From contig CAWBWI010000003.1 in assembly GCA_963792585.1 (NCBI GenBank), forward strand, positions 384,001 to 448,000: a stretch of 64,000 nucleotides of DNA. The letters are read 5' to 3'. Numbering within the stretch: position 1 is the first letter of the stretch; each line of letters opens with the position of its first letter. This stretch comes from Candidatus Eiseniibacteriota bacterium. Lineage in GTDB: Bacteria; Eisenbacteria; RBG-16-71-46; CAIMUX01; VGJL01. Under the pieces are notes generated by a model. That model saw only the letters and a program-made list of their open reading frames with translations. It was not told where the DNA came from and did not search any database. A program made the translations under genes and the position numbers. Positions 1 to 64,000 of the stretch are shown here, one piece after another.

Positions 1-2
1 TG

Positions 3-341
3 CTCCAGAGACGCAAGTTCTACGGGAATGGAGGCGCCGAAATCGCCTGGTTCGGAAAGGACCTCAACGCGCCCGCGTGGGACGATCCGGAGTTGCGAAC
101 CCTGTCATGCATGCTGGGTGGGCGGGATGGCCCGCGGCTGTTCTTCATCCAGAATGCCGACTATCGCACGCAGGGAGTCGCCCTTCCGCCTTCCGCGGGT
201 CGCGTGCCTTGGCGGCGGGTGATCGACACGAGCCTGCCTGCCGGGGAAGACTTCTCGGAGGAAGGGCAGGAGGGAACCCTCGACAATCAGATCCGCTATC
301 TCGCGGCGCCGCGGAGCACGGTGGTCCTGGTCGGCGCATGA
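3..341 (+). CDS. glgX: 3' end of a glycogen debranching enzyme (GlgX/isoamylase type), truncated by the window start
   Basis: Frame is open from base 3: LQRRKFY...IAWFGKDLNAPAWDDPELRTLS...WRRVIDTS...Y.AAPRSTVVL, typical of a GlgX C-terminus. Confidence 0.75.
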   Translation, partial: LQRRKFYGNGGAEIAWFGKDLNAPAWDDPELRTLSCMLGGRDGPRLFFIQNADYRTQGVALPPSAGRVPWRRVIDTSLPAGEDFSEEGQEGTLDNQIRYLAAPRSTVVLVGA

Positions 342-467
342 TGCGGGCGGTCGTGGGAGGGCGTGAGAGCCTCCCGGCCGTAGATCGGAAGCCTGTTCTA
401 CTGGAAAGCGGACCCCGGGTGGGCTTGAATGGACGGGGCGGAACCGAGGCTCGGGGAGGAGGTCGCG

Positions 468-1649
468 ATGGCGGGTTCGGGTCGACGGCGGAGATGGCTC
501 ATTGGGTGCCTCGGGACGATCGCGCTGATCGTGATCCTCGCGATCGCCGGATCGCTGCGAGGGCCGAGAGTCCCGACGGTCACCGTCGAGCGTAAGCCCC
601 TCGTCCAGAGGGTCGTCGCCACCGGCCGAGTCCTCGTCCAGAATCGGATCCGCTTCGGCACGATGGCAGCCGGCATCGTGAGCTGCGTCAACGTGGACAA
701 GGGAGACCGTGTGAAGTCCGGCGATCTCCTCGTCGAGCTTCGGGACGATGAGGCCCAAGCGGCAGTCGATCAGGCCCGGGCGCGTCTCGCGCAGGTTCGC
801 GACGTGGAGGCAAGGACGGCGGACGAGGATCTCGTACAGGCGGAGACGGCGCTCGCACAGGCCGAGCGGCAATTCCGGCGCGCGGATGCGTTGATCAAGG
901 ATGGCGGCATATCGACCGAGGAGTTCGACCGCGCGCGGGAATCGCGCGATTCGGCCAAGAGCCGGCGCGACAGCGCGGTCGCCCGGGCGCGAAGCAAGCG
1001 CAACGGCGGCAGCGATGAGCGCTCGGCGGCGGCGGCGCTCTCCCAAGCAGAGGCGCGCCTGGCGTACACCAGAATCACCGCCTCGGCGGAAGGGGTGGTT
1101 CTAAGCCGCGATGTGGAGCCCGGTGACGTCGTGCAGGCCGGCCAGGCGTTGATCGTTGTCGCGAAGGAGGGGCCGACCTATCTCTCCCTGCAGCCGGAGG
1201 AGAAGAACCTCGCCTACCTCAGTGTCGGTCAGGAGGCGATCGCATCGGCCGATGCCTTCGCCGATCGGACCTTCACCGCGCGCATCGATCTGATCGCCCC
1301 GGCCGTCGATCCGGCGCGGGGAACGGTGGAGGTGCGCCTCATCGTGCCGGATCCTCCCGACTACCTCCGTCCCGACATGACTGTTTCCGTCGATGTCGCG
1401 ACTGGGCGAAGCGAAAACGCGCTCGTGGTTCCGACCGACGCGGTGCGGGACGCGGATGGGGGCCGCCCTTGGCTCTATCTCGCGCGCAACGGACGGGCGG
1501 AGCGCCGGGAGATCGTCCTCGGGATTCGGGGGCAGGGCGTCGTCGAAGTGCGCGACGGTGTCGCAGAAGGGGATCGCGTGATCCTGGCGACGGCGCGCGT
1601 CCGCGAGGGGCAGCGCGTCCGGACGGTCTCCCAGCGGTCGGCGTCGTAG
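468..1649 (+). CDS. Efflux periplasmic adaptor (membrane fusion protein, MacA/HlyD family)
   Basis: N-terminal TM anchor, lipoyl half-motifs (VDKGDRVKSGDLL, ITASAEGVV), helical hairpin, LRPDMTV; GGAGGAGG RBS before ATG 468. Confidence 0.9.
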   Translation: MAGSGRRRRWLIGCLGTIALIVILAIAGSLRGPRVPTVTVERKPLVQRVVATGRVLVQNRIRFGTMAAGIVSCVNVDKGDRVKSGDLLVELRDDEAQAAVDQARARLAQVRDVEARTADEDLVQAETALAQAERQFRRADALIKDGGISTEEFDRARESRDSAKSRRDSAVARARSKRNGGSDERSAAAALSQAEARLAYTRITASAEGVVLSRDVEPGDVVQAGQALIVVAKEGPTYLSLQPEEKNLAYLSVGQEAIASADAFADRTFTARIDLIAPAVDPARGTVEVRLIVPDPPDYLRPDMTVSVDVATGRSENALVVPTDAVRDADGGRPWLYLARNGRAERREIVLGIRGQGVVEVRDGVAEGDRVILATARVREGQRVRTVSQRSAS

Positions 1650-1657
1650 GACTCGCG

Positions 1658-2875
1658 ATGCCATTTTCCTGGTTTGTCGCTCTCCGCTACCTCCGCGAGG
1701 GACGCATGCAGACCCTCTTGATCCTCGCTGGCGTGGCGGTCGGCGTGGGTGTCATCATCTTCCTCACCGCCCTGATCGACGGCCTGCAAACGACTTTGAT
1801 CGACCGCACTCTCGGTTACCAGGCACACATCGTCGTGCGTCCCCCGGAGGAGGCGCCGCGCCCGCTCGCCGTCGAGGAAGGGGCCGCCCTCGATTTCCGG
1901 ATCGAGAAGCCGGCGCAGCGGATCCGCTCGATCAACCAGTGGGGTCAGATCGTCGATCTGATCAATCGGACCCCGGGGGTGACGGCGACTTCGGCGGCCG
2001 CCTCGGGCGCCGCCTTCGCGACCCGGGGAAGCGCGAGTCGCTCGATCTTCCTTCGTGGAGTCGATCCCGATCGCTTCAACAAGATCATCGACGTTCAGAA
2101 GAACATCCAAGCGGGCAGATTCGCTCTGGGGGGGGGACGGGCGGCAATCGGTGTGGAGCTTGCGAAGGACCTGGGCATCCGCATCGGCGACAAGATGCGG
2201 GTCGCCACCCTCGAGGGGCGCGGCGACGTATTCACCGTCAGCGGAATCTTCGACCTGCAGAACCTGGATGTGAATCAGCGCTGGGTCCTGGTCGCCCTAC
2301 CCGCCGCGCAGACGATTCTCGACCTGTCCGGCGGGGTCTCGACGATCGAGGTCAAGGTCGCTGACGTCTTCACGGCGGAGCGGATCGCAGGAGCGATCCA
2401 GGCGAAGACGGGACTGATTGCGGAGAGCTGGATGGAGTTGAACCAGCAACTGCTTGTAGGGCTGAAATCCCAGAACAGCTCACGCTACATGATCGAGCTC
2501 TTCGTCGTCATCGCCGTGGCCCTTGGGATCGCGAGCGTGCTCGTGGTGTGGGTCGTGCAGAAGAACCGCGAGATCGGAATCTTGCGCGCGGTCGGCACCT
2601 CCCGCGGGCAGATCCTGCGTATCTTCCTGATTCAGGGTGCGGTTCTCGGGCTCCTCGGCGCGCTCGGAGGAATGATCGTCGGCACCGGCCTCTCCCACTT
2701 CTTCCAGACCCTGGCGCGCAACCCGGATGGTTCCCCGACCTTCCCGGTCGCGCTGAACCTCGCGCTCTACCTCGGCGCCGCGGCCCTGGCGACGGTCACG
2801 GGGCTCGTGGCATCGGTCGCGCCGGCGCGGCGCGCGGCAGGACTCGATCCCGCCGACGCGATTCATCAGGGATAG
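1658..2875 (+). CDS. ABC transporter permease, FtsX/LolE/MacB family
   Basis: Starts [12 protein letters not shown]; has EIGILRAVG and a PARRAA.LDP C-terminal motif; 4-TM layout. Confidence 0.9.
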
Positions 2876-2879
2876 CGCG

Positions 2880-3569
2880 ATGGACGGGAGCGTCGTTCGC
2901 CTGGAATCCGTCGTGAAGGACTACGGTGAAACGGTTCTCACGCGCGCCCTCGATGGTGTCGACATGAGGGTCGATGCGGCAGAGTTCACGGCGCTGATCG
3001 GTCCGTCGGGATCCGGGAAGAGCACCCTGCTGAATATCATCGGGCTCCTCGATCGGCCCACGTCCGGCCGCGTGAGCATTGCAGGGATCGACACGTCCGA
3101 CCGTCCCGAGCGGGAACTCACCCGGCTTCGCGGCGGCGAGGTCGGTTTTGTCTTCCAGTTTCACCACCTCCTGCCGGCCTTCACGGCCGAGGAGAACGTC
3201 ATGCTTCCGGCCTACGCGGCTCGCGGACGGCAGGATCGAGCCATGCGGGAGCGGGCGCGCGAGCTTCTCGTCCGCGTCGGTCTCGAGAACAGGATTCTCT
3301 ACAGGTCGAACGACCTATCGGGCGGACAGCAGCAAAGGGTCGCGATCGCGCGCGCGTTGATCGCGAGGCCGCGCCTCGTTCTCGCCGATGAGCCGACGGG
3401 GAATCTCGACACCAAGTCCGCGGACGAAGTCTTCGGTCTCCTTCGCGAGATCAACCGCGAAGATCGCACTGCCTTTCTCATCGTAACCCACGACCCCCGG
3501 ATGGCGGAGCGTTGCGATCGAATCGTCGAACTCGTGGACGGCCGGGTCGTTTCGGACAGGAGGCAATGA
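2880..3569 (+). CDS. ABC transporter ATP-binding protein, LolD/MacB-like
   Basis: Walker A GPSGSGKS, signature LSGGQQQR, Walker [15 protein letters not shown] switch. Confidence 0.95.
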
Positions 3570-4138
3570 AGATGGAAATGATCTTCGCGACCGAACGCCT
3601 GATCATCCGGCGGATTCAGGCAGCCGACGCCGACGCCTGCCATGAATGGATGAGCGATCCGAGGGTCGCCCGGTACGAATACTGGGACCCGTACACGCTC
3701 GAGGCGGTCCGGGCGGAGATGGCGGAAGTCGCCCGGGTGCCGCCGGGGACGATCGGGGTCTGGAATCTCCACGGGGCCTGCTTGAAGGAAACGGAGGAGA
3801 TCATCGGCTGCGTCCTGATCCGGATGAACGATGAGATCAACCGACAGGCTGAGATCGGTTTCCACTTTCACCCCGCGCATTGGGGGCGAGGATATGCGCG
3901 AGAGGCGGCCGCGGGGTTGATCGCCTACGGCTTCCAAGCGATGCGCGCGCACAGGATTCACGGCGTCGCGGACGCGCGCAATGCCGCCTCCATTCGCGTC
4001 ATGGAGCGGCTTGGCATGCGCCGCGAGGCGTGGTTGCGCGAGAACTGCTTCGTCAAAGGCGAGTGGTGCGACGAGGTCGTCTATGCGCTCCTTGCGAGCG
4101 AATGGCCCGGCGCCGCCACAGGCCGTCAGGGCAACTGA
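3566..4138 (+). CDS. GNAT N-acetyltransferase, RimJ/RimL family
   Basis: TERLIIR, AEIGF...[24 protein letters not shown] overlap with the previous gene. Confidence 0.9.
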
Positions 4139-4614
4139 AACGCCCTGACGAAGTCCGATCCGCTCGAATGACACCCGATACATCCGCTCGGATGACCTGA
4201 GGCGAGCACGCTACCGTCGGGGTGATACTCCGCCCAGTACCAGCCGTCCGAGCGCTTCTCGATCGCCGCGACGAGGGTCTGGACGCCACCAGCGAAGCCG
4301 TCCTTCACGATGATCGACCCGACCGGCCAGGCGGTCGGATGTTGGCCGGAGGTGAGGGTCGTCGCGATCACCGTGTTCACGAAGACGTCAACCGAATCAC
4401 CATGGGGGGCGGAACTTGCCGTCCGCTGCTCGTGTCCGGGCGCCCGCGTCCAAGCACGATAACCCTGCGTGTGGATCTTGGCCCAGAATTCCTGTGCTTC
4501 GTTCGTTTGCTGCGGGTCCGTGCCGTACGACGTCTTGTTGTCGTAGCAGCCGCTTCCGGCTACGAGCATCGCGGCGAGGAGGAGCCATCCTCGGTGCATC
4601 TTCCGGGACTTCAT
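4126..4614 (-). CDS. Cytochrome P460-family c-type cytochrome, probable lipoprotein
   Basis: Signal peptide ending [15 protein letters not shown] motif, C-terminal CIGCH heme site; GGAGG RBS. Confidence 0.75.
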
Positions 4615-4830
4615 GGAGGGAACCTCCGATGGATCCGCGCGCGGAACGGCCCGTCGGACGGGGATCCAGACTGGCGGCCAAACGAACATAGTCGCCGGAG
4701 GAACTTCCCGGATACATCCCGCCGCTCGTGAATGTCGGCCCGGGGCGGGGAGCAGTCCTCAGCCCGAATACGAAGGCGGTCCGGTCGCCCGAACCGCCCT
4801 CCAGGACCCGAAGCGCAAAGGCGCCATGGA

Positions 4831-6092
4831 TCAGCCCCCGTACATCTCCATGATCTCCTTCTTGCCCTTGCCGAGGATTCCGTACTTCGCGCCGACCTTC
4901 TTGAAGGCCTCGAGCGCGATCTTCAGATCCTCGATCTCGTGCGCGGCGGAGATCTGTGTGCGGATGCGCGCCGGCTCCCTTCGGCACGACGGGGAAGAAG
5001 AAGCCGATCACGTAGACTCCCTCGGCGAAGAGGTCGCGGGCCATGTCGGAGGCGAGCTTCGCGTTGTAGAGCATGACCGGAACGATCGGGCTGTCACCGG
5101 CCTTGAGATCGAATCCCGCCTCGGTGAGTCCCTTGCGCCAGTACACGGTGTTCTTCTCGAGCTTGTCGCGCCGCTCGGTGCTGGCAGAGATGAGGTCGAT
5201 GACTTTGATCGCCCCGTTGACGATCACCGGCGGCATCGTGTTGGAGAAGAGATAGGGACGCGCCTTCTGGCGACAGAGTTCGACGATTTCGCGCCGGCCG
5301 CTCACGCAGCCGCCGGAGGCGCCGCCGAGCGCCTTGCCGAGCGTGGTCGTGATGATGTCGATCTTGCCCACGACGCCGCAATGCTCCTGCGTCCCGCGTC
5401 CGGTCTTGCCCATGAAGCCGCTCGCGTGCGAGTCGTCGAGGAAGATCATGGCGTCGTAGCGCTCGGCCAGCTGCGACGATCTTGTCGAGGGGGGCGATAT
5501 CGCCGTCCATCGAGAAGACGCCGTCGGTGATGATCAGGCGGATCCGCGCATCCTGGTGCTCCTGCAGCTTCTCCTCGAGGTGACCCATGTCGGAGTGCTT
5601 GTAGGTGTCCCGCCGCGTCTTGCGCTTCTGCTCACAGAGCGTGATGCCGTCGATGATGGAAGCGTGGACGAGACGATCGGAGATCATCACGTCCTGATCG
5701 TTCAGCACCGCCTCGAAGACGCCGGCGTTCGCGTCCATGCAGGAAGGGAAGAGAACCGTGTCTTCGGTGCCGAGGAACGCAGTCAGCTTCTGCTCGAGCG
5801 TGCGGTGGATATCCTGGGTGCCACAGATGAATCTCACCGATGACATCCCGTAGCCGCGCGTGTCGAGACCCTCGTGGGCCGCTTTGATCACGTCGGGGTG
5901 GCTGGATAGCCCCAGGTAGTTGTTCGCGCAGAGGTTGATCACCCTCTTCGGCGCCGAACCGCGCGGGAACTCGACTTCGATGTGGGAAGCTTGAGGGGAG
6001 TGGATGAACCGCTCCTCCTTGAGGAGTCCCTGATCCTTGATATCCGCCAACTCGGTCTGGAGCGAACCCCGGACCTTCTCGCTGATCGCCAT
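4831..6092 (-). pseudogene. kbl: Glycine C-acetyltransferase (2-amino-3-ketobutyrate CoA ligase) split by two apparent +1 frameshifts (about 5473 and 4973); real decay or sequencing error
   Basis: NLCANNYLGL, SVRFICGT and TDGVFSMDG in one frame; DDSHASG and TLGKALGG (PLP lysine) in a second; ARIRTQISAAH to stop 4831 in a third. Confidence 0.85.
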
Positions 6093-6103
6093 GTCGTCCC
6101 CCC

Positions 6104-6355
6104 CTAGGCCTGGGTGAACTCGCGAACCAGCTTCGCGATCTTCGTGACCGAGTCGAACGCTTCAGGCGAAGCCTTGGCGTCGGGAATCGAGATCTTGTAC
6201 TTCTTCTCGAGGAAGGCCTTCAGCGAGACCATCGAGAAGGAGTCGACGATCCCGCTCGAAATGAGCGGGGAATCGACGTCGATCTCGGTATCCGAGTCCT
6301 CGTCGAGGTATTCCTTCTTCACGTACTCCAGGATTGCCTTGTGCAGCTCGTCCAT
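6104..6355 (-). CDS. Acyl carrier protein
   Basis: 83 aa, acidic, GIVDSFSMV phosphopantetheine-serine motif. Confidence 0.9.
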   Translation of the reverse strand: MDELHKAILEYVKKEYLDEDSDTEIDVDSPLISSGIVDSFSMVSLKAFLEKKYKISIPDAKASPEAFDSVTKIAKLVREFTQA

Positions 6356-6413
6356 CTCATCCTCCCCTTGCTTCAGTCCACACCCATGGAACGTTCTAGA
6401 GAACCGGTTTCGA

Positions 6414-8114
6414 CTAGTCGTTTTCCAGCGTCGAGGTATCGCCGATCGGCTCGCCCCACTCCTTCGCGCGCAGGAGGCGCCGGAGAATCTTCCCGCTGCG
6501 CGTCTTGGGCAGCGACGGGACGAACTCGATCTCCTGGGGCATCGCGAGCGGAGAGAGCCGCTTGCGGATGTAGTTCATGATGTCCAGCTCGAGATCGTCG
6601 CTGGCTACGAAGCCCGGCTTCAGGGCGACGAAAGCCTTCACGACCTCCATGTTGACCGGGTCGGGCTTGCCCACGGCGGCCGACTCCGCGACCGCCGGGT
6701 GCTCGAGCAACGCCGATTCGATCTCGAACGGGCCGACGAGGTGGCCGCCCGTGTTGATGACGTCGTCATCGCGGCCCACGAACCAGAAGTAGCCCTCCGG
6801 GTCGATCGACGAGCGGTCGCCGCAGAGGTACCAGCCGTTCTTGAACTTCCCCTCGTAGGTCGTCGGGTTCTTCCAGTAGGTTCGGAACATCGACGGCCAG
6901 CCGGGTCGCAGGGCGATCAGCCCGACCTTGCCCGGATCGTTGATCGGCTCGAACGACTGAGGGTCGACGACCGTTGCGGTGATTCCGGGGAACGGCTTGC
7001 CCATCGAACCGGGCTTGATCGGCATACCGGGGTAGTTCGAGATCATGATCGAGCCTGTCTCGGTTTGCCAGTACGAGTCGTGGAACATCATCCCGTAGGC
7101 TTCCTTCGACCAGATGACCGCCTCGGCGTTCAACGGCTCGCCCACGCTGGCGAGGTGGCGGAGCGAGGACAGGTCGTGTTTCCTCACCAGCTCGACGCCG
7201 TCCTTCATCAGGAGACGGATCGCGGTCGGCGCGGAATACCAGACCGTGACCTTGTACTTCTCGATCGTCTTGTACCAACGTTCGCTCGAGAAGCCGCTGT
7301 CGAGGACGACCTGGGTCACGCCGCAGCTCCACGGCCCGATGATCCCATACGAAGTCCCCGTGACCCAGCCGGGGTCGGCCGTGCACCAGTAGATGTCGTC
7401 CTTGGTGACGTCGAGCACCCACTTCGTCGAGAGGTGCTGCGCGAAGATCGATCCATGGACGTGCAACGCGCCCTTCGGCTTGCCCGTCGTGCCGGATGTG
7501 TAGTGGAGGACCGAAGGGGTCTCCGCATCGGCCTTGAACCAGTCGAGCGTCTCGACGCGCGGCGCCTTGGCGAAGTCGAAGGCGAGCTCGCCTTCCTTCA
7601 TCTTCTCTGCCTCACCGTCCACTACAATTATATGGCGCAGGGACGGAAGCTGCTCACGGATGCGCCGGACCTTGTTCGCGTGCTTCTTGGTCGTGATGAC
7701 CGCCGCCGTCTGCGCGTCCTCGAGTCGGGTGATCAGCGAGTCCTCCCCGAAGGCGGAGAAGAGCGGTTGGGCGATCGATCCGTTCTTCAGGATCCCGAGG
7801 AACGAGAAGTAGAGGTCGGGCACCTTGTCCATGAAGATGCAGACGCGGTCGCCGACGCCGATCCCGATCTGGCGCAGCATGGTCGTGAACGCGTTCGAAT
7901 GCACCCGGAGATCGTCGAACGTGTACCGGCGTTCCTCGCCGTCGAAACCTTCCCAGATCATCGCGGTCTTCTGACCCAGACCTTGATCACAGATCCGGTC
8001 GGAGCAGAAGGCGCCGATGTTGAGCGGACTGCCGTCCCGGTACCCGAGTTCCTGCTTGGCGAGGCTCCAGTCGAAGCCCTCGAGACGCTCCTCGTAAGAG
8101 CGGATATTGCTCAC
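6414..8114 (-). CDS. acsA: Acetate--CoA ligase (AcsA-like AMP-forming synthetase)
   Basis: YTSGTTGKPKG, WCTADPGWVTG, YWQTETG, PKTRSGKI motifs; GTG start with RBS. Confidence 0.9.
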   Translation of the reverse strand: MSNIRSYEERLEGFDWSLAKQELGYRDGSPLNIGAFCSDRICDQGLGQKTAMIWEGFDGEERRYTFDDLRVHSNAFTTMLRQIGIGVGDRVCIFMDKVPDLYFSFLGILKNGSIAQPLFSAFGEDSLITRLEDAQTAAVITTKKHANKVRRIREQLPSLRHIIVVDGEAEKMKEGELAFDFAKAPRVETLDWFKADAETPSVLHYTSGTTGKPKGALHVHGSIFAQHLSTKWVLDVTKDDIYWCTADPGWVTGTSYGIIGPWSCGVTQVVLDSGFSSERWYKTIEKYKVTVWYSAPTAIRLLMKDGVELVRKHDLSSLRHLASVGEPLNAEAVIWSKEAYGMMFHDSYWQTETGSIMISNYPGMPIKPGSMGKPFPGITATVVDPQSFEPINDPGKVGLIALRPGWPSMFRTYWKNPTTYEGKFKNGWYLCGDRSSIDPEGYFWFVGRDDDVINTGGHLVGPFEIESALLEHPAVAESAAVGKPDPVNMEVVKAFVALKPGFVASDDLELDIMNYIRKRLSPLAMPQEIEFVPSLPKTRSGKILRRLLRAKEWGEPIGDTSTLEND

Positions 8115-8399
8115 CTTTCCTCCTCCTCCCTCCTTCGTCGGCCACCCTGAAAAGCGGCGTCACCGCTGCGCGCTAGAGTACCAAGGGGGCCGGGGAAGGC
8201 ACAAGCGGCGGGGGAGGGTGTAGCGCGTCAGGCCGGCCTCTGCGCCGACTCCGGACGCGGTGGGGGGTGGGTCGGAGGTCCGCTCCCGGCCCCCGTCCAA
8301 CATTCAGCGCGCCTTGCCGATGCGGGCGGGAGCGTGCTAGCGTGGGCTGCTTTCCCGAAGGCCGCGGGATCGGTGGGACTCCGGAACAGGAAGGATCGG

Positions 8400-9830
8400 A
8401 TGATGGATCCGTTCGATCAGTACGCCGACGAGATGGTCGGCCGGGCATGGGAAGCCGGTGAGAAGTTCCGCCAGTTCACGCAGGAGCAGGTCGACCGGAT
8501 CGTAACGGCGGTCTTCGAGGCTGCCTACGACGCCCGGCTCGAGCTGGCCCGCCTCGCCCACGAAGAGACCGGAATGGGCCTCTACGAGCACAAGGTGATC
8601 AAGAATGCCTGGGCGAGTCTCCTGGTTTACGAGGACATCCGCGAGAAGAAGACGGTGGGGATGATCTCCCACGATCCATCCACCGGAATCACCGAAATCG
8701 CCCAGCCCAAGGGAGTCATCCTGGCGACGATCCCCGTCACGAACCCTACGTCCACGACGATCTTCAAGGCCCTGATCTGCCTCAAGACCCGCAACCCGCT
8801 GATATTGAGTCCGCACCGGGCGGCCCGGAAGGCGACCCGCAGAGCGGCCGAGATCCTCGCGGAGGCGGCCTATCGGGCCGGTGCGCCAACCGATTCGATC
8901 CAGTGGATCACCAAGGCCGAGAGCGAGTACTTCGAGCGGATGATCCGCCACCGCAAGCTCTCGCTCATCCTGGCCACGGGGACGAGCGAGATCGTGCGCA
9001 AGGTGCAGGCGGCGGGGAAGCCGGCGCTGGGCGTCGGTCCCGGAAATGTCCCCGTATACGTTTCGCGATCCTCCGATCTTCAGCTCGCGGCGCAGTCGAT
9101 TGTACATTCGAAGACATTCGACAACGGGACCGTTTGTGCAAGCGAGCAGGCGATCGTCATGCAAGAGGTCGTCGACCACGCGCTACGACCGTTGATGGTG
9201 GAACGCGGGGCATACTTCTGCAGCGAAGAGCAGATGCGCGCACTCGGACCGGTCTGCTACGACGCGGAGCGACGGATGATGCGGGCCGACATCGTCGGCA
9301 AGCCGGCGGCCGAGATCGCCGCGAAGGCGGGCTTCGAGGTGCCCGAAGGGACTCGCCTCTTGATCGCGGAACCCGAGGGGATTGGCGCGGAACACCCGCT
9401 GTCGCACGAGATCCTCGCGCCGGTGCTCTCGTGGTACCGCGTTGCCGACTACGCGGCGGCGATTCGCACCTGCGAGGCACTGAACCACCTCGGGGGGATC
9501 GGTCACACCGTCGGCCTGTACACGAACGAGGAGCGGATCGTCACCGACTTCGCCAAGATGAATGCCGGACGGATCGTTGTGAACACTCCATCGACCGAGG
9601 GGGCCATCGGAGGCATCTACAACGGCCTATCGCCGTCGCTGACCCTTGCGTGTGGAACCGGGGCGGGGAACCTCAGCACCGACAACATCACCGTCGAGCA
9701 CTTGCTCAACATCCACCGTGTCGCGCGCCGGCGGCTGAACCCACGCTGGGCGAGCGTGCCGAGGGAGACATGGCTCGATCCGCGGGTGGGGCCGAAGGGG
9801 ATCCTGGAGATCTACAACCGGAATTACTAG
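8400..9830 (+). CDS. CoA-acylating aldehyde dehydrogenase (stand-alone AdhE N-terminal-domain type)
   Basis: PVTNPTST, GVGPGN, SKTFDNGTVCASEQ (catalytic Cys), PSLTLACG. Confidence 0.9.
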   Translation: MMDPFDQYADEMVGRAWEAGEKFRQFTQEQVDRIVTAVFEAAYDARLELARLAHEETGMGLYEHKVIKNAWASLLVYEDIREKKTVGMISHDPSTGITEIAQPKGVILATIPVTNPTSTTIFKALICLKTRNPLILSPHRAARKATRRAAEILAEAAYRAGAPTDSIQWITKAESEYFERMIRHRKLSLILATGTSEIVRKVQAAGKPALGVGPGNVPVYVSRSSDLQLAAQSIVHSKTFDNGTVCASEQAIVMQEVVDHALRPLMVERGAYFCSEEQMRALGPVCYDAERRMMRADIVGKPAAEIAAKAGFEVPEGTRLLIAEPEGIGAEHPLSHEILAPVLSWYRVADYAAAIRTCEALNHLGGIGHTVGLYTNEERIVTDFAKMNAGRIVVNTPSTEGAIGGIYNGLSPSLTLACGTGAGNLSTDNITVEHLLNIHRVARRRLNPRWASVPRETWLDPRVGPKGILEIYNRNY

Positions 9831-9893
9831 GGGCGGGTGATCCGCCCCTCACGATCCTGCTATTCCCGGGGTACCCCGGGTCTTCGGTTGCTC

Positions 9894-10958
9894 CTAGAAC
9901 TCCACCTTGCACTCGTGCGCCCGCTCCAAGAAGCAGACCAGGAGCTTGACGGTCGCCTCGAGGTCGGCTTTGTGGATCATCTCGTTCGGCGAGTGGACGT
10001 AGCGGGTCGGCACGGAGAGCGTGCAGACGGGACCCTGACCGAAGAGCTGCATGCCCATCGCGTCGGTCCCGCCGAAGGGCAGGATCTCCATCTGGTGCTT
10101 GATCTTGTTCTTCACGGCGAGCTGCTTCATGAAGCGGACGATTCCGTGGTTGGAGATGGTCGCGCTGTCGTTGATCTTGATGGCGACCCCGCCCCCCAAG
10201 GTGGTGACGTATTGATGCTCGGCCACCCCGGGTGTGTCGAACGCTCCGGTGACGTCGATCGCCACCCCGAGATCGGGATTGATGACCCTCGCGGCCCCGC
10301 GGGCGCCGCGCACCCCGACTTCCTCCTGCGCGCTGCCGACGGCATACACCTCCACGCAATGCCCGCTCAGTCGGCGGGCGGCCTCCAGTACCGCGTAGCA
10401 TCCTACCCGGTTGTCGAAGGCCTTGGAGATGTAGGAGTCTCCTTGGGCCATGAATCCCCGCTCGAGGACGATCGGATCCCCGACCTCGACGAGCTTCCGC
10501 AGTGCGCTTTCGCGCAGTCCGGTATCGATGAAGCAGTTCTTGATCTCGGCGGCCTTCTGCATTTCATCGGGCTGTCCGATGAATGCGGGGGCGCCTTCGA
10601 CGATACCGATGATCTCTTGCCGCCCGATGATCCGCACGCGCTGCGAGTAGAGCACCTTCGGGATGTGGCCGCCGCGGGGGGCGAGACGGATGAACCCTCG
10701 CTTGTCGATGTGGCTGACGACGAAACCGATTTCGTCCATGTGACCGACGATCATGACCTTGAGCGGGGGGGCCTTCTTCGAGCCGGCCTTTGCGGCACGT
10801 TTAACCCCGATCACGTTTCCCAGACCGTCCACGCGAACCTCGTCGCAGCTCTTCTTGAGTTCGCGCTCCATCAAGCTGATCATCGATTGCTCGCGTCCGG
10901 GGATCGCGGGCGTCTCACACAGCTCTTTGAGCAGCTCCATTCCCGTCAGGGTCTTCAT
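9894..10958 (-). CDS. M42 family metalloaminopeptidase
   Basis: GHMDEIG, KAFDNRVG, QEEVGVRGA, GGTDA, RYVHS motifs. Confidence 0.92.
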   Translation of the reverse strand: MKTLTGMELLKELCETPAIPGREQSMISLMERELKKSCDEVRVDGLGNVIGVKRAAKAGSKKAPPLKVMIVGHMDEIGFVVSHIDKRGFIRLAPRGGHIPKVLYSQRVRIIGRQEIIGIVEGAPAFIGQPDEMQKAAEIKNCFIDTGLRESALRKLVEVGDPIVLERGFMAQGDSYISKAFDNRVGCYAVLEAARRLSGHCVEVYAVGSAQEEVGVRGARGAARVINPDLGVAIDVTGAFDTPGVAEHQYVTTLGGGVAIKINDSATISNHGIVRFMKQLAVKNKIKHQMEILPFGGTDAMGMQLFGQGPVCTLSVPTRYVHSPNEMIHKADLEATVKLLVCFLERAHECKVEF

Positions 10959-11188
10959 GCTTCCTCCTCGTTGCACGGGTCGGCGGACCGCGATCGTGGC
11001 CGTGATCCCACGATCGTCGACGGCCATGAGCGTAGCGGGTCCCGGGGCGGCAGGAAGCCCATTTTCCACAGAGGGCATCGGGAGGGCACCATGGGCGCGC
11101 GTCGGAGGAAGCTCGTGGTAGACTGCCGCACGGTTCGATCATTCCCGGCCAAGAGGCTGTGGGGCGGGCGGGTCACAGGGGAGTTTTC

Positions 11189-11461
11189 ATGGAGCAATCA
11201 CACGAGGCGGATCACGGGTTCTCCTTCCGCCGGACGAAGGACGGCCAGGTCTTCATTCGCCGCGAAGGGCGGATCGTGGTCACCCTCCGTGGCGACGCGG
11301 CCGGGGGCTTTCTTTCTGAGATCGAGGGCGCCTCGATCATCGAACAGCAACAGGTCATGGCGTGTGTTACCGGCAACTACAAGCGGGGGAACGAGCGGCG
11401 GGCGGCGGAACATCCGCGAAATCGGCCGGTGGCGCAACGGCGGCGAAAGGAGGACGCATGA
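11189..11461 (+). CDS. Small hypothetical protein
   Basis: Protein-like sequence (FSFRRTKDGQVFI...TGNYKRGNER); ATGA overlap with the next gene. Confidence 0.65.
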   Translation: MEQSHEADHGFSFRRTKDGQVFIRREGRIVVTLRGDAAGGFLSEIEGASIIEQQQVMACVTGNYKRGNERRAAEHPRNRPVAQRRRKEDA

Positions 11462-14400
11462 GCGGGTCACGCGTGGGGATCTGTGTCTTCGGCGTCTTGT
11501 TCTTCATGCTCACGAGTTCCGTGGGAGCGGGTGTGGTGGCGCCCTACCCGCCTTCGGAGTTCTTCAACGCGGACCCCGTTCCGCTTCCCATGCGACCACC
11601 GGGGAATCCGCTGGACTACGCAGCGGCCCGCATCGGCCTCGACATCCGAGGCGTGGAGCTTCCTCGGGCGTACGAGGGCGGATATCGACTCGCCTGCCGG
11701 TTCCCGATCATCGATGCGGTGTCGAACCGGCCCCTCTATATGAAGGAGTGGGCCGAGGGGACGACATCGTCGATTGACAGAGAGCATCGTGAGAACAAGC
11801 TCCTCGCCGTGCGTCGGGCGTTGGCCCTGCTCCGCGGGCTCGAGGGGAGCGCCGCCCTCGTGGGCGATGCCGGCGGCCACCGCCATTCGCCTCCCGGAGA
11901 TGCGAACGTTGCATTGAAGGCAGCCCTCGCCCCGTCGGGCATCACCCCGGCGTACTCCGCCGCGGTGATCGATCTCTACACGTCATACCTGACGGCCGCC
12001 GCACTTGCCGCATCCGGCGTTTCGGCCCTCAACGTGGAGGACCGCACTTTCTTCGCCGCCAATCCGGGCTATTTCCTCGCGCCCGACGGCGAGCGGATGC
12101 CCGATTTGACCGGCAACGTCGACACCCACTTCCGATTCGTCGAGAAGGCCCGGCGCGTTCGCTTCGAGGAGATCTTCGCCGCCGCGGACACGTTGGCCGT
12201 GGCCGCGCAGGCATACGTCGATCGCACCGCGGGATGGAAGTCGTCCGATTTTCTGATCGATCCCGCGAGACCGTTTGCTGGTGTGCGGTTCGGCGATCTC
12301 ACGATCACGGGTGTTGGGGTCGACACGCACGCCGGCACCGCGCTGCTCTCGATCGACCTGGGGGGCGACGATCTCTATCCGCAGGGCGCGGGGGCCTGCC
12401 CGATGGAGGGCGGTCACGTCGCGCTCTGCATCGACCATGGCGGCAACGATCGGTACGACGCGGGGAATGGACGTTACGTCCAGGGGTTCGGCTTTCTAGG
12501 CGCGGGCTACCTGATCGATCTGGCCGGGAGCGACGTCTACCATTCCGGGCCCTTCTCCCAGGCCGCGGGGATCCTCGGCGTCGGGACGATCTGGGACGCC
12601 GCGGGTGACGATAGCTACTCCGGCGGGGCGTTCGTGCAAGGAGCGGGAATGTTCGGGTTGGGGATCCTGCTCGACTCCGCCGGGGAGGATCGATACGAGT
12701 GCGCCACGGTCGGTCAGGGTGGGGCGACGACGCTGGGACTCGGGATCCTCTCCGACCTGGAGGGGGACGATCGCTACGAACTGGGGCTGGGCCGAGCCGG
12801 TGACTCGATGGGGCAGGGCCCCGGCTTCGGACAGGGAGGCGCCCTCTCGTTCCGCCATCTTCCGTGGACGAAGAAGCTCACGGCGTACGGTGGCGTCGGT
12901 GTCCTGACCGACGCGGGCGGGAACGATCGCTATCGGTCGGGTGGTTGGTGCGATCAGGGCGGCAGCTACATCATGTCGCTCGGCGTGTTGAACGATGGCG
13001 ATGGGAATGACCACTACACGAGCCTGACAGGGCTGGGGAGCGGCATCCACATCACCAACGCGATCCTCATCGATCGCAAGGGCAACGACATCTATGAAGG
13101 GGCGTTCCGGTCCGGAGGCTCGGGGGGCGATCGCTCGCCGGGCTTCCTGATCGACTATGAGGGGAACGACGTCTACGAATCGAAGAGCTCCTGCTTCGGC
13201 ACCGGTTGCAAGCCCTTCTGCGTTTCGCTCTTCATCGACTATGGCGGCAACGACACCTACGTGAGCCCCGAGCCGAAGGGACCGATCCTCTTCAATCTGT
13301 GGGACAGCGTCGGCGGCGTATGGCCCGAGTCGGAGCCGTATCTGTGGCCGTATGCGCTCTGCCTCGACCTGGGCGGCAAGGACGACTACCGGATTCGCAA
13401 CCGGGCCAACGACGCGGAACGTCACAGCTTCGGCCATGGCCTCCAGCTCGATACGGAATGGGCTGGCGGGGACGTCATCGGTCCGATCGCGAGCCCGCTG
13501 TCCGCTTACCGACCACAGCCAATCCCGCCCGAGGTCGAGGCCTCCCGCTGGGCAAACGAGATCCGGGCACTTCAGAATCCCGATCTCTTCGCGCGATTTC
13601 AGGCCGTTGGCAGGATCGTGGTGGCGGACTCGTCGATCATTCCGCCCCTCATCCGGACGCTGATCGCTTCCGATCATCGGCCGTACAACCGAGACCTCAC
13701 CGAGTGTCTCCACTACTTCCTCGCAGACGGGAAGATCACGGACGCGAGCGGGCCACTCCTGGCCGCGCTGCTGCATGCCCGGGATCCCGAGGTGCGGACG
13801 ATCTTCGCCATGGATATCGGGAACTGGAAGCTGCCGGATTGCGAGGACGCGCTCATCAAGGCGGCGCGGATGGATCCGTCGTCGGCGGTCCGTGTGGCGG
13901 CAGTCGCAGCTCTCCAAGAGCTGGCGTCCACGAACGCGATCGCGCCCGTAAGGGCGCTCACCGGCCGCGATCCATCGGACGAGGTGCGCCGTGTTTCCGC
14001 CCGCTTCCTCGGGCGCGTGGATGGCGCGGCTTCCCTCGATCTCCTCCAGGAGACCCTCCGGGACGATCCCAGTCCACCGGTTCGTGTTGCGGCCGCCGAG
14101 GCGCTCACGCGACTGCGCGATCCCCGCGCGTTGGATGCGCTGCGCGCGGCGGCGCGCTCGAAGGATGTCTATCTCCAACGTGCGGCCGCGAAGGGAATGG
14201 CGAGCCTGTACGACGTCGATGGAATCGGCGTACTGATCGAATCGCTCACATTTCCATCGATCGACGCCTTCGTGAACTATGGCGTCAACGTCCCGAACGC
14301 CGTGTCCGCCTTCGCGGGCGTCGACATGCCGGAAGACCAGCGCTACGACCAGCAGAAGTGGCGGGACTGGTTCCGTGCGAACCGAGAGAAGATCGACATC

Positions 14401-14811
14401 CACACGAACGCTGACGCCTATGTCGCCTACATGGATCTCCTGATGGCGACGCGTTTCTCCGAGGAGCCCGAGAAGATCCAGAAGTACGAGGAGTTCGTCG
14501 CGCGCTATCCGAACTACCCGGTCGCGACGAAGGCGCTCGCGCAGACATTGAATGCGGCGGCATGGAGGATGGTGACCGCGCCGGACGGCTCGGCCGACCG
14601 GGACCTCCCCAAAGGGCTTCAGCTTGCGAAGCGATCTGTGGAGTTGATCCCCGATCCGGACGCAGTCGACACGCTTGCGGAGGCGTTCCTCGCGAACGGC
14701 CAGCCGGACAAGGCGGCAGACGTTTGCCGGGCCGCACTCAGCAGGAACCCGCAGCACGCGGGACTGCGAGAGAAACTCGAGAGGGCGGAGAAGGCTGCAG
14801 GAGGGCGGTAG
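11458..14811 (+). CDS. Large secreted protein with many DxxGxDxY repeats, HEAT repeats and a C-terminal TPR
   Basis: Signal peptide; repeats such as DLGGDDLY, DHGGNDRY, DLAGSDVY, DSAGEDRY; HEAT units DPSSAVRVAA, DPSPPVRVAAAEAL; TPR-like end. Confidence 0.8.
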   Translation: MSGSRVGICVFGVLFFMLTSSVGAGVVAPYPPSEFFNADPVPLPMRPPGNPLDYAAARIGLDIRGVELPRAYEGGYRLACRFPIIDAVSNRPLYMKEWAEGTTSSIDREHRENKLLAVRRALALLRGLEGSAALVGDAGGHRHSPPGDANVALKAALAPSGITPAYSAAVIDLYTSYLTAAALAASGVSALNVEDRTFFAANPGYFLAPDGERMPDLTGNVDTHFRFVEKARRVRFEEIFAAADTLAVAAQAYVDRTAGWKSSDFLIDPARPFAGVRFGDLTITGVGVDTHAGTALLSIDLGGDDLYPQGAGACPMEGGHVALCIDHGGNDRYDAGNGRYVQGFGFLGAGYLIDLAGSDVYHSGPFSQAAGILGVGTIWDAAGDDSYSGGAFVQGAGMFGLGILLDSAGEDRYECATVGQGGATTLGLGILSDLEGDDRYELGLGRAGDSMGQGPGFGQGGALSFRHLPWTKKLTAYGGVGVLTDAGGNDRYRSGGWCDQGGSYIMSLGVLNDGDGNDHYTSLTGLGSGIHITNAILIDRKGNDIYEGAFRSGGSGGDRSPGFLIDYEGNDVYESKSSCFGTGCKPFCVSLFIDYGGNDTYVSPEPKGPILFNLWDSVGGVWPESEPYLWPYALCLDLGGKDDYRIRNRANDAERHSFGHGLQLDTEWAGGDVIGPIASPLSAYRPQPIPPEVEASRWANEIRALQNPDLFARFQAVGRIVVADSSIIPPLIRTLIASDHRPYNRDLTECLHYFLADGKITDASGPLLAALLHARDPEVRTIFAMDIGNWKLPDCEDALIKAARMDPSSAVRVAAVAALQELASTNAIAPVRALTGRDPSDEVRRVSARFLGRVDGAASLDLLQETLRDDPSPPVRVAAAEALTRLRDPRALDALRAAARSKDVYLQRAAAKGMASLYDVDGIGVLIESLTFPSIDAFVNYGVNVPNAVSAFAGVDMPEDQRYDQQKWRDWFRANREKIDIHTNADAYVAYMDLLMATRFSEEPEKIQKYEEFVARYPNYPVATKALAQTLNAAAWRMVTAPDGSADRDLPKGLQLAKRSVELIPDPDAVDTLAEAFLANGQPDKAADVCRAALSRNPQHAGLREKLERAEKAAGGR

Positions 14812-14862
14812 TCCGGGCGAGCGCATTCCGACTCAGCGCCGGAATGCGCTCCCTCGACGATT

Positions 14863-17220
14863 CTACCGGATCCGCACGAACCGGCCCTCGAAGCGATCAG
14901 AGCCGTCCGAGGCCTCGTAGAAGTAGGTCCCGTTCGCGGCCTCGCCGTCATCGCCCCGGCCGTCCCAGGTCCAACTTGCAATGCCCGCGCCGCCGTCGAT
15001 CCGCGTCGAGAGGATCGTCCGTCCGGCCGCGTCCACGATCCGGATCGAGATCGGACCGCGCAGCGGCCGCTCGAAGGAGATCGTGCAGCTCGTGTGGAAC
15101 GGGTTCGGCGCGCTTCGAGGCGCGAACCCGGGGGTGGAATCTTCCACCCCGGCCGACTCGAGCGAGTAGCGGCGGACTCCCTTCCCGCGCGGACTGCAGA
15201 AGAGATCCGTCGTTGACGAGCCATAGCAGATGTCCCAGATCACCTGGTTCTCGATTCCGGTGTTCATCGCGGCCCAGTTGGTCCCGTCGTCGGTCGACAG
15301 AAAGACGCCGAGGCGGTTGCGTCCCGCGTAGACGTTCGTGGTCCGCGTCCCGAGCAACGACCAGACGACGCTCGTGAGCCCCGAAGCGGTCCAGGTGGCG
15401 CCGTAGTCGGTCGACTTGTACGCGCCGATGTCCGTCCCGCAGAACGCGATCGCGGGATTCGCATCGCGGATCGTGAGCGACGGTTGGTATGCAGTCGTGC
15501 TGAGGCCGGTTGCCGGCGTGAAGTGATCCCCCAGATCGTCGGAGTAGTAGATCTGGTTCGTGATCTGCTCGTAGTTCACGAACAGGCGCGGGCCGTTCAA
15601 CGGATTGCGCCCCATGTTGAAGTCGGGATAGAAACCCGACGTGATCCCCGCGCCGACCTGATTCCAGCTCGTCCCGCCGTCTTCGGATCGCCAGATCTGC
15701 TGGTTGACCGCGCCGCCCGTCCAGACGCGATCGGGATTGGCCGGATCGATCAAGATCCCGCGCATGAACTGCCCCGAGAAGCCCACGAGCTGCCAGCTCT
15801 CACCGTGATCGATCGAGCGGTAGACTCCGGTCGAGGTCGTCATGAACATGCGATCGCCCTGACCGTGTTCGTGGTCCTTCGGGGTGAGCCGGTAGGTGGA
15901 CCATTCGGTCATCCCCGCCGCCTTCATCTCCCACGTCTGCCCCAGGTCCGTGCTGCGCCAGACGCCGCTCTGGTCCGTACCGGCCCACAACTCGCCGCGG
16001 TCGGCGTAGTAGGCGATCGTCCGGACGTAGGCGTTGTTCAGGCCGAGCTGCGAGACGACCCATGCCGCCCCCGGAGTCGTCGAGCGGTAGATGCCACCGT
16101 AGTGGCCGGCGAGGACGCCGGCGGAAGTCGCGCCCGATGCGTAGAAGAAGGCCGCCACGAGTCCGGCGTTGACGTTCGTCCAGGTATCGCCCCCATCGGA
16201 GCTTTCGAAGACCCCCTGGGCAACGAGCGGCGCATAGAAGACGCCGTCCTTTTCGCTCACGTTTGCGTAGCAGGTGCCGGAGAGGACGAGCGTCCAGTGC
16301 GCGCCCCCGTCCGTCGTGCGATAGATGCCCGCGCCCGTCGAGAGGAGGACACGGTCGCCGTTGGCAGGGTCGACCCAGATTCCCCATCCGTCCGTGCCGG
16401 CGGGACCTACCGCGACCCAGGTCGCGCCCGCGTCCTCGCTGCGCCAGCACGGGTTGGTCGATGAGCTCATCGCCATGAACATCCGATTCGGCATGGCAGG
16501 ACTCGCCGCGTAACCTTTCATGAAGGTCGTGCTGATGCCGACCGTGTTCCATGTCACGCCACGGTCGGTCGAGCGGCGCACGCCCTGACTGCTGGCGAGC
16601 CCGGCGATCAGAATGTTGCCGTCGTCCGGCTTGACGCCCACGCCGATGATCTGCGCGGTGAAGGCGATCCGCGTCCAGTGCGCACCCGAGTCGATGGAGC
16701 GGTAGAGCCCGTCGTAGGCTGCCGCATAGAAGACGCCCGCTTCCGAGAGAGAGGCGGCCGCCATGTTCGTGGGAAAGCCCTGCAGGTCGGTGTCGATCCA
16801 GCTAGTTCCGCCGTCGGTGCTGAGCCAGATGCCGCCCGACTCACGCGCAGCGCTCAGCCCGCAAGCGACGAGCACGCGCGAGGCATCTGTGGGGTCGGTA
16901 GCGAACGACTTGACGTTCCCACCCCATGGACCGCGACCGTCCCAGACGAGGTAGCCGCGAGCGGAATCGCCCCCTTCCCGGGCGCCGCCCGTCTGCTCGT
17001 CGAGGGAACCGTCGAACGCGGCATAGCCCGGCGCCGTGAGCGCCTGCGCCGGCATCGGCGTGTCGTCGCACGCGATCCGTACGGCGTCAGCAGCAATGCC
17101 GCTCCCCGTCCATCCGAACAGCGTGAAGAGCGCGAGCGGGCCGGCGCACGCCCAGATGACACTGGGGTTGTGGGCGGTCCGCGATGCGCGGGTGATGATG
17201 TTTGGCCGAATCCGATGCAT
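14863..17220 (-). CDS. Secreted BNR/Asp-box (YCF48/VPS10-like) beta-propeller protein with a C-terminal FlgD-Ig-like domain
   Basis: Repeated S.D.G.TW Asp boxes; C-terminal PNPF...WDGR...G.YF tail. Confidence 0.85.
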   Translation of the reverse strand: MHRIRPNIITRASRTAHNPSVIWACAGPLALFTLFGWTGSGIAADAVRIACDDTPMPAQALTAPGYAAFDGSLDEQTGGAREGGDSARGYLVWDGRGPWGGNVKSFATDPTDASRVLVACGLSAARESGGIWLSTDGGTSWIDTDLQGFPTNMAAASLSEAGVFYAAAYDGLYRSIDSGAHWTRIAFTAQIIGVGVKPDDGNILIAGLASSQGVRRSTDRGVTWNTVGISTTFMKGYAASPAMPNRMFMAMSSSTNPCWRSEDAGATWVAVGPAGTDGWGIWVDPANGDRVLLSTGAGIYRTTDGGAHWTLVLSGTCYANVSEKDGVFYAPLVAQGVFESSDGGDTWTNVNAGLVAAFFYASGATSAGVLAGHYGGIYRSTTPGAAWVVSQLGLNNAYVRTIAYYADRGELWAGTDQSGVWRSTDLGQTWEMKAAGMTEWSTYRLTPKDHEHGQGDRMFMTTSTGVYRSIDHGESWQLVGFSGQFMRGILIDPANPDRVWTGGAVNQQIWRSEDGGTSWNQVGAGITSGFYPDFNMGRNPLNGPRLFVNYEQITNQIYYSDDLGDHFTPATGLSTTAYQPSLTIRDANPAIAFCGTDIGAYKSTDYGATWTASGLTSVVWSLLGTRTTNVYAGRNRLGVFLSTDDGTNWAAMNTGIENQVIWDICYGSSTTDLFCSPRGKGVRRYSLESAGVEDSTPGFAPRSAPNPFHTSCTISFERPLRGPISIRIVDAAGRTILSTRIDGGAGIASWTWDGRGDDGEAANGTYFYEASDGSDRFEGRFVRIR

Positions 17221-17392
17221 CCTGTGCTCCTTTCCTCCGAGATGAGGGATGTCGCACGACATCTTCCTCTTTATGGGGACGGGAGTCGAATAAGGGGCTA
17301 TCGCCGGTTCAAGAAGGTGGAATTGGCGGGAATCGCGACTACAATCGGCCACGGCAAGCAGAGGCGGACGACTGCGATCGAAGGAGCCCGAG

Positions 17393-17809
17393 ATGTCGAA
17401 TCAGGACATGCAAGCGCGGTTGAAGGAGGTGGGGGACGGCGCCCTCGCCGAGAAGATGGGGATCCGGATCGTCGAAGCGAGCGCGGCGCGGGTTGTGGCG
17501 ACGATGCCGGTGGCAGGCAACACGCAGCCGTTCGGCCTGTTGCATGGCGGCGCGTCGGTCACTCTCGCGGAGCAGGCGGGATCGATTGCCGCGAACCTGG
17601 CCGCCGGCTCGGACCGCATCGCCGTCGGGATCGAGGTTTCCGCCTCCCACCTCAAATCGGTGAAGTCCGGCGTCGTGACCGCAGTGGCGACCCCGGTATC
17701 GATCGGCAGGACGCTTGCCACGTATCTGATCGAGATCACGAACGAGGAGGGGAAACGCACATGCATCGCGCGGCTGACGTGCCTCCTACGGGATCGATCG
17801 ACCGCATGA
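17393..17809 (+). CDS. Hotdog-fold thioesterase (PaaI/MenI-like)
   Basis: TQPFGLLHGGASVTLAE motif. Confidence 0.9.
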   Translation: MSNQDMQARLKEVGDGALAEKMGIRIVEASAARVVATMPVAGNTQPFGLLHGGASVTLAEQAGSIAANLAAGSDRIAVGIEVSASHLKSVKSGVVTAVATPVSIGRTLATYLIEITNEEGKRTCIARLTCLLRDRSTA

Positions 17810-17944
17810 GGATCGAGCGTCCGCGACAGCGGCCGGCCACGCCGACCGGGACCCCATACGGGCGCCCGGTGGCGCCCGATTCGCGTGCGTCCGGAAACGA
17901 AGGCGGCGCCTCCATCGGAGGCGGGGCGAGGCGCCGCGCGATCG

Positions 17945-19702
17945 TCAGGGGGCGATGACGATCTTCGAGAAGCCGTCGTTGCCGTGGATCCAGTAGATTC
18001 CCGCGGCAACAGGCCTACCTCGCGCGTCCCTCCCGTCCCACCCATTTCCCGCAAGTGTGCGAATGATCCGCCCCGCGGAATCCAGGATCATCACGGGGCC
18101 AAGTCCGCCGAAGTGAATCGGCTCGCCCGCGACTGCGGGGTTGGGCCATGCGGTCACGCGCGGGATTCGGTCCTCCGCCATGCCATCACCAACCGACGCG
18201 GGATCGAGATGACCGAACCACCCGGTGTGATCGATGCCGAGGTGGTAATACGGCCACGGTGTGAGGGCAGCGTTGAATGTTCCCGGTGCGTCCCAGGCGT
18301 ACACCTGCTGCGAATAGCTCAAGACGATCTCGACGTTCCCGTCCGCGTCGATATCGGCGAGCGCGGGATTCGGGGGCGCCGCGGTTCCCATGTCCGCCGG
18401 CCAGCCCGGCATCAGGGTTCCGTCCGCCTGCAGGACGTAGGTCTTGCTGATCGCGCCGCTGGGACAGCCGAAAGGCGTGAAGCCCGAGCCCGATCCGACG
18501 ACGATGTCGACCCGACCGTCGCCGTTCACGTCACCTAGCACCGGCGAGGAGCCGTCAACCACCGCATTGGTGACGAAAGGCCAACCCGGCATGACGGTTC
18601 CATTCCGACGCCAGGCGTAGACGGTTCCACATTGACCGCAGCTTCCGGCAACGATATCGAGCGCGCCATCCCCATCGATGTCGCCGATGGCCGGAGAGGA
18701 TGAGATATGGGATCCGCTCGCCGGAGCACGGGGGATTGTATAAGGCCATCCCGCCATGTTGCTGCCGTCATAGCGCCAGACATAGATCTTCGCGTCCGTC
18801 TCATAGGTTCCGGTGATGATTTCCAGCGCGCCGTCTCCGTCGAGGTCGGCGAGGGCCGGAGAGGCGATCACCGAGGTGTGCGTCGCGGTGAGCTTCGGCC
18901 AACCCGGGAGCTGAGCGCCGCTATGATCGAACGCATAGACGCCGCCGGTGCTCGTCGCGCCGTAGTCGTACCACGAGCCGATAAAGACCTCGAGGTCGCC
19001 GTCTCCGTCGACGTCGCCTACGGCGGGGGAGCAGCGCTCGACAAAATTGCCGGCCTGCACGGGCCATCCCGAAACCACCGTTCCGTCCGCGTGCCATGCC
19101 TGGACGGTCCCGTCCTGGACCCCGACGATGATCTCGAGTCCCGCGTACGTCGGATCGAGATCGATCAAGGCAGCGGTGGATCGAACATTCGCGCCAACCG
19201 CGATCGGCCAGCCCGGGAGGGGCGTCCCGTTCGCGTGGAGCGCCCAGACCTGGTTGCCGCCGAAGTCACCGACCACGATCTCCGGAAGACCGTCGCCGTT
19301 GATGTCGGCGATCGATGGGGATGCGGCAATGAAGAAGCCCAGGTCGACCGGATATCCGCTCATCAGCGTCCCGTCTTGATGGAACACATAGAGATTGGCC
19401 GCGGACGTCAGGGTCCCGACGGCGATCTCGAGACCCGGATAGGTGGGGTCGAGATCCGCGCAGACGGGCGGGGAGCCTCCACCCTGAACGTTGACGGGCC
19501 AGCCCGGGTGGATCGGATACACAGGGAGAGCGGGCGGAATCGCCGAATTCACGGTCGGCCCGAAATCGGAACCGAGCATCTCGCGAGTCGTTCCCGCGGG
19601 AAGTGAAGACCGGGTCTGGAGCGTAGCGGCTGCGTTTGGCGCCGCGAAGGTCGTTGCGACCGTGGCTGCGATCGCGGTCAACACGAGCAATCGTCGAATC
19701 AT
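17945..19702 (-). CDS. Secreted FG-GAP repeat protein with a short FlgD-like C-terminal domain
   Basis: Repeated SP...D.DGDG.LEI.G and PGWP units; signal peptide from ATG 19702; WDGRD..G...AAGIY tail. Confidence 0.85.
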   Translation of the reverse strand: MIRRLLVLTAIAATVATTFAAPNAAATLQTRSSLPAGTTREMLGSDFGPTVNSAIPPALPVYPIHPGWPVNVQGGGSPPVCADLDPTYPGLEIAVGTLTSAANLYVFHQDGTLMSGYPVDLGFFIAASPSIADINGDGLPEIVVGDFGGNQVWALHANGTPLPGWPIAVGANVRSTAALIDLDPTYAGLEIIVGVQDGTVQAWHADGTVVSGWPVQAGNFVERCSPAVGDVDGDGDLEVFIGSWYDYGATSTGGVYAFDHSGAQLPGWPKLTATHTSVIASPALADLDGDGALEIITGTYETDAKIYVWRYDGSNMAGWPYTIPRAPASGSHISSSPAIGDIDGDGALDIVAGSCGQCGTVYAWRRNGTVMPGWPFVTNAVVDGSSPVLGDVNGDGRVDIVVGSGSGFTPFGCPSGAISKTYVLQADGTLMPGWPADMGTAAPPNPALADIDADGNVEIVLSYSQQVYAWDAPGTFNAALTPWPYYHLGIDHTGWFGHLDPASVGDGMAEDRIPRVTAWPNPAVAGEPIHFGGLGPVMILDSAGRIIRTLAGNGWDGRDARGRPVAAGIYWIHGNDGFSKIVIAP

Positions 19703-19880
19703 CGATGCCTCCCTGCGCCCGAAGCGAAGCAGCGCAGGGAGATGATACCACCACAAAACGGGAGGACGGTAGTTCCGGCATCCCGCAGCGGTGTAAGGAG
19801 GATGAATATGCTGCATTCATGGGTCGTTTTCCCCATGCAACCTAACAGCGGATTGCCGGCCATGGGCGAGGACTCACCCC

Positions 19881-19909
19881 TTGACGGCCCCCCGGGATTT
19901 CTCCAGAAT
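19881..19909 (+). promoter_or_regulatory. Putative sigma70 promoter for the tRNA-enzyme operon
   Basis: TTGACG (19881-86), 17-nt spacer, CAGAAT (19904-09), about 90 nt upstream of the tRNA. Confidence 0.55.
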
Positions 19910-20001
19910 TGAATGGCGGGATTGAGACGTCTCTCGTGCGTCGTGGGAGTCAAGGAACCGCGACCCGCTTCGATCCCCCGATTCAGGTGCGTGATTTTTG
20001 T

Positions 20002-20307
20002 GCGTCCGTAGCTCAATCGGAAAGAGAAGTCCCACATACGACGGCCCGAGCACGGTGACGCGGACTGAGAAGCGAGGATATGTCGGTAATGCCTTCTGAC
20101 GTCCGGGTCTGGGGGCAGGAGGAGAGCCGGAACCTCTCTTCCCGACGGATCCCCGGTATTCCCTTTCCTGCTTCGCCTGCCTTCAGTATCGGCGCCACCT
20201 TTCTGAAGGCACGCATGTCACGTGTGAATGCCTCTCGTCGTGGGAAGCTCAAGAGCACCGGCCTTATAATCCGGAGACTGCGGGTTCGAGCCCCGTCGGA
20301 CGCACCA
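20002..20307 (+). tRNA. tRNA with anticodon UAU (reads AUA) interrupted by a ~229-nt structured insertion in the D-loop
   Basis: Acceptor GCGTCCG (20002-08) pairs 7/7 with CGGACGC (20297-303), then A73 and an encoded CCA. D-stem GCTC (20011-14)/GAGC (20253-56). Anticodon arm CCGGC-CTTATAA-TCCGG, TAT at 20265-67. T-arm GCGGG-TTCGAGC-CCCGT. Confidence 0.85.
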
Positions 20308-20357
20308 CCCTACACCGATTCATCCACCCCGAGGTCGCCGATGGAGGAGAGTCTCTC

Positions 20358-21422
20358 GTGAAACGACCGTCCACTCGCCAGGAGACTCTGGAGCGGGACG
20401 GCGCGCGGGAGAGAATCCCCGCGGGCGTGGATCCCTCGACGCGTCTCGTCGATCTGTCGCCCTACTACGGACACCTGGAGTGCTTTCAGGCTCTCCGTCC
20501 ACTCCTGGTGAAGACGAATCGCTTCACGTATGCGCCCAGCTACCCGCCGAACGAGCGGATGCAGAACACGTGGCTTTCGATCGCACTGGAAGGAATCGCG
20601 ACGCTTGCCGCGCATCGCACCGGGGAGGTCTGGGAGGATCTCGCGATCGTCGGCACGGGCAACGGCCTCGACGCCGTGGGGATCTCCCGAATCGTCCAGC
20701 CGAGGTCGATCATCGCCTCCGATATCCACCCGATCGCACTACAAGCGGCACGATGGAACATCGCCAACTATGTTGCGGAGGATTGCCGGGTCGCGGTTGT
20801 ACAAAGCGATCTCTTCGATGGATATCCGCCCGGGGCCGCATTCGACCTCATCTATGAGAATCTCCCGAACATCCCGGACGAGAAGGAGCTATTCGACGGG
20901 GTCCGCAGCGCGAGCTGTTTCGCGCCACGCGCCCAGCGGGTCGCCACGACGTTCGACCGGCATCTCCTGACCCTCCACCACGATTTTCTCATCCAAGCGC
21001 ACACTCGTCTCCGCGACTCCGGTTGGATCGTGGGTGTGATCGGAGGACGGATCCCGGTGCAGACGATTCACGAGCTGTTTGCGGACGCCGGGTATCGGTC
21101 CACGGTCGCCGCCTTCGGCCTCAAGATCCAGAGCGAGGGCGATGTGGTTCTGCCCGCCTATGCCGCAGCAGAGCAAGAGACCGGCGTCTCCTTCGTCTAT
21201 TACCATCCGCTCGAGGCGTGTCTTGCGATCGTGCGTGAGCTGTCGCAGCCGGAGGATCTTGCCGCGCGCGCGGAATACGCGGGACTGCTCACGGAACGAC
21301 TTCGGCCCCTCCAGATTCCGTCGACCGAAGCCGTACGCCTCCACGCAGGAGGAGCGGCCGTTTGCCACACGGTCTATGTCATGGCGGCTCAGCGAATCTG
21401 TGGTGGTCCCGCGAATGGGTGA
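20358..21422 (+). CDS. Class I SAM-dependent methyltransferase, PrmC/HemK-like
   Basis: IVGTGNGLDA (motif I), ASDIH, QSDLF, DLIYENLPNIP (NPPY-like position); GGAGGAG RBS and GTG start. Confidence 0.8.
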   Translation: MKRPSTRQETLERDGARERIPAGVDPSTRLVDLSPYYGHLECFQALRPLLVKTNRFTYAPSYPPNERMQNTWLSIALEGIATLAAHRTGEVWEDLAIVGTGNGLDAVGISRIVQPRSIIASDIHPIALQAARWNIANYVAEDCRVAVVQSDLFDGYPPGAAFDLIYENLPNIPDEKELFDGVRSASCFAPRAQRVATTFDRHLLTLHHDFLIQAHTRLRDSGWIVGVIGGRIPVQTIHELFADAGYRSTVAAFGLKIQSEGDVVLPAYAAAEQETGVSFVYYHPLEACLAIVRELSQPEDLAARAEYAGLLTERLRPLQIPSTEAVRLHAGGAAVCHTVYVMAAQRICGGPANG

Positions 21423-22182
21423 AGCCGACTACTTCAGGGAAGCCTCCGTCATCGATGCGATGACGGCGGAGCATCGGATTCTGTGGCGAACCCTCTTCGT
21501 GGCCTGTGGGCCGCACATCCGACCCGGCATGCGGGTTCTGGATTTCGGTTGCGGCAACGGTGGGATGCTCGCCTATCTCATGCTTGGGGACGGGAAGAAG
21601 TGGCCCGGGTGTCACTGCTCCCTTGGGATGGGGATCGATCGTCCCGAGCTGAACGCTGTGCTGGCGATGGCCGGCGACCGGCTTGGCCGGGAGTTGCCCG
21701 TCGTGTTCACTTCCGCTTCTCCCCGCTCGTTCCCTGGCCAATTCGATCTCGCCCTTTCGCACGAGGTCATCTACCTCCTCTCGGACCTCGCCGAGACGTT
21801 CCAAGGGTTGCGCGCCGCGTTGAGGCCGGGCGGCGTGATCGCCCTGGCGACGGGATGCCACAGCGAGAACCTCCTCTATCCAAGATGGACGGAAGCTCTT
21901 GCGCGGGTGGGGGTGTGTGCCCACCCGTACGGGATCCCGGACTACGTTCGGGCGCTCCGCGATGCCGGCTTCGAGGATGTCGGCAGTGCCAGCATGCGGA
22001 TGGAGGTCGATGACTACGAGGAATGGCTAGAGGTCCGGGGAGACCCTGAGCCGAATCCCGAGTGGTTCTCCACGTCCGAGGAAGAGCGGCGGTATTACAC
22101 GGAGTTCGGCAAGACGCTGATCACCGCTCGCCGGGCGTTGGCCGAGGAGCCGTCGACTGTACCCCCGCGGGAAGGGCCGTGA
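21415..22182 (+). CDS. Class I SAM-dependent methyltransferase
   Basis: VLDFGCGNGG, FDLALSHEVIY, LRPGG; overlaps the previous gene by 8 nt. Confidence 0.85.
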   Translation: MGEADYFREASVIDAMTAEHRILWRTLFVACGPHIRPGMRVLDFGCGNGGMLAYLMLGDGKKWPGCHCSLGMGIDRPELNAVLAMAGDRLGRELPVVFTSASPRSFPGQFDLALSHEVIYLLSDLAETFQGLRAALRPGGVIALATGCHSENLLYPRWTEALARVGVCAHPYGIPDYVRALRDAGFEDVGSASMRMEVDDYEEWLEVRGDPEPNPEWFSTSEEERRYYTEFGKTLITARRALAEEPSTVPPREGP

Positions 22183-24245
22183 CCGTCGCGCCCGACTATA
22201 TCCCCGAGACCATCGAGGCCAAGTGGCAACGGTTCTGGGAGGAGCGGGGGACGTTCCATGCGCATGCCTGCGGGGCGAGCAAGTTCTACTGCTACAATCC
22301 CGCGCCCTATGTCACCGGCACCCTTCATATGGGTCATGTCCGCAATTACACCTACGGTGATTTCCTCAGCAAGTTCCGGCGTCTTCACGGAGCGAACGTC
22401 CTCTACACGATCGGCTTCGACGCATTCGGCGTGCCCACAGAGGTGGCGGCCATGCGGAAACGGTTGGACCCGGCCGCCTGGACGGCCGGCTGCATCGGGG
22501 AGATGAAGAAGCAGCTTGTTCGAATGGGGTTTGGATTCGATTGGCGACGCTCCTTCTCCACGGCCGATGCGGACTACTACAAGTGGACCCAGTGGATCTT
22601 CATCGAGATGTTTCGGGAGGGCATCGTCTACGAACGGGAAGCGGAGACGCTCTGGTGTCCGCAGTGCGACATGGCCCTCGCCAAGTCGCTCACGGTCGAC
22701 GGCAGGTGCTTCCTGTGCAACATCGCAGTCGAGACGCGCGTCACAAGCCAGTGGTTCCTTCGCATCTCGCGCTATCTGGACCGTCTCAGGGATGATCTCG
22801 CCGAGGTCAGGGACCTCAACGGCCAGGCGCGTGCGGGACAGGAGAGTCTCCTCGCCTTCCGCAGCCTCTGGGGTGTCTGGTTGATCGAGCCGAAGACCGG
22901 GACCAAGGTTCTCGCCTGCATGGATTCTCCCGATGACTGGTCCAGGCATCTCGTGTTGGCGGTTCACCCTCAGGATTGGCCGACGCGACGGGCGCTCGCG
23001 GGGATCGCCGTCGAGCCGATCTCGGGCAGGTCCTTCGCAGTCGTCGTCGATCCTATGCTCGACTCGCTCTATCTGGATCAACCCGTGCTGAAGATTGTCC
23101 CGCGGGAGGGCGGAGCGCAGGCAATTGAACATGCGCCGGCGGATGGGATCTTCCCGCTCACGGTGAACGAACAGAAGGACTTCTCTGTTTCGCGCCAGCG
23201 ACTCTGGGGAACGCCCATCCCGATGGTCCGGTGTGAGACGTGCGGAGTCGTCCCGGTGGAGGCCGCGGATCTTCCCGTGCGGTTGCCGCGGATCGAAGCC
23301 GATGGCTCCGGACGGCTGCGGCGAACCGAACCCGGGTGGGACGTTCGCGCGTGCCCTTCATGCAAACGGCCGGCAATGCTCGATCCCCAGGTCATGGATT
23401 GCCACTTCGATGCGCTATGGCACTACTGGCGCCCCTGTGTTGGCTCCACGGCGGAGTTTCCTTTCGACTCGGACGAAGCCCGGTATTGGATGCCGGTCGA
23501 CCAGATCCAATTCGGCAGGGACACGATTCCGTTCCTCCTGACCCTGCGGCTGTTCACGAAGTTCCTGAAGGACCGCGGGCTCTCGGATTGCTCGGAGTTC
23601 GCCCGCGAGATGCTTGCGCACGGTCTGATCCTCATGGGCAATCGGAAGATGAGCAAGCACATCGGCAACGTCGTCGATCCGGAGCAAATGATCACCCGTT
23701 TCGGGGCGGACAGTCTTCGGTTCTATGTCCTCGCCAGGAGCGATCCCAGGAGCGATTATAGCTGGTCGGAGGCGAGCCTCGCGCGCTATCACGAGCTCTT
23801 GAAGCACTACTACGAGGATCTGGACCCTGAGACTTCGAGGGAGACAGCGGCGGCGGGAATGGAGGGATCGAAGACGGGATCCGCGGGGAAGTACCTGTCG
23901 ATCTTTCTCACAAAGGTGTTGCGCGAGGTGGAGGTACTGGAGTCGAGCGTTGAAAGTGGACGGTTCGACATCTACGCGCGGGCGGTTGCGCGAATCCTGG
24001 AAGCGCTTCATCTGTTCAAGGAGCGGTACTACACGCAGGCGGGATCGTGGGGGCGGGAAGCGTGGGGGAAGTGCGCGGAGCAGTCCATTCTCTACCTCGC
24101 CCCGATCGCGCCACACATCGCGGAGGAGTGCTGGGAGCGAAGCGGCCGAGCGCCGGGAGTCTTCGCGGGAGTGCGTTGGCCATCAGACGGCCCGATGGTC
24201 GTTCGAGATTTGGTGGAGGAAGCGAAGAGGCGGAGGCAGTCGTGA
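22179..24245 (+). CDS. Divergent leucyl-tRNA synthetase-like class Ia aminoacyl-tRNA synthetase (688 aa)
   Basis: HMGH and KMSKH signatures, GFDAFG, YYKWTQWIF, SRQRLWGTPIP, Zn-knuckle CxxC pairs, LAPIAPHIAEECW; shrunken CP1 region; GTGA overlap. Confidence 0.9.
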   Translation: MTVAPDYIPETIEAKWQRFWEERGTFHAHACGASKFYCYNPAPYVTGTLHMGHVRNYTYGDFLSKFRRLHGANVLYTIGFDAFGVPTEVAAMRKRLDPAAWTAGCIGEMKKQLVRMGFGFDWRRSFSTADADYYKWTQWIFIEMFREGIVYEREAETLWCPQCDMALAKSLTVDGRCFLCNIAVETRVTSQWFLRISRYLDRLRDDLAEVRDLNGQARAGQESLLAFRSLWGVWLIEPKTGTKVLACMDSPDDWSRHLVLAVHPQDWPTRRALAGIAVEPISGRSFAVVVDPMLDSLYLDQPVLKIVPREGGAQAIEHAPADGIFPLTVNEQKDFSVSRQRLWGTPIPMVRCETCGVVPVEAADLPVRLPRIEADGSGRLRRTEPGWDVRACPSCKRPAMLDPQVMDCHFDALWHYWRPCVGSTAEFPFDSDEARYWMPVDQIQFGRDTIPFLLTLRLFTKFLKDRGLSDCSEFAREMLAHGLILMGNRKMSKHIGNVVDPEQMITRFGADSLRFYVLARSDPRSDYSWSEASLARYHELLKHYYEDLDPETSRETAAAGMEGSKTGSAGKYLSIFLTKVLREVEVLESSVESGRFDIYARAVARILEALHLFKERYYTQAGSWGREAWGKCAEQSILYLAPIAPHIAEECWERSGRAPGVFAGVRWPSDGPMVVRDLVEEAKRRRQS

Positions 24246-25042
24246 ATCGGGAAGTCATGTGCGACCACTTGGTTCGGTTGATCGACGATCTGGAACGGTG
24301 CTCCGGCGGGGCGCCGCGCGACCTGCTCCGCGCCGCGTTGTGCATCGAGCACGTCGTGATGTCCGATCTACTGCCTCCGGAGGAGGAGGACGCCGTCTTT
24401 GCGGACCCGAGGATCGCCGTGCGGGCGTCCGGTTGTCAGAGGATCTTCTCGGATCTCGAGAGCACCATCGAGCGGAGCATGGCCGAGGTTGTGCGGCTCG
24501 GCGGGGCCGAAACGACTTGGGCCCGGGAGAACGTGAGCCAGCACTACATTGCGCGTTACGAGTACCTTTCCCAGTGCGAGATCGAGCTGGCGCGGATGGG
24601 ACCGGAGGATCGTGTCCTCTTCATCGGGAGCGGGTACCTGCCGATCACGGCGTTCGAATACGTCCGTCAGTCCGGCTGCAAGGTTGACTGCGCCGACTTC
24701 GTCCCGGAAGCGATCGATTGCGCCCGAAAGATCACGGAACGGATCGGGATGACGGAGCGTGTGCGGTTCTTCCAGACGCGAGGGGAGCAGCACGATCCCT
24801 CCCCATACGACGTCATCCTCGTAGGTGTGCTTGCACTGCCGAAACGGGCGATCCTGTCCCACCTGGATGCGGGGGCGAAGGGCGGATGCCGTGTGCTGTG
24901 TCGGACCACCTACGGGCTGCGGCAACTCGTCTACCAGCAAGCGTCCTACGAGGTGCGGAGCCTCCGTCGACTCGTTCCGGGAGAACGAAGCGTGGCCCGT
25001 GGGGAGCGGGTCATTTCTGCGGAGCTCTTGAGGGCTTCTTGA
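24242..25042 (+). CDS. Nicotianamine synthase-like SAM-dependent aminocarboxypropyl transferase
   Basis: Y..RY..L...E followed by VLFIGSGYLPIT (NAS-family FIGSGPLPLT), and RTTYGLRQLVY; GTGA overlap with the synthetase gene. Confidence 0.75.
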   Translation: MNREVMCDHLVRLIDDLERCSGGAPRDLLRAALCIEHVVMSDLLPPEEEDAVFADPRIAVRASGCQRIFSDLESTIERSMAEVVRLGGAETTWARENVSQHYIARYEYLSQCEIELARMGPEDRVLFIGSGYLPITAFEYVRQSGCKVDCADFVPEAIDCARKITERIGMTERVRFFQTRGEQHDPSPYDVILVGVLALPKRAILSHLDAGAKGGCRVLCRTTYGLRQLVYQQASYEVRSLRRLVPGERSVARGERVISAELLRAS

Positions 25043-25306
25043 GACCCGGTTGGGAGGGTCGGGGCCCGATTCGCGAGCAAGCGCAGGTCGCATCGAGAAC
25101 CGAGATCGCCGGTGGAGGTTTGAAACACTGAGGATATCCCAGCCAGTTGAGCGTATAATTGAGTGCGACGGATCCTCCGGGCTCATCTGCTGAGAGGATC
25201 TGGTGCGACGGCGATCGACGGGGGGACCGCACCGCAGTTCTCCGCCGGTTCGGTCCCGACCTCGTTCGACCGCCGGTTCCATGTCACACGAAAGGAGGGA
25301 GTCCTC

Positions 25307-26029
25307 ATGATGAGGAAGGTCGCCCTGCTCCTTGTTCTGAGTTCCATTTTCGGAGGCGGCGCGCTCGCCGCCAATCCCAGCCTGAGTGCGGGAGGTGGCG
25401 GCAGCCCGAACGTCCTCAACTCCGGCCGAGAAGTTATCTGGAGTGAGCCGCCTGACCTCGAAGGTCTGATCGCCTCGTCGGAAGTCATCGGGCAATTCGC
25501 CCTTGAGACGGAAATCGCCAACGACTTCTATATCTCCTGGGATACCTGTATCGGCGGCGCTCGCTGGTGGGGCGGTTATTACAACAACAACGGCTGTAGC
25601 GACATTGGCATCGCGACAAACTGGAACCTCCGATTCTACGATGACGGCGGCTGCGTTCCGTTGACGACTCTTTCCGAGACGGTGGGCGCCTTCGCAAACG
25701 AGACTTTCATTTACTGCCAGGGCGGGTTCTACCCGGTCTTCCAGTACGAAGCCTACACATCATACGTCTACATCACGGCGAACACCCTGTACTGGTTCGG
25801 CGCACAGGCATCCGATCACGCGTTTCCGCCGCAGGTGGGCCGTATCGCCTCCGCATGGGTCGTCGGCTGCGACACGGTGTTCAAGAGTGCCTACTTCTCG
25901 TACCCCGACTGGACGCCCGGCATCGACGTGTTCGGTGTCGCCTTCGATGCCAGCCAGGAGTTCGAGAACTGGTGCATAGTTCCGACCGTGACGACCACGT
26001 GGGGCGCCGTGAAGGGGCTCTACCGGTAG
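25307..26029 (+). CDS. Secreted tandem paralog 1 (ANDF/WWGGY domain, C-terminal TTWGAVKGLYR)
   Basis: AGGAGG RBS, signal peptide, family motifs; single ATA codon at 25976. Confidence 0.9.
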   Translation: MMRKVALLLVLSSIFGGGALAANPSLSAGGGGSPNVLNSGREVIWSEPPDLEGLIASSEVIGQFALETEIANDFYISWDTCIGGARWWGGYYNNNGCSDIGIATNWNLRFYDDGGCVPLTTLSETVGAFANETFIYCQGGFYPVFQYEAYTSYVYITANTLYWFGAQASDHAFPPQVGRIASAWVVGCDTVFKSAYFSYPDWTPGIDVFGVAFDASQEFENWCIVPTVTTTWGAVKGLYR

Positions 26030-26333
26030 GTCCGGCGAATGGGGAGGTCCGCTGTGGCGCAGCGGGCTTCAGGTGGCACACAAAGAGTTTGGTGGCGTTG
26101 GGGCGCTCCCGTCGATGCGGCGGGGGCGCTTCTTGCATCCGGCCGCGGCGGCCCTCGGTGGACTCCATCCCCGGGACGGTAGATAATCGACGGCAACAAT
26201 TCCCGACGGCTCTTGGGTCGGGGGTGCAGGCGGCTCGGCGGTCAAACGAGGACGGGCACCGCACCGTGACGCCCGCCTGGTCCCGCGCGTGATCGTCGTT
26301 GTGTGCTGTGACAAACCACAGGAGGGAGTCCTC

Positions 26334-27047
26334 ATGATGATACAGATCGCCCTTGTCCTGAGTCTGGTCGTTGCCAGCGGAGCGCTTGCCATCAACCCAT
26401 CCCTGAGCGGGGGCGGTGGCGGTACGAATGTTCTGAACTCCGGTCGCGAAGTCGTCTGGAGCGAGCCACCGAACCTCGACGGTTTGATCGGGTCGTCGGA
26501 GGTTATTTGGGAGTTCTATGTCGTGACGGAACTTGCCAACGATTTCTTCCTCACTACGAACCACGGCCTCGACATCGCTCGCTGGTGGGGTGGCTATTTT
26601 TACAACAGCAGTTGCGGCGATGTCGGTGTCGCCACAAATTGGAACCTAACATTCTACGATGATGTCGGTTGCATACCGGAACATGTGCTTTACGAGCGTA
26701 TGGGCGTCGATGCGAACGAGACTTTCGTCTATTGCCAAAGCGACGTCTACCCGATCTTCAGCTACGAGGTCGCCGATCTGAACTTCACAGCTCAGGCGAA
26801 TACCCGATACTGGTTCGTCGCGCAGGCAGCTGACCATACGTTCCCGCCCCAGGTAGGTCGCGTCGCTTCCGCCGGAGTCGTCGGCTGCGAGACCGTCTTC
26901 AGAGGGTCCTACTTCTCGTACAACTACTGGACTCCCGTTATCGATGTGTTCGGCGTGGCGTTTGATGCCAGCCAGGAGTTCGAGGAGTATCACATAGTCC
27001 CTACTGAAAGGACCACGTGGGGCGCCGTGAAGGAGCTCTACCGGTAG
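26334..27047 (+). CDS. Secreted tandem paralog 2 (most divergent copy)
   Basis: Same family; ends TTWGAVKELYR; ATA codons at 26340, 26673 and 26994. Confidence 0.9.
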   Translation: MMIQIALVLSLVVASGALAINPSLSGGGGGTNVLNSGREVVWSEPPNLDGLIGSSEVIWEFYVVTELANDFFLTTNHGLDIARWWGGYFYNSSCGDVGVATNWNLTFYDDVGCIPEHVLYERMGVDANETFVYCQSDVYPIFSYEVADLNFTAQANTRYWFVAQAADHTFPPQVGRVASAGVVGCETVFRGSYFSYNYWTPVIDVFGVAFDASQEFEEYHIVPTERTTWGAVKELYR

Positions 27048-27350
27048 GTCCGGCGAATGGAGAGGTCCGCTGTGGCGCAGCGGGCTTCAGGTGGCACACA
27101 AAGAGTTTGGTGGCGATGAGGCGCTTCCGTCGTTGCGGCGGGGCGCTTCTCACGTCCAGTCGCCACAGGCTTGGGTGGACATCGGCCTCGCAGGAGCAGA
27201 TACTCGTAGGCGGCGAATCCCTGCGGCTCTCGAGCCGGGGGATCCGACGGACTGCTGGTCGAGGGAGCCCGCCACCCACCGACCGTCGGTCCGGCCATGG
27301 ACCTGTTCGTCGTTGAGTCTCGTGACAGCCGAAAGGAGGGAATCCTCGCT

Positions 27351-28079
27351 ATGAGGAAGGTCGCCCTTGTCCTTGTCCTGAGCTGCGTCGCCGGGGGCGG
27401 CGCGCTGGCCGTCAACCCGAGCATCATGGCCGGCGGAGAGGGCACGCAGAACGTCCTAGACTCCGGTCGAGATCCCGTCTGGAGTGAGCCGCCCGATCTA
27501 GAGGGTCTGATCGCTTCGTCGGAAGTTATCGGGCAGGTCGGCCTCGAGACGGAAATCGCAAATGACTTCTACATCGACCATGACGAGTACATCAGTATCG
27601 CCCGCTGGTGGGGCGGATACTACAACAACAACGGCTGCAGTGACATCGGGTACGGCACGAACTGGAATCTGCGCCTCTACGATGACTTGGGCTGTGTTCC
27701 GGGGTCAGTGCTTTCCGAGACTCTAGGGCTGTCGGTGATCGAGGCCTTCGTATACTGCCAGGCTGGCCTCTACCCGGTCTTCGAATACTGGGCATGCGTC
27801 GAGTTCTGGGTCGCGGGGAATACATTGTACTGGTTCGGTGCACAAGCATCCGATCACACGTTCCCACCGCAGGTCGGTCGCGTGGCCTCTGCCGGAGTCG
27901 TCGGCTGCGACTCCGTATTCAAGAGCGCCTACTTCTCGTATCCGGATTGGACGCCCGGTATCGACGTCTTCGGGGTCGCATTCGACGCGAGTCAGGAATT
28001 CGGCAATGGTATCTGCATAGACGGACCTGTCCCTAATCAGCGGACCACGTGGGGCGCCGTGAAGGGGCTCTACCGGTAG
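27351..28079 (+). CDS. Secreted tandem paralog 3
   Basis: Same family; ATA at 28017. Confidence 0.9.
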   Translation: MRKVALVLVLSCVAGGGALAVNPSIMAGGEGTQNVLDSGRDPVWSEPPDLEGLIASSEVIGQVGLETEIANDFYIDHDEYISIARWWGGYYNNNGCSDIGYGTNWNLRLYDDLGCVPGSVLSETLGLSVIEAFVYCQAGLYPVFEYWACVEFWVAGNTLYWFGAQASDHTFPPQVGRVASAGVVGCDSVFKSAYFSYPDWTPGIDVFGVAFDASQEFGNGICIDGPVPNQRTTWGAVKGLYR

Positions 28080-28381
28080 GTCCGGCGAATGGGGAGGTCC
28101 GCTGTGGCGCAGCGGGCTTCAGGTGGCACACAAAGAGTTTGGTGGCGATGAGGCGCTTCCGCCGTTGCGGCGGGGGCGCTTCTTGCGTCCAGCCGCACAG
28201 GCTTCGGTGGACGTCGGCCTCACAGGAGCAGATACTCGTAGGCGGCGAATCAAAGCGGTCACTGAGCCGGGGGATCCGACGGACTGCTGGTCGAAGGAGC
28301 CCGCCTCCCACCAACCGTCGGTCCGGCCATGGATCTGTTCGCCGTTAGTCTCGTGACAGCCGAAAGGAGGGAATCCTCGCC

Positions 28382-29098
28382 ATGAGGAAGGTCGCCCTTG
28401 TCCTTGTCCTGAGCTTCGTCGCCACAGGCGGCGCGCTCGCCATCAACCCGGGCATCATGGCTGGCGGGGGGGGCACGCAGAACGTCCTCAACTCCAGCCG
28501 AGATGTTGTCTGGAGTGAGCCGCCCGACCTCGAAGGTCTGATTGCCTCGTCAGAAGTCATCGGGCAATTGGCTCTCGAGACGGAAATCGCAAACGATTTC
28601 TACCTTCCCTGGGACTACTGGATCTGCGTCGCCCGCTGGTGGGGTGGTTACTACAACAACAACGGCTGCGGCGATGTCGGCATCGCGACGAACTGGAACG
28701 TTCGGTTCTACGATGACGGCGGCTGCGTGCCTCTTACCCTGCTGAACGAGACGCTCGGCGCGTTCGCGAACGAGACCAGCGTCTATTGCCAGGATGGCTT
28801 CTACCCGATCTTTAGGTACGAAGTTGACGTCAGCATGCCGATCACCGGCAACACCCTGTACTGGTTCGGCGCGCAGGCTGCCGACCATGCGTTCCCGCCG
28901 CAGTGCGGCCGCGTTGCCTCCGGCTCCGTCGTCGGTTGCGACACGGTGTTCAAGAGTGCCTACTTCTCGTACTCCGACTGGACGCCCGGCATCGACGTGT
29001 TCGGTGTTGCGTTCGACGCCAGCCAGGAGTTCGTGATCGGGTGCATAGTTCCAACCGTCACGACCACGTGGGGCGCCGTGAAGGGGCTCTACCGGTAG
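28382..29098 (+). CDS. Secreted tandem paralog 4
   Basis: Same family; ATA at 29045. Confidence 0.9.
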   Translation: MRKVALVLVLSFVATGGALAINPGIMAGGGGTQNVLNSSRDVVWSEPPDLEGLIASSEVIGQLALETEIANDFYLPWDYWICVARWWGGYYNNNGCGDVGIATNWNVRFYDDGGCVPLTLLNETLGAFANETSVYCQDGFYPIFRYEVDVSMPITGNTLYWFGAQAADHAFPPQCGRVASGSVVGCDTVFKSAYFSYSDWTPGIDVFGVAFDASQEFVIGCIVPTVTTTWGAVKGLYR

Positions 29099-29406
29099 GT
29101 CCGGCGAATAGAGAGGTCCGCTGTGGCGCAGCGGGCTTCAGGTGGCACATAAAGAGTTTGGTGGCGATGGGGCGCTCCCGTCGATGCGGCGGGGGCGCTT
29201 CCTGCATCCGCCGCGCAGGACGACGTTTGACCCCCCGTCCCAATGAGCGGATACTCATAGGCGGCAGATCCTACCCGGCATGTGTGCCGACTGGATCTGA
29301 CGGTCCTGCGATTGTGGTGAGACCCGCCGCGTGGGCAGCAGCCAGTCCGGTCCGGGACTTGTTCGCACGTGAGTTCCGCAACAAGCGAAAGGAGGGAATC
29401 CTCGCC

Positions 29407-30129
29407 ATGAGGAAGGTCGCCCTTGTCCTTGCGCTGAGTTTCGTCGCCGCAGGCGGTGCACTCGCCGTCAATCCGAGCATCATGGCCGGTGGGGGGGGCA
29501 CGCAGAACGTCCTCAACTCCGGCCGTGACGTGGTCTGGGGTGAGCCGCCCGATCTCGATGGCCTCATCGCCTCGTCAGAAGTCATCGGACAACTCGCTCT
29601 CGAGACGGAAATCGCAAATGACTTCTGGGTTGATCATGACGGCTCCATCGATTGTGCCTGCTGGTGGGGAGGGTACTACAATAACAACGGCTGCGGTGAC
29701 ATCGGTATCGCTACGAACTGGAACCTCCGGTTCTACGATGACGGTGGCTGCGTTCCGCTGTCGGTCCTCGCCGAGACGGTGGGCGCCTTCGCTTACGAGA
29801 CCAGTGTGTACTGTCAGGGTGGGCTCTACCCGGTCTTCCAGTACGAAGCTGGCGTCGACTTCCAGATCACGGGGAACACATTGTACTGGTTCGGCGCGCA
29901 GGCATCCGACCACACGTTTCCGCCGCAGGTAGGCCGTATCGCCTCCGCAGGGGTCGTCGGCTGCGACTCCGTGTTCAAGAGTGCCTACTTCTCGTACCCC
30001 GACTGGACGCCTGGTATCGACGTATTCGGTGTCGCCTTCGATGCGAGTCAGGAGTTTAGGGAATACTGCATACTACCTGTCGGCACGCAGCGGACCACGT
30101 GGGGCGCCGTGAAGGGGCTCTACCGGTAG
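29407..30129 (+). CDS. Secreted tandem paralog 5
   Basis: Same family; ATA at 30070. Confidence 0.9.
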   Translation: MRKVALVLALSFVAAGGALAVNPSIMAGGGGTQNVLNSGRDVVWGEPPDLDGLIASSEVIGQLALETEIANDFWVDHDGSIDCACWWGGYYNNNGCGDIGIATNWNLRFYDDGGCVPLSVLAETVGAFAYETSVYCQGGLYPVFQYEAGVDFQITGNTLYWFGAQASDHTFPPQVGRIASAGVVGCDSVFKSAYFSYPDWTPGIDVFGVAFDASQEFREYCILPVGTQRTTWGAVKGLYR

Positions 30130-30432
30130 GTCCGGCGAATGGGGAGGTCCGCTGTGGCGCAGCGGGCTTCAGGTGGCACACAGAGAGTTTGGTGGCGATG
30201 AGGCGCTTCCGCCGTTGCGGCGGGGGCGCTTCTCACGTCCGGCCGCAGCAGGCTTCGGTGGACATCGGCCTCACAGGAGCAGATACTCGTAGGCGGCGAA
30301 TCCCTGCGGCTCTCGGGCCGGGGGATCCGACGGACTGCTGGTCGAGGAGCCCGCCTCCCACCGACCCTCGGTCCGGCCATGGACCTGCTCGTCGTTGGGT
30401 CTCGTGACAGCCGAAAGGAGGGAATCCTCGCC

Positions 30433-31158
30433 ATGAGGAAGGTCGCCCTTGTCCTTGTCCTGAGCTTCGTCGCCACAGGCGGCGCGCTCGCCATCAACCC
30501 GAGCCTGAGTGCGGGGGGTGGCGGCAGCCCGAACGTCCTCAACTCCGGCCGATACGTCATCTGGAGTGAGCCGCCTGACCTCGAAGGTCTGATCGCCTCG
30601 TCGGAAGTCATCGGGCAATTCGCCCTCGAGACGGAAATCGCCAACGACTTCTACGTCCCCTGGGATACCTGTGTTGGTCTCGCTCGCTGGTGGGGAGGCT
30701 ACTACAATAACGCCGGTTGCGGTGACATCGGTGTCGCTACGAACTGGAACCTCCGATTCTACGATGACGGTGGCTGCGTTCCGTTGTCGATCCTGTCCGA
30801 GACGGTGGGGGTCTTCGCGAACGAGACCTTCATCTACTGCCAGGGCGGGTTCTATCCGGTCTACCAGTACGAAACCGCCGCAGTATACGTCGCCGTCACG
30901 GCGAACACGCTGTACTGGTTCGGCGCGCAGGCATCGGATCACGCGTTTCCGCCGCAGGTGGGCCGTATCGCTTCTGCATCGGTCGTCGGTTGCGACACGG
31001 TGTTCAAGAGTGCCTACTTCTCGTATCCCGACTGGACGCCTGGCATCGACGTGTTCGGTGTCGCCTTCGATGCCAGTCAGGAATTCGAGAACTACAATTG
31101 CGGCATAGTTCCAACTCAGAAGACCACGTGGGGCGCCGTGAAGGGGCTCTACCGGTAG
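30433..31158 (+). CDS. Secreted tandem paralog 6
   Basis: Same family; ATA at 31105. Confidence 0.9.
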   Translation: MRKVALVLVLSFVATGGALAINPSLSAGGGGSPNVLNSGRYVIWSEPPDLEGLIASSEVIGQFALETEIANDFYVPWDTCVGLARWWGGYYNNAGCGDIGVATNWNLRFYDDGGCVPLSILSETVGVFANETFIYCQGGFYPVYQYETAAVYVAVTANTLYWFGAQASDHAFPPQVGRIASASVVGCDTVFKSAYFSYPDWTPGIDVFGVAFDASQEFENYNCGIVPTQKTTWGAVKGLYR

Positions 31159-31462
31159 GTCGGGCGAATGGAGAGGTCCGCTGTGGCGCAGCGGACTTCA
31201 GGTGGCACACAGAGAGTTTGGTGGCGTTGGGGCGTCCCTGTCGTTGTGACGGGGGCGCTTCATACGTCCAGCCGCCACAGGCTTCGTTGGACATCGGCCA
31301 CACAGGAGCAGATACTCGTGGGCGGCGAATCCCTGCGGCTCTCGGGCCGGGGGATCCGACGGACTGCTGGTCGAGGGAGTCCGCCTCCCACCGACCGTCG
31401 GTCCGGCCATGGACCTGCTCGTCGTTGGGTCTCGTGACAGCCGAAAGGAGGGAATCCTCGCC

Positions 31463-32179
31463 ATGAGGAAGGTCGCCCTTGTCCTTGTCCTGAGCTTCGT
31501 CGCCACAGGCGGCGCGCTCGCCGTCAACCCGAGCCTCATGGCCGGTGGGGGGGGCACGCAGAACGTCCTCAACTCCGGCCGAGATACCTACTGGAGTGAG
31601 CCGCCCGATCTGGAGGGTCTGATCGCGTCCTCGGAAGTCATCGGGCAGTTCGGCCTCGAGACGGAAATCGCAAACGACTTCTATCTCACCCAGAACGCCA
31701 CTGTCTGGGCCGTCTGGTGGGGTGGGTACTACAACAACAATGGTTGTGGCGACATCGGTGTTGCAACGAACTGGAATCTTCGGTACTACGACGACGGTGG
31801 CTGTGTTCCGCTGAACACGGTTTCCGAAGGTCTCGGCGCGTATGCGAACGAGAACTTCGTCTATTGTCAGGGCGGGTTCTACCCGATCTTCCGGTACACG
31901 GCCGACGTCTGCTGCGCGGTTCTCGCGAATACGCTGTACTGGTTCGGCGCGCAGGCAGCCGATCACGCGTTCCCGCCTCAGGTCGGCCGCGTAGCCTCTG
32001 CCGGAGTCGTCGGCTGCGACTCCGTGTTCAAGAGCGCCTACTTCTCGTACCCCGACTGGACGCCCGGCATCGACGTGTTCGGCGTTGCCTTCGATGCGAG
32101 TCAGGAGTTTGAACTGGGCATATGCGGGATCGCGACCCAGAAGACCACGTGGGGCGCCGTGAAGGGGCTCTACCGGTAG
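31463..32179 (+). CDS. Secreted tandem paralog 7
   Basis: Same family; ATA at 32120. Confidence 0.9.
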   Translation: MRKVALVLVLSFVATGGALAVNPSLMAGGGGTQNVLNSGRDTYWSEPPDLEGLIASSEVIGQFGLETEIANDFYLTQNATVWAVWWGGYYNNNGCGDIGVATNWNLRYYDDGGCVPLNTVSEGLGAYANENFVYCQGGFYPIFRYTADVCCAVLANTLYWFGAQAADHAFPPQVGRVASAGVVGCDSVFKSAYFSYPDWTPGIDVFGVAFDASQEFELGICGIATQKTTWGAVKGLYR

Positions 32180-32374
32180 GTCCGGCGAATAGAGAGGTCC
32201 GCTGTGGCGCGGCGGGCTTCAGGTGGCACAAAGAGACTCGGGTGGCAGGCGAGCGCTTCCGTCATTCCGGCGGGAGCGCTTTCCACATCCGCCCGGCACC
32301 ATCGCGCTCGGTGAAAACTGTGGAGTTGCGTCGTGACATCGTGCGACCCTTGGGCTCGAAGAGGGTGGATTCAC

Positions 32375-33271
32375 GTGAGACCCAAGCATCTCGGCCGCGC
32401 GATCTCCGTTGCGATCGCGATCGCAATTCTGGCGTCCGCACTCGCCATAGCCGGCGACCTACAGGACATCCAATCGATCCCACAAGACCTGATCACGCCC
32501 GCCATGACGAATGGACCGGCGGCGGCCGGAGTGCGGCTAAAGGAGACGACGCCCGGTTGGGAGGAGACCGCGGTCTATCATGCCATCTACCTCCCGAGAA
32601 ACTGGAAGGCAGGGGCCCCCTACCCGGTGATCTTCGAATATGGCGGCAACGGTGGCTTTCACGACGCGTTCGGCGATACCTGCGATGGCACGGTCGAGGG
32701 CTGCAATCTGGGGTACGGGCTGTCCGCCGGTCTCGACTACATCTGGGTTTGTCTTCCGTTCGTGGAGTCGAGGGACGGGAAGCAGACCAACGCCCGCCAG
32801 TGGTGGGGAGATCCCACCGAGACGATCCGTTACTGCCTGGCCACGGCGCGATACGTCTGCGCGACCTACGGGGGGGACGATCGGCGGCTAGTCCTGTGTG
32901 GCTTTTCCCGCGGAGCCATCGCCTGCAACTACATCGGGCTTCGAGACAGCACGATCGCGCCCATATGGAAGGCTTTCCTCTGTCATTCTCACTATGATGG
33001 GGTCCTGCGGTGGCCCTATGCGGACTCGGACCGCGGCGCAGCGATCACACGGCTCCAGCGATTGGCCGGCAGGCCGCAGTTCATCAGTGCCGAAGGCACC
33101 CTTGACGGTACGCGAAGATTCATCGAGGCATCCGGCGTCCGCGCGCCGTTCACGTTCGTGGAGTTTCCCTACCGCAATCACACCGATTCATGGGCTCTAC
33201 GGGATTGCGAACTGCGTCGCGCGGCCCGCGCGTGGCTCGGTGAAGTCACACGTACGAGCCTTGCAAAGTAG
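32375..33271 (+). CDS. Secreted alpha/beta-hydrolase-like protein
   Basis: Signal peptide, YLP.NW...YPVIFE, GFSRG nucleophile elbow, C-terminal His (RNHTD); start uncertain. Confidence 0.7.
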   Translation: MRPKHLGRAISVAIAIAILASALAIAGDLQDIQSIPQDLITPAMTNGPAAAGVRLKETTPGWEETAVYHAIYLPRNWKAGAPYPVIFEYGGNGGFHDAFGDTCDGTVEGCNLGYGLSAGLDYIWVCLPFVESRDGKQTNARQWWGDPTETIRYCLATARYVCATYGGDDRRLVLCGFSRGAIACNYIGLRDSTIAPIWKAFLCHSHYDGVLRWPYADSDRGAAITRLQRLAGRPQFISAEGTLDGTRRFIEASGVRAPFTFVEFPYRNHTDSWALRDCELRRAARAWLGEVTRTSLAK

Positions 33272-33427
33272 GCCCCGGCGGCACCGACACGGCCGAGAGG
33301 CCCGGCGGCGACGGATCACGCCCCGGAGAATCGTCCACCGATTCGACGAATCGATTCGGGGTCCACGGCGCCCCGTGCGGGTGATCCCGCCTGCGATCGC
33401 CATGGAGCCCCGGTCGCATCTCGATCC

Positions 33428-33970
33428 TTATCGAATCAAGACGAGCGTCCGTCTCTCGACCGCCGCTCCGGCTTGGATACGGAAGAGATAGATTCCGCTC
33501 GGGACTCTACGGCCTCTGTCGTCGGTTCCGTTCCAGTGAACCGTGTAGTGCCCCGGGCCCAGCATTCCCTGAGCAAGGTGACGAACCTCGCGGCCCGTGG
33601 AATCGTGGACTCTCGCCTCGACCGGACGCGCTTCAGGAAGATCGATTGTCACGGCCGTCGTCCATCGGAACGGATTCGGCACACCTGCGGATACGGAGAA
33701 TGGGGTAGGGAGGACGGCAGTCTCCTCTTCGACCCCCGAAACGAAGCCGCCGCCCATCCAGAAGCCGCCGGCAAGGGTCAGGGTCCCACTGCTCGATAGC
33801 CCCGCATCCGGCTGCCCGATCGTTCCGGAGAGACGGAGGCTTGCACCGCCGGCGCTCGTTGTCCCGCCGCCGTCGATCGTCCACCAGGGAATCGCTAGGC
33901 TGGCGCCCGCCTGAACCGCGGTCGCGACGCTTACAGTCGCCGTCAGAAGAAGCCGCAAATAGCCGCGCAT
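33428..33970 (-). CDS. Small secreted protein with a FlgD-Ig-like C-terminal domain
   Basis: WWTIDGGG...GTIGQPDAG...GGFW module followed by PNPF...WNG.D..G..VPSGIY. Confidence 0.8.
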   Translation of the reverse strand: MRGYLRLLLTATVSVATAVQAGASLAIPWWTIDGGGTTSAGGASLRLSGTIGQPDAGLSSSGTLTLAGGFWMGGGFVSGVEEETAVLPTPFSVSAGVPNPFRWTTAVTIDLPEARPVEARVHDSTGREVRHLAQGMLGPGHYTVHWNGTDDRGRRVPSGIYLFRIQAGAAVERRTLVLIR

Positions 33971-33980
33971 CCCGCACCTC

Positions 33981-35516
33981 CTAGTAGAACGCGACCTGTC
34001 CGCCGGCGTTGATGCGGAAGGTCCCGTCGAACATGAGCATCCGCCTCTCCCCTCCGGGATCGCCGTTCATGAAGAGGCGCGTGTTGCCGGACGCTCCGCC
34101 CCGGAACTCGATCTTGTCCGTGGGGGTCGTGCCGGTGTTCGTGATCAGGAAACCAGGCATCAGAATCTGAAGCCAGTGTCCCTGCTCGAAAATGGCCCCG
34201 TCGGTGTACACATCGCGGTTGAAGTATCGCCATGTGCTTCCGTCCGATGTGTAGGTTCCGCTCGGTTCGGAGTTGAGGACGCAATACGGCCGCACTCCAC
34301 GTAGCATCGTGTCGTCCGGGTCGCCGGTGATGTCATCCGGCGAGTACCAGGCATCATGGGTTCCGTTCCACCCGTAGACCACGTGGATCTGGCGCCAATC
34401 CACACCGCCGATGTTCTCGATTCTCCAGCCGTCGCCGACGACCATGTGATCCGGGATACCGATCCCTGCGGGACGGTTGGCATCGAACTCCGCTTGATAG
34501 AGCTCGTACCAACGATCGAACGTATAGTCGGAACGATCGAGAACCTGGCAGCCATCGTGGATGAAGAAGTGCGTCTCCATGGCTTCCTCGCAGTCCTCCA
34601 TGTAGGCGCTGGAGCCACTGCAGCCGTAGTCCATCGAAACCGACATGCCCATCTCCCGGGAGATCTCGGCGACGGCGTCGATCTGAGCCTGCGTGACCGG
34701 AGTGCCGTTCTCGTCCGTGAACCAACCCGCGCCGTCGTACACATACTTGTTCAACATGTTCGGCCAGTCGTACGGATCTTCGTAGTCCGGGGCGTTCGTC
34801 CCGGCGGGGGGCCAGTTGTGGTGCCGCAGCATCTGCGCCATCGCCGTGGCGACGCATCCGGCCCAGCCATTCGCGTTGAAGTGGTCGAAGGTCTCCCAAG
34901 AACATCCCCTGTCGGGGCAGTCATCGTTGTACGGAGGCGATTGATCCCAGGTCGACAGGAGCATGGTCTCCCCTTCCTGGTAGTCCATCCCCGCGGAGCG
35001 GTTCTTGCGCACTTGCCGATACGAGGTTGGGTCGAAGGCGGGGTCGGCCAAGGCAGACCACGAGTCGCGGTACGATCGTTCCAGAATGGGACGAAGGTCG
35101 TCCGTTGGTGCGATCGCTCGCCCGAGCTTCGCCTCGATCGCGGTGTACTTCCCTTCGAGCTTCGCGCGGAAGAAGGCGGCCATCCCTCCATTCTCCGACG
35201 GATCGAAGTCGGAGCGGTTCGAGTAGGCATGAACAGGCATCATGTCGACGTGCAGGGCGACGAGGATGTAGCCGGTCGGTTCGACGTGGCAGAACCAACC
35301 CATGTCCCGGGTCGTCCCCCGAAACGGCTCGACGGAGAGCACGCTGGCCTCGTCGAACCGGCCCCAGGCGCCGTCGCGAGCGATCGTGAGCCGGATGTAG
35401 TTTTCCGCGACGCGTCTCGCGGTTTCCGGCGTCACGGTCTGTGCGTTGGCCGTCGTGATGGAGCCGAGCAAAATCGCCGCCCAGGCGAGATGGATCATCG
35501 ACTTCAGGCGCTTCAT
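33981..35516 (-). CDS. C10 (streptopain/SpeB-like) cysteine peptidase with a prodomain
   Basis: WDQSPPYN, GCVATAMAQ (catalytic Cys), DHMVVGDG (His), HVVYGW. Confidence 0.85.
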   Translation of the reverse strand: MKRLKSMIHLAWAAILLGSITTANAQTVTPETARRVAENYIRLTIARDGAWGRFDEASVLSVEPFRGTTRDMGWFCHVEPTGYILVALHVDMMPVHAYSNRSDFDPSENGGMAAFFRAKLEGKYTAIEAKLGRAIAPTDDLRPILERSYRDSWSALADPAFDPTSYRQVRKNRSAGMDYQEGETMLLSTWDQSPPYNDDCPDRGCSWETFDHFNANGWAGCVATAMAQMLRHHNWPPAGTNAPDYEDPYDWPNMLNKYVYDGAGWFTDENGTPVTQAQIDAVAEISREMGMSVSMDYGCSGSSAYMEDCEEAMETHFFIHDGCQVLDRSDYTFDRWYELYQAEFDANRPAGIGIPDHMVVGDGWRIENIGGVDWRQIHVVYGWNGTHDAWYSPDDITGDPDDTMLRGVRPYCVLNSEPSGTYTSDGSTWRYFNRDVYTDGAIFEQGHWLQILMPGFLITNTGTTPTDKIEFRGGASGNTRLFMNGDPGGERRMLMFDGTFRINAGGQVAFY

Positions 35517-35528
35517 CGTCCCATCCCC

Positions 35529-37754
35529 CTACTGGAGGGTCACGAGGACGAGGATCTGCCCCTTCATCCCCTTCGCCAGCGGCTCCATCGCCTTACCCAG
35601 GATCGCACCGCGCGAGCGGTCCGCGTCACGAACCTTCATCGCATGGCCCGGAACGGTGGACGTCGTGAGCAGGTCTCCCGGACGGATCTCTTCATCGAGG
35701 GCGACGACGTTGCAGTAAACGCGTCCCGCGAGGGCGACGTCGTGATCGAACTGGCCCGCGCCGAGGCGCACGCCGGAGCCGAGCGCGTTGGCCCCCGCGA
35801 CGATCCCAGCCACCTTGCTGTCGTAGGGATGCCGGCTGCATGCGAGACGGCCGGGATTGTCCGGGTCGATCACCAGCACGGTGCCGGGGGCGACGGCGTC
35901 CTGACCATCGACGACATCGAAGCCCTCGGCGTAGTCCAGCCCCTTGCCCAGCTCGATCACCTTGTTCGTCGTGCCGTGCTCGTAGATCTCCACGTTCCCG
36001 TAGAACTGGGCCGACTTCCATCCCCCGCTGGCGATGAGGCCCACGCCGGCGCTGCTATTGGCGGCTGCGTGCACCGCCACCCCGCTCAGCCCCGTCGCCA
36101 ATGCAAAGACCGACTTCCCATTGGCTCCTTCCGTCTCGGCGTAGAGTGCCGTCGCATCGCTCCCATCCGCTTCGGCATGAACGCCGACACCCGAGGGGCT
36201 GCTCGAGCCGAACCATCCTCCCCGTGAATTGCTGGACGACCCCACGTTCGAGGCCCATCCCTTCACACCGTAGCCTCCGAGCTTGGAGCACGTGATCGAC
36301 GCTCCGCCGGTGCCGCTTCCATTACAGGTGATCGCGGGGCTGACCGTGCCCGAGTAGGTCACATGAACCGCGCTCTGGTAATCGCTGTAAGCCAGGATCG
36401 CGTGGCTCGGAGTCCCCGTGGCCACGAACTCGCCGGCGGCGTTGCCTTCGCTCCCCCCCGACCCGTCGATCCTCGCGTAGACGGCGGAGCTGTTTGTGGT
36501 CGTGCCGTGGTTGGTGATCGAGAATGCCGGCGTCGATGAGGTGATCTCGCCGGTGTACGGAAGATCGAAGCCGCCACCGCTCCCCGTCGGCTCCTGCCAG
36601 GTTCCATTGCCGGCGGCATCCGTCGTCAGCACGTAGCCCGCAGTGGCGTTGACCGGGATCTGGAGGCCGTTCGTCCGGATAGTGCCCAGGACCTGAAGCT
36701 TCTGGCTTGGCGCCGCGGTGCCGATCCCGATGTTCCCCGACGTCGACTCATACACGACCGAGTTGCCCAGCGCCGTCGTGCCTGTGAACTTCGGCAGGTA
36801 GCTCGCCGTCCCACTCCCGCCGATGCCGCCGGCGGAAGGAGCTTGCCACGTCCCGATTCCATTGGCGTCCGAGGTGAGGACGTACCCCACCTGGGGTCCG
36901 GTCGAGATCTGGAGCCCCGTTGCCTTGACCGTCCCCGCCACGTCGAGCGGGGTCGTGGGGTTCGCGACCCCGATCCCGAGAGCACCGCTAAAATAACCGC
37001 GGCCCGAGAAGTATCCGGCAAACCCCGTTGCCGAGTTTGTCTCTCCGTAGACGCCGACCGCGTTTCCGCTCGAGGCGGTGTTCGCCCCATAGATCCCGAA
37101 TCCGTTGGGGGACCGCGACCAGCCGAAGACGCCCCGCACGGCTCCGGACGTCTGCCCCGCATAGCCTTGAACGCCGCGACCGTCGGACGAGACGGCCTCA
37201 CCGTAGACGCCGATCTTCGTTCCGCTGCCATCGCGATTGATGGCCGAGATCGAGCGGTCCGCACCCGTCGCATCCACCACCAGGGGATATGACGGAGAGT
37301 CCGTCCCGATTCCGACTTTCCCGGTCAAGAAATAGGTGTTCACTCCGTTCATCAGCCATGGCGAATCCCCTCCGTGGAGGGCGTACTGGGCGACCGGTGA
37401 TGCCGTCACCAACTGCCGTGGGGCCAGCCTCTCGAATGTCGTCCCGCCCGTTACATCCACCTCGATCTCGAGCCAGCGACGTTCCTCGGCGAAGGCCGTT
37501 TCCCCGAAGTCGACGAGAGCGGTGAAGATGCCGCCACGGATCTCGACGGGATACACGGTCTGAGGTGACCCGACGAGGTTGCCACCCGTCTCGCCGTCAT
37601 AGAGCCGAAAGACGAAGCGGGCCGAGCCGGCGTCGACTCCGACCCCATTGTTCTCCAACTTGCCCTGATAGGTGAATTCGCTCGCGCCGGCAACGCCTGC
37701 AATCAGCAGGGCGAAGAGGACAGCGAGAAAGAAACGGTTCGCGTGTCTCGACAT
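35529..37754 (-). CDS. Secreted Gly-rich fibre/adhesin-like protein
   Basis: N-terminal FTYQG.L module, VGIGT and GYVLT.DA.G..TWQ repeats, GVYG repeats, C-terminal DYAE...ALAGRV...PGDLLTTS..PG.AMK domain. Confidence 0.75.
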   Translation of the reverse strand: MSRHANRFFLAVLFALLIAGVAGASEFTYQGKLENNGVGVDAGSARFVFRLYDGETGGNLVGSPQTVYPVEIRGGIFTALVDFGETAFAEERRWLEIEVDVTGGTTFERLAPRQLVTASPVAQYALHGGDSPWLMNGVNTYFLTGKVGIGTDSPSYPLVVDATGADRSISAINRDGSGTKIGVYGEAVSSDGRGVQGYAGQTSGAVRGVFGWSRSPNGFGIYGANTASSGNAVGVYGETNSATGFAGYFSGRGYFSGALGIGVANPTTPLDVAGTVKATGLQISTGPQVGYVLTSDANGIGTWQAPSAGGIGGSGTASYLPKFTGTTALGNSVVYESTSGNIGIGTAAPSQKLQVLGTIRTNGLQIPVNATAGYVLTTDAAGNGTWQEPTGSGGGFDLPYTGEITSSTPAFSITNHGTTTNSSAVYARIDGSGGSEGNAAGEFVATGTPSHAILAYSDYQSAVHVTYSGTVSPAITCNGSGTGGASITCSKLGGYGVKGWASNVGSSSNSRGGWFGSSSPSGVGVHAEADGSDATALYAETEGANGKSVFALATGLSGVAVHAAANSSAGVGLIASGGWKSAQFYGNVEIYEHGTTNKVIELGKGLDYAEGFDVVDGQDAVAPGTVLVIDPDNPGRLACSRHPYDSKVAGIVAGANALGSGVRLGAGQFDHDVALAGRVYCNVVALDEEIRPGDLLTTSTVPGHAMKVRDADRSRGAILGKAMEPLAKGMKGQILVLVTLQ

Positions 37755-37930
37755 GGCAGTCACCTCCATCCGGGGCCGCCTCCGGAAAACGGTCGGCGGG
37801 ATGCCCGGCTCCGGAAGGTTGGAACCGCGGACAGGGAGAAAATCACGTTGCGGCTAAGGAAATTCGTCCGAATGTGCGGCGGGCCGGGGCGGAAGACGCG
37901 GGCAATCGAAGCCAGAACGTGAGTGGGCGC

Positions 37931-40708
37931 CTATCTGCGGGCCCGACGCCGGCGTTCAAAGAGAAGAATGAGCATCCCTGCGCCCCCGATCAGGACCAGA
38001 CCGGCGGACCGCACAAAGCCCCGGTCGAAGCGAGGACGCAGCGCGAAGCTCGCGTCCCCTTCCCCGACCACCACGAAGCCCGCCCAGTAGAACGGGATTC
38101 GCGTCGCCGGATCCGCCCGAATCGCCCCCTTGGCCGATGCGAGGGCTGCTGCCACGGGATCCCCCCGGGCGAGCCGCTCGTAGAACCGCTCCATCAGCGC
38201 TTCCGTTGTCCGGTCATCGACGGCCCAAAGGGTCGCAACGACGCTGGGGACTCCGGCGCTCATGAAAGCGCTCGTCACCCCGATCACTCCCTCGCCCGAG
38301 ACGACGCGACCGCTCGCCGAGGAACAACTGGACAGGACGGCAAGCCTCGCCGGGAGTTCGAGGGTGGCGATGCGCGCAGCACTCGGATTCGCGGGGGCGC
38401 CTCGGGGCCCAAGTCGTATCTCCGAGCGCCAGGGACTGGCATCGTCCAGGAACAGGTGGGCCGCGATGTGGATCACTTCAGCGGGGTGGGGAAGAGCGGG
38501 GACCGAGTCGCCCAACTCTCCGGCCGTCCGCACTTCCACGCCCCGATATCTCCACCCGAGATTGCGCGCCTCCTGAAGACTTCCGTGGAGGATCTCGCCC
38601 GCCGCCGATTTCCCGCCCGCGATGACCAGAACCGTGGCGGGGTCGGAAGCTACCCTCCTTGGAGCCGCGCGCAGCTCCGCGAGGATGCTGGCGGAGGGAA
38701 TGCGCACCCAGGCCGGCACCCCCGAGCGGTCGGCGTCTCGTGGCGGGGAATCGAGATGCCGGTAGATCTCCTCGAGCGGGAGAAGGGCCAGGAGCCCATC
38801 TGCAGAAACCATGACGGTTTCTCGGTCTCGGATCATCGAGTCGACCTCGCCGAAGAGGGTCTGCGCAAGTCGCTGCGCGGCACGGTCGAGCGGGACAGCA
38901 TCGGCGCTTTCGCGACGAGAGGAAGGAGGGCGCGATACGAGTTGGTAGTAGGAGAGCAGTGTCTCCTGCAACGCTGGCGCCGGGGGCAAGCGAACCGCCC
39001 GCAATGTATCGCTCGCCAGCGCGAAGAGATATGACGACTCCGGGCCCAGATAGTAGTCGAGGATGATCTCTCCGGGCCGGAGGATTCGCTCCTGGATCTC
39101 CGTCGCCGCGATGATCCTCCCACAGGTCGGTTCCTCATTCGACTCCGGTTCCCCCGGTCCCAACATCCGCTCCAGCAGGGTGCGCGCTTTGAATGCCTGC
39201 AGCCTGTCGAAGGCCGCACGGGCGCCGCACCCGGCCTCTCCTGCAGGACAATCCTCGATGAGAAGCGAGGCGAGATCCGAATACACAACCTGGCCCAGAA
39301 CTCCCCGCTGTTCGCGCCATAGCGGGTCCAGTGGAACCCCGCGCTGTTCTTCCCACCCGTCGGCCGCGGCGAGGAACCACTTCCGGGCTTCCGCCGGTCG
39401 GTCCATCGCCCGGCAGGCCCGACCGGCATCCGCCATTGCCTCGACCTTCTGGGGGAGCTGTCCGAATCGTTCCGCCGCCTCTGCGCCGAGCTCGGCTTGT
39501 CGCAAGGCCTCATCGAAGCGTCCCAGGGCCAGGAGCGCCTGCGTCATGAGAATGCGCAAGGCGGGGATGAGGACGCGCTCCTCTTCGCCCGCGAGGAGCC
39601 CGGCGGCTTCTTCGAGCAATGGAAGGGCGTCCGTCGGGTTGCCGGACTTCAGGAGCACCTCGGCAAGCCCCGTCAGCGCATTGACGTGGTTCCGAAGCGA
39701 CAGAGCCTCGCCACGGCGAAGGATCTCGCGGTACCGCGTCGCCGACTCATGCAGAAGCCCTCGACGCTCGCTCAGCTTCGCCCTGTGGATCCCTACGACC
39801 ACCGCAAGGCTCTGGTATTCCCGCTCTCGGCAGAGCTGGAGTGCTTCCCCGAGAACGCTCTCCGCCTCTGCGTATTGCTCCAGAGTGCTATGGCACAAGG
39901 CAATGTTGATGGAGGGGGAGATGGTCTCGCTGAGCGAACCCGACTTCCGGTGGATCGCCAGCGCCCGCTCGAACATGCCGAGGGCGACACCCGGATCTCC
40001 AAGGGAGAAATTCAATCGTCGCGAGGTCGTTGATGGCGTTCGCCTCCGCGATCGGATCGCCGCGCGCGCGTCCGAGGTCCGCCGCACGCCGGTAGCATGT
40101 CATCGCGGCCTTGGGCATTCCACGCGAGGTCAATGCACGGCCGAGGCCGGAAAGGGCCCAGATCTCCCCATCGGAGTCGCCGCATTCGTGAAAAGGGGAA
40201 GCGCGGCCCGATAGTGAGCGACCGCCTCCTCTCCTCGTCCCTCCTGGCCGGCGAACCAGGCCAGGCCGATTCGGGCCCATCCCTGGTGGCGAAGATCGCC
40301 GATTCGGGTCGAAAGAACGAGAAGGGAATCGTACAGGCGCCTGGACTCCTCGACTCGACCCTGGATGCCGATCACGAGCCCGAGCCAGCGGAGGGCCGCG
40401 ACGGCCCGGGAGGAATCACCGGCGGCGAACGCCATTGCCGTTGCCTCGCGGAGGTCGCGCTCTCCCTCCACGACTCGGCCGAAGAATCGATTCTGCTGGC
40501 CCGCCCTCGTGAGGAGATCGATCTGGAGTGCGGTATCGCCCGATGCGCGTGCCTCCTTCAAGAGGCTTCGCGTCAGGACGGCTGCGGAATCACGGATACC
40601 AGAACTCCAGAGAGAATCCAGGCGGGCGAGACGCGGGTTCTCTCCATGGGCGATCGACGGGATGACCAGGGCCAGCAGGATGGCTGCAAAAGGAGGTCGG
40701 AGGGTCAT
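37931..40708 (-). pseudogene. TPR plus CHAT (caspase-like) domain protein with two compensating frameshifts (about 40190 and 40010)
   Basis: CHAT motifs IHIAAH, VLSSCSS, VVATLWAVDD, PFYWAGF. The N- and C-terminal ORFs share a frame, but the TPR sequence between them runs in another frame. Confidence 0.75.
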
Positions 40709-40726
40709 CGACGATTCCCGGAATCC

Positions 40727-41431
40727 TCAAGGTGTTCTTGGAAGGAGGAAGGGTGCCGTCTTCGACGATCCGATCACATCACCATCGCGAAGCGCGATCA
40801 CACGCCAGAAGGGGTACGCGCCCGCGCGAAGCGACGCGGAGTCCTCCGTCTCGAGCGTCCACATGGGGTCGTGTCCTGTCTCGATACGCCTTTGTTCTTC
40901 GAGATCTGCATCCAGAAGGACCACGGCATAGTGGGTCGCCCCTGCCCAGGGACTCCAGCGGAGCGTGATCCGATCATCCTTCCCGAGGGTGGGCTCGTGC
41001 AGCAAGAGTGCGGAGGTCGCAGGTCGCCCATCTTCTCTCAGGACGATTCGATCATCGACGGTCTGCTGCATCTCCCTGAACCCTACGATCGCAAGGAGCA
41101 CGAATCCCACCGCCCACACCGGTCGAAGGACAGGTCGCCAGAGGATGCGCAGGATCGAGCCAATTCCGCCCCTCTCGGCGGTTCGCGCTTCCGGAAGAGA
41201 CTGACTCGCCGTCGGGCCGTAGATCTCGCGGTCCAGGATGGAGGCGAGATGAGCGTCTGCCTGCTCCGCATGAGACCCTGCGGGTTGCGTTTCCGGGTCG
41301 CTGAACGCTTCGAGCGCGGCGACCCGTGCGCGGCATCGGGCACAACGGGCGAGGTGGTGACGGGCAGGATCATCCGGCGGGAGATCCGATATGAGGGGCA
41401 GTCTATCTTCGGCAATGCATCCGAAGTTCAT
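40727..41431 (-). CDS. Zinc-finger (ZAS) anti-sigma-factor-like membrane protein
   Basis: HLARCARC (HxxxCxxC), one TM segment, directly downstream of the ECF sigma gene. Confidence 0.7.
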   Translation of the reverse strand: MNFGCIAEDRLPLISDLPPDDPARHHLARCARCRARVAALEAFSDPETQPAGSHAEQADAHLASILDREIYGPTASQSLPEARTAERGGIGSILRILWRPVLRPVWAVGFVLLAIVGFREMQQTVDDRIVLREDGRPATSALLLHEPTLGKDDRITLRWSPWAGATHYAVVLLDADLEEQRRIETGHDPMWTLETEDSASLRAGAYPFWRVIALRDGDVIGSSKTAPFLLPRTP

Positions 41432-42030
41432 CACGCCTCCTCGGGCGCGGTTCGGCGGGCCGCGATCGCGGCCCGCAACGACCGCCGCGCCCGCTGGAGC
41501 ACTCCTCGCGCCCCCGACGTCTGGCGGATTTTGAGAACTTCCGTGATCATCTCCACCGGCATTCCCTCGAAGCAACGAAGCCAGACGACTTCCTGTTCCG
41601 TATCGTCGAGGTTCTCTGAGATCAGGCGGAGAATCTCCTCTTCATCGAGCTTGCGAACGAGATCCTCGGCGGGATCCAGGTCGGGAGTGGGGATGGCATC
41701 CAGGTCGATCTCCTCTTCAGCCATGAGAGAGGGCCTACGCAGTTCATTGAAGCATCGGTTCTTCGTGATTGCGAAGATCCAGGAGACGAATCGGGATCCG
41801 CTGCGGTACGACCCCAATCCCCGATATGCGTTCAGCAGCGCGTCTTGAGCCAGATCCATGGCCTTCTCGTGGTCTCGCACGTACCGGTAGCACCACACGT
41901 AGACGCGGCGCCGATAGCGACCGAGCAACTCAGACGCCGCGTCCCGCGACTGCGGAGACTGAGGATCTGCGGCCGCGATCCGGGCGAGTTCCTCGTCCGA
42001 CAGCGCCGACCATCCTGCTCCTTCACCCAT
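41431..42030 (-). CDS. ECF-type RNA polymerase sigma-70 factor
   Basis: AMDLAQD, F.SWIFAI..N region 2; region 4 helix-turn-helix. Confidence 0.9.
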   Translation of the reverse strand: MGEGAGWSALSDEELARIAAADPQSPQSRDAASELLGRYRRRVYVWCYRYVRDHEKAMDLAQDALLNAYRGLGSYRSGSRFVSWIFAITKNRCFNELRRPSLMAEEEIDLDAIPTPDLDPAEDLVRKLDEEEILRLISENLDDTEQEVVWLRCFEGMPVEMITEVLKIRQTSGARGVLQRARRSLRAAIAARRTAPEEA

Positions 42031-42246
42031 GTTCGACAGTCGGCCCCCTCAAAAATCACACGAGACCCGTCATTGTTTTCCGCCGACCTCGCGCAGGCTG
42101 GCAGCGCATTGGCCCCGTCCCAGGGATTCGGCTATTAATTGTATCACCAATTGGGGGGATCCAGTGGCGAGATCGCGGTGGGGATTCCTCGACGACCTGG
42201 AGGGCACCATGCACCATCTCTCCGGAAGGAGAGGAACCCTGTTGAT

Positions 42247-44835
42247 CTACGAAAGAACCACTTCCTCCGCCGGTTCGCGGAGATTGTACCGGGAGGACAT
42301 CGAGGCGCCGTACGCTCCGGCGGAAGCGATGAGCAGCACGTCGCCCGTGCGCGGCATGGGCAGCCAGCGGTCGCGTCCCAGAACGTCGCCGCTCTCGCAG
42401 ATCGGACCGACCACCTGGACCCGCGCATCGGCCCGCGCATCGAGGCGGGTGAGATTGACGATCGGATGCCATGCGCCGTAGAGCGCGGGACGGATTAGGG
42501 AGTTCATGCCGGTCGCGACGCCGACGAACGTCGTGTCCCCTTTTCGCCGCACTTGCGTGACCGGTGTGAGCAGGACTCCCGCTTCGCTCACGACGTAGCG
42601 TCCGGGTTCGAGGCGCAGCTCCACCCCGCCGAGAGCGAGCCTGATCGGACGCAAGTTCTCCTCGACGGCGAATAGGTCCAGCTCCGGCTGCCCCGGTCGC
42701 TCGGGCACGCCGAGGCCGCCGCCGAGGTCGACCCATCGGAGGCGTTCCCCGATCGACCGTGCCGCCCCCTGGAGGGCCTGGCCGACCGCGCCCCACGCCG
42801 CGGGATCGAGGACGCCGCTGCCCACGTGCGCGTGGAGACCGATGATGCGGAGGTCCAACGTCGCAGCGGCTTCGAGCATCTCCTCCAGGGACTGCAGGGG
42901 ATGACCGAACTTCGACCGGGATCCGCCGGTGCGCACCTTCTCGTGATGGCCGAGGCCGAATCCGGGATCGATCCGTAGCCCCACGGTGGTCCCTCGAAAG
43001 AGATCTGGAGCCGCGTCGAGCAAGTGCGGGCCGTCGATCGTCACCTCGGCGCCCGCCGAGAAGGCCGCACTGTATTCGTCAAGCGGGCAGAAGTTCGGGG
43101 TGAAGAGGAGCGGCACGGCGCGGCCGAGCACAGATACGGCCCGCGTGATCTCCCCGGCGGACACGCATTCGATCCCCATGCCCGCGGCCGCGACGGTCTC
43201 GAGGATTCGCGGGTGGGGATTGGCCTTCATCGAGTAGTAGAACCGATTGACACTCGGCAGGGCCGCCCGCAGCGTCGCGACGCGGCGACGGATGGTTTCG
43301 AGATGGTAGACGTATCGCGCGGCGCCGTCGGCCGCGAGGGGAAGCAGCTCCGCGCGCAGGGCGCGCCACCAGGGACCTCCGTCCCCCGGATCCGGTTCGT
43401 GCGGCGCCGTCAGCGATTCCCATGTCGGACCCAGCCGGGGGTCGTCCGCACGGTCCAACATGAGCATCTCGTGGAGCCGTTGCACCAGGCCGGGGCCGTC
43501 CGCCTCGTCGACTACGAAGGAGAGGTTCAGGTCTTCGGACGAGTCGCTCACCAGATGGACCGGTTTCTCCTGGAACGCCGCCATCGCAGCTCCCACGACG
43601 GGAAGCACGGAGCGGATCCGGCGACCCACGATCGAGACCACCGCGCATGGATGGGTGACGCGCACCTCTCCGAGCTGCCGAAGACGGTCGAGCAGGCGAC
43701 GAAACGGGGCCCCCTCGATTCCGCCGGGCAATCGATCGATCGTGATGCTCACCGCCGCCTGCGAGGTGCCGACAAGATCGACCGAGATCCCGTTCTCCTC
43801 GAACGGTGCGAAGATCCTCGAGAGGAATCCGGGCATGTTCCACATCGCGACCGTCGAGATGGTGAGCAGGATCACGCCGCTGCGCCCCGTCGTGGCGGTG
43901 ACGGCAGGATGCTCGTCACTCGCGGGCTCGATGAGCGTTCCCGGGATCTCCGGGTGGAGCGTGCTGCGGACGTGGACCGGGATTCCCGCCCGTTCGACCG
44001 GGACGAGACACGGGGGATGAAGGACCTTCGCGCCAAGGGTCGCCAGCTCCCGTGCCTCCCGATAGCCGATGCGGCGAATCAGTCGCGCCGTCGGCACCTG
44101 GTGCGGATTTGCCGTGAAGAGCCCCGGAACATCCGTCCAGATTTCGAGCCTCTCCGCGTCGGCCAGTTCGGCGATCGCGGCCGCGGCGGTGTCACTTCCC
44201 CCGCGGCCGAGCAGGCAGGTTTCCCCATCCGCCGTGCGTGCGAGGAATCCCTGGGTGAGAATCAGATCCGCGCCATGCGCGATCAGCTCCACGCGTTCCG
44301 GGTCCGATCGTGGCTGGGCGGCTGCCTCGAGATAGCGCTGTTCCGGCGAGTCCCACGGCGCGTCGACGGCCTCGATCAATTCCCGCGCGTCCACCCAGCG
44401 GGCGCGCAGCCCGTGACGCGCGAGGATAGGCACGCCCAGGGTGGTCGATGCAAGTTCCCCCGTGGAAGCGACGAGCGCCGAGATGCGGGGTGAAGCCTCT
44501 CCGGTCAGGTGGATTCCTCGAAGCCAGCTTCGTGCCGCATCGAAGAGAGGAACCAAAGCTCCGCGTTCGGCCGGGTCGACTCCCGCTTCATCGGCGAGAC
44601 GCATGTGCAGCGCCTCGATCCACCCGAGTGCGGCGGGTTCTTGCCCCCTCTTCGACTCCTCGATCGCGGTGAAGAGCCCGTTGGTGACGCCCGCGATCGC
44701 CGAGCAGACCACGATGACTCGGTTGTTCTGCAGGCGCGACGCGACCTGATCCGCGATGATCTTCCATCGATCTGCAGCCGCGACCGAGGTGCCGCCGAAC
44801 TTCATCACGATGAATTTGCGGCGCGTGGGGTTCAT
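42247..44835 (-). CDS. lysAC: Bifunctional aspartate kinase / diaminopimelate decarboxylase
   Basis: MKFGGTSV, LGRGGSD and ACT domains, then YSMKAN, HAHVGSG, EPGRY, GPICESGD, GAYG. Confidence 0.93.
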   Translation of the reverse strand: MNPTRRKFIVMKFGGTSVAAADRWKIIADQVASRLQNNRVIVVCSAIAGVTNGLFTAIEESKRGQEPAALGWIEALHMRLADEAGVDPAERGALVPLFDAARSWLRGIHLTGEASPRISALVASTGELASTTLGVPILARHGLRARWVDARELIEAVDAPWDSPEQRYLEAAAQPRSDPERVELIAHGADLILTQGFLARTADGETCLLGRGGSDTAAAAIAELADAERLEIWTDVPGLFTANPHQVPTARLIRRIGYREARELATLGAKVLHPPCLVPVERAGIPVHVRSTLHPEIPGTLIEPASDEHPAVTATTGRSGVILLTISTVAMWNMPGFLSRIFAPFEENGISVDLVGTSQAAVSITIDRLPGGIEGAPFRRLLDRLRQLGEVRVTHPCAVVSIVGRRIRSVLPVVGAAMAAFQEKPVHLVSDSSEDLNLSFVVDEADGPGLVQRLHEMLMLDRADDPRLGPTWESLTAPHEPDPGDGGPWWRALRAELLPLAADGAARYVYHLETIRRRVATLRAALPSVNRFYYSMKANPHPRILETVAAAGMGIECVSAGEITRAVSVLGRAVPLLFTPNFCPLDEYSAAFSAGAEVTIDGPHLLDAAPDLFRGTTVGLRIDPGFGLGHHEKVRTGGSRSKFGHPLQSLEEMLEAAATLDLRIIGLHAHVGSGVLDPAAWGAVGQALQGAARSIGERLRWVDLGGGLGVPERPGQPELDLFAVEENLRPIRLALGGVELRLEPGRYVVSEAGVLLTPVTQVRRKGDTTFVGVATGMNSLIRPALYGAWHPIVNLTRLDARADARVQVVGPICESGDVLGRDRWLPMPRTGDVLLIASAGAYGASMSSRYNLREPAEEVVLS

Positions 44836-45152
44836 CGCGAGCTCCTTCCCTTCGGTCGAATCCATGCGTGCGTGCGACGTCGGGTCGTCCCACGCACGGA
44901 TGGGGAATCTCAGCACGAGGCGAAGGAAAGGTCAACGAACCTCTGGCGGTTGAAGCCTGCGGGCACGACGACCGCGAAAACGAGCCGGACGGACGGGATG
45001 CAGATCCGTCCGCCCGACGACGCGGGAAGGAAGATCCGAGGCAGGACGGTTGGCATGGGTATGAGACCAACCGCGGAGGGTTCTCTCGTTCCCATCGTCG
45101 ACGGATGCGATCGTCGCACGGCGATCGTCGACGAGAGAGCCCTCCCGATCGC

Positions 45153-45662
45153 CTAGTGGTCGCCGAACCCCTCCTGACACCCCGGCGGTGGCGGAACCGC
45201 GTAGTGGTCGGTCCTTAGAGTGTACGTGTCATTGGTGGTGTACTGGCTAACCAGGCCGCACATGCCAAGGCCATAGCAGGCGGTCCCGCCGGGCCCCGGG
45301 CCGGCACCGCTGTCAACCGTCAGCACGAAGTCGGGACCGATCTTCTGAATCGTGAGGGGGAAATAGTACTGCGTGCAGACCCCGATGACCGCGGGCACAT
45401 AGACGAAGATCCGACCACCGACCTGGGGAATCGAAAAGGTGAAGGTCGCGATTCCGTTCGCATCCGTCACGCCCGAGTAGGGGAAGAGCGGATGCCCTGC
45501 GAATACCACGACGTCTATTCCGGCCCAGGGAGCCGTGCCGGCGCCGTTTTGGAGCTCAACCGACATCGTGTAGGTCTGCTGCCCATATGCCGTGGACACG
45601 CAAATCCCGCCGATCATGGCGATGAAACAGAACCAAACCGCAACACGGGAAAGAGCATTCAT
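45153..45662 (-). CDS. Secreted hypothetical protein (Cys-containing, beta-rich)
   Basis: GGAGG RBS, signal peptide ending AYG, TDANGIATF motif. Confidence 0.65.
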   Translation of the reverse strand: MNALSRVAVWFCFIAMIGGICVSTAYGQQTYTMSVELQNGAGTAPWAGIDVVVFAGHPLFPYSGVTDANGIATFTFSIPQVGGRIFVYVPAVIGVCTQYYFPLTIQKIGPDFVLTVDSGAGPGPGGTACYGLGMCGLVSQYTTNDTYTLRTDHYAVPPPPGCQEGFGDH

Positions 45663-45722
45663 GCTCGACCTCCATCCTGGTACTACGACTTGCGGAGCGC
45701 CCGAAGACCACCTTCGGGTCCC

Positions 45723-48671
45723 CTACCCCAAACGGTCCCTCCCCGGCGGTGGGCCGCCGGCGTGGGAATGTAGAAGGAGAAGCGCGCGCGCCTCGATCCA
45801 GCGGCAACGCGCTTCTCGGGCGAGATCGATGCACCGCCGAATGGTCTCCGTGCATCGAGGGTCCGCCGCGGCCAAGCGATGACAGCTCTCCTCAAGGAGA
45901 GCAAAGGCGCAGAAGAATGGGTCGGCCGCCGCTCCTTCAACGCGTTCCCGCGCCGCGAGCGCATGATTGGCCGCCGCGACCGAATCGCCCTCCACCTCCG
46001 CAAGTCTCGAAAGCGCGAGACAGAACCATCCGGCCAGATCCGGCGCGTCGGGGATCGATCCAAGAGACTCTCGACAGCGTTCGGCCGGGGTTCCGGCGAG
46101 CAGGCGGTGAACGGAGGCGTGGATCCGATATCCAACCTGGAAACGTACGCTTCCGTCGGGCCCGATCATCTCTCCGAGCCAGCGAAGGAGATCCTCGTCC
46201 CAAGGCTTTCGGCGGTACCAGACGCGGGCTTCGAGCAACGTGAGTCCCACGCCGATCGCCTCGGCAACCGGACCGTGATCGCGCGCCAGCTCGAGCGCCT
46301 GTGCGGCCACCCCCTCGGCTTCCGGAATTCGTCCGGAACGCAACAGCGCGTGGGTGAGCTGGGTGAGACTGCGGATCGCGTGCCCGTGATTTCCGGTTTG
46401 CATCGCGATGCCGAGGGCGCGACGCGCGTGATCCGCCGCCACATCCCATTCTCTTTCCATCATCGAAAGTTGAGCGAAGTTGAGGTGCACACGGAGTTCG
46501 AGACCCCGCTGTCCTTCGTGGCGGGCAACCTCCAGGGCCTTGGCAAGGTGCTCACGGGCCGTCGAGGAGTCTCCGGCCCGCCCCACCACCGCCGCCAGGT
46601 TCAAGTGAGCGGAAGCTGTCTGAAACGCGAATCCCGTCGATTCACTCCCGGTGAGGGCCGACAGAAGTACCCGGTGGGCTTCTTCCATCTCTCCTCGATA
46701 GTAGAGCCCGGCTCCCAGAGTCAGGCGGGCGGTCGCCGCATACCGGGCATCTCGGGCCGCGTCGAGGTATACGCAAGCCTCGCGGGCGGCCTCGATCCCC
46801 TCGGTGATCCGATTCGCGTCGCTGACCCATGTCTGGGCGCGGTGGAGCAGCAGCCTCCCGGTGATCTCCGGGAATTCCTCGGCGCACCGCAACCCCTTGT
46901 CCACATGATGCAGGACTTCCTCGCTCATGCGCGTTCGCTGCCGAAGCTCCGCCATCCGCTGGTGGTAGCGCGCGTGATCCCGGGTGGAGGTTGCGATTTC
47001 CGGGAGGATTCCTAGCCACTCCTCCGCCTCCGCATACCGGTCGGCGAAGTTCAAGGAAGCGGCATACTCCTCGACGCGCGTGAAGAGGTCGCCTCCGGCC
47101 CACTTCTCGTGCGGGGGGGCGCCGTCCGCCTGCCGGTCCACGCTCGGCAATGGAAGCGCCGGCACGGAGCGTCCTCGAAGCTGCCGGGTTCCGCAGGTGC
47201 AACTCCACGCCTGCCCGAGAAGCCGGACGGCTTCCTCGTTGCGTCCCGAGCCGAGGGCCCGATGGCCGCCGGCGAAGTAGGCTTCCGCCGCCGGTCCGTT
47301 CTCACCGGCACGCTCGTGGTGCCACGCGAGTTTCGAGAGGGCCGCGATGGAGAGCTCCGGCATGCGCGACATACCCTCGGAGATCCCGCCGGCGAGGGCG
47401 CGGTGGATCGATCGCGCAAAGGACGGGTCGAGCCGATCTACAATCTCCGACCAGATCTCGGTCGAACCGAACTGCACCCCCGGCAGTCCTTCGCCACGAT
47501 CGACCTTCCGGAGGAGTCCGAACTCGGCGCAGCCCGCCAGCGCATCGGGGAGGCCATCCATGGTCGGAGTGCCGACCGAATCGGGGGAGAGTGTGGGGGC
47601 GAGTCCTGCGAGCAAGGCGATCTCCGGTTCCGAGATGCTCTCTCCGAGCTGCGCGACGAGCGACAGGGTGGTCGACACCGGCGTGGGCAGGGCCGTCACA
47701 AGTGAACGAACCACTGCCCGGGTCGCGACTCGCATAGTCTCCTTCGATCTTCGCCAGCAATCGAGCTCGATGTGCGACCACGGGTCAGTGGTTTCCTTGG
47801 GCAGCCAATCCCGCCAGATCCGTTGCGCGAGCTGCCGGTTACCACCGCTCGAGAGAAGCAACTCTCCTGCCAACTCGTGTGCCTCGACCCAATCACAACC
47901 AAGATATGCGTGAATTCCGATGGCCAGAGTGTCGAGGCGGATCGATCCCCTCGTCCAGCCCGCGTAGGCGAGGTCGGGATCGGGGATCCTGCCGGGCCCG
48001 GCGATCGCCCGAAAGCAGGTCACGATCTCGTCGGTCCGCGCCGGCCGACCGGATGGGGAGGGGGCCAGCATCCGATCCAGCGTCGAACGGAGACCCTCCG
48101 GCTGAGGGGCGAGGCCGGTCAAAGTGCGCGCGAGGGAGTAGAGGTCGCTGCGTGGATCCGCCGGCCAGCCGCTCAACCGCTCAGGAGCGACGTAGCCTGC
48201 GGTTCCTCCCGCTTCTTCGAAGCCCAGATCGTAGCCAGAGCGGCATGCGCGGTCGAAATCGACGATGCGGGCGGGACCATCCGGGGGAAACAGGATGTGC
48301 TGAGGCTTGATGTCGCCGTGCACGACCCCCCAGCGATGGAGGTGACAGAGGGCGCGTGCGATTTCGGTGATCCAACCTAGCTCCTCGCCCCTGGAGCCCG
48401 GCCGGCGGTCTCCGTCGATCCACTCAACTGCAAGCCAGTACGAATCGCCTTTACGATTGAGCCGGATGAAGCGGGGGGTGAAAGGGGATGCCACTCTGAC
48501 AAGGAGTCGAGCTTCACGCAGGGCCGATCGTCGATGCCGCGCTTGCTTCAGGAGGACCCGGCTCCCCGTGCCGCGGTCGATCGCGCGGGCCGCAGGAAGG
48601 GGCGTCGTCCGCAGCACCTGCTCGATTTCGAACATCTCGGCGAAGTCCGGACGACTTATCACGCTGGTCAC
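45723..48671 (-). CDS. Ser/Thr protein kinase-like domain fused to TPR repeats
   Basis: HGDIKPQH, IVDFD, GTAGYVAPE, SDLYSL; C-terminal TPR-like helices. Confidence 0.8.
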   Translation of the reverse strand: MTSVISRPDFAEMFEIEQVLRTTPLPAARAIDRGTGSRVLLKQARHRRSALREARLLVRVASPFTPRFIRLNRKGDSYWLAVEWIDGDRRPGSRGEELGWITEIARALCHLHRWGVVHGDIKPQHILFPPDGPARIVDFDRACRSGYDLGFEEAGGTAGYVAPERLSGWPADPRSDLYSLARTLTGLAPQPEGLRSTLDRMLAPSPSGRPARTDEIVTCFRAIAGPGRIPDPDLAYAGWTRGSIRLDTLAIGIHAYLGCDWVEAHELAGELLLSSGGNRQLAQRIWRDWLPKETTDPWSHIELDCWRRSKETMRVATRAVVRSLVTALPTPVSTTLSLVAQLGESISEPEIALLAGLAPTLSPDSVGTPTMDGLPDALAGCAEFGLLRKVDRGEGLPGVQFGSTEIWSEIVDRLDPSFARSIHRALAGGISEGMSRMPELSIAALSKLAWHHERAGENGPAAEAYFAGGHRALGSGRNEEAVRLLGQAWSCTCGTRQLRGRSVPALPLPSVDRQADGAPPHEKWAGGDLFTRVEEYAASLNFADRYAEAEEWLGILPEIATSTRDHARYHQRMAELRQRTRMSEEVLHHVDKGLRCAEEFPEITGRLLLHRAQTWVSDANRITEGIEAAREACVYLDAARDARYAATARLTLGAGLYYRGEMEEAHRVLLSALTGSESTGFAFQTASAHLNLAAVVGRAGDSSTAREHLAKALEVARHEGQRGLELRVHLNFAQLSMMEREWDVAADHARRALGIAMQTGNHGHAIRSLTQLTHALLRSGRIPEAEGVAAQALELARDHGPVAEAIGVGLTLLEARVWYRRKPWDEDLLRWLGEMIGPDGSVRFQVGYRIHASVHRLLAGTPAERCRESLGSIPDAPDLAGWFCLALSRLAEVEGDSVAAANHALAARERVEGAAADPFFCAFALLEESCHRLAAADPRCTETIRRCIDLAREARCRWIEARALLLLHSHAGGPPPGRDRLG

Positions 48672-48866
48672 GTGCTCCAGTCTGGCTGCCGACTCCGTAT
48701 CTCTATTCGAATTTAGGGGTTCCGAGGTTCGTACACCCGAATCGAGTGTCTGTTCGGAATCGAACAGACAATGCTCGATATCGCACAGTACAGCGGGCGA
48801 ATTCTGTCATGAATCGGAGCGAAATCCAAGCAGACGAGGGGAGAACCGAAGAAACGAGAGTCTCGG

Positions 48867-50492
48867 CTAACTCTGGGTGCGTCCGAGTCCCAGCTTGTGC
48901 ATTCGACGGATCAGGGCATTGCGGTGGATGCCGAGGATCTCCGCCGCCCGGAGCTGGTTGTTGTCCGCGCGCAGGAGGGCCTCGCGGATCGACCACTCTT
49001 CCATTTCCGCGAGGGTCAGTTGACCCACCGGGAGGAGCGGCTTCTGCATCGCGCCGCCGTTGACCTCGAGGATCCCGGCGACATCCTGAGCGTCGATGGT
49101 ATCTCCTTGGGCGAGCACGATCGTCCGTTTCACGAAGTGCTCGAGCTCTCGGATGTTCCCTTTCCATGGTCGCGACAGGAGCATCCGCATCGCCCCCGGC
49201 GTGAAACGGATCCTCCGGTTCGAGCCCCTCTCGAGATGGGTCGTCAGGAAGTGCTGGACCAAAACGGGAATGTCCGTACTCCGTTCTCGTAAGGCGGGGA
49301 CCCGAAGCACAACCACATTCAATCGATAGAAGAGATCCTCGCGGAACTTACCTTCGGCGACGGCCCGCTCGAGATCGACACTCGTTGCGCTCAGGAGCCG
49401 AAAATCGACCTTGAACTCACGATTCGATCCGACCGGCCGGACGACGCCATCCTCCAGGACCCGGAGAAGCTTCGCCTGGAGTCGATAGTCGAGATCGGCG
49501 ATCTCGTCGAGGAACAAGGTCCCGCCATCGGCCAGACGGAACAGTCCGTCGCGCGAGGTATGGGCTCCAGTGAACGCACCCTTGGCATGGCCGAAGAACT
49601 CGCTCTCCAAGAGCTCTACCGGAATCGCGGCTGAGTTCTGGGCGACGAACGGCCCCTCTCGGCGGGAACTCACGCGATGAAGAGCGCGTGCCGCCATCTC
49701 CTTGCCCGATCCGACCTCACCCTGAAGGAGAACCGGGAAGTCCGTCTGCCCCACCCTGCGAATGGAGTCGAGCAACAACCGCATCGGCTCGCTTCGTCCG
49801 ATGATCTCCGGAAACTGCTCGTGGTGGCTCAACTCATGAACCAGTCGAAGGTGGCTTCGGGAGAGCTTGGCGAACCGCTCGGCGTTCTGGATTGCCACTG
49901 CGGCCAGACCGGCGAGAATAGTGACGAAGCGAATCGCCTCGGGTCCTATTCGGGTTCCGGATTGTCGGTTGTCCAGATAGATCGCGCCGCACACCCGATC
50001 CCCATCGCAAACGGGGATGCAGAGCAGGGATCGAATCTGATGAAGCGATAGACTCTGGATTTCGCGGAACTGAGGGTCTTCCATCACATCCGCCGTGTGG
50101 ACCGCCTGACGATTGCGCGCCCACTCGATCACCGTTCGCGAGACCCGCTCCGCCTCGTCGACCGCCTGCATCTCGAGGCCCCGAACCGCCCAAGGGTGAC
50201 TTTCCCCGGTACTCGGATCGAAATAGAAGAAGATCCCCCGCTCCGCACGGGAATGCCGGAGCGCAACATCGAGGATGAGCGGAAGGAGCTCGTCGAGATC
50301 GAGGGTGCCATGGATGGATCGTGTGACCTCGAACAGACGATCGAGATCGTTGCTCTCCGCCATCCCGGAAACCTGTTGCTGCGACGGTTGCATGTCCAGG
50401 TCCCCAAGCAGGTTCCGTGCCCGCTCGAGGTCATCCTGGAGTCGCTCGGGATCGCCGCCGGATTCCGTGGATGGTTCCTTGCCGTTCGTCAT
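48867..50492 (-). CDS. GAF-domain sigma54-dependent transcriptional activator (Fis-type HTH)
   Basis: GEVGSGKE, ESEFFGHAKGAFTGA, LFLDEI, FREDLFYRL, WKGNIREL; GAF domain and HTH. Confidence 0.92.
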   Translation of the reverse strand: MTNGKEPSTESGGDPERLQDDLERARNLLGDLDMQPSQQQVSGMAESNDLDRLFEVTRSIHGTLDLDELLPLILDVALRHSRAERGIFFYFDPSTGESHPWAVRGLEMQAVDEAERVSRTVIEWARNRQAVHTADVMEDPQFREIQSLSLHQIRSLLCIPVCDGDRVCGAIYLDNRQSGTRIGPEAIRFVTILAGLAAVAIQNAERFAKLSRSHLRLVHELSHHEQFPEIIGRSEPMRLLLDSIRRVGQTDFPVLLQGEVGSGKEMAARALHRVSSRREGPFVAQNSAAIPVELLESEFFGHAKGAFTGAHTSRDGLFRLADGGTLFLDEIADLDYRLQAKLLRVLEDGVVRPVGSNREFKVDFRLLSATSVDLERAVAEGKFREDLFYRLNVVVLRVPALRERSTDIPVLVQHFLTTHLERGSNRRIRFTPGAMRMLLSRPWKGNIRELEHFVKRTIVLAQGDTIDAQDVAGILEVNGGAMQKPLLPVGQLTLAEMEEWSIREALLRADNNQLRAAEILGIHRNALIRRMHKLGLGRTQS

Positions 50493-50970
50493 CAGGGTCC
50501 AAGTCTACCACGCGTGGCAGACCGCGCCCGGCGGGGATCGCAGCAGGCGCGCGGCTGTTCGGATCCGACCTCGCGCGTTCGATGGAGAACAGTTCCGCGG
50601 GCCGGAACCACCACCTCGATCCGCTCCGGAATCCGCGCAGGTGCCTACGGATGAGTTGGTTCCGGCGATCGCCGGAAGCACGACCTCGAACGGCACAGCC
50701 GATGCTGAGTGACTCTCCATGACCGGTGAACGCCGGCCGGGGCGCCGGGCAGGACGGTGTCGCGCGTCGACGCACTCGTGGGCAGCGCGCGCGCCCATCA
50801 CGCTCTTCACCGGATGGGCAGGTCTGCTCCCATGGAAAAGGCCATTGGGGAAATGGAGCTCTTCCGATTTGGGCCGGGAGTGTGCCTTCCCGAAGAGGGG
50901 GTTACGGGTTCCACCATAGGGTCTCAAGCGGTCACCGGCGTTCGTCGCCGGTTTCAAACAGGAGGAGACG

Positions 50971-53097
50971 ATGAAGTTCAGGAGGATCCTCACGCTCGCC
51001 GCCGTCGTTGTCGCGGTGCAATCGCTGTCCTCTGCCGCAACGCCCGGCTATATCATCTTCGCAAACGATCAGGTCAAAGACCTGCAGTCAAACTCCGCGC
51101 CGACGGCGCGCGCGCTTCAAGACTATGCGTTCGCCAGCCCAAGCCTGCGCACGGCCCTAGACGGACTGGGCGTCGTCTCCCTCAAACCGGTTGCGCCCGG
51201 ATGGAGGAATCTAAAGCCCGAACAAATGGTCGATCGCTGGGGCCAGCGGGTCGAGTACTTCGATTTCAAGGACACGTACGAATTCGAAACTCGGCCGGGG
51301 AAGACCGTGGCGGAGGTCATGATCGATCTGATCGCCCTCCCGGGCGTGTATCACGCTGAACCGATGCCGGCCATTCAGTATTACAATGATCCCTTCTTCA
51401 GCCAGCAGTGGAACTTGCACAACACGGGTCAGCATGTCTGCGACATGCAGTGCGTCGAAGATTTCGACATCGACTGGCCCGAAGCGCACGCGCTGCAGCA
51501 ACAAACCGGCACGCTCATCGGTATCATCGATTCCGGAATCATGAACTGGCCGTTTCACGAGGAGATGCCGGCCGAGACGGTCGTCAACCTGGAATACTCG
51601 CGCAGCTTCCACCCCTCGTACCCGCAGTGGGATTGGAACGACGACCCGTTCATCAACCACGGAAGCGCGGTCGCCAGCATCGTGTCCGCTCTCACCGACA
51701 ACTCTCTGGGTATCGCTGGAATCGCCGGGCCGAAGGAGGACGGAACGGTCTGCGCCCTGAAGCTGTACGGGGCCGGCGACACGGCACTGGACTATGTGGC
51801 GAACGAAGCTGCGGGCGCGATCATGGCCGTGAACATGAGCTGGGGGTCCTGCGAGAAGTCCCTGATCCAGCGCAACGCGATCCGCAATGCCTATCTGTAT
51901 GGCGTATCGCTCTTCGCCTCTTCCGGAAACGGGCCGCAGTTCGGTTGCCACGGTACGAATCCTCCCCGCTATCCGGCGGGCCATGAGGACTACGTCATGG
52001 CCGTCGCGCACGTGCTCGGAGATGGATCCCGGCTCTACTACAACACCGGATCGTGGATCGACATCGCGGCTCCGGGCGGATCGACGATCACGACCGCCTC
52101 CTATCGGCATTCCCTGCCGGACGAGTATCGGTGCGACGGCTGCGAGAACTGCTTCGGGGGAACCTCCGCAGCCGCGCCGACCGCAACCGGCGTGGCAGGT
52201 CTCATTCTGGGTAAGAACGCCACGCTGCAGAACGATGACGTGTACGAGGTGATGATGCGGACGGCAGTCGATATCGGTACGCCTGGTCGGGACGAGGAAT
52301 TCGGGCAGGGACTGCTGAAGGCCGGGGCGGCCGTGTCGCTGGTGGCGGCTCCGAATCAGGTCGTGCACGCGTCGGGGACGAGGTTTCGCTACTCGGCCGT
52401 TGAGTCCCGCAGTCAGCAGTTCCGAAACGTCGTCGGACTGAATTCGCAGATGGAGACCTGGGAGCCGTTCTGGGCGAAGGTCTACGAGGTCGTCTTCACC
52501 ACGCCGGCCAATGTCTTCGGCAACACCCAGCTGACGCACGCGTGGGTCCGTCGGCACGCGACCGACGGATGGAAGAATCTCACTTCCTACGACGCTCTCG
52601 ACAACGCGCCGTGGGGTACGGTGACCTCGACGGCGAACAACGTGATCGTCACGAAGACCTATACCTACAAGGTCTTCACGGACGCATCGGAAAGCGTCTT
52701 CCTGGGCTGGTATCCGTTCGACCCTACGATCTCCGCGCCCGATCACCCTCAGGTCGCTCTAACCTATATTGTCCGCTCCGGCAACCAGATCGGCGAGCGA
52801 CCCGCGATCGTCCCGGAACTGATGGAGCCCCTGACGCTGCGCGTCGGCCCGTCCGGCGAGATCCGGTTCCGTGCGGATGGAGCCGCAACCGCTTCCGTCG
52901 GTATCTTCGACGTCTCAGGCCGGGAGGTGACCCATCTGGCGACGCGCAGTATCCAGACCGGCTGGAACAGTCTGCGATGGGATGGGAAGAACGGTCGCGG
53001 AACCACGGTCGCGCCCGGCGTCTACTTCGTTCGGGTCGCGACGCCTCAAGGGAAAGCAAGTCGCACGCTTTATTGGAGCGGCCAGTCGGTGCGGTGA
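50971..53097 (+). CDS. Secreted S8 (subtilisin-like) serine peptidase with a FlgD-Ig-like C-terminal domain
   Basis: Catalytic triad IIDSG, NHGSAV, GTSAAAP; WDGKN..G....PGVYF tail. Confidence 0.9.
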   Translation: MKFRRILTLAAVVVAVQSLSSAATPGYIIFANDQVKDLQSNSAPTARALQDYAFASPSLRTALDGLGVVSLKPVAPGWRNLKPEQMVDRWGQRVEYFDFKDTYEFETRPGKTVAEVMIDLIALPGVYHAEPMPAIQYYNDPFFSQQWNLHNTGQHVCDMQCVEDFDIDWPEAHALQQQTGTLIGIIDSGIMNWPFHEEMPAETVVNLEYSRSFHPSYPQWDWNDDPFINHGSAVASIVSALTDNSLGIAGIAGPKEDGTVCALKLYGAGDTALDYVANEAAGAIMAVNMSWGSCEKSLIQRNAIRNAYLYGVSLFASSGNGPQFGCHGTNPPRYPAGHEDYVMAVAHVLGDGSRLYYNTGSWIDIAAPGGSTITTASYRHSLPDEYRCDGCENCFGGTSAAAPTATGVAGLILGKNATLQNDDVYEVMMRTAVDIGTPGRDEEFGQGLLKAGAAVSLVAAPNQVVHASGTRFRYSAVESRSQQFRNVVGLNSQMETWEPFWAKVYEVVFTTPANVFGNTQLTHAWVRRHATDGWKNLTSYDALDNAPWGTVTSTANNVIVTKTYTYKVFTDASESVFLGWYPFDPTISAPDHPQVALTYIVRSGNQIGERPAIVPELMEPLTLRVGPSGEIRFRADGAATASVGIFDVSGREVTHLATRSIQTGWNSLRWDGKNGRGTTVAPGVYFVRVATPQGKASRTLYWSGQSVR

Positions 53098-53135
53098 TCG
53101 TGCCGCTATGGTCGAATGCCCCCTGAAGCATCCGC

Positions 53136-53169
53136 TGGGGAGTCCCGGGGTTTGCCCCGGGACTCCCCA
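53136..53169. terminator. Perfect 15-bp hairpin between convergent genes
   Basis: TGGGGAGTCCCGGGG-TTTG-CCCCGGGACTCCCCA; no clear U-tract. Confidence 0.6.
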
Positions 53170-53197
53170 AGGTCGTTGGATCGCGCCAGGGTCTTCG

Positions 53198-53734
53198 CTA
53201 TTCCTTGTCTTCCTGTATCCGGATCCGATCACGGATTTCGGGGACGCTGGCCACACGCAACCCGGCGATCCACAGCGTGAGCTTGTCGACCCGCGCGGCA
53301 GGTACCTCGAAGATGAAGTCGAGCCCCGCCTGACTCTCGATGGTCAGCGAATCGGCGGGCGCCGGTTCCAACCCCGCATCGAGATACCAGAGGACCGGCA
53401 CGTGCGTGGACTCGGCCCGGCGGTTCCCTTCATCGAGGCGAATCATGGACGTATCGAGGAGAAGGGGACCCGGGTCGACGGACAGGTCCACGGTGATCTC
53501 GACGAAGATCTGGTCCTGCTTGGGTTTCAGCGTCTCGTAGACGGTGCTGTACTCACCGTCCTTCATCATCGTCTTCTTGCCGGTGTTGATCTTCAGGACG
53601 TCGGGATACCGAAGTCCCGTGGGGATGATGGTCAGATTGGAGCCGGGGATCGCGGGCGATTCCGCCCTCGCTTCGACGATAGCGGACCCTGCGAGGAAGA
53701 CTCCCACGAGCATCAGGAACGTGCAGCACCGCAT
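53198..53734 (-). CDS. Secreted hypothetical protein
   Basis: AAGGAGG RBS, signal peptide (ARA-E), typical codon usage. Confidence 0.65.
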   Translation of the reverse strand: MRCCTFLMLVGVFLAGSAIVEARAESPAIPGSNLTIIPTGLRYPDVLKINTGKKTMMKDGEYSTVYETLKPKQDQIFVEITVDLSVDPGPLLLDTSMIRLDEGNRRAESTHVPVLWYLDAGLEPAPADSLTIESQAGLDFIFEVPAARVDKLTLWIAGLRVASVPEIRDRIRIQEDKE

Positions 53735-53843
53735 GACGCCTCCTTGTCGCATCGGAACCCAGACGGTCCGGGAATCGAATCTGCGCAGCCGGGGTGTGGG
53801 GGCATTATGCCAAGTCCGTCGACGGCCACCCTCCGATCGGTTC

Positions 53844-55010
53844 CTAGGGGGTGAGGACGATCCTGGTGATCTCTGCGGGCGCCCCGAGCCGCATGGGCGG
53901 ACCCCAGTACCCCGTCCCGCGGCTCACGTAGATCGTCGATGCACCGCGACGGTGGAGTCCCGCCAGGTATGGTTGCACCGAGCGCGTCAGGTAGTGAAAC
54001 GGGTAGATCTGGCCGCCGTGCGTGTGCCCCGACAGCTGCAAATCGACCCCCTGCGCGGCAGCCTCGGGGAACGAACGTGGCTGGTGCGCGAGGAGGATGA
54101 CGGGCCGATCGGGATCCCGGCCGGCCATGGCCCGCGGAATGTCCTCCCCCTGGCCGTGCCCGGAACCGTGGGAGGCGTAGTCGTCGGTGCCCGCCAGATC
54201 GAATCCCCGATCCCCGCGAATCGCCACCCGCTCGTTGCGCAACACACGGATGCCCAGGGAGCGTAAGTGGTCGATCCAAGCATCCGCTCCGGAGTAGGTG
54301 TCGTGATTCCCGGTCGCGAACCAAACGCCATCCCGCGCGCGAAGCGACGCAAGCGGCGCGACGAGGGGCGCCAGATCCTCCACGCTGCCGTCCACGAGAT
54401 CGCCCGTGATCACGATCATGTCGGGATCCAGCGAGTTCACACGCCGCACGATTCTCTCCATGAATCCTTTTCCCACGGTACCGCCCACATGGATGTCGGA
54501 CAGCTGGACGACGGTGTAGCCGCTGAGCTCGACCGGCCATCGGGACAGACTCACAGGCACGGTGCGGACGCTTGCGGGCAAACGGGCCGAGAAGATCGCG
54601 ACGGCGCCGATCATGCATCCGCCGACCAAGACACCGAGCGCCACGCAGCGTGCGACCCATCGGGTCGCGGTCAGTCCCGCCACGCCCGCGAACCCGGGAG
54701 CGGCCCACATCCGCAACAGCGGCCGGAGCGGCTCGGCGGCGAGCAGGAGTACGAAGAAGTAAAAGAGCAGACCCAACCACACGAAACCGATCCATGCCAG
54801 GGGCACCGTGACCACACGCGGCGCGATCCTCATGAGAACCAGGGATGCCGATAGCACGACGGCCAAGGAGAATGCCGCCACCGCTCCGACCCTGGGCCAA
54901 GGCGCGGGCCAGCCCGGCGAGCGCACCAGCCGCCACCAGAGGTAGCCATGGAGGGCGAAGTTGATGGCCAAGACGATGGCGAGAAAGACGACGAGGGCCG
55001 CGGTGCGCAT
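53844..55010 (-). CDS. Membrane-anchored metallophosphoesterase (YkuE/YaeI-like)
   Basis: SDIH, GDLVDG, GNHD, LAHQP, SGHTHGGQ motifs; N-terminal TM segments. Confidence 0.92.
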   Translation of the reverse strand: MRTAALVVFLAIVLAINFALHGYLWWRLVRSPGWPAPWPRVGAVAAFSLAVVLSASLVLMRIAPRVVTVPLAWIGFVWLGLLFYFFVLLLAAEPLRPLLRMWAAPGFAGVAGLTATRWVARCVALGVLVGGCMIGAVAIFSARLPASVRTVPVSLSRWPVELSGYTVVQLSDIHVGGTVGKGFMERIVRRVNSLDPDMIVITGDLVDGSVEDLAPLVAPLASLRARDGVWFATGNHDTYSGADAWIDHLRSLGIRVLRNERVAIRGDRGFDLAGTDDYASHGSGHGQGEDIPRAMAGRDPDRPVILLAHQPRSFPEAAAQGVDLQLSGHTHGGQIYPFHYLTRSVQPYLAGLHRRGASTIYVSRGTGYWGPPMRLGAPAEITRIVLTP

Positions 55011-55206
55011 GGACGAAAGGTAACGGGGTGCGAGGAGCCGTGTCTACAGGGCGTCGGGTGCGAACCGTCGTCATCCACCGGTGCCGGGCCGCCGTTCGCC
55101 GACTTGGAGTGGCCGGAGCCGTGCCCCCGGCGGATGCTTCTCTCGGGGACAGTGGAACCGGCCGGCGATCCGGCCGAGGGTCTGGCCGGAAGAAAGGGGA
55201 AAGGCC

Positions 55207-55959
55207 ATGAGCGAAGCTCCTCGGAGACACAATTTAGGAAGCTTGATCTTTGGACTCAGCGTCGTCGCCTTCGGCGTGCTCTTCCTGTTGAGCAACCTGA
55301 ACATGATCGAATCCTCGGACTATCTGCGGTACTGGCCGGTCGTCCTAGTCGCCTTCGGCTTGGCCAAGCTCCTCCAGCCGCGTGAATCCGGGGGGAGGAT
55401 GTTCGGTTTCATCCTTGGATTGATTGGAGTCTTCCTGCTGCTCAAGGAGTTCGGAAAGATCCACTTCGACCTCTGGGACTTCTGGCCCGCGATTCTTGTC
55501 CTGATGGGCCTGAGCATCATCTGGGGAGCGCTGGGGCACGGGCGCCGCCGTCGGTCGTGCTTCCGCGGCCGGCGCGGCGTTTCCGTCACCATCAACGGCC
55601 AGGAAAACCCTCCCCGGGTCGATCCGGACTCGACCATGGACGTGAACAGCGTCTTCGGAGGAAACGAGCGGGTCGTCACGTCTCAGGACTTCCGCGGCGG
55701 GACGATCTCGACGATCATGGGCGGGTGCGAAGTCGACTTCCGCCAGGCTTCGATCTCCGGTGGGGAGGCGGTGCTCGATATCTCGGTCGTGTTCGGCGGG
55801 GTCGAACTTCGCATTCCGGAGGACTGGAAGGTCGTGTTGCGCACCAGCGCGGTGATCGGGGGGGTGGACGACAAGACCCGCAAGCCGGTGGGTGAGGCGA
55901 GCAAGACGCTGGTCATCACCGGCAACGTGATCTTCGGCGGCCTCGAGGTCCGCAACTGA
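55207..55959 (+). CDS. LiaF-like membrane protein (cell-envelope stress accessory)
   Basis: Four N-terminal TM segments with YWP/FWP; C-terminal FGG...GGCEVDFR...FGGVELRIP domain. Confidence 0.8.
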   Translation: MSEAPRRHNLGSLIFGLSVVAFGVLFLLSNLNMIESSDYLRYWPVVLVAFGLAKLLQPRESGGRMFGFILGLIGVFLLLKEFGKIHFDLWDFWPAILVLMGLSIIWGALGHGRRRRSCFRGRRGVSVTINGQENPPRVDPDSTMDVNSVFGGNERVVTSQDFRGGTISTIMGGCEVDFRQASISGGEAVLDISVVFGGVELRIPEDWKVVLRTSAVIGGVDDKTRKPVGEASKTLVITGNVIFGGLEVRN

Positions 55960-55993
55960 GCATGATGGATTCGAACCGATCGGGCCGTTAAGC

Positions 55994-57091
55994 ATGTCCT
56001 CGCTCGCGACATCGCGGCGGCTCGTCCTGCCGTACTTCGCCGCCTGGATCCCGCTGGCGGCCGTCCTCGCCGCGATGCTCCAGCGCGCGCCGCAGACGTC
56101 GTGGATCGGGGCGATGGCGCTGGCGATACCGGCGGCCGCGATCTACGCCTTCGTTTGTCTTGCCACACGTTATCCGGTGAGGGGCCTGCCGGCCGACCGG
56201 ACACCGGCGTCACGCCTGCTGATGGCGCACCTGAGCGGCGCGGTGTTTGCCACCGCGCTCTGGTTGGGCATCCTCCGCCTCTGGGCGGAGCTCCTCGGGA
56301 ACATCCGCTCGCTCGAACCATTGCCGGCGGCCTTTCGGGAGCAGGCGCCGCTGCTGGCCGGCGTCGGGCTCCTTCTCTACCTATTGTCCGTCACCTTCTT
56401 CTCCATGCTGCACGCGGTCGAGCGAAGCAGGGAGGCGGAGCGCCGCGCCCTCGAGCTGGGCCTCATCGCCCGTGAGTCGGAGCTGACCCTCCTGCGATCG
56501 CAGGTCGATCCGCACTTCCTCTTCAACGCTCTCAATGCGATCGCCGGACTCACGCGCAGCGACCCCGACCTCGCACGCGCGCTGTGCCTGCGGCTTGGCG
56601 ACTTCCTGCGCGCAAGCCTGCGCATCGGCAAGCAGGAGAGGATCCGCTTCGCCGAGGAACTGGGATTCGCGCGCGACTTTCTCGGGATCGAGCAGATCCG
56701 TTTCGGCCCCAGACTCCGCGTCGACGAACGGATCGACGAGGATTGCCTCGAGTCGCTCGTCCCGCCGCTGATCCTGCAACCTCTCCTCGAGAACGCGGTG
56801 CGCCACGGCGTCGCCGGTCTCGTGGAGGGAGGGGACGTGACGCTCACGGCGCACCTGACGGGATCGACACTCGCGGTTTTCGTCGAGAACGCGCTCGATC
56901 CGGACGCGCCGCTGCGGCGGGGGGAGGGGATCGGCCTGGCAAACGTGCGGCGACGACTGTTGAAACTCTACGGCCGCGCGGGGGCGCTGACGGTACGGCG
57001 GGAGGCGGATCGCTTTCGCGTCGACCTGGTGATCCCGGCGCAGGTGGCCGATCCTGCAGGCGGGACGGGGGCGCATGTCGACCATCAATAG
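55994..57091 (+). CDS. LytS/YehU-family sensor histidine kinase
   Basis: LRSQVDPHFLFNALN, QPLLENAVRHG, GIGLANVRRRL. Confidence 0.92.
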   Translation: MSSLATSRRLVLPYFAAWIPLAAVLAAMLQRAPQTSWIGAMALAIPAAAIYAFVCLATRYPVRGLPADRTPASRLLMAHLSGAVFATALWLGILRLWAELLGNIRSLEPLPAAFREQAPLLAGVGLLLYLLSVTFFSMLHAVERSREAERRALELGLIARESELTLLRSQVDPHFLFNALNAIAGLTRSDPDLARALCLRLGDFLRASLRIGKQERIRFAEELGFARDFLGIEQIRFGPRLRVDERIDEDCLESLVPPLILQPLLENAVRHGVAGLVEGGDVTLTAHLTGSTLAVFVENALDPDAPLRRGEGIGLANVRRRLLKLYGRAGALTVRREADRFRVDLVIPAQVADPAGGTGAHVDHQ

Positions 57092-57905
57092 CGAGCGCTC
57101 GCCGGGAGCGGAACTCCGTGTCCTCATCGTCGACGACGAGGAGCCGGCCCGGAAGCTCCTGCGCGAGTACCTGGCGGGGATCCCGAATCTGGTCGTGGCG
57201 GGGGAATGCGCCGACGGATTCCAGGCGGTCAAAGCGGTCGCCGACCTCGATCCGGATCTTCTGCTGCTGGATATCCAGATGCCGAAGCTCGACGGTTTCG
57301 AGGTCCTCGAACTGATCGAGCGCGAGATTCCCGTCGTATTCATCACGGCGTATGACGAGTACTCGATCCGTGCGTTCGACGTGCATGCGGTCGACTACTT
57401 GTTGAAGCCATATGCGCGTGAGCGACTGGTCGAAGCGATCGAGCGGGCGCGACTACGGGTGGGACAGCTGCGTTCCGCCCGCGGCAGGACAGAGGCGGTG
57501 TCCGGCGGCGAGTCGCCGTCGAAGCGAAGCGATCTTCTTCCCGAGACGGCCACGGCCCGCGCGGTTCTCCGGACGCGACAGCCGCTCGAGAGGCTCCTCA
57601 TCCGGGACGGGGCGAGAATCCATGTGATTCCCGTCGGGACGATCCACTACATCGAGGCGCAGGATGACTATGTCTGCGTCGTGACCAGGGAGCAGAAGCT
57701 CCTGAAGCAGGAGACGCTGAACGAATTGGAGGCCGCGCTCGACCCCGGGCGATTCGTGCGGATCCACCGCTCGTTCATCATGAACATCGAGTACCTCGCG
57801 AAGATCGAGCCGTACACGAAGGACTCCCGCGTGGCCATCTTGCGGAGCGACGTCCGGCTCCCGGTGAGCCGAAGTGGATACGAGCGGTTGCGGGGGCTTC
57901 TCTGA
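57075..57905 (+). CDS. LytTR-family response regulator
   Basis: Receiver VDDE...LDIQMP...DYLLKP; LytTR FVRIHRS, PVSRS. Confidence 0.93.
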   Translation: MSTINSERSPGAELRVLIVDDEEPARKLLREYLAGIPNLVVAGECADGFQAVKAVADLDPDLLLLDIQMPKLDGFEVLELIEREIPVVFITAYDEYSIRAFDVHAVDYLLKPYARERLVEAIERARLRVGQLRSARGRTEAVSGGESPSKRSDLLPETATARAVLRTRQPLERLLIRDGARIHVIPVGTIHYIEAQDDYVCVVTREQKLLKQETLNELEAALDPGRFVRIHRSFIMNIEYLAKIEPYTKDSRVAILRSDVRLPVSRSGYERLRGLL

Positions 57906-57931
57906 TATAGATTGGGGAGGAGGAATCGGTC

Positions 57932-58909
57932 ATGAAGGAAATCTGGATGGAAGGGACCCGTTCCGGGCACGCGCGGCGGTCCGGGACCATGGCGCTGGCT
58001 GCCGTTGCGCTGCTCTTGGGGCTCGGTGGGTGCGCCTCGACCCGCTCCGGCGGCGGCGCTTCGACCTCGAGTGCGCTCAATGCGACCTACCGGATCGAGG
58101 GCAAGGAGGTCCGGCTGGTCGACGGCCGCGCGGAGCGGGAGTCGGCGGCGGGCTCCGGAGCGATGGTCCACACGAGCGTGGTCGGCGAGGTCGTCTCCGG
58201 GGATCTCGGCCGGGACCGCGACGAGGACGCCGCAGTGATCCTGTCCCAGGAGAACCCAGGCGGTGGGACGATCCTCTACGCCGCCGCCGTGCTCAGGGAG
58301 GGAGACGCGTTCACAGGAACCGCTGCGGTGCGACTCGGCGAGGGCGTCGTCGTCAACAAGGTCACGATCCGCAGGGGCGCCATCGTGGTGGAATACTTGG
58401 ATCGCCGGCCCGGCGAGCCGATCGGGGCCCCGCCTACCGCCAGCATGAGGGTCCAACTCACGCCCCGCGGCGACAAGCTGTCCGTTCAGGGACCCTTCCC
58501 GAATCTCGGGTCGATGTCCGATGAAGAGGATTTCCCCGCCGACACGGAGGGACCCCTGCTTCCCCGGATCAGCGGAGGAGAGTGGAGACTCGCCCTCCTG
58601 AAGGACGACGGACAGAACCGTCCCCTCACCGCCGAGAATCCCCCGACCCTGAAGATCGATCCCTCCGGGAAGGTCGCCGGCATGGCAAGCGTCAATCGGT
58701 ACTTCGGCGACATCAAGATAGACGCCGCCGGCCGCGTCTCGTGGGGAGGGCCGTTCGGCAGCACCAAGATGGCCGGGCCCGAACCGCTCATGGATCAGGA
58801 AGCGGCATTCCTGAAGGCCCTGCAGAAGACCGACCGCCTTTCCGTTCGGGACGGACGCCTCGTGATGGAGGATGCCGCCGGGCAGACGGCGCTCGAGTTC
58901 GAACGCTAG
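57932..58909 (+). CDS. META (HslJ-like) domain lipoprotein
   Basis: Lipobox LGGC; C-terminal G.ASVNRYFG...STKMAG...MDQE..FL.AL. Confidence 0.8.
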   Translation: MKEIWMEGTRSGHARRSGTMALAAVALLLGLGGCASTRSGGGASTSSALNATYRIEGKEVRLVDGRAERESAAGSGAMVHTSVVGEVVSGDLGRDRDEDAAVILSQENPGGGTILYAAAVLREGDAFTGTAAVRLGEGVVVNKVTIRRGAIVVEYLDRRPGEPIGAPPTASMRVQLTPRGDKLSVQGPFPNLGSMSDEEDFPADTEGPLLPRISGGEWRLALLKDDGQNRPLTAENPPTLKIDPSGKVAGMASVNRYFGDIKIDAAGRVSWGGPFGSTKMAGPEPLMDQEAAFLKALQKTDRLSVRDGRLVMEDAAGQTALEFER

Positions 58910-59003
58910 AGCCCCGCTTGCCGACGCGCCGGAGGGGTGCATTGGGAGGGGTAGGGACCGGACCCATAGCGCCTTGGACGGCTGGGCCGGGGGTGCTTCG
59001 AGC

Positions 59004-59897
59004 ATGAGCAACGCCACCACGATGGGAGCGATCTTCTCGCTCGCCTGCGCTCTCGCATGGGCGATGGCCGTGGTCTTTCTGAAGCACACCGCGGACAAGG
59101 TCCACCCGTTCGCGCTGAACGTCTTCCGGGTCACCTTCTCCTTCCCGCTCCTGTTGGCGACCGCGCTGATGGCCGGATACCCTCTTCTTCCCGATGTCTC
59201 CCGCGAGGATTGCCTGCGTCTCGCGCTCAGCGCGGTGATCGGGATCGCAGCGGCCGACACGCTGTTCCACCAGAGCCTGAAACTGGTGGGCGCCGGTATC
59301 AACGCGATCGTCGATACGCTCTATGCGCCCGTGGTCGTGCTCTTCGCCTTCCTCATGCTCGAGGAACGAATCGGGTGGAACGACTACGCTGGCCTGGCGC
59401 TCATCAGCGGAGCGTTGCTTCTGACGAGCACGCTGGAGCCGCCGAAGAACCGAAGTCGTGTGCAGTTGATCGAGGGGATCGTCCTGGGTCTCCTGGCCGT
59501 CGTCCTGCTCTCCTTGGGGATCGTGATCGCGAAGCCGGCACTGAACCGGTTGCCGGTCCTCTGGGCGGCGGCATTCCGGCAGGGTGTGGCTGCGGTCGTT
59601 CTCATGGTGGTCGCCATCCTCCACCCGCGGCGGAGAGAGTACCTCTCCGCGTGGCGACCGTCGAAGATCTGGAAGGTGATGATCCCCGCCACGCTCCTGG
59701 GATCCTATATCTCGCTCACCTTCTGGATCGCGGGGATGAAGTACACGCTCGCGAGCATCGCCGCCATCCTCGGGCAGTCCTCGACCCTCTTCATCCTCAT
59801 CTTCTCGGTCCTCTTTCTCCACGAGCGGTTCACCAGGCGCAAGGCGATCGCCGCCGCCCTGGCCTTCGCCGGGGTGCTGCTCGTCACCATGATCTGA
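59004..59897 (+). CDS. DMT/EamA family transporter
   Basis: About 10 TM segments in two repeats; LEERI and LHERF motifs. Confidence 0.88.
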   Translation: MSNATTMGAIFSLACALAWAMAVVFLKHTADKVHPFALNVFRVTFSFPLLLATALMAGYPLLPDVSREDCLRLALSAVIGIAAADTLFHQSLKLVGAGINAIVDTLYAPVVVLFAFLMLEERIGWNDYAGLALISGALLLTSTLEPPKNRSRVQLIEGIVLGLLAVVLLSLGIVIAKPALNRLPVLWAAAFRQGVAAVVLMVVAILHPRRREYLSAWRPSKIWKVMIPATLLGSYISLTFWIAGMKYTLASIAAILGQSSTLFILIFSVLFLHERFTRRKAIAAALAFAGVLLVTMI

Positions 59898-59913
59898 ACG
59901 ATGGAAGCGGGAA

Positions 59914-59939
59914 GAGCCTCCGACGCGCGCCGGAGGCTC
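59914..59939. terminator. Hairpin between convergent genes
   Basis: GAGCCTCCG (59914-22) / CGGAGGCTC (59931-39). Confidence 0.4.
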
Positions 59940-59967
59940 CTCCCAGGGAACGATTGCTCTTCGCGGA

Positions 59968-62900
59968 TTACTTCAAGAGAGCCATCTTCCTCGTCTGCTG
60001 GAAGCCGGTGGTCTCGAGTCGGTAGAGATAAATGCCGCTTCCGACGTCGTGCCCTCCCTCATCCTTGCCGTCCCAGACGATCGCGCGGGCCCCGGCGCCG
60101 ACGGGACCGTCGACGAGGGAGCGCACCTTGCGACCGGAGACGTCATAGACATTGAGCGTCACGACGCCGCTGCGTGGCAGGTCGAAGCGAATCGTCGTCC
60201 GCGGGTTGAATGGATTCGGAGCCGCGGCGTGCAGCGCGTACCGCGTCGGGATCGCCCCCTCGGCCACATCGGCCGGCTCCGCATTGACGATGATCGCCAG
60301 CGGTGTTGCGTTGCCCCAATTGCCCGCGGCGTCGCGACCCCGCACCCAGAGGATGTCACCGCCGGGGTTGAGCGTCCCGCTGTCGATGCTTGCCGTCACG
60401 GGGGCGGTGGGAGTGCCGAAAGCGCCGCCCATGGCCGTTCCGGTTCCCGCGGGCGCGGGTGAGCCGCCGTGGGACCATTCGGCGTTGGTGATATTTGAGT
60501 TGCCCGTGAGGACGTCGCTGATCGACGCGGTCAGGGTGACCGGCAGGGGAACGCGCACAGGATCGGGGTTGATCCCGATCGAGCCGGCGACGACGGCAGG
60601 TCCGCGGGTATCGCCGCCCGGCCGGTTGATCGTGAAGTTCCCTGCCGAGGCGTCGGTTCCGAAGAGAACCGGCGAGCCGTTGTCGCCAACGGCGATCTTG
60701 ACCCGATACTGCACTCCGTTGGGGATCGCGTCGATGTTCCAGGAGTAGGGGCTCGCTCCGGCGGCCGCGGTGATCAGCGTCCATGTGTCGCCGCCGTTGT
60801 CGCTGTAATAGATCTTCCGCGTTGCGATCGAGAAGCCCGGCGCGGCCGACTCGGTCCAGGTCACGCTTACGGTGCTCCCTGTGAAGATCTCGCCGCCGTT
60901 GGGAGCGGTGAGGTCGGCCACGGGGTGATCACGGCCGATCAGCCAGATCAGCATCTTGTCGAGCACGTCCGCCCGTGCAACGTCGTCTTCGGCTCCGTTG
61001 TTCACGTGCGCCCACTCGAAGAAGTTGCTCGACACCTTGTTCGGGGTCCCGCCCCAGACGGAGTTGGCAGGGTTGCCGATCGGGCTGCTGCCGGTCCATC
61101 GCAGCGCGATGTCGTCGATCGTCGTATCGTTGTTCCTCCAGTCGTAGGCGAAGGTGCCGGCCCCGGCAATCCCGTCGATCTCATCGCCCGCCGCGCCGTC
61201 GCGGTGGGGTGCGTAGTTGAGGCCGCCGGTATAGGCGCCGCTGATCGGATCGCCGGCCAATCCGGTGACCGTGCTGAAGGTCGTCGGGTCGGCCTGCCAG
61301 GTGGCGTGAAGTTGCGCGTTGAACCAGTCCCGCCGCGCGACCGTGTAATCCGGCGATGTGGCGTCACTGAAGTCCCAGGCGACGTCGTGCGAGTAGACCG
61401 CCAGGCGCGAGCCGAGGCTCATGAGGCGCGCGATCGAATCACGGGCCGCATCCGAGAACACCGGATACTGCTCGAGACCCGGCTGCAGGAGGACCGCCTT
61501 GAACGACGCCATCCCGACGAGCTTGTCGCCGACGAAGGGAATCGATGCCTGATTGCCCTCCCACAGGGTGTAGCTCCATCCGGTGCGGGTGAAGGCGTTC
61601 AGATAGCGCTGCGTCTTGTCGTAGCTCGAGTCACCGATGACGAGCAGGACGTCGCGGTTGTGGCTCGTCGTGAAGGTGTAGTGATTTCCTCCATTGTCGT
61701 CCCGCACGGTATTCCCCTGGTGATCGGCCGACTCCACGTCGTAGTAGTAGGTCTGCTCGGGGAGGAGACCAAAGATCACCATGGAATGGGCGACGATCAG
61801 GGCCGGCGCGAGCGGCGTCTCGAGCCCGAGGGAGGGAGTGGTTCCGTAATAGATCTTCGAGGTCGCGGTGGCGTCGGTCGTCCAAGCGATCGTGGCGTCG
61901 CCCTCATTGGTTGCCTGGAGGTGGACGTTGGTGATCGTCGGGCCGTCGAGGTCAACCCGCGCCGTGGCGACCAGGGTCGCCACGGGGCTCGCGTCGTTGT
62001 AGGTCACGGTGATCTGGTCCCCGTTGCTGACGCTCAGGGTGCCGTTGTTCGACACGGGGTAGGTCGTGCGCAACGGAAGGCTCCCCTCGAAGACGCCGTT
62101 GGCGCCCGTCAGCGTGACCGTTTCGGTGGATGGCTCGGTCGTGCTCGTCGCCGTGACGGTGAGCGGGCCGGCCGCGTCTCCATCGATGATGCGGACGTGC
62201 ATGTCGTCGCTGCCGCTGTACGTGGCCTTGTCCAGGAGGACGACCCCTTGATCGGCCGCGAGCCCGCCGGTGATGACGAGGGCGAACGGTTGGGGGCCGA
62301 ACGGAACGTTCGCGGCCTCGATCCGGAAGGTCCAGATGCCGGTGGACGGCGTGTTGCGGCGCACGCACTCCTCGACGTTCCGATCATCCGCCGTTCCGCC
62401 CGTGATTGATTGGCCGGCGGAATAGACATTGCCCTTGTACGAGCTGACGCCGTCGTTCACGACGAGGTTCAAGTCGTTGACGAGCTGCACCGAGGCATTG
62501 GGATTGCCGGGATAGTCCGTCCACACGACGGCGGCCTTGACCGGGATCGCATTGGAGGCGATGTAGACCTGATACTCGACATACTCGCCGGTGAGGAGGC
62601 CGTCGGTGTTGTCGACGAGAACCAGCCGCCGCGCATCGCCCGCGAAATAGAGGACCTGGTCATCGTCGATCCGGCCCCAACCGATGTTGTTGTTCGGGAC
62701 CGCCGTTCCCCCGACGTCGGGGTCGGCGGAGTTGATCGCCATCGCCTTCATGAGGGCGGCGGACGGGGCGTCGACCTGGTTGCCGGGAATCGGGGCGCCG
62801 GTCGGATACCACCCTTCCCCCAAGTACTGCCGCAGAAGCACCGTCGCCCCCGCCATCGCTGGGCTCGCCATGCTCGTGCCGCTATAGGAGATGTACCCGG

Positions 62901-63999
62901 TGTCGCTCTGACCGTAGGCGGATGTGAGGGTTGCCGGCGCGCAGATCGTCGGCTTGAAACGGTTGTCATCCGTGGGGCCCCGGCTGGTCGACCCGTAGAT
63001 CTGGTTCGCCCCCGTTCCGTTCCCCGTTCCTCCCGCGGAGACGACGTTCTTGGCCGTCGCGGGCGAGCCCACGGTGTTCGGCGCGCCGTCGTTCCCGTTG
63101 GAGAAGAAGGGGAGGAAGTCCGGGTGGTTCCACATGAACTGATCGGCCGTCATGGACATGACATCGTAGGCGCCGCCGACCGCATTCCCCCAGCTGTTCG
63201 TCATGATCCTCGCAGAGCCACCGGCGTTGCCGTTGTACGGCTTGATCATGAGGTCGTTCAGATCGGGCGGGACGTAGATGCCCGCGCCGAACGCGCTGCC
63301 GCCGTCCACGAAGTAGATCTTGGAGCGGATCGCCATCCCGTCGTGCACGTCCGTGGCATTCGGGGAGTCGTCGCCGGACGTCGTGCAGTTGGTGTGGGTT
63401 CCGTGATACCCGTTGCCGGCGTCATCGCCGAAGGTGACGGTGTTGCCGGCGACGGTCGGCCAGTAGGCGATGACCTTGCGGTGGGTCGGGAAGTCGCCGA
63501 AGGCGGTGATCGGGACCGCCGCATCGTAGAACTGCTTGTGCGTCATCCGGATTCCGCTGTCGCAGTTGCCGATGACCTGTCCGTCCCCGAGAATCCCCAT
63601 GTCCCAAACGCGGCGGTTGCCGTTCGTCCAGGTCTGGACCACCCATTGGCACCTGTCGTTGTGAAGTTCCGGGGTCTTGCGCGGCTCGATCCAGGCCACG
63701 CCGTCGATCCGCGCGATCTGGGGGAGTTCCGCCATGTCGATCTCGGCGCGGATCATCCGATTGATTCCATTGTCATAGGTTTCGAAGATCGTGGCGCCGG
63801 CCACGCGCGCCTGCGCGGCGGCCTGGTCGATCGACGCGTCCGGGAACAGCAGCAGGATCATCTCCTTGCGGCCCGACTCCCGCATCTGCGGTTCGGTGCT
63901 GATCTTGTAGGCGGGCTGGTAGAAGCCGCTCCAGGAGACCCGCGCGGACGATGCGACGCGGGCGGCGGCGTCGCCGGTCAGCGAGACGAGGAATGCATA
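59968..63999 (-). CDS. Large secreted S8 peptidase (KP-43-like) with FN3/Ig-like and FlgD-like domains; 5' end outside the window
   Basis: CDSG, YHGTHT, GTSMASP, PATAKNV, PSAALMKA; the frame stays open to the window end (YAFLVSL...YQPAYKI). Confidence 0.9.
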   Translation of the reverse strand, partial: YAFLVSLTGDAAARVASSARVSWSGFYQPAYKISTEPQMRESGRKEMILLLFPDASIDQAAAQARVAGATIFETYDNGINRMIRAEIDMAELPQIARIDGVAWIEPRKTPELHNDRCQWVVQTWTNGNRRVWDMGILGDGQVIGNCDSGIRMTHKQFYDAAVPITAFGDFPTHRKVIAYWPTVAGNTVTFGDDAGNGYHGTHTNCTTSGDDSPNATDVHDGMAIRSKIYFVDGGSAFGAGIYVPPDLNDLMIKPYNGNAGGSARIMTNSWGNAVGGAYDVMSMTADQFMWNHPDFLPFFSNGNDGAPNTVGSPATAKNVVSAGGTGNGTGANQIYGSTSRGPTDDNRFKPTICAPATLTSAYGQSDTGYISYSGTSMASPAMAGATVLLRQYLGEGWYPTGAPIPGNQVDAPSAALMKAMAINSADPDVGGTAVPNNNIGWGRIDDDQVLYFAGDARRLVLVDNTDGLLTGEYVEYQVYIASNAIPVKAAVVWTDYPGNPNASVQLVNDLNLVVNDGVSSYKGNVYSAGQSITGGTADDRNVEECVRRNTPSTGIWTFRIEAANVPFGPQPFALVITGGLAADQGVVLLDKATYSGSDDMHVRIIDGDAAGPLTVTATSTTEPSTETVTLTGANGVFEGSLPLRTTYPVSNNGTLSVSNGDQITVTYNDASPVATLVATARVDLDGPTITNVHLQATNEGDATIAWTTDATATSKIYYGTTPSLGLETPLAPALIVAHSMVIFGLLPEQTYYYDVESADHQGNTVRDDNGGNHYTFTTSHNRDVLLVIGDSSYDKTQRYLNAFTRTGWSYTLWEGNQASIPFVGDKLVGMASFKAVLLQPGLEQYPVFSDAARDSIARLMSLGSRLAVYSHDVAWDFSDATSPDYTVARRDWFNAQLHATWQADPTTFSTVTGLAGDPISGAYTGGLNYAPHRDGAAGDEIDGIAGAGTFAYDWRNNDTTIDDIALRWTGSSPIGNPANSVWGGTPNKVSSNFFEWAHVNNGAEDDVARADVLDKMLIWLIGRDHPVADLTAPNGGEIFTGSTVSVTWTESAAPGFSIATRKIYYSDNGGDTWTLITAAAGASPYSWNIDAIPNGVQYRVKIAVGDNGSPVLFGTDASAGNFTINRPGGDTRGPAVVAGSIGINPDPVRVPLPVTLTASISDVLTGNSNITNAEWSHGGSPAPAGTGTAMGGAFGTPTAPVTASIDSGTLNPGGDILWVRGRDAAGNWGNATPLAIIVNAEPADVAEGAIPTRYALHAAAPNPFNPRTTIRFDLPRSGVVTLNVYDVSGRKVRSLVDGPVGAGARAIVWDGKDEGGHDVGSGIYLYRLETTGFQQTRKMALLK

Positions 64000-64000
64000 G

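Follow-up and report, generated by a model that had tools for sequence, protein, structure and literature searches.

Which task falls to a tRNA with the anticodon UAU in a genome that already reads AUA as isoleucine? The bacterium analysed here, a member of Candidatus Eiseniibacteriota, encodes both TilS and tRNA-Ile(CAU), and ATA makes up 1623 of the 61944 Ile codons (2.6%) in the 2999 predicted genes of its genome. Within the window, i.e., the entire stretch of 64,000 nucleotides that was analysed, such a tRNA precedes an operon that includes a paralog of leucyl-tRNA synthetase (LeuRS). The answer we favor, with a probability of roughly 0.6, is mRNA-selective recoding of AUA by an RNA-guided tRNA that inserts an amino acid derived from S-adenosylmethionine (SAM); we infer the charging, the residue, and the insertion.

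Locus organization

The whole locus is co-oriented on the forward (+) strand and comprises a promoter-like site, tRNA(UAU), four overlapping ORFs, and seven paralogous genes for secreted proteins. The promoter-like site of the tRNA and operon (19881–19909) is of the sigma70 type with a 9/12 match; resembling hexamer pairs were recognized by eye upstream of the tRNA in loci L103, L104, and L105. The four ORFs (20358–25042) encode a SAM methyltransferase whose closest solved fold is the methionine S-methyltransferase MmtN (MT1, 20358–21422), a class I SAM methyltransferase (MT2, 21415–22182; Methyltransf_23, E 4e-14), a LeuRS paralog of 688 aa (22179–24245), and a nicotianamine-synthase (NAS)-like aminocarboxypropyl transferase (24242–25042; Pfam NAS, E 9.5e-12). 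The promoter and the four overlapping co-oriented genes had been named in a preliminary description of this DNA, and both were recovered. The ORF at 32333–33271 was left out of the locus because it matched neither Pfam nor NCBIfam and lacks both a 3'-UTR element and a homolog in L103 or L104.

A separate tRNA-Sec is located at C1:683832 in genome G000, and a normal tmRNA is also present. No dedicated elongation factor was found within the operon; EF-Tu family matches occur elsewhere in the genome, and one of these, a 612-aa protein (C1:684462), adjoins tRNA-Sec.

Target genes, junction ATA codons, and 3'-UTR elements

The seven target genes, all on the forward strand, are found at 25307–26029 (target 1, a secreted protein with the C-terminal motif TTWGxVKxLYR; ATA at 25976), 26334–27047 (target 2; ATA of the junction at 26994 and two more at 26340 and 26673), 27351–28079 (target 3; ATA at 28017), 28382–29098 (target 4; ATA at 29045), 29407–30129 (target 5; ATA at 30070), 30433–31158 (target 6; ATA at 31105), and 31463–32179 (target 7; ATA at 32120). 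The window paralogs share 63–88% identity with target 1. All seven carry an in-frame ATA near the C-terminus, as the preliminary description had said, with 17–20 codons to the stop. Its placing of this codon relative to the C-terminus did not hold, the position being set by the end of the folded domain: counted from the final F of SQEF, ATA is the fourth to seventh codon, i.e., at the domain/linker junction, and other targets have about 60 codons between it and the stop. Nor does each paralog possess a single ATA, since target 2 has three; its two extra codons count against the recoding model.

Also, a conserved hairpin element, overlooked previously, was detected 3' of each target's stop codon. 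Element 1 (26040–26132) consists of a hairpin (26044–26070) with the invariant apex GUGGCGC, two more GUGGC copies, and a second hairpin. The other six elements, likewise on the forward strand, occupy 27058–27149 (hairpin 27062–27088), 28090–28182 (28094–28120), 29109–29201 (29113–29139), 30140–30232 (30144–30170), 31169–31261 (31173–31199), and 32190–32282 (32194–32220). The stems covary and the apex is invariant in 15/15 elements.

The UTR model for G000 revealed 14 strong sites (E ≤ 4e-14), seven of which were training sequences and seven new. All 14 lie behind ATA-bearing genes for secreted proteins, with the ATA at the junction in 13, and none of the 62 such genes without ATA in this genome carries the element. 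A model-free hairpin scan of G000 yielded 12 sites, nine behind ATA targets and three unrelated, and missed 5 of the 14 elements. In G017, a pattern derived from two genes gave six sites (reversed control, 0), and three of the four new ones follow junction-ATA genes. Among five family paralogs in G017, three have both ATA and an intact loop and two have neither; the loop is absent from all 20 control genes. No target gene was found in front of the G017 element in L241, and one-mismatch matches to the loop pattern in G015 and G018 were rejected, as they are not behind target genes.

Taken from three sources and at least three BLAST-unrelated families, the element-bearing genes for secreted proteins have ATA in 21/21 cases, 20 of them at the junction; the targets within one genome are related, and the counts therefore overstate significance. 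For L104 and L105, the search for targets covered the surroundings of the loci. The spacing and flanks of ATA vary among targets, and close paralogs without the element are also without ATA. One protein family, with 53% identity between G000 C1:1783392 and L237, has ATA in both genera, each with a local element. C3:658799, with the element but ATA inside the domain, and C6:275736, with a junction-like ATA and no element, run counter to the recoding model. Two domain junctions of C3:1240087 are each marked by ATA.

That ATA separates the domain from the sorting part in 20 of the 21 element-bearing genes is also what would be expected if the same guide-tethered tRNA delivered a blocked or labile cargo by which the chain is halted or cleaved at AUA, freeing the secreted domain from its C-terminal sorting motif as an anchored/free switch. 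NAS-type enzymes alkylate amines, which would suit such a cargo. In C3:1240087, however, a stop at the first junction would lose a whole domain, and close paralogs without ATA sit alongside the targets. We consider such stopping or cutting of the chain unlikely.

The synthetase and the biosynthetic enzymes

The LeuRS paralog has a class Ia LeuRS fold (Foldseek E 5e-47 to 1h3n), with HMGH and KMSKH as counterparts of HIGH and KMSKS, and scores 391 bits with TIGR00396, below the cut-off of 548.4. The leucine pocket of Thermus thermophilus LeuRS, which we take to be formed by M40, F41, F501, S504, Y507, H541, and H545, corresponds to P41, A42, H409, A412, H415, a gap or T449, and F452 in the paralog; Y43 and D80 are retained. 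The altered pocket noted in the preliminary description was confirmed, and 12/12 clade members have it remodelled, with polar and charged residues. The 12 clade sequences also lack the CP1 editing motifs TTR and GTGA and about 60 C-terminal residues; the C-terminal tRNA-elbow domain is lost in the paralog. In a quick tree, which left out the genome's own LeuRS, the 12 synthetases form one clade (SH-aLRT 100), and the changed pocket motifs are common to all of them. A synthetase search of genome contigs returned 80 loci of 28–45% identity, apparently ordinary LeuRS.

For MT1, Foldseek ranks 1–9 were all occupied by MmtN chains (best E 1.1e-13, 17–18% identity), and the profile match had an E value of 1.4e-4. 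This protein displays the MmtN fold, GxGxG, and Asp69. MmtN Cys121 is not kept and aligns to Asn (ENLP), a point against the recoding model; nor is Arg132 recognizable, its position falling into a poorly aligned, low-confidence loop. The available part of PMC9135737 lists these three residues for MmtN and assigns SAM/Met binding to Cys121 and Arg132. MT2 matched generic methyltransferase clusters alone in the Atlas. The NAS-like enzyme scored 45.3 bits with Pfam NAS (gathering score 27.1), and its structure matched thermonicotianamine synthase (E 2e-12) and CntL (7e-5). Free amino acids are the substrates of the structures closest to MT1 and the NAS-like enzyme.

These substrates speak against mistranslation directed at the target genes with one of the standard amino acids, in the manner of ProRSx/tRNAProA; the three SAM enzymes would then serve to modify the tRNA or to produce some unrelated metabolite. 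So do the polar and charged pocket of all clade members and the overlap of the enzyme genes with the synthetase gene in 3/3 full loci. A paralogous synthetase with a foreign-anticodon tRNA does have a precedent, as outlined in the available text of PMC9437257, and homologs of MT1 and MT2 also occur without a tRNA, beside a thioesterase-like ORF in L106. We regard mistranslation of this kind as distinctly improbable.

The interrupted tRNA(UAU)

The tRNA gene, on the forward strand, is split into a 5' part (20002–20023) with the acceptor strand, the 5' strand of the D-stem, and the D-loop; a structured D-loop insert of 229 nt (20024–20252, ends uncertain by ≤5 nt); and a 3' part (20253–20307) with the 3' strand of the D-stem, the anticodon, a short variable loop, the T-arm, A73, and an encoded CCA. 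Without the insert, a 77-nt cloverleaf with a 7/5 acceptor branch, a 5-nt variable loop, and the anticodon UAU (20265–20267) is formed; the anticodon-bearing 3' part has a 31:39 mismatch. The anticodon given in the preliminary description was retained; as a correction to it, the gene is interrupted by the insert in its D-loop. ARAGORN called 0 tRNA genes in the window, and the Rfam tRNA match covers 20238–20304 alone, with a broken acceptor stem; tRNAs of such kind escape, or are miscalled by, a standard tRNA scan. Two further matches to the tRNA pattern, in G014 and G139, were not tRNAs according to ARAGORN.

Between loci, the stems of the tRNA change and the anticodon stays; the G017 tRNA(UAU) has C33. 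The anticodon, A37/A38, and A73 of tRNA(UAU) are features that we take to be Ile-like, and IleRS might therefore charge it.

The insert comprises 174 nt in G017 and 231 nt in L104 and L105. It folds stably (fold z of −2.15 to −3.69), and the cloverleaf with insert is close to the free MFE structure (−121.3 vs. −122.4 kcal/mol) and identical to it in G017. Rfam gave the insert no match of relevance up to E = 10, and no conserved reading frame is evident in it. Aptamer-fused tRNAs mostly lose activity, according to PMC7590224, which speaks against passage of a tRNA with a 229-nt arm through the ribosome.

RNA that includes the insert reached high abundance in three metatranscriptomes. A 223-nt RNA contig (20039–20261) reached a depth of 9860 compared with 3.9 upstream, a comparable pattern was present in two more studies, and the high depth extends to about 20255–20261, beyond the insert end at 20252; the RNA contigs reveal neither strand nor genuine ends, and coverage by the DNA run was low. 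No splice joint was seen in the RNA contigs; these libraries would fail to capture a spliced tRNA of 77 nt.

The passage of high depth beyond the insert end and the missing joint argue against the insert being an intron of unknown type, which would leave the 77-nt tRNA and a freed RNA acting on the 3' UTRs, e.g., as stabiliser or scaffold. The insert has no Rfam match to group I/II introns, no tRNA splicing endonuclease was found in G000 (84% complete), and reading the insert by eye as a bulge-helix-bulge intron gave no sensible D-loop. Such an intron would be consistent with the clean cloverleaf obtained upon removal, the AAG repeated at both insert ends, and the fact that the abundant RNA mainly spans the insert; all in all, it appears very unlikely.

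Complementarity between insert and 3' UTR

The guide hairpin of the insert (20179–20210, forward strand) exposes a segment (20191–20199, core CGCCA) that is complementary to the 3'-UTR element. Among the 7-mers of each insert, the one that best matches the UTRs of the same genome is exposed (14/14 and 6/6; background 1–4%). In one genome, the guide duplexes amount to −14.9 to −18.5 kcal/mol with own and −7.9 to −11.7 kcal/mol with other UTRs; the corresponding values in the other genome are −12.8 to −15.7 and −6.0 to −9.4 kcal/mol. Shuffled inserts matched equally well in 3/150 and 0/150 cases, with thresholds derived from the observed match, and both guide/UTR swaps fail. In the second genus, the insert and element sequences both differ and pairing is retained; the guide/target pair was seen in two independent lineages only. 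A paired 7-mer of the G000 insert also matches the UTRs of G017 in 6/6 cases, and 12/14 UTRs of G000 are matched by paired 7-mers from G017. In the fold of the G000 hairpin, the apex is a 3-nt loop with U-G as its closing pair, and one of the other two GUGGC copies may therefore be the real site.

Pairing with 3' UTRs might also serve regulation, a tRNA-like RNA sensing charging or supplying Ile at a rare codon, with AUA as a pause or control point. The genome reads AUA through TilS already, and a redundant tRNA-Ile(UAU) is known from lactobacilli according to reference titles in PMC9976931. This explanation, however, leaves unaccounted for three biosynthetic enzymes and a dedicated synthetase whose pocket is of neither the Leu nor the Ile type, and one would expect a codon with a control function to stand in the early part of the gene. 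We give it marginally less credence than the intron.

Distribution in other genomes

The order of the tRNA and four genes recurs in G017 and L104; in L105, the tRNA and MT1 are followed by the contig end. Of 206 genomes of the phylum, the same 2 contain strong MT1 matches, NAS-like matches, and the split tRNA(UAU). The proposal that homologous operons would keep a UAU tRNA, the gene order, and neighbors with positional ATA agrees with the two other full loci, in which 3/3 neighboring secreted-protein genes carry it. In viral contigs, 12 pattern matches included 0 relatives.

Spread of ATA and UTR by tandem duplication around a decaying tRNA pseudogene, which the similarity of the window paralogs to target 1 might suggest, is largely refuted by the absence of junction ATA from all 17 TWG genes of p1-family loci in operon-free genomes and by the coupling of ATA and loop in G017 with its negative controls, and is further opposed by the variable ATA spacing and flanks, the occurrence in at least three unrelated families and two genera, the constancy of the anticodon amid changing stems, and the abundant RNA, so that we practically dismiss it.

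Proposed mechanism

In the favored recoding mechanism, MT1, MT2, and the NAS-like enzyme would build a SAM-derived alpha-amino acid, most likely with an aminocarboxypropyl backbone and a side chain that bears a methylated sulfur or nitrogen; candidates would be S-methylmethionine or a relative alkylated at nitrogen. Alternatively, this chemistry could occur on the tRNA. The LeuRS paralog would charge the amino acid on tRNA(UAU), which, as the RNA contigs partly show, would retain the insert as a stable arm. The exposed segment of this arm, complementary in sequence to the 3'-UTR hairpin of target mRNAs, would bind it, and the tethered tRNA would outcompete the lysidine tRNA-Ile at AUA of these mRNAs only; AUA codons of other mRNAs would stay Ile. 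The tRNA insert and the 3'-UTR element would thus likely explain recoding of a few genes despite TilS and tRNA-Ile(CAU). The new residue would land in an exposed linker between the secreted domain and a C-terminal sorting motif or Cys-rich repeat, where it probably provides a chemical handle for cross-linking, for cleavage, or as a ligand of a metal. That this is a third natural expansion of the code, with a 23rd, SAM-derived amino acid placed at AUA of chosen mRNAs via pairing of the tRNA's programmable guide arm with a 3'-UTR hairpin, we judge slightly better than an even bet.

Relation to known systems and significance

As expected of a natural expansion of the genetic code, the tRNA, the synthetase, and the biosynthetic enzymes are encoded in one operon, which is conserved in the window, G017, and L104. 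The selenocysteine system (SelC/SelB/SECIS; SECIS lies in the 3' UTR in archaea and eukaryotes) also employs a special tRNA, dedicated enzymes, and a 3'-UTR hairpin that marks messages (PMC7609411, available part). Here, in contrast, the codon is sense AUA instead of UGA, the anticodon is UAU instead of the UCA of tRNA-Sec, the hairpin is apparently read by pairing with the tRNA insert, the system has its own class I synthetase, and the operon contains no dedicated elongation factor. In the pylTSBCD operon, the tRNA, the synthetase, and amino-acid-building enzymes are encoded together beside target genes, an organization like the one described here. The pyrrolysine system, however, relies on class II PylRS, tRNA(CUA), and PylBCD; the present locus has a class Ia LeuRS fold, a UAU tRNA, SAM enzymes, a sense codon that is still Ile elsewhere, and an mRNA-specific element.

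In sense-codon reassignment by ProRSx/tRNAProA of Streptomyces, a duplicated synthetase has likewise co-evolved with its tRNA, which bears the anticodon of another amino acid, but ProRSx keeps its amino-acid specificity, and the available text of PMC9437257 describes no biosynthetic genes, marked targets, or guide arm. The same text reports an extra LeuRS with a disrupted editing domain for Sulfolobaceae (LeuRS-I) and Halobacteria (LeuRS2); these still use leucine and tRNA-Leu, whereas here the pocket is remodelled and the synthetase comes with a tRNA of its own. The UAU anticodon is shared with allo-tRNAs and with tRNA-Ile(UAU) of lactobacilli and mycoplasma (PMC7609411, available part). Allo-tRNAs have an 8/4 or 9/3 acceptor branch and a long variable arm, as opposed to the 7/5 branch and D-loop arm of 174–231 nt found here. 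A large appended domain is known from tmRNA, a tRNA-like molecule of about 300 nt that passes through the ribosome; the present tRNA differs by its full anticodon arm, its D-loop insert, and the lack of an evident conserved reading frame. The fold of MT1 and the family of the fourth enzyme (nicotianamine synthase/CntL) are those of known enzymes, but their context here is translation rather than DMSP or metallophore synthesis.

No description of such a system was found in the literature searched, which covered few subscription papers. Even with an ordinary cargo, a natural tRNA with a D-loop arm of 170–230 nt that covaries with target UTRs is without match in that literature. If true, the recoding would add one more genetically encoded amino acid and reveal a sense codon with two meanings, chosen per mRNA by RNA–RNA pairing alone. 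A reprogrammable guide arm would address a central problem of engineered code expansion, namely, recoding of a single gene with the proteome spared.

Organization and distribution of the operon

The tRNA(UAU) gene in the window is followed by four overlapping genes, which encode two methyltransferases (MT1 and MT2), a LeuRS paralog (hereafter, the synthetase) and a NAS-like enzyme, and then by seven paralogous genes for secreted proteins (targets 1–7). Of the 206 phylum genomes searched, the same two, that of the window (G000) and one from a second genus (G017), contained strong MT1 matches, NAS-like matches and a split tRNA(UAU); ten further genomes contained weak MT1 matches alone (E of at least 1e-4). 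The loci examined (81, comprising G017 and the 80 best among 186 metagenome matches) included two, L103 of G017 and the metagenome locus L104, with a split tRNA(UAU) and the four genes in the same order. In metagenome locus L105, the contig ends after the tRNA and MT1, while L106 holds MT1 and MT2 without the tRNA. There (positions 1–2678), an ORF judged by eye to be thioesterase-like is followed by the MT1 and MT2 homologs, and neither tRNA nor synthetase is present; this suggests that the pair is also used in natural-product clusters.

ATA makes up 2.6% of the Ile codons in G000. This genome also encodes a full-length LeuRS, TilS and an adjacent tRNA(CAU), so that the ordinary reading of AUA is covered. 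An intact, ordinary tRNA(UAU) (L010; G000:C3:75042-75118) lies in the initial ~90 kb of contig C3, a segment with a GC content of 0.70 vs 0.65 and a tetranucleotide profile correlation of 0.955 vs 0.98–0.99. The segment may be foreign or mis-joined, and this tRNA outside the present system. Also, a second EF-Tu gene (G000:C3:1187414-1188603) appears in three pieces, due to a frameshift or an assembly error. A 312-aa ORF located after the array (window positions 32333-33271) carries a GFSRG hydrolase-like motif, matched no family and was considered to be outside the system.

Structure of the tRNA(UAU)

A promoter-like site (19881-19909) precedes the tRNA gene, whose 5' part (20002-20023) and 3' part (20253-20307) are separated by 229 nt located in the D-loop. 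Without this insert, the tRNA is a 77-nt cloverleaf with the anticodon UAU. It was not detected by ARAGORN in a scan of the window, and the Rfam match covers just its 3' two thirds. In the predicted fold, the cloverleaf is still formed with the insert retained (-121.3 vs -122.4 kcal/mol unconstrained); in G017, it is the MFE structure itself. The G017 insert comprises 174 nt and is strongly different in sequence, and UAU is kept in this tRNA despite an altered anticodon stem. U33 is near-universal in tRNAs; the G017 tRNA has C33 in its place (L103, 9334-9345), and the window tRNA displays a C31-U39 mismatch. A14 and A73, named as Leu identity elements in PMC9976931, are present in tRNA(UAU).

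ATA codons in the target genes

Each of the seven window paralogs possesses an ATA a short distance past the folded domain. The preliminary description had suggested checking whether neighbours of homologous operons keep a positional ATA. All three secreted-protein neighbours of the operons in L103 and L104 carry a single ATA at the boundary of the folded domain and the C-terminal linker (junction ATA; among 14, 16 and 14 Ile codons), which lies ~60 codons before the stop in two of them. The C-terminal motif is the sole relation of the G017 neighbours to the window family. Four more paralogs with a junction ATA were identified on contig C6 of G000; the closest other paralogs in this genome (71–74% identical) lack it. 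In six operon-less genomes, none of 17 genes with a C-terminal TTWGxVKxLYR-type motif (TWG genes) had a junction ATA and one had an ATA elsewhere. Spacing of the ATA and its surrounding residues vary among marked genes, and unmarked paralogs show no requirement for Ile at this site; thus, the codon and not isoleucine is kept.

A TWGx[IV]KxL[YF]R-like motif is found at the end of 110 ORFs in G000 (e.g. window 25307-32179), with no Pfam or NCBIfam model scoring above threshold for it. This motif is probably a lineage-specific sorting signal.

The 3'-UTR element

The element model for G000 was built from the seven window UTRs plus L104. It revealed 14 strong sites in this genome, seven of them new (four on C6, and C3:1240087, C1:1783392 and C3:658799). 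The seven corresponding ATA-bearing genes (G000:C6:728885-733554; C3:1240087-1241370; C1:1783392-1784264; C3:658799-659689) lie outside the window; the system would act in trans across contigs. All 14 elements are preceded by ATA-bearing genes; of the 110 G000 TWG genes, 34 carry an ATA but no element, and 62 lack both (Fisher p 2.6e-6, for genes that are not independent). The ATA is at the junction in 13 of the 14 genes. The gene at C3:1240087 has two, each at an apparent domain end, and that at C3:658799 has its ATA within the domain.

The G000 element consists of two hairpins and has no match among Rfam families. Its stems contain compensatory changes, with 12 cells altered on both sides (a value reached in none of 500 shuffles, though inflated by relatedness), and the GUGGCGC apex is unchanged in 15 of 15 G000-type elements. 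The G017 element differs, namely, it is a hairpin with the loop (U)RCUUCCC(A). This pattern, derived from two operon neighbours, occurs at six sites (reversed control, 0). Three of the four new sites are located behind junction-ATA genes; before one, the G017-type hairpin L241 (G017:C23:128202), no secreted-protein gene was found, and it is possibly an orphan element. Among five G017 family paralogs, three have both ATA and loop and two have neither, while control TWG genes have the loop in 0 of 20 and ATA in 4 of 20, none at the junction. The hairpins of two ATA-less paralogs in L233 (G017:C71:153581-157297) resemble a decayed element, and these paralogs have possibly lost target status. In the intergenic repeats of the window (26159-31316), promoter-like sites precede targets 2 or 3 to 7, so that the targets may give separate mRNAs, each carrying its own 3' element.

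Complementarity between tRNA inserts and elements

Each 7-mer of an insert was scanned against the UTRs of its own genome. In both genomes, the top 7-mer (the guide) was an exposed segment located towards the 3' side of the insert: GCGCCAC in G000 (14 of 14 own UTRs; background 2%) and UGGGAAGUA in G017 (6 of 6; background 1–4%). The guides are predicted to pair well with UTRs of their own genome and at background level with those of the other; both insert–UTR swaps fail. When the inserts were shuffled, exposed matches of this length arose in 3 of 150 and 0 of 150 trials, with thresholds set from the observed match. A family common to both genera (53% identity) keeps the ATA and carries the local element type in each. 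The pairing evidence spans two lineages only, and cross-matches also arise from paired, non-exposed 7-mers. In G000, the apex is possibly closed by a U-G pair, so that the site may be any of three GUGGC copies.

Enzymes and the candidate amino acid

The predicted structure of the synthetase (pLDDT 85.5) resembles LeuRS, with ATP motifs intact. Relative to T. thermophilus LeuRS, seven positions of the amino-acid pocket are changed. The new polar and charged residues are common to the clade (12 sequences on a long branch; motifs NPAPY, DCHxDxxWH and QFGRD). The synthetase lacks the editing motifs as well as the C-terminal domain. In LeuRS, this domain touches the tRNA elbow, and its loss would fit a tRNA with a D-loop arm.

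The nearest structure to MT1 is MmtN, whose Cys121 is not conserved in MT1; the MmtN product is S-methylmethionine according to PMC9135737. In 20 hand-picked loci (of 78) with distant MT1 homologs, 55 neighbouring ORFs were scanned. PALP-family PLP enzymes flanked the homologs in six loci, EamA transporters in five, and Cys/Met-metabolism enzymes and methionine-synthase domains in three each; such neighbours suggest the chemistry of sulfur amino acids. The NAS-like enzyme, the fourth of the operon, is a member of the NAS family, and MT2 is a class I methyltransferase of a generic type. We infer as candidate product an amino acid of the aminocarboxypropyl type bearing a methylated heteroatom, which the synthetase would charge on tRNA(UAU).

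Proposed mechanism, expression and alternatives

Most likely, the charged long-armed tRNA would dock to a target mRNA at the 3' UTR and prevail at the one AUA of the domain junction, where the non-canonical residue would be inserted. We assign this whole model a probability of about 0.6. The narrower claim, that this tRNA is active at the AUA of mRNAs with the element, is very probable. Alternatively, the chain might be terminated or cleaved at the AUA site, which we regard as unlikely. Targeted mistranslation placing a standard residue there is somewhat less plausible still.

As to expression, three bioreactor metatranscriptomes from three studies contained contigs of a relative (mostly 90–99% alike), which carry neither strand nor true ends; a DNA run covered little. 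Contigs within the insert reached depths of thousands. One 223-nt contig in X19 (20039-20261) had a depth of 9860 vs 3.9 upstream; an MT1 contig in X18 had a depth of 9. No insert-skipping joint was seen in the three metatranscriptomes, in which short tRNAs are poorly sampled, and depth arithmetic places the end of high depth at ~20255-20258, past the insert end. These data argue for an RNA that is stable and unspliced and was read as far as the anticodon arm. No tRNA splicing endonuclease was found in the 84% complete G000 genome. It is also improbable that the insert is a spliced intron acting on its own; a function in regulation alone is slightly more doubtful, and chance is hardly credible.

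Compared with the proposed recoding, the selenocysteine/SECIS system (as covered in PMC7609411) has a similar logic and the pyrrolysine system a similar gene content; membership tests placed the present system in neither. The nearest sense-codon case is ProRSx/tRNAProA, yet the amino acid is retained there, according to PMC9437257. No description of such a system was found in the literature searched, the coverage of which was incomplete and did not extend to bioRxiv supplements. The system is real, conserved and expressed, and seems to represent a new type.

Follow-up and report, generated by a model that had tools for sequence, protein, structure and literature searches.

A giant tRNA(UAU) with a structured D-loop domain, a linked leucyl-tRNA synthetase paralog and AUA codons in secreted proteins: a candidate code-expansion cassette in Candidatus Eiseniibacteriota

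The giant tRNA gene and its operon

The window (the whole 64,000-nucleotide stretch of Candidatus Eiseniibacteriota DNA analysed here, from a genome, G000, that is 84% complete) contains a tRNA gene of ~306 nt, about four times the usual size. It is the first gene of an operon in which it is followed by four overlapping open reading frames encoding, in this order, two methyltransferases (MT1 and MT2), a paralog of leucyl-tRNA synthetase (LeuRSx) and a nicotianamine-synthase-like (NAS-like) protein, with seven tandem genes for secreted proteins lying downstream (Table 1). The initial annotation, made from the letters of the sequence, had dealt with the tRNA and its insertion; the UAU anticodon, the operon of synthetase and modifying enzymes, and the ATA codons in the secreted genes go beyond it and form the main finding.

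Table 1. Features of the giant tRNA locus, in window coordinates.
Feature	Position	Strand	Description
Sigma-70-like promoter (predicted)	19881..19909	+	TTGACG-17-CAGAAT; consensus match, 1 found versus 0.2 expected
Giant tRNA gene	20002..20307	+	
tRNA 5' part	20002..20026	+	Acceptor 5' strand, D-stem 5' strand GCTC, complete D-loop AATCGGAAA, then GAG
D-loop domain	20027..20255	+	229 nt; register ambiguous by 5 nt
tRNA 3' part	20256..20307	+	Anticodon arm, short variable loop, T arm, acceptor 3' strand, A73, encoded CCA
MT1	20358..21422	+	Class I SAM methyltransferase, MmtN-like family; syntenic orthologs in G005, L032 and L033
MT2	21415..22182	+	Class I SAM methyltransferase (Methyltransf_23); syntenic in G005 and L032; close family found
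LeuRSx	22179..24245	+	Retains HMGH and KMSKH; rebuilt leucine pocket, degenerate editing domain, no C-terminal domain
NAS-like gene	24242..25042	+	Nicotianamine-synthase-like, predicted aminocarboxypropyl transferase; PF03059 above cutoff
Seven tandem secreted proteins	25163..32179	+	C-terminal TTWGxVKxLYR tail ('WG-tail'); putative targets, linked to the tRNA by correlation
Linker ATA codons	25976, 26994, 28017, 29045, 30070, 31105, 32120	+	One per gene, 3-6 codons past the DASQEF core end

All five parts of the cassette occur in the same order in the window, in a second genome (G005, assembly 94% complete) and in contig L032, and a further contig, L033, ends after the tRNA and MT1. Both contigs come from a metagenome scan in which only these two of 34 loci were close; a locus returned by a genome scan (L066) is a duplicate of that of G005 and was counted once, the homologous tRNA loci thus numbering four (window, L032, L033 and G005). 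The cassette was not found in four relatives (G001-G004), and among 206 genomes of the phylum the MT1 gene as first downstream open reading frame, the NAS-like profile and the tRNA 3'-half pattern each gave strong matches solely in G000 and G005.

The two parts of the tRNA, an AAGAG repeat (20022-26 and 20251-55) and the CCA end all lie where the initial annotation had placed them, and its view that the halves form a complete cloverleaf was borne out: once 20027-20255 are deleted in silico, ARAGORN folds the remaining 77 nt into a cloverleaf with a C31.U39 mismatch and calls it tRNA-Ile(TAT). Every hallmark of RF00005 could be identified in the window gene, i.e., acceptor, D, anticodon and T arms, G18G19, TTCG and CCA. 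The departures from the tRNA norm are the D-loop insert, C31.U39 in the window gene and, in the G005 gene, C33 in place of U33, the last two being odd in an elongator tRNA. The warning that standard finders may miss or mis-call such a gene also proved justified, as ARAGORN reports nothing on the intact gene and, with intron search, a wrong Leu(CAA), and Rfam recovers RF00005 at 20238-20304 only, i.e., in the 3' part (35 bits).

The anticodon is UAU (20265-67) within the loop CUUAUAA, and U34-A35-U36-A37-A38 is present at all four loci. Between the window and G005 genes the tRNA stems covary (GCTC/GAGC versus GTTC/GAAC; CCGG/CCGG versus GTGGA/TCCAC). For either gene the nearest genomic tRNA body is that of Arg(UCU), which makes it probable that the giant tRNA arose by a C35 to A change.

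Upstream of the tRNA, TTGAC and a -10-like box also align in L032, L033 and G005. An intergenic stretch preceding the tRNA promoter (5435-5530 in both L032 and L033) is conserved, and the DNA beyond it, further upstream, differs between these two contigs. In the window, the leader at 19935-19956 is a near copy of the 3' end of the insert at 20232-20253 (CTCTCGT..CGTGGGA..TCAAG), and CTCTCGTG is seen again at the start of MT1 (20350-20360). A pairing of the leader with the 5' junction, spotted by eye, was no better than in shuffled sequences at any of the four loci.

LeuRSx falls outside the canonical bacterial LeuRS, with 391 bits against leuS_bact where the cutoff is 548. A canonical LeuRS is encoded elsewhere in G000, and in the G005 assembly, which is 94% complete, the paralog alone scores and no canonical LeuRS was found above the cutoff. 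Its predicted structure (pLDDT 78, with the pocket and KMSK region at low-to-moderate confidence; a single-sequence model had reached pLDDT 34) has LeuRS as its closest fold (TMq 0.73). In an alignment of 16 LeuRSx rows, one of them a duplicate and one partial, all 16 end before the C-terminal domain and are devoid of the TTRPDT and VPAHDQRD editing motifs. In normal LeuRS the C-terminal domain grips the tRNA elbow, beside the position occupied by the insert. In LeuRSx the hydrophobic positions of the leucine pocket are replaced by invariant Pro, Ala, His, His and Asp (M40, F41, F501, Y507, E540 and H545 of the Thermus thermophilus enzyme align to P, A, H, H, D and F), a new Cys and a new Arg appear, and C408, H409, H415, R447 and D448 are invariant in 14 of 14 sequences.

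As a single protein, MT1 gives weak HemK-type matches and no PDB match; its family profile, by contrast, has 7vvv as best PDB match (E 1.1e-10, positions 65-240), which indicates homology to the MmtN fold if 7vvv is taken as MmtN, the entry 7VVV being named once in the accessible part of PMC9135737. The region of MmtN that holds its Met-binding residues Glu127, Arg132 and Glu250 aligns poorly with the MT1 profile. No ATA codon occurs in the cassette genes of the window or of G005, and four occur in those of L032.

Contigs of size 72097, 93194 and 8519 recur in three homolog lists and five more in two, and this recurrence of same-sized contigs suggests further copies of the cassette beyond the four loci. 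Since one relative of MT2 (P0217, 43% identity) is labelled Candidatus Rokubacteria, the cassette may also reach another phylum. A sequence-only RNA model, applied to 54 sources, recovered no locus other than the four already known, the tRNA pattern had 0 matches in viral contigs, and phage records gave no match; the LeuRSx profile matched 14 loci in viral contigs at 29-43% identity, which are taken as ordinary synthetases.

Pairs of NAS-like and MT1 genes free of the tRNA and the synthetase were found at six other genome loci (L067-L073). At these loci, and at L043 and L055, the NAS-like and MmtN-like genes (fused in L068) belong to CPR bacteria, Pelagibius and Rhodospirillales and have as neighbours PLP-dependent enzymes, HAD hydrolases, and LysE/EamA exporters or betaine-type binding proteins/transporters. 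Judging from gene content, they may form an undescribed small-molecule pathway, and these tRNA-free contexts would point to the synthesis of a small amino-acid derivative.

Structure and fate of the D-loop domain

The D-loop domain is laid out as an irregular basal stem, a branch, two adjacent hairpins and a side hairpin (20178-20211). Of the pairings originally proposed for the insert, GAG/CTC, TCCCAC/GTGGGA and TGCCTTCAG/CTGAAGGCA recur in the cloverleaf-constrained fold, while GACG/CGTC is shifted in register (ACGA/TCGT). This constrained fold lies 1.1 kcal/mol above the free minimum in the window gene and equals the free minimum in G005; when the window gene is folded without constraint, the ensemble gives the D, anticodon and T stems pair probabilities of just 0.16-0.31. 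The whole 306 nt have a fold z-score of -1.33, 11 of 100 shuffles being equally good, and the insert alone reaches -2.19 in the window and -2.51, -2.52 and -2.86 in the homologs (100 shuffles each). The loops of the two adjacent hairpins, GUCCGG (20101-06) and CCGGAAC (20127-33), show no change in three loci and have 5-bp complementarity, and they may form a kissing-loop pseudoknot; UCCGG is also present in the anticodon stem.

At all four loci the insert occupies the same site, between the complete D-loop and the D-stem 3' strand, with AAG on both flanks. It measures 229, 231 and 231 nt in the window, L032 and L033, which can be aligned with one another, and 174 nt in G005, where it is non-alignable and folds as a long branched stem. 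Because this arrangement is conserved at four loci, chance is ruled out. The search for covariation in homologs that the initial annotation had called for gave 93.7% of cells paired and four two-sided changes in three sequences; this covariation is thin, because two of the three rows are near-identical and the structure was derived from one of them. In the RNA-library contigs, among the rows listed, eight changes inside the insert fall at unpaired and seven at paired positions, six of the latter seven keeping the pair and one turning G-C into A-U on both sides.

It is extremely improbable that the insert is a MITE or another mobile fragment that left a 5-bp target duplication in a dead or dying tRNA. 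AAGAG does flank the insert and its ends pair, but it is single-copy in G000 (best other match E 0.049 over 38 nt), its site and structure are kept at four loci with two different insert sequences, and neither phage records nor viral contigs match. A multicopy MITE with no conserved structure and no transcript was what the initial annotation had named as fatal to its claim; what was found is one copy, a conserved structure and contigs in RNA libraries. The giant tRNA is a real, conserved and structurally constrained feature within a larger, undescribed cassette. No clear tag ORF could be identified in the insert, of which two frames have stops and one is open, and as a guide for target mRNAs the insert gave no signal, with 17 of 18 duplex z-scores between -1.1 and 1.8 and one at -2.9.

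Two fates had been envisaged for the insert, i.e., an intron removed by an unfamiliar route or an extra domain retained on a giant tRNA; the second is favoured and the first disfavoured. The accompanying statement that it has neither group II boundaries nor a correctly placed group I core was upheld by boundary, motif and Rfam tests. At a group I intron the exon ends in U and the intron in G, and a group II intron has GUGYG...AY ends, with domain V before its 3' end; these end rules were applied to every register of the repeat. No register at the four loci gives both the exon-U and the intron-G ends, and simple group I core motifs are absent from the insert. GUGYG...AY ends were likewise found in no register of the four loci, and Rfam intron families, including those of group II, gave no match up to E 10 in the window and up to E 5 in the window and G005 loci. 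In the archaeal BHB motif, as described in the accessible part of PMC3978253, a central helix of 4 bp is accompanied by 3-nt junction bulges. Here, as judged by eye, the junction forms a 3-bp helix, not a conserved 4-bp one, and its internal loops vary from locus to locus; the splicing endonuclease PF01974 was found in 0 of 5 genomes (of which G000 is 84% complete), with control matches in four archaea.

Twenty public runs from 12 studies, 14 of them recorded as RNA, contain 0.21-0.36 of the words of an 821-nt stretch. In the four of these 20 runs that were examined at contig level (four studies; DNA may be present in such libraries), RNA-library contigs cross the 3' junction unspliced in all four and the 5' junction in one, and no spliced joint is listed. 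A spliced product could go unseen, because the 5' exon is as short as 25 nt and libraries capture mature tRNAs poorly. Retention of the insert in the mature RNA is favoured and partly shown.

In runs X6, X8 and X12 coverage is confined to the tRNA gene, in X2 very deep short unitigs lie inside the insert, and in X8 one record ends in adapter at 20305; this coverage was set aside as evidence because neither level nor strand nor ends can be read from contigs and such libraries may contain DNA. Runs X6, X8 and X12 also show loose ends at 20252, where the match of three contigs begins at AGAGC and the sequence before it is not D-arm-like; these contigs may be further D-loop-expanded tRNAs with other inserts.

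That the cassette recodes after its D-loop domain has first been removed, either as a protein-spliced intron (by a nuclease and RtcB) or by an excision without ligation like that of rRNA intervening sequences, appears quite unlikely. Clean excision would give a normal tRNA, because at all four loci the D-loop is already complete on the 5' side and a copy of AAG stands at either end, and the short 5' exon would hide the joint in contigs. RtcB is encoded in all five genomes, but it is as common in the cassette-free ones; group I, group II and BHB features are missing, the 3' junction is bridged unspliced in each run, and the loss of the LeuRS C-terminal domain would be simpler to explain if the elbow domain were retained.

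AUA codons in the WG-tail genes

A C-terminal TTWGxxKxLYR tail is present on ~80 genes across G000, many of them secreted, and by its sequence looks like a lineage-specific sorting signal. NCBIfam models gave no match for four WG-tail proteins, and the Atlas look-alikes of the target family are hypothetical proteins of Eiseniibacteriota and related phyla. In the seven genes downstream of the cassette, the linker ATAs sit at the core/linker boundary in differing contexts. A linker ATA is also present in four of four paralogs at C6:728885-733410, in the single gene found beside and downstream of the L032 cassette, and in both genes upstream of the G005 cassette, which belong to a different core family.

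ATA is rare in G000, with 1368 of 70098 Ile codons (2%). In a range of 3-65 codons before the WG, picked after inspecting G000, ATA was found in 17 of the 80 called genes of G000 (26 of 109 in the raw six-frame set) and in 9 of 70 genes of G005 (7 of 49, and 2 of 21 in a later-fetched batch), as opposed to 2 of 93 in the cassette-free relatives (0/31 in G004, 0/30 in G003, 2/26 in G002 and 0/6 in G001). These gene counts are samples, the total WG-tail matches being 97 in G005, 76 in G004, 44 in G003 and 28 in G002, and the held-out G005 batch is weak by itself (2/21 genes; 2/61 versus 2/111 Ile codons). Measured among Ile codons near the tail versus upstream of it, ATA accounts for 24/290 versus 17/705 with the cassette and for 2/194 versus 11/505 in its absence, i.e., in cassette genomes it increases 3.4-fold towards the tail, and no such increase is seen in the cassette-free ones. 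Twelve other A-ending codons have ratios of 0.6-1.4 near the tail in cassette genomes, and GC3 is unmoved. Linkers of FlgD-like-tail proteins show no ATA excess (3/173 versus 44/2476).

Among G000 paralogs of less than 90% identity, 29 of 40 aligned ATA-ATA pairs lie at the linker site. On the family tree the ATA label requires five changes, and none of 200 bootstrap trees groups its bearers as a single clade; ATA is lacking in close paralogs that share 78% identity. Paralogs of one family make up 11 of the 17 linker-ATA genes of G000, and one gain of ATA together with losses, or gene conversion, may account for the pattern. The codon test covers two genomes and one contig, all kin.

A global reassignment of AUA was rejected: in G004 orthologs (n = 73, 618 kb) ATA aligns to I in 45%, V in 25% and L in 15% of cases, the comparison value for ATC being 62% I, so that most AUA are read as Ile. 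TilS scores above cutoff in all five genomes, and a tRNA(CAT) assigned by eye to the Ile2 type lies at C1:365371; the giant tRNA is therefore not needed for ordinary AUA reading. No cis signal that would mark the linker AUA apart from others was found. Neither a shifted or four-base anticodon reading a stop (UUA in the window, CUA in G005) nor a +1 frameshift into TAG is supported; in the six-frame set the base after ATA is G in 16 cases, C in 13, T in 4 and A in 2, and the G005 targets include ATA-C.

Two contig starts of G000 were excluded from the codon counts because they look like chimeric joins or contamination. The first 100,000 positions of C3, the contig of the window, have 69-71% GC and different-looking genes, and within this first ~100 kb lies an ordinary 77-nt tRNA-Ile(TAT) of its own (c75042-75118); the start of C5 (1-40000) has 39-46% GC. 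Elsewhere in the genome, a second Arg(ACG) call (C1:1316925-1317003) combines a foreign 5' half with a 3' half identical to that of the gene at 1352725, and resembles one end of an element that has integrated into that tRNA gene.

These codon data bear on two further explanations. In the first, which we consider unlikely, the pair delivers a standard amino acid, either as deliberate mistranslation of AUA, in the manner of ProRSx and tRNA-ProX, or as a conditional Ile supply that makes one AUA a translational switch, in the manner of bldA and TTA, and the SAM enzymes modify the tRNA or make an unrelated metabolite. A precedent exists in tRNA-ProX, whose genes, according to the accessible part of PMC10404621, are adjacent to that of their synthetase and share operons with unrelated enzymes; the spacing of the host ValRS motif GPDIIFF is echoed by PAPYVTG and GRDTIPF in LeuRSx, and NAS-like and MT1 genes occur together at the six loci free of tRNA and synthetase. 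However, ProRSx kept its amino acid and pocket, as far as the accessible part of PMC9437257 goes, whereas LeuRSx has acquired new invariant polar residues; moreover, AUA is already read by TilS and Ile2, a lone AUA near the C-terminus would make a poor switch, and all three SAM enzymes accompany the pair at the three complete loci.

In the second, which seems improbable, the RNA acts as a carrier off the ribosome: the amino acid that it receives from LeuRSx is tailored on the tRNA by the SAM enzymes or turned by them into a small metabolite, the domain bars the RNA from the ribosome, and the ATA pattern is an inherited coincidence or a side effect. The exporters, transporters and enzymes that neighbour NAS-like and MT1 genes elsewhere, as in small-molecule pathways, and C33 in the G005 tRNA fit this explanation, and synthetase paralogs with non-ribosomal roles are common according to the accessible part of PMC9437257. 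It is opposed by the conservation of UAU, A37 and A38 at all four loci despite changes in the stems, by the enrichment of the matching codon alone, at a single position, across two genera and several unrelated core families, and by the cassette itself, in which no acceptor or transferase gene was found at the annotated loci.

Proposed function and comparison with known systems

Built on the observed gene linkage, anticodon, synthetase remodelling and codon placement, the reading that we tentatively put first, with rather less than even confidence, is that programmed AUA codons receive a SAM-derived amino acid through the giant tRNA and its dedicated synthetase; charging, decoding and the nature of the residue are what this arrangement would imply. 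The RNA would keep its D-loop domain, and LeuRSx, having lost the elbow-gripping domain, would charge the giant RNA and not tRNA-Leu. The NAS-like enzyme and the methyltransferases may make the SAM-derived amino acid, aminocarboxypropylated and/or S- or N-methylated, either free or while bound to the tRNA; alternatively, one of the methyltransferases may act on the tRNA itself. At AUA the charged giant tRNA would compete with the lysidine-bearing tRNA-Ile2; stray insertion, we propose, is tolerated because AUA is rare enough, and genes that need the residue would keep AUA in the flexible linker before the sorting tail, where the residue could serve as an attachment, metal-binding or cleavage site. 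Methionine sulfonium residues promote backbone cleavage to homoserine lactone. Against this preferred reading stands the D-loop domain of 170-230 nt, which must go through the ribosome, and for which we know of no precedent beyond tmRNA.

Its most far-reaching form, which is doubtful, would be a 23rd genetically encoded amino acid, SAM-derived, entering at a programmed sense codon via an intact ~300-nt tRNA and furnishing a built-in linker site. The residue could be, for example, an S-methyl sulfonium or aminocarboxypropylated amino acid loaded by the LeuRS-derived synthetase, and would then provide, beside the C-terminal sorting tail, a point of cleavage, cross-linking or metal binding by which the core is released or attached.

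If recoding of this kind takes place, the natural genetic code would extend past selenocysteine and pyrrolysine, at a sense codon, to which stop-codon and genome-wide reassignment screens would be blind. A tRNA would be able to bear a domain of 170-230 nt in its D-loop, and genetic code expansion would gain a compact, probably orthogonal, five-gene module of tRNA, synthetase and biosynthesis. As candidate target peptides can be named, recoding is directly testable. Under the weaker readings there would still be a structured RNA missed or mis-called by ARAGORN and an undescribed family of LeuRS paralogs.

A review of tRNA identity lists atypical folds, and in its accessible part neither 'giant' nor 'large insertion' appears (PMC9976931). 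No published account of such a system was found in a literature search of mostly open-access papers, without supplements. Among the known tRNA introns, those of groups I and II occur in bacteria and plastids and include the group II intron in the D arm of plastid trnG-UCC. The present insertion is similar in lying in the D-arm region and in leaving a normal cloverleaf upon removal, and differs in that catalytic boundaries, an Rfam match, a 4-bp BHB helix and an endonuclease are all wanting and the junction is unspliced in RNA-library contigs. In tmRNA a tRNA-like domain is joined to an appendage of 200-300 nt that travels through the ribosome, and the molecule has no anticodon and carries a tag ORF; the giant tRNA shares the tRNA-like body with a large appendage, but it has an anticodon and no clear tag ORF, and a separate tmRNA is encoded in G000. 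Finally, bldA tRNA-Leu(UAA) is the only reader of TTA and is charged by the normal LeuRS, and it offers a parallel in that selected genes retain a rare codon linked to one particular tRNA.

Closer in single components are LeuRS-I of Sulfolobaceae and LeuRS2 of Halobacteria, LeuRS duplicates with disrupted editing or altered C-terminal domains; they still bind tRNA-Leu and leucine, and no dedicated tRNA or modifying operon is described for them in the accessible part of PMC9437257. The UAU anticodon for AUA is shared with tRNA-Ile(UAU) of Mycoplasma mobile, which is charged by IleRS and replaces TilS and the lysidine tRNA, as far as the accessible part of PMC3575796 tells. Here, in contrast, the body resembles that of Arg(UCU) and a separate synthetase lies adjacent, and a TilS-replacing role is ruled out by the presence of tilS and an Ile2-type CAT tRNA. 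Streptomyces ProRSx and tRNA-ProX likewise consist of a duplicated synthetase by a tRNA with the anticodon of another amino acid, and both that pair and the present one would compete with a normal tRNA at a sense codon. ProRSx keeps its Pro specificity and tRNA-ProX a normal size, with no programmed target sites named in the accessible parts of PMC10404621 and PMC9437257, whereas a rebuilt pocket, a giant D-loop and positioned candidate codons are found here.

In two genomes and one contig, a linked tRNA, synthetase and modifying enzymes are found together with a codon at a fixed site, a combination that, as far as linkage and codon pattern go, would be expected of a natural code-expansion cassette. 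In the pyrrolysine cassette pylTSBCD, a non-canonical tRNA is joined to its own synthetase and to SAM-dependent enzymes, the distribution is patchy, and the few targets have the codon at a fixed place. By analogy of layout, i.e., an odd tRNA followed by its own synthetase and SAM-dependent enzymes, patchy spread and limited fixed-site targets, the present system resembles a pyrrolysine-style recoding cassette acting on a sense codon. It is not the pyrrolysine system proper, since the anticodon is UAU, not CUA, and the cassette proteins match LeuRS, NAS and methyltransferase models only; UAG, a class II synthetase and PylBCD there stand against AUA, a class I LeuRS-derived synthetase, MmtN-like, NAS-like and methyltransferase genes and a tRNA of 250-309 nt here.

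Follow-up and report, generated by a model that had tools for sequence, protein, structure and literature searches.

The window analysed here, a stretch of 64,000 nucleotides, raises the question of why two predicted SAM-dependent methyltransferases (MT1 and MT2) and an enzyme resembling NAS/CntL should be encoded together with a paralogue of leucyl-tRNA synthetase (LeuRS). To our knowledge, the only natural additions to the genetic code are selenocysteine and pyrrolysine, both of which occur at stop codons. Based on sequence analysis, we would give an even chance to the explanation that the genes form a pyrrolysine-like cassette, wherein a SAM-derived amino acid would be made and inserted at AUA codons in competition with tRNA-Ile2.

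Organization and conservation of the cassette

The four protein-coding genes overlap by eight nucleotides at 21415-22 (MT1/MT2) and by a GTGA at both 22179-82 and 24242-45. These overlaps, together with the conserved gene order in a second genome (G005), confirm the single operon proposed in an earlier, sequence-only reading of this DNA. That reading captured the four genes, but missed the tRNA gene upstream and the ATA-bearing genes downstream (Table 1). The family profile searches that it proposed assign MT2 to Methyltransf_23 (E = 4e-14), the synthetase to tRNA-synt_1, and the protein encoded at 24242-25042 to the NAS family PF03059 (E = 9.5e-12, over the cut-off). Matches of MT1 to class I methyltransferase profiles are weak and fall under the curated cut-offs.

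Table 1. Features of the cassette and of the adjacent secreted-protein genes, with positions in the window.
Feature	Position	Strand	Remarks
Candidate sigma-70-like promoter	19881-19909	+	9/12 consensus match, upstream of tRNA
tRNA 5′ part	20002-20023	+	acceptor strand 20002-20008, D-stem strand 20011-20014, D-loop start
D-loop insert	20024-20250	+	~227 nt, folded; long irregular stem, branched head
tRNA 3′ part	20251-20307	+	D-stem strand, anticodon 20265-20267, short variable loop, T-arm, A73, encoded CCA
MT1	20358-21422	+	SAM-dependent methyltransferase, closest solved fold MmtN
MT2	21415-22182	+	class I methyltransferase; top PDB sequence match phosphoethanolamine N-methyltransferase
Synthetase (LeuRS paralogue)	22179-24245	+	HIGH (HMGH), KMSKH; most of CP1 and C-terminal domain absent; amino-acid pocket rebuilt
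NAS/CntL-fold aminocarboxypropyl transferase (predicted activity)	24242-25042	+	fold, PF03059
Secreted paralogue 1	25307-26029	+	sole ATA at 25976, in linker
Secreted paralogue 2	26334-27047	+	linker ATA at 26994; two more ATA elsewhere in gene
Secreted paralogue 3	27351-28079	+	sole ATA at 28017
Secreted paralogue 4	28382-29098	+	sole ATA at 29045
Secreted paralogue 5	29407-30129	+	sole ATA at 30070
Secreted paralogue 6	30433-31158	+	sole ATA at 31105
Secreted paralogue 7	31463-32179	+	sole ATA at 32120

The order tRNA, MT1, MT2, LeuRS paralogue and NAS-like gene is common to the source genome (G000) and G005, and the cassette proteins of the two share 41-46% identity (46% for the synthetase). 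The tRNA pattern, the synthetase and MT1 are each found in the same two of 206 genomes of the phylum. Two tRNA-bearing loci were read, both from genomes of one family. Indirect evidence from contigs of equal size places MT1 or the NAS-like gene beside the synthetase on at least seven further contigs. When genome and metagenome contigs were scanned with the alignment of the synthetase, ordinary LeuRS swamped the output and no locus of the family emerged; the viral contigs scanned gave nothing, and five loci from other genomes led to no neighbouring phylum. Neighbouring genes within the window encode an FG-GAP protein and an array of secreted proteins. The tRNA, synthetase and putative biosynthesis genes are arranged as a cluster, as code expansion of the pyrrolysine type requires.

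A tRNA gene with a large D-loop insert

Directly upstream of MT1 is a tRNA gene with the anticodon UAU (20002-20307), whose D-loop is interrupted by a large insert. In its 5′ part, nucleotides 20002-20008 pair with 20297-20303 and nucleotides 20011-20014 pair with 20253-20256, and the 3′ part matches the Rfam tRNA model with 35 bits (E = 2.8e-4). All four cloverleaf stems are present, and the D-loop GG, the T-loop and the CCA are intact. The G005 tRNA carries an unrelated insert of ~170 nucleotides at the same D-loop site. Comparison of these two sequences reveals compensatory changes on both sides of the stems at 4:69, 11:24, 27:43 and 28:42, two of which span the insert. The UAU anticodon is constant while both strands of the anticodon stem change, and the anticodon loop is atypical in each of the two tRNAs (C31-U39 mismatch; C33).

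The predicted fold of the insert has a z score of −2.6, and none of 200 shuffled sequences folds equally well. Rfam models for group I and group II introns and for known RNA families gave no match to the insert, so neither a known RNA family nor an intron is supported by this search. A tmRNA-like tag was rejected because no ORF is conserved between the two inserts; the search for a shared tag ORF gave nothing beyond a three-residue match that we judge to be due to chance.

In three RNA runs from three studies, read depth in bins over the insert ranges from 5100 to 9860, compared to ~2-10 over the synthetase and NAS-like genes. The insert region is ~1000-fold deeper than the synthetase gene in these metatranscriptomes and is the deepest RNA signal of the locus. 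RNA contigs end 4-5 nucleotides before the anticodon in two studies, and none exhibits a joint that skips the insert, a spliced tRNA being too short for such libraries. Clean splicing of the insert is improbable; more probably, it stays in the tRNA or is nicked at its 5′ edge. A tRNA with a 227-nucleotide D-loop insert may not enter the ribosome.

A synthetase with a rebuilt amino-acid pocket

The synthetase scores 391 versus 548 bits with TIGR00396, which is under the LeuRS cut-off. The editing domain (PF13603) is absent from 12 of 12 family proteins, and gaps in the alignment with the genome's own LeuRS correspond to most of CP1 and the C-terminal domain. At positions aligned to M40, F41, F501, Y507, H541 and H545 of Thermus thermophilus LeuRS, which we take to be the residues of the leucine pocket, the protein carries P41, A42, H409, H415, T449 and F452. 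These pocket motifs differ from those of LeuRS and are invariant in all 13 family rows. The class I features are kept, including HMGH, KMSKH and the alpha-amine-binding D81, and Anticodon_1, for the anticodon-binding helical bundle, is over its cut-off. Judged by its motifs, the protein is a class I aminoacyl-tRNA synthetase, but without the hallmarks of housekeeping LeuRS. It is sister to a broad clade of LeuRS-like paralogues that are themselves divergent, one of which is fused to a GNAT domain.

Housekeeping LeuRS, IleRS and TilS, as well as a tRNA-Ile2-like gene, are present in the genome, and thus the tRNA/synthetase pair of the cassette is extra. Replacement of a missing IleRS or TilS was rejected given that both are present, with the ileS match in G000 being in pieces. 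An intact tRNA-Ile(UAU) at C3:75042 lies in a stretch of foreign composition and was left out of consideration. The earlier proposal that the synthetase uses the product of its neighbours is supported by the rebuilt pocket and by the presence of tRNA(UAU) in the same cassette.

The SAM-dependent enzymes

A structural model of the NAS-like protein aligns with MtNAS at Z 30.9 (rmsd 2.1 over 253 residues), and the NAS fold, comprising a helical N-domain and a Rossmann domain, extends over its full length. The catalytic Glu81 of MtNAS is matched by the invariant E77. The sequence-only reading is supported in that the product of 24242-25042 has a true NAS fold and is not a plain methyltransferase, with a Z of 30.9 versus 17 for the next unrelated fold. 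The invariant Y102 falls one residue off the catalytic Y107 of MtNAS, on F106, and coincides with a Tyr of CntL. Likeness to MtNAS (PDB 3FPJ) and CntL (7C9M) covers the whole length (Z 30.9 and 24.2) with the catalytic Glu81 kept (PMC10491745, available text), although identities are only ~21% and 16%. The same text describes NAS/CntL enzymes as acting on free amino acids (PMC10491745). Unlike the MtNAS and CntL systems, this gene is linked to a tRNA and a synthetase, and no opine dehydrogenase or transporter lies beside it. The lack of metallophore context noted previously is borne out in the window and at locus L163, where no opine dehydrogenase, exporter or importer adjoins the genes. The PF10100 profile, searched genome-wide, has no match in G000 or G005, but it has none in any control genome either and so does not speak to absence. 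The cassette also includes no transferase, NRPS or exporter in G000 or G005.

The top structural match of MT1 (Foldseek and VIA) is the Met S-methyltransferase MmtN (PDB 7VVV; Z 21.8, rmsd 3.4, 237 aligned residues), for which the available text reports E127, R132 and E250 as Met-binding residues (PMC9135737). However, the identity is 19%, and HemK2 is close behind (Z 19.5). MT2 has weak matches to CmoB/CmoM (E = 7.5e-4 to 0.05).

ATA codons in the linkers of secreted proteins

Downstream of the cassette are seven genes for secreted proteins, every one of which has a single ATA codon in a variable linker located between the folded domain and a Pro/Gly-rich stalk that precedes the C-terminal TWG motif. 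An unrelated secreted family of G005, which was not found in G000 by search, has a linker ATA in three of its five members. In G000, ATA accounts for 10 of 17 Ile codons within 12 codons past the domain versus 3 of 163 in the bodies of the same genes, and the corresponding values for G005 are 3 of 4 versus 0 of 60. The position of the ATA shifts, and neighbouring Ile codons remain ATC or ATT. Codon-keeping at set places, another requirement of pyrrolysine-type code expansion, is thus seen in two genomes.

Within the last 60 codons before TWG, ATA is present in 22 of 188 cases in G000, 9 of 156 in G005, and 0 of 156 in sampled cassette-free relatives; this control sample is partial, and one unsampled gene of G002 has an in-frame ATA. 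The paralogues contribute 10 of the 22 cases in G000. After collapsing, the counts are 11 of 177 for G000 (p = 2e-4) and 7 of 154 for G005 (p = 1.5e-3), the latter excess not being significant with a cruder 3.5% background (p = 0.10). The seven other codons tested show no difference, and general rare-codon linkers were rejected for this reason. The linker ATA is missing in 10 of 20 members of the G000 family and in two of five members of the G005 family, and there is no ATA excess ahead of FlgD-type tails (8/435). Several linker ATA codons occur in the cassette-free genomes G051, G036, G035 and G057, but ATA makes up 23-39% of Ile codons there anyway.

The ~1070 other ATA codons align to I/V/L, as ATC codons do, and these would meet the cassette tRNA too. 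Full reassignment of AUA was rejected because ATA elsewhere behaves as Ile and TilS is present. Searches based on pairing, folding and EF-Tu/SelB found no signal that selects the linker AUA sites. Duplex energies between insert and mRNA are no better than controls (−70.1 vs −71.6 for G000; −70.2 vs −74.6 for G005), by which a role for the insert as a guide to target mRNAs was rejected. Folding of the downstream mRNA differs little (−13.9 vs −11.8; −13.7 vs −13.1), and a motif search found no extra EF-Tu/SelB paralogue.

A possible route to an additional encoded amino acid

In the proposed mechanism, the NAS-fold enzyme would transfer the aminocarboxypropyl group from SAM to an amine acceptor and thereby create a new alpha-amino acid. 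MT1, which is MmtN-like, and MT2 would methylate S or N either before or after charging, and the side chain would probably be charged. The editing-less synthetase would then activate the new residue and attach it to tRNA(UAU). Because this tRNA would compete with tRNA-Ile2 at AUA, the codon would not be fully reassigned, and its decoding would be partial or would depend on conditions. The residue, located between folded domain and stalk, might serve as a point of attachment, cross-linking or cleavage of the surface proteins. In its most specific form, the proposal is that a 23rd encoded amino acid, a methylated aminocarboxypropyl residue from SAM, is charged by a LeuRS-derived enzyme onto a tRNA with a 170-230-nucleotide D-loop extension and placed at AUA codons of surface-protein stalks as a built-in cleavage or anchoring group. 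We hold this version tentatively, at somewhat less than an even chance, with the link between tRNA and codon based on two genomes of one family.

The closest parallel is pylTSBCD, in which the tRNA, dedicated synthetase and biosynthesis enzymes form one unit and the targets keep one special codon. The cassette shares this arrangement. Here, however, the codon is a sense codon, AUA, which remains Ile elsewhere; the synthetase is of class Ia and derived from LeuRS, the chemistry is that of SAM transferases, the D-loop of the tRNA holds a large insert, and the targets are linkers of secreted proteins. The ProRSx/tRNA-ProX pair of Streptomyces and Kitasatospora likewise places an extra synthetase beside a tRNA that bears the anticodon of another amino acid and competes with the normal decoder, but it inserts a standard amino acid proteome-wide, and the available text names no biosynthetic enzymes or favoured sites (PMC10404621). 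Allo-tRNAs are also non-canonical, with UAU among their commonest anticodons, and selC* has a dedicated synthetase (CysRS*); they have 8/4 or 9/3 acceptor branches, whereas the cassette tRNA has a 7/5 branch, a short variable loop and an insert in its D-loop, and the term D-loop is absent from the text available for that paper (PMC5389517). AZE-synthase clusters combine a non-methylating SAM enzyme with a class I synthetase-like gene, although the accessible part of the source mentions no tRNA gene or codon targets (PMC11794875), and AzeJ/VioH are absent among the 50 structural matches listed for the NAS-like protein. Finally, a rare codon, UUA, is kept in an inter-domain linker in the bldA/adpA system, where, as far as the available text describes, a normal cognate tRNA is rate-limiting (PMC10732093), whereas the cassette supplies an additional tRNA together with a dedicated synthetase and enzymes.

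Alternative explanations

An unlikely alternative is programmed mistranslation or rare-codon control, in which the pair inserts one of the canonical amino acids (Ile or another) at the linker AUA and the SAM enzymes modify the tRNA or serve elsewhere. This would explain the placement of ATA equally well, and has precedents in the tRNA-ProX dedicated beside a ProRS isoform (PMC10404621, in the portion available) and in the linker UUA of adpA (PMC10732093, likewise). The termination of RNA contigs shortly before the anticodon would fit a bulky anticodon-loop modification, and the CmoB/CmoM matches of MT2 point weakly in the same direction. However, NAS/CntL enzymes are described as acting on free amino acids (PMC10491745, available text), as does the nearest fold of MT1, and the rebuilt pocket is common to all members of the synthetase family. 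Moreover, an Ile-charged copy would be of little control value given that tRNA-Ile2 and TilS already read AUA.

A non-ribosomal use is slightly less probable again. The synthetase and tRNA might pass the SAM-derived amino acid on to a lipid, a protein or a small molecule; alternatively, the synthetase might act as a stand-alone amide ligase. The insert would keep the tRNA off the ribosome, and the ATA codons would be incidental. The very large insert, the atypical anticodon loops and the GNAT-fused relative in the sister clade are all consistent with this, as are class I tRNA ligases that adjoin AZE synthases in small-molecule clusters (PMC11794875, available text). Arguing against it are the lack of a transferase, NRPS or exporter in the cassette of either genome, the retention of UAU despite changes in both anticodon-stem strands, and the matching ATA codons in adjacent genes of two unrelated families.

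We consider it improbable that stalling, drop-off or template switching at the linker AUA releases a share of the proteins without their C-terminal sorting peptide. The ATA codons do lie exactly at domain ends, an N-alkylated amino acid, which NAS enzymes usually produce, would be a poor peptidyl acceptor, and the large insert is reminiscent of tmRNA. However, the two inserts share no tag ORF, the anticodon arm is intact, and the ATA is not consistently followed by a +1 or −1 stop. Least credible is a cluster for a metallophore or antibiotic, in which the synthetase would be a resistance copy and the tRNA a broken relic, split by an insertion element. Despite the proximity of the NAS fold to MtNAS and CntL, the genes have no opine dehydrogenase or transporter beside them, and the Leu pocket needed by a resistance LeuRS is not conserved. 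In addition, the two halves of the tRNA show covariation across the insert and abundant transcription, and there is no replacement copy.

Implications

Our literature searches found no conserved, highly expressed bacterial tRNA that combines a large D-loop insert with its own synthetase, and such a tRNA would be without a match in this literature even under the rival explanations. If insertion of a SAM-derived amino acid at AUA proves true, the cassette would constitute an addition to the genetic code at a shared sense codon with identifiable targets, and would add a new tRNA-synthetase pair for which the biosynthesis is co-encoded.

Organization and distribution of the cassette

The sequence-only reading had proposed that two methyltransferases (MT1, MT2) and a NAS-like enzyme, translationally coupled to a synthetase, make a methylated aminocarboxypropyl amino acid for that synthetase. 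Direct reading of the sequence confirms the four ORFs and their overlaps, whereas the interpretation is supported in part and is extended here beyond the original claim. A second genome (G005), from another genus of the same family, has the identical gene order with proteins 41-46% identical to those of the genome that holds the window (G000; completeness 84%). Among 206 genomes of the phylum, the same two yielded family-level synthetase matches (>1050 bits; 11 other matches were <510 bits), MT1, and matches to a generic UAU-tRNA pattern restricted to the 3′ part. By indirect placement, at least seven further synthetase-family members apparently share their contigs with MT1 or NAS.

Features of the cassette and its flanks
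Feature	Position	Remark
Leader	19915-19985	carries a T-arm-like hairpin
tRNA(UAU), real 5′ part	20002-20023	acceptor and D-stem strands
tRNA(UAU), Rfam tRNA match	20238-20304	35 bits
MT1	20358-21422	
MT2	21415-22182	
Synthetase	22179-24245	
NAS-like gene	24242-25042	
Secreted-protein array	25307-32179	seven tandem paralogues, ~1 kb apart

A tRNA with a large D-loop insert

The tRNA holds an insert of ~227 nt in its D-loop, and ARAGORN detected no tRNA in the window. It carries the anticodon UAU, discriminator A73, an encoded CCA and a short variable loop. In fold computations, enforcing the four tRNA stems costs ~1 kcal/mol relative to the free minimum, and the 250-nt G005 tRNA adopts, at minimum energy, a complete cloverleaf whose D-loop carries a branched helix. 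Comparison of the two inserts revealed no clear sequence in common. Both-sided changes distinguish the two tRNAs at stem pairs 4:69, 11:24, 27:43 and 28:42, and because the first two span the insert, the tRNA halves are one selected molecule. The anticodon loops are slightly odd, with a C31-U39 mismatch in G000 and C33 in G005. In the leader, 19939-19948 is identical to 20236-20245 (10 nt, insert 3′ strand); this region could be a competitor for the insert 5′ strand, or a tRNA relic.

RNA runs of three bioreactor studies, one from each, contain a strain ~90-95% alike. As judged from contigs, in which strand and exact ends are absent and DNA admixture is possible, the bin 20074-20260 reaches depths of 9372, 5100 and 9860; the synthetase and NAS genes stand at ~2-10 in the same runs. 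A single contig covers 20039-20261 in run X19 and an adapter directly follows 20260 in run X18, indicating that the abundant RNA extends from within the insert past its 3′ edge to the D-stem and the anticodon stem; it ends 4-5 nt short of the anticodon. No insert-skipping joint was found among the RNA contigs, in which an RNA as short as the spliced tRNA would escape notice. We infer that the insert is retained or 5′-nicked and that reverse transcriptase is blocked close to the anticodon.

The synthetase and the associated enzymes

Twelve clusters make up the synthetase family, which bit scores set clearly apart from LeuRS (≥668 versus ≤434 bits). In a rapid IQ-TREE reconstruction from 46 rows, the family forms one branch (100), sister (96) to 11 other divergent LeuRS-like paralogues. 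These relatives (P0057, P0135, P0138, P0142, P0146, P0147, P0154, P0163, P0168, P0185 and P0191) are mostly 700-770 aa with KMSKH, have a different pocket in each case, and include one GNAT-domain fusion. The synthetase keeps HMGH, KMSKH and D81, and lacks PF13603 and the C-terminal domain, which in LeuRS grips the tRNA elbow. Its P41/A42/H409/H415/T449/F452 replace M40/F41/F501/Y507/H541/H545 of T. thermophilus LeuRS, which we take to be pocket residues. G000 also holds LeuRS, IleRS, TilS and a gene that, from its sequence type, is presumably tRNA-Ile2-like. Matches to ileS (G000:C3:267843-270057) and valS (C4:58009-60632) are fragmented, probably by assembly indels.

The predicted NAS-like model (pLDDT 94) matches MtNAS with Z 30.9 and CntL with 24.2; the next fold scores 17. 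Its invariant E77 aligns on MtNAS Glu81, and the alignment at the Tyr107 position is ambiguous (roles of both residues as given in PMC10491745). For MT1 (pLDDT 84), the nearest fold is MmtN (Foldseek E 5e-13; Z 21.8; described in PMC9135737), with HemK2 at 19.5, so the model suggests a small amino acid as substrate. The top PDB match of MT2 is phosphoethanolamine N-methyltransferase (E 8e-10). Five distant MT1 relatives (P0301-P0305; 28-36% identity), one from Aspergillus hancockii, have the ENLPN motif in common and form an uncharacterised MmtN-like family.

ATA codons in secreted-protein genes

The downstream array matches no known Pfam family; five of its seven genes are preceded by a sigma-70-like match, and ~40 related genes occur across the genome. 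The motif [ST]WGx[VI]Kxx[YF]R, the C-terminal end of 24-91 predicted secreted proteins per genome (G000, G002-G005), is common across most of the phylum and is probably a sorting signal. All seven array genes carry a single ATA 7-10 codons ahead of this TWG motif, the sole ATA of the gene in six, and in four paralogues on contig C6 an ATA marks the same edge of the domain. Linkers differ in both length and sequence, with ATC or ATT used for neighbouring Ile codons. ATA counts for linker versus body of the same genes are 10/17 versus 3/163 in G000 and 3/4 versus 0/60 in G005. The G000 background in genes without the TWG tail, from our own gene caller, is 1070/65284 Ile codons, and ATA there aligns to I/V/L as ATC does (246 positions). 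Beside the G005 cassette lie two secreted genes of a family not found in G000, in which three of five members, including both neighbours, carry a single ATA right after the domain.

These statistics count paralogues, which are non-independent. In the last 60 codons of TWG genes, ATA counts are 22/188 in G000 (91 genes), 9/156 in G005 (64 genes; 67 pattern matches) and 0/156 in a sample of cassette-free relatives (43 of 47 matches in G004, 18 of 43 in G003, 10 of 24 in G002 and four G001 genes). One G002 gene outside this sample carries an in-frame ATA, half of the G000 secreted family lacks the linker ATA, and the genome-level excess in G005 gives p 0.10 with a cruder 3.5% background. Across the phylum, leaving out G079, in-frame ATA 5-15 codons before the motif occurs in 10/17 cases in the two cassette genomes and 33/129 in others (p 0.009), the latter falling to 18/109 (p 4e-4) without seven genomes of two families, five of which have measured high background ATA use. 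Outside the window, G000:C3:1-~95000 is compositionally foreign (GC ~0.71; one ATA in ~23000 codons), has its own intact tRNA-Ile(UAU) at 75042-75118, and resembles a fragment of a different organism joined in error.

A proposed mechanism and its alternatives

Of the readings considered, the most likely makes the cassette a counterpart of the pyrrolysine cassette that acts on a sense codon; it is the simplest account covering all parts. An aminocarboxypropyl amino acid would come from the NAS-fold enzyme and be completed by the methyltransferases, and the synthetase, without need of editing, would load tRNA(UAU) while lacking a grip on the elbow, where the insert projects. Because tRNA-Ile2 is still present, insertion at AUA would have to be partial or conditional. 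The main gap is a site-selecting signal, none of which was found by searches for insert-mRNA pairing, local mRNA folding or an EF-Tu/SelB paralogue motif.

The codon's placement between domain and stalk suggests that the AUA residue is an attachment or release point. Speculatively, a sulfonium residue such as S-methylmethionine may break the chain, much as in cyanogen bromide cleavage. The positioned ATA codons might instead belong to a switch using a standard residue, which we consider unlikely, and the enzymes might have a donor role outside the ribosome, for which the chance seems slightly smaller still. That AUA is a signal for stall or release is improbable, and a cluster for metallophore or resistance is very hard to credit.

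In the literature searched, mostly outside subscription journals, neither the cassette nor a bacterial tRNA with a comparable D-loop insert is described; comparisons were drawn from PMC11794875, PMC5389517, PMC10404621 and PMC10732093. If the pyrrolysine-like account is true, the cassette would represent a new category of system, and even if it fails, the tRNA-synthetase system is apparently undescribed.

What the first reader, a model, noticed from the sequence alone, without database searches (positions are those of the whole stretch)
22179..24245. LeuRS paralog with a rewritten amino-acid pocket and no intact editing domain
Seen: the ATP motifs are kept (HMGH, KMSKH), but segments that line the Leu pocket differ. 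NPAPYVTG replaces M(F/L)PYPSG, MDCHFDALWHY replaces DTF..SSWY, and QFGRDTIPFLL replaces YIGG.EHA..HLLY. The CP1 region is short and lacks the TTRPDT and GTG editing motifs. The protein ends soon after the anticodon-domain helices, with no C-terminal domain that contacts the long variable arm. Inference: it activates a residue other than Leu and suits a short-variable-arm tRNA like the adjacent one.
Basis: partly seen in the sequence, partly recalled or inferred. Interest (0 to 1): 0.8.

Follow-up and report, generated by a model that had tools for sequence, protein, structure and literature searches.

The report
RNA-guided sense-codon recoding system
This gene seems to belong to an undescribed way of extending the genetic code: a rebuilt synthetase loads an unusual amino acid onto a giant tRNA, which probably finds its own target messages by base pairing and places that amino acid at one chosen isoleucine codon.

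Summary
The gene is a leucyl-tRNA synthetase paralog; an ordinary leuS exists elsewhere. It lies in an operon with two methyltransferases and a nicotianamine-synthase-like enzyme. The operon is headed by a 306-nt tRNA (anticodon UAU) whose D-loop holds 238 nt, which ARAGORN missed.

Synthetase, tRNA and NAS gene co-occur in the same 2 of 206 phylum genomes. All 7 secreted-protein genes directly downstream carry a rare AUA codon in a variable linker. In this genome 14 of 14 genes with a conserved 3'UTR element carry AUA.

The element's invariant motif is complementary to a loop of the tRNA insert. A second genus shows the same match with different sequences. So does a Ralstonia cluster (tRNA UGG; neighbouring peptide has 9 CCA among 11 Pro codons).

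Best reading (about 0.62): programmed, mRNA-specific recoding of a sense codon to a SAM-derived non-standard amino acid, like pyrrolysine or selenocysteine but addressed by the tRNA itself. Charging, the amino acid's identity and its incorporation are inferred, not shown. Ten literature searches and six look-ups of this scan's notes found no description.

The parts
19881..19909 (+). Promoter-like site upstream of the tRNA (weak consensus match)
   Evidence: 1 site found, 0.3 expected in shuffles; not evidence of function
20002..20307 (+). 306-nt tRNA-like RNA, anticodon UAU (20265-20267), encoded CCA. 5' acceptor strand 20002-20008 pairs with 20297-20303; D-stem 20011-20014 with 20253-20256
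   Evidence: same architecture in G017 and Ralstonia; missed by ARAGORN
20015..20252 (+). 238-nt D-loop: normal D-loop bases followed by one long stem domain
   Evidence: heavily covered in 4 RNA runs of a relative, no splice joint seen
20179..20210 (+). Hairpin in the insert; its loop (GGCGCCACC at 20191-20199) is complementary to the invariant 3'UTR motif: proposed guide
20358..21422 (+). Class I SAM methyltransferase 1, closest solved fold MmtN (Met S-methyltransferase)
21415..22182 (+). Class I SAM methyltransferase 2, substrate unknown
   Evidence: 44% identical ortholog in G017
22179..24245 (+). LeuRS paralog: rewritten pocket, reduced CP1, no C-terminal domain
24242..25042 (+). Nicotianamine-synthase-family aminocarboxypropyl transferase
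   Evidence: Pfam NAS 45.3 bits over cut-off 27.1; best PDB hit thermoNAS 3FPE, E 1.5e-12
25307..26029 (+). Target gene 1 (secreted, TWG tail); ATA at 25976; 3'UTR element about 26047-26137
26334..27047 (+). Target gene 2; linker ATA at 26994 (two more ATA upstream); element about 27065-27154
27297..28079 (+). Target gene 3; ATA at 28017; element about 28097-28186
28382..29098 (+). Target gene 4; ATA at 29045; element about 29116-29206
29359..30129 (+). Target gene 5; ATA at 30070; element about 30147-30237
30379..31158 (+). Target gene 6; ATA at 31105; element about 31176-31266
31409..32179 (+). Target gene 7; ATA at 32120; element about 32197-32287

Best explanation
The locus is a self-contained code-expansion unit. 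(1, inferred) The NAS-like enzyme and the two methyltransferases build a non-standard amino acid from SAM: an aminocarboxypropyl transfer plus methylations, possibly including an S-methylation because MT1 has the MmtN fold. They could act before or after tRNA charging. (2, inferred) The LeuRS paralog, with a polar pocket and no editing site, charges it onto its own tRNA(UAU). (3, sequence shown; pairing in cells inferred) The tRNA keeps a 238-nt D-loop domain whose exposed loop pairs with a motif in the 3'UTR of selected mRNAs. (4, inferred) This tether lets it outcompete the ordinary lysidine tRNA at a nearby AUA in those mRNAs only, so other AUA codons stay Ile. (5, position shown; role unknown) The new residue lands in the linker before the C-terminal TWG tail or Cys-rich module of secreted proteins, where it may serve as a cleavage, cross-linking or anchoring handle.
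For: Co-occurrence: synthetase, NAS and tRNA pattern in the same 2 of 206 genomes, with the same gene order in G017 at 41-47% protein identity. Codon match in G000: 7 of 7 array genes have ATA at -17 to -20 amid variable neighbours, while ATA is 1317 of 71356 Ile codons. The 3'UTR model finds 14 true copies and all 14 upstream genes have ATA, 3 of them outside the training set. Genome-wide, 13 of 13 genes with three or more GTGGCR copies after the stop have ATA in the last 110 codons, against 368 of 3673 with none; among TWG genes it is 14 of 14 against 7 of 68. G017: both TWG genes beside its operon, of another protein family, have linker ATA; CTTCCC follows 8 of 10 late-ATA genes against 6 of 54 others (p 2.5e-5). 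Five relatives without the operon: 2 of 30 TWG genes have late ATA. Ralstonia: a related paralog in a cluster of amino-acid-tailoring enzymes, a split tRNA(UGG) and a peptide with 9 CCA of 11 Pro against 16 of 294 in 12 other genes, kept in 2 further strains. Guide match: each UTR motif is complementary to its own tRNA insert in 3 of 3 systems (shuffle rates 55, 270 and 358 of 5000) and to a foreign insert in 1 of 6. UTR stems covary (97% paired, 0 of 500 shuffles) while GTGGC stays invariant. The insert RNA is abundant with no splice joint seen. Base 37 fits the codon read, A37 for AUA and G37 for CCA (rule recalled). TilS is present in both genomes, so ordinary AUA reading exists.
Against: No biochemistry or proteomics: charging, the amino acid and its incorporation are not shown. 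Only three independent systems have DNA context. The 14 G000 genes fall in 5 loci and are partly paralogous, so the p-values overstate. Guides are short (7-9 bp), and I chose the G017 and Ralstonia motifs after seeing the inserts; only the G000 motif was picked blind, as the longest invariant block. The G017 motif also matches the window insert, inside a paired stem. The Ralstonia guide is predicted half paired. RNAalifold pairs UTR copies 2 and 3 with each other, without covariation. In G017, 2 of 10 late-ATA genes lack the motif, 6 genes have it without ATA, and one of the 8 (L293) has it behind a terminator-like hairpin. The anticodon arms are imperfect (C31-U39 mismatch here, C33 in G017). 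A 238-nt D-loop in the ribosomal A site has no precedent known to me. The RNA data are contigs of a relative; they cannot show a short spliced tRNA or rank expression reliably. MT1 is only 16-19% identical to MmtN and its Met-binding residues could not be mapped.
Confidence: 0.62

Rival explanations
1. Programmed AUA recoding is real, but the residue charged is a standard amino acid other than Ile (deliberate mistranslation, like ProRSx). The methyltransferases and NAS then modify the tRNA or the finished protein.
For: ProRSx precedent (PMC9437257, passages). MT1 also resembles HemK/PrmC and RNA methyltransferases. RNA contigs end at 20260-20262 in three runs, which could mark a blocking anticodon-loop modification.
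Against: Editing is lost and the pocket matches no standard synthetase. The wider clade shows many different pockets, and the Ralstonia cluster holds small-molecule amino-acid enzymes (AurF, TauD, two PLP enzymes, GGCT). A standard residue could simply be encoded by its own codon.
Confidence: 0.14
2. Recoding occurs, but the insert is not the address label. It is removed as an intron or acts as a protein scaffold, and a protein factor reads the 3'UTR element as SelB reads SECIS.
For: The insert buds as one closed stem from the D-loop. Complementarities are short. A spliced 70-nt tRNA would be lost from these libraries.
Against: No Rfam intron family matched. I saw no shared bulge-helix-bulge in the three inserts by eye. 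No joint was found, and a deep contig runs about 9 nt past the insert into the anticodon stem (too short to count as bridging). The operon has no factor gene. Cognate matches are 3 of 3.
Confidence: 0.13
3. The RNA is regulatory. It binds the target mRNAs and the rare AUA acts as a pause or stall site controlling export or folding of the secreted proteins; Ile is still inserted.
For: Rare codons in linkers can tune translation (general knowledge). The anticodon arms are imperfect and the RNA is very abundant.
Against: It does not explain a dedicated synthetase with a new pocket and three SAM enzymes, nor a peptide with 9 CCA codons beside a UGG tRNA.
Confidence: 0.05
4. The tRNA is a non-ribosomal carrier for a small-molecule pathway, kept out of the ribosome by its insert; the codon pattern is inherited coincidence.
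For: Aminoacyl-tRNA-dependent biosynthesis is well known (PMC12945691, abstract and passages). The Ralstonia cluster looks biosynthetic.
Against: The window operon has no acceptor enzyme. Anticodon and enriched codon agree in 3 of 3 systems, and paralogs without the element lack linker ATA.
Confidence: 0.04
5. It is a self-resistance LeuRS like AgnB2, protecting against a LeuRS inhibitor made by the cluster.
For: A second LeuRS lies next to biosynthetic genes, as on pAgK84 and a Xenorhabdus plasmid.
Against: The pAgK84 and Xenorhabdus enzymes keep the Leu pocket and the C-terminal QVNGK motif and branch among canonical enzymes. This protein lacks the domain that binds tRNA-Leu.
Confidence: 0.02

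Closest known systems
Pyrrolysine system (pylTSBCD); features recalled, seen only in search listings
   Same: One cluster holds a dedicated tRNA, a dedicated synthetase and enzymes that make the amino acid.
   Different: The synthetase is class Ia (LeuRS-derived), the codon is a sense codon (AUA or CCA), and reading appears restricted to marked mRNAs.
Selenocysteine system (SelC, SelB, SECIS); recalled
   Same: A structured mRNA element, here in the 3'UTR, marks which messages are recoded; the tRNA is atypical.
   Different: No special elongation factor lies in the operon, the tRNA itself is complementary to the element, the codon is not UGA, and there is a dedicated synthetase.
ProRSx / tRNA-ProA of Streptomyces (PMC9437257, passages)
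   Same: A synthetase paralog co-evolved with its own tRNA, which reads another amino acid's sense codon.
   Different: ProRSx keeps its parent's amino acid and has no known target selection. Here the pocket is rewritten, biosynthetic enzymes are attached and specific target genes are identifiable.
Archaeal LeuRS-I and halobacterial LeuRS2 (PMC9437257, passages)
   Same: Duplicated LeuRS; LeuRS-I has a disrupted CP1 and a divergent C-terminal domain.
   Different: Those still bind tRNA-Leu (LeuRS-I makes leucyl-adenylate, LeuRS2 charges Leu weakly), and the passages read name no dedicated tRNA or tailoring enzymes.
AgnB2 (pAgK84 leuS; the name AgnB2 for it is recalled)
   Same: Second LeuRS inside a biosynthetic cluster.
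   Different: It keeps the canonical pocket and C-terminal domain and lies outside this clade.
MmtN (PDB 7VVV; PMC9135737, passages) and thermoNAS (PDB 3FPE)
   Same: Closest solved relatives of MT1 and of the NAS-like protein.
   Different: MT1 is 16-19% identical, below the roughly 30% quoted for Group II MmtN; substrates here are unknown.

Membership tests
Canonical bacterial LeuRS (TIGR00396) | Score above the curated cut-off | tested here: not met
   391 against 548.4 bits
Canonical bacterial LeuRS (TIGR00396) | HIGH and KMSKS motifs | tested here: met
   HMGH 50-53, KMSKH 490-494, conserved in 13 aligned sequences
Canonical bacterial LeuRS (TIGR00396) | Leu-pocket motifs (PYPSG, F..S..Y, H...H) | tested here: not met
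Canonical bacterial LeuRS (TIGR00396) | CP1 editing domain and C-terminal tRNA-binding domain | tested here: not met
   0 of 14 with TTRP, GTG or QVNGK; no PF13603 in P0001-P0012 or in the window protein
Canonical bacterial LeuRS (TIGR00396) | Activates Leu and charges tRNA-Leu | not testable with these tools
   needs biochemistry
AgnB2-type resistance LeuRS | Keeps Leu pocket and C-terminal domain; branches with canonical LeuRS | tested here: not met
Pyrrolysine system | tRNA, synthetase and biosynthetic genes in one cluster | tested here: met
   by analogy of layout only
Pyrrolysine system | Class II PylRS and a CUA anticodon | tested here: not met
   class I LeuRS homolog; anticodon UAU
Pyrrolysine system | Free non-standard amino acid charged directly and found in protein | not testable with these tools
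   needs proteomics and assays
Selenocysteine system | Cis mRNA element tied to the recoded codon | tested here: met
   14 of 14 element genes carry ATA; stems covary
Selenocysteine system | UGA codon and SelC-type tRNA | tested here: not met
   anticodon UAU, short variable arm; a separate tRNA-Sec exists on C1
Selenocysteine system | Dedicated elongation factor | not tested
   none in the operon; the genome was not searched for an extra EF-Tu or SelB paralog
ProRSx-type mistranslating pair | Paralog with its own tRNA that reads a foreign sense codon | tested here: met
ProRSx-type mistranslating pair | Parent amino-acid specificity retained | tested here: inconclusive
   pocket residues are replaced, which argues against; not assayed
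MmtN Met S-methyltransferases (for MT1) | MmtN fold | tested here: met
   top match in two searches of one model
MmtN Met S-methyltransferases (for MT1) | Met-binding Glu127, Arg132, Glu250 | tested here: inconclusive
   no residue-level alignment obtained
Nicotianamine synthase family (PF03059) | Pfam score above cut-off | tested here: met
   45.3 against 27.1
Intron-containing tRNA (group I, group II or BHB) | Recognisable intron core or splice motif, and a spliced product | tested here: inconclusive
   no Rfam intron hit, no joint in RNA contigs; contigs cannot show absence

The most novel reading that the evidence does not exclude
Bacteria carry a family of modular code-expansion cassettes that add further genetically encoded amino acids beyond selenocysteine and pyrrolysine. 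Each has a LeuRS-derived synthetase with its own pocket, enzymes that make the amino acid, and a giant tRNA whose D-loop domain base-pairs with the 3'UTR of its target mRNAs, so that one sense codon is reassigned message by message. The 37 to 49 deviant paralogs in the tree would then stand for many different amino acids.
Probability: 0.55. Interest if true: 1.

Novelty: categorically new. Interest (0 to 1): 0.96.

Why it matters
If true, the ribosomal alphabet is larger than 22, and the meaning of a sense codon can be set per mRNA by RNA-RNA pairing. Sequences of the target proteins would be wrong in databases. The tRNAs are invisible to standard tRNA finders, which explains why they were missed. 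The clade offers natural synthetase-tRNA pairs with many pockets and a reprogrammable mRNA address, which bears on the off-target problem of sense-codon reassignment in synthetic biology. The prediction is sharp and testable: named residues in named proteins.

Tried and rejected
Global AUA reassignment: rejected. ATA is rare (0.93 per 1000 codons) and falls at ordinary Ile-like sites, none lies in the four operon genes, and TilS is present.

Family loci from contig scans: both scans were swamped by canonical LeuRS; 0 of the 160 loci kept held the family motifs. Viral contigs gave nothing relevant. MT1 had no plasmid match.

Wider search for the tRNA: the 3'-half pattern was not found in 151 and 301 genomes of two other phyla. 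With one mismatch it gave 9 hits in 206 genomes: 8 ordinary tRNA-Asp and 1 fragment in a tRNA array with no 5' partner. An HMM of the wider clade could not separate deviant from canonical enzymes; that search also landed on small-genome bacteria.

Other plasmid LeuRS copies (Xenorhabdus, Agrobacterium, Rhizobium, Microbacterium, Nonomuraea, two cyanobacterial hits) showed neither the deviant motif nor the tRNA pattern.

Full report
1. The observation. The 688-aa ORF at 22179-24245 is as described. The genome has a canonical leuS on C1 with PYPS, TTRPDT, GTG and QVNGK motifs. Aligned to T. thermophilus LeuRS, the paralog keeps Y43, D80, HIGH and KMSKS equivalents but changes M40, F41, F501, S504, Y507 and H545 and has a gap at H541; the role of these residues in the Leu pocket is recalled. 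Twelve database proteins score 668-1459 bits before a drop to 434, and the new motifs are invariant among them. In a FastTree of 180 sequences the 14 family members form one long branch (support 1.0). They sit in a clade of 49 deviant paralogs (0.98), or 37 when pocket columns are removed (0.86); 0 of those 37 have TTRP, QVNGK or PYPS. Sequences under 500 aa and five of every six canonical hits were left out of the tree. The pAgK84 enzyme lies outside the clade.

3. The tRNA. ARAGORN finds nothing in the window and Rfam finds a tRNA with a broken acceptor stem. The missing 5' strand lies at 20002-20008 and pairs in full with 20297-20303, so the D-loop is 238 nt. G017 has the same build with a D-loop of about 183 nt, a compensated D-stem, a different anticodon stem and the same UAU. 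Both have A73, A15-U48 and an encoded CCA. The T-arm equals that of several tRNA-Asp and the G017 acceptor resembles tRNA-Arg(UCU), so the origin is unresolved. In four metatranscriptomes of a relative, one contig over 20039-20261 has depth 9860 and another reaches 22843, while most contigs over the operon genes have depth 2-10; one X1 contig running from the insert into MT1 and MT2 averages 266. No joint skips the insert. The insert contig has 8 changes in 223 nt against 119 in 1622 in the synthetase. Of the six changes listed, five are unpaired and one keeps a G-U pair. These are contigs: they give no strand, no ends and no proof of absence.

4. The targets. ATA makes up 1317 of 71356 Ile codons in 4023 genes called by my own codon model. 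All seven secreted genes after the operon carry ATA 17-20 codons before the stop, between varying neighbours. Four paralogs on C6 carry it at the same linker. Of 11 paralogs elsewhere, none has it at that linker. The eleven linker-ATA genes share a 90-nt element 18-45 nt after the stop. A profile of it finds 14 copies with E below 3e-9; the weaker hits are antisense self-matches or noise. All 14 follow TWG-tail genes that contain ATA, including three new ones. A plain motif count gives 13 of 13 against 368 of 3673 genome-wide, and 14 of 14 against 7 of 68 among TWG genes. The element has two covarying stems, and its longest invariant block is GTGGCGC, a hairpin loop with its closing pair. In G017 I examined 65 TWG genes and counted 64, dropping one unparsed row; some were cut by locus ends. 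Ten have ATA in the last 110 codons. Eight of these have CTTCCC within 130 nt of the stop, mostly in hairpin loops, against 6 of 54 others. In five relatives without the operon, 2 of 30 TWG genes have late ATA (30 loci fetched of 71 pattern matches).

5. The guide. The reverse complement of GTGGCGC lies in a 16-nt loop of the window insert. The complement of the G017 motif lies in an unpaired stretch of the G017 insert. A search with another clade member found a related paralog on 19 Ralstonia megaplasmids. In the record examined it sits among AurF, TauD, PLP, methyltransferase and GGCT genes. The cluster ends in a 187-nt split tRNA with anticodon UGG, found in the same number of Ralstonia records. 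The next ORF has 9 CCA among 11 Pro codons against 16 of 294 in 12 neighbouring genes, and three CCCTGG repeats after its stop; all are kept in two more strains. These repeats match the Ralstonia insert. Cognate matches are 3 of 3 (shuffle rates 1.1%, 5.4%, 7.2%) and non-cognate 1 of 6. Two of the three motifs were chosen after seeing the inserts.

6. Mechanism. Shown from sequence: a dedicated pair, a retained-looking giant D-loop, anticodon-codon agreement in three systems, and an mRNA element tied to the codon and complementary to the tRNA. Inferred: synthesis of a SAM-derived amino acid, its charging, tethering and incorporation. Since NAS enzymes transfer an aminocarboxypropyl group (recalled), the simplest product is a 2-aminobutanoate bearing a methylated hetero-substituent, read by the kept D80 and a pocket that gains His, Cys and Asp. 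An S-methylated, positively charged residue is my single best guess at about 0.25. Its place just before the C-terminal tail suggests a processing or anchoring role (speculative). Weak anticodon arms could make decoding depend on the tether (speculative).

7. Against. No experiment; three systems; paralogous targets; short guides; exceptions in G017; no structure model of the synthetase; no precedent for such a tRNA on the ribosome. Rivals are given with odds in their field.

8. Literature. Searches returned no paper describing this clade, its tRNAs or such recoding (search listings and abstract starts only); one search served to find the MmtN paper. I read passages of PMC9437257 (it lists LeuRS-I, LeuRS2, ProRSx and the SelC-linked CysRS, not this), PMC9135737 and PMC12945691. 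The library lacks most subscription papers and I opened no supplements, so a recent description may exist. Look-ups of this scan's notes show no earlier finding of it.

9. Verdict. A real, conserved system that works like a blend of the pyrrolysine and selenocysteine routes but is a member of neither. Categorically new as far as I could search; interest 0.96.

Noticed in passing
G000 C3:75042-75118 (outside the window; L374): An ordinary-sized tRNA with anticodon UAU, found in 0 of 40 relatives.
   Followed up: partly
L170 17338-17524 and 17564-17809 (Ralstonia megaplasmid CP023017.1): Unannotated 187-nt split tRNA(UGG) and an 81-aa peptide with 9 CCA codons at the end of a biosynthetic cluster with a deviant LeuRS; looks like a precursor peptide built with a non-standard residue.
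   Followed up: yes
P0125, P0128, P0134, P0145, P0150, P0152, P0159, P0163, P0164, P0172, P0173 and others: A radiation of LeuRS paralogs of about 700-790 aa, each subgroup with a different pocket; no DNA context was available. P0151, P0154 and P0261 are further deviants outside the clade.
   Followed up: partly
G000 C3:658690-659512 (L373): A paralog with a degenerate 3'UTR element and its ATA at -57 instead of the linker: a decaying or shifted target.
   Followed up: partly
genome-wide; window 25307-32179: About 80 secreted proteins in G000 and at least 65 in G017 end in a (T/S)WGx(I/V)(K/R)xx(Y/F)R tail. The one array protein scanned matched no NCBIfam model and only weakly Pfam DUF7901. 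Probably a sorting signal of this phylum (inference).
   Followed up: partly
L172 7093-19275 (Xenorhabdus bovienii plasmid): Agrocin-84-like cluster (asparagine-synthetase-like gene, methyltransferase, second LeuRS with canonical pocket) next to a triceptide RiPP cluster; the likeness to agrocin genes is recalled.
   Followed up: no
G000 C4:60641-58936: valS appears frameshifted in the assembly, probably a sequencing error.
   Followed up: no
P0301-P0305: Distant MT1 relatives (28-36% identity) include an Aspergillus protein and, by Atlas clusters, many proteobacterial and fungal proteins: an uncharacterised MmtN-like family.
   Followed up: no
window 20260-20262: RNA contigs of three runs stop at the 5' edge of the anticodon loop: a priming effect, a blocking modification or cleavage.
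   Followed up: no
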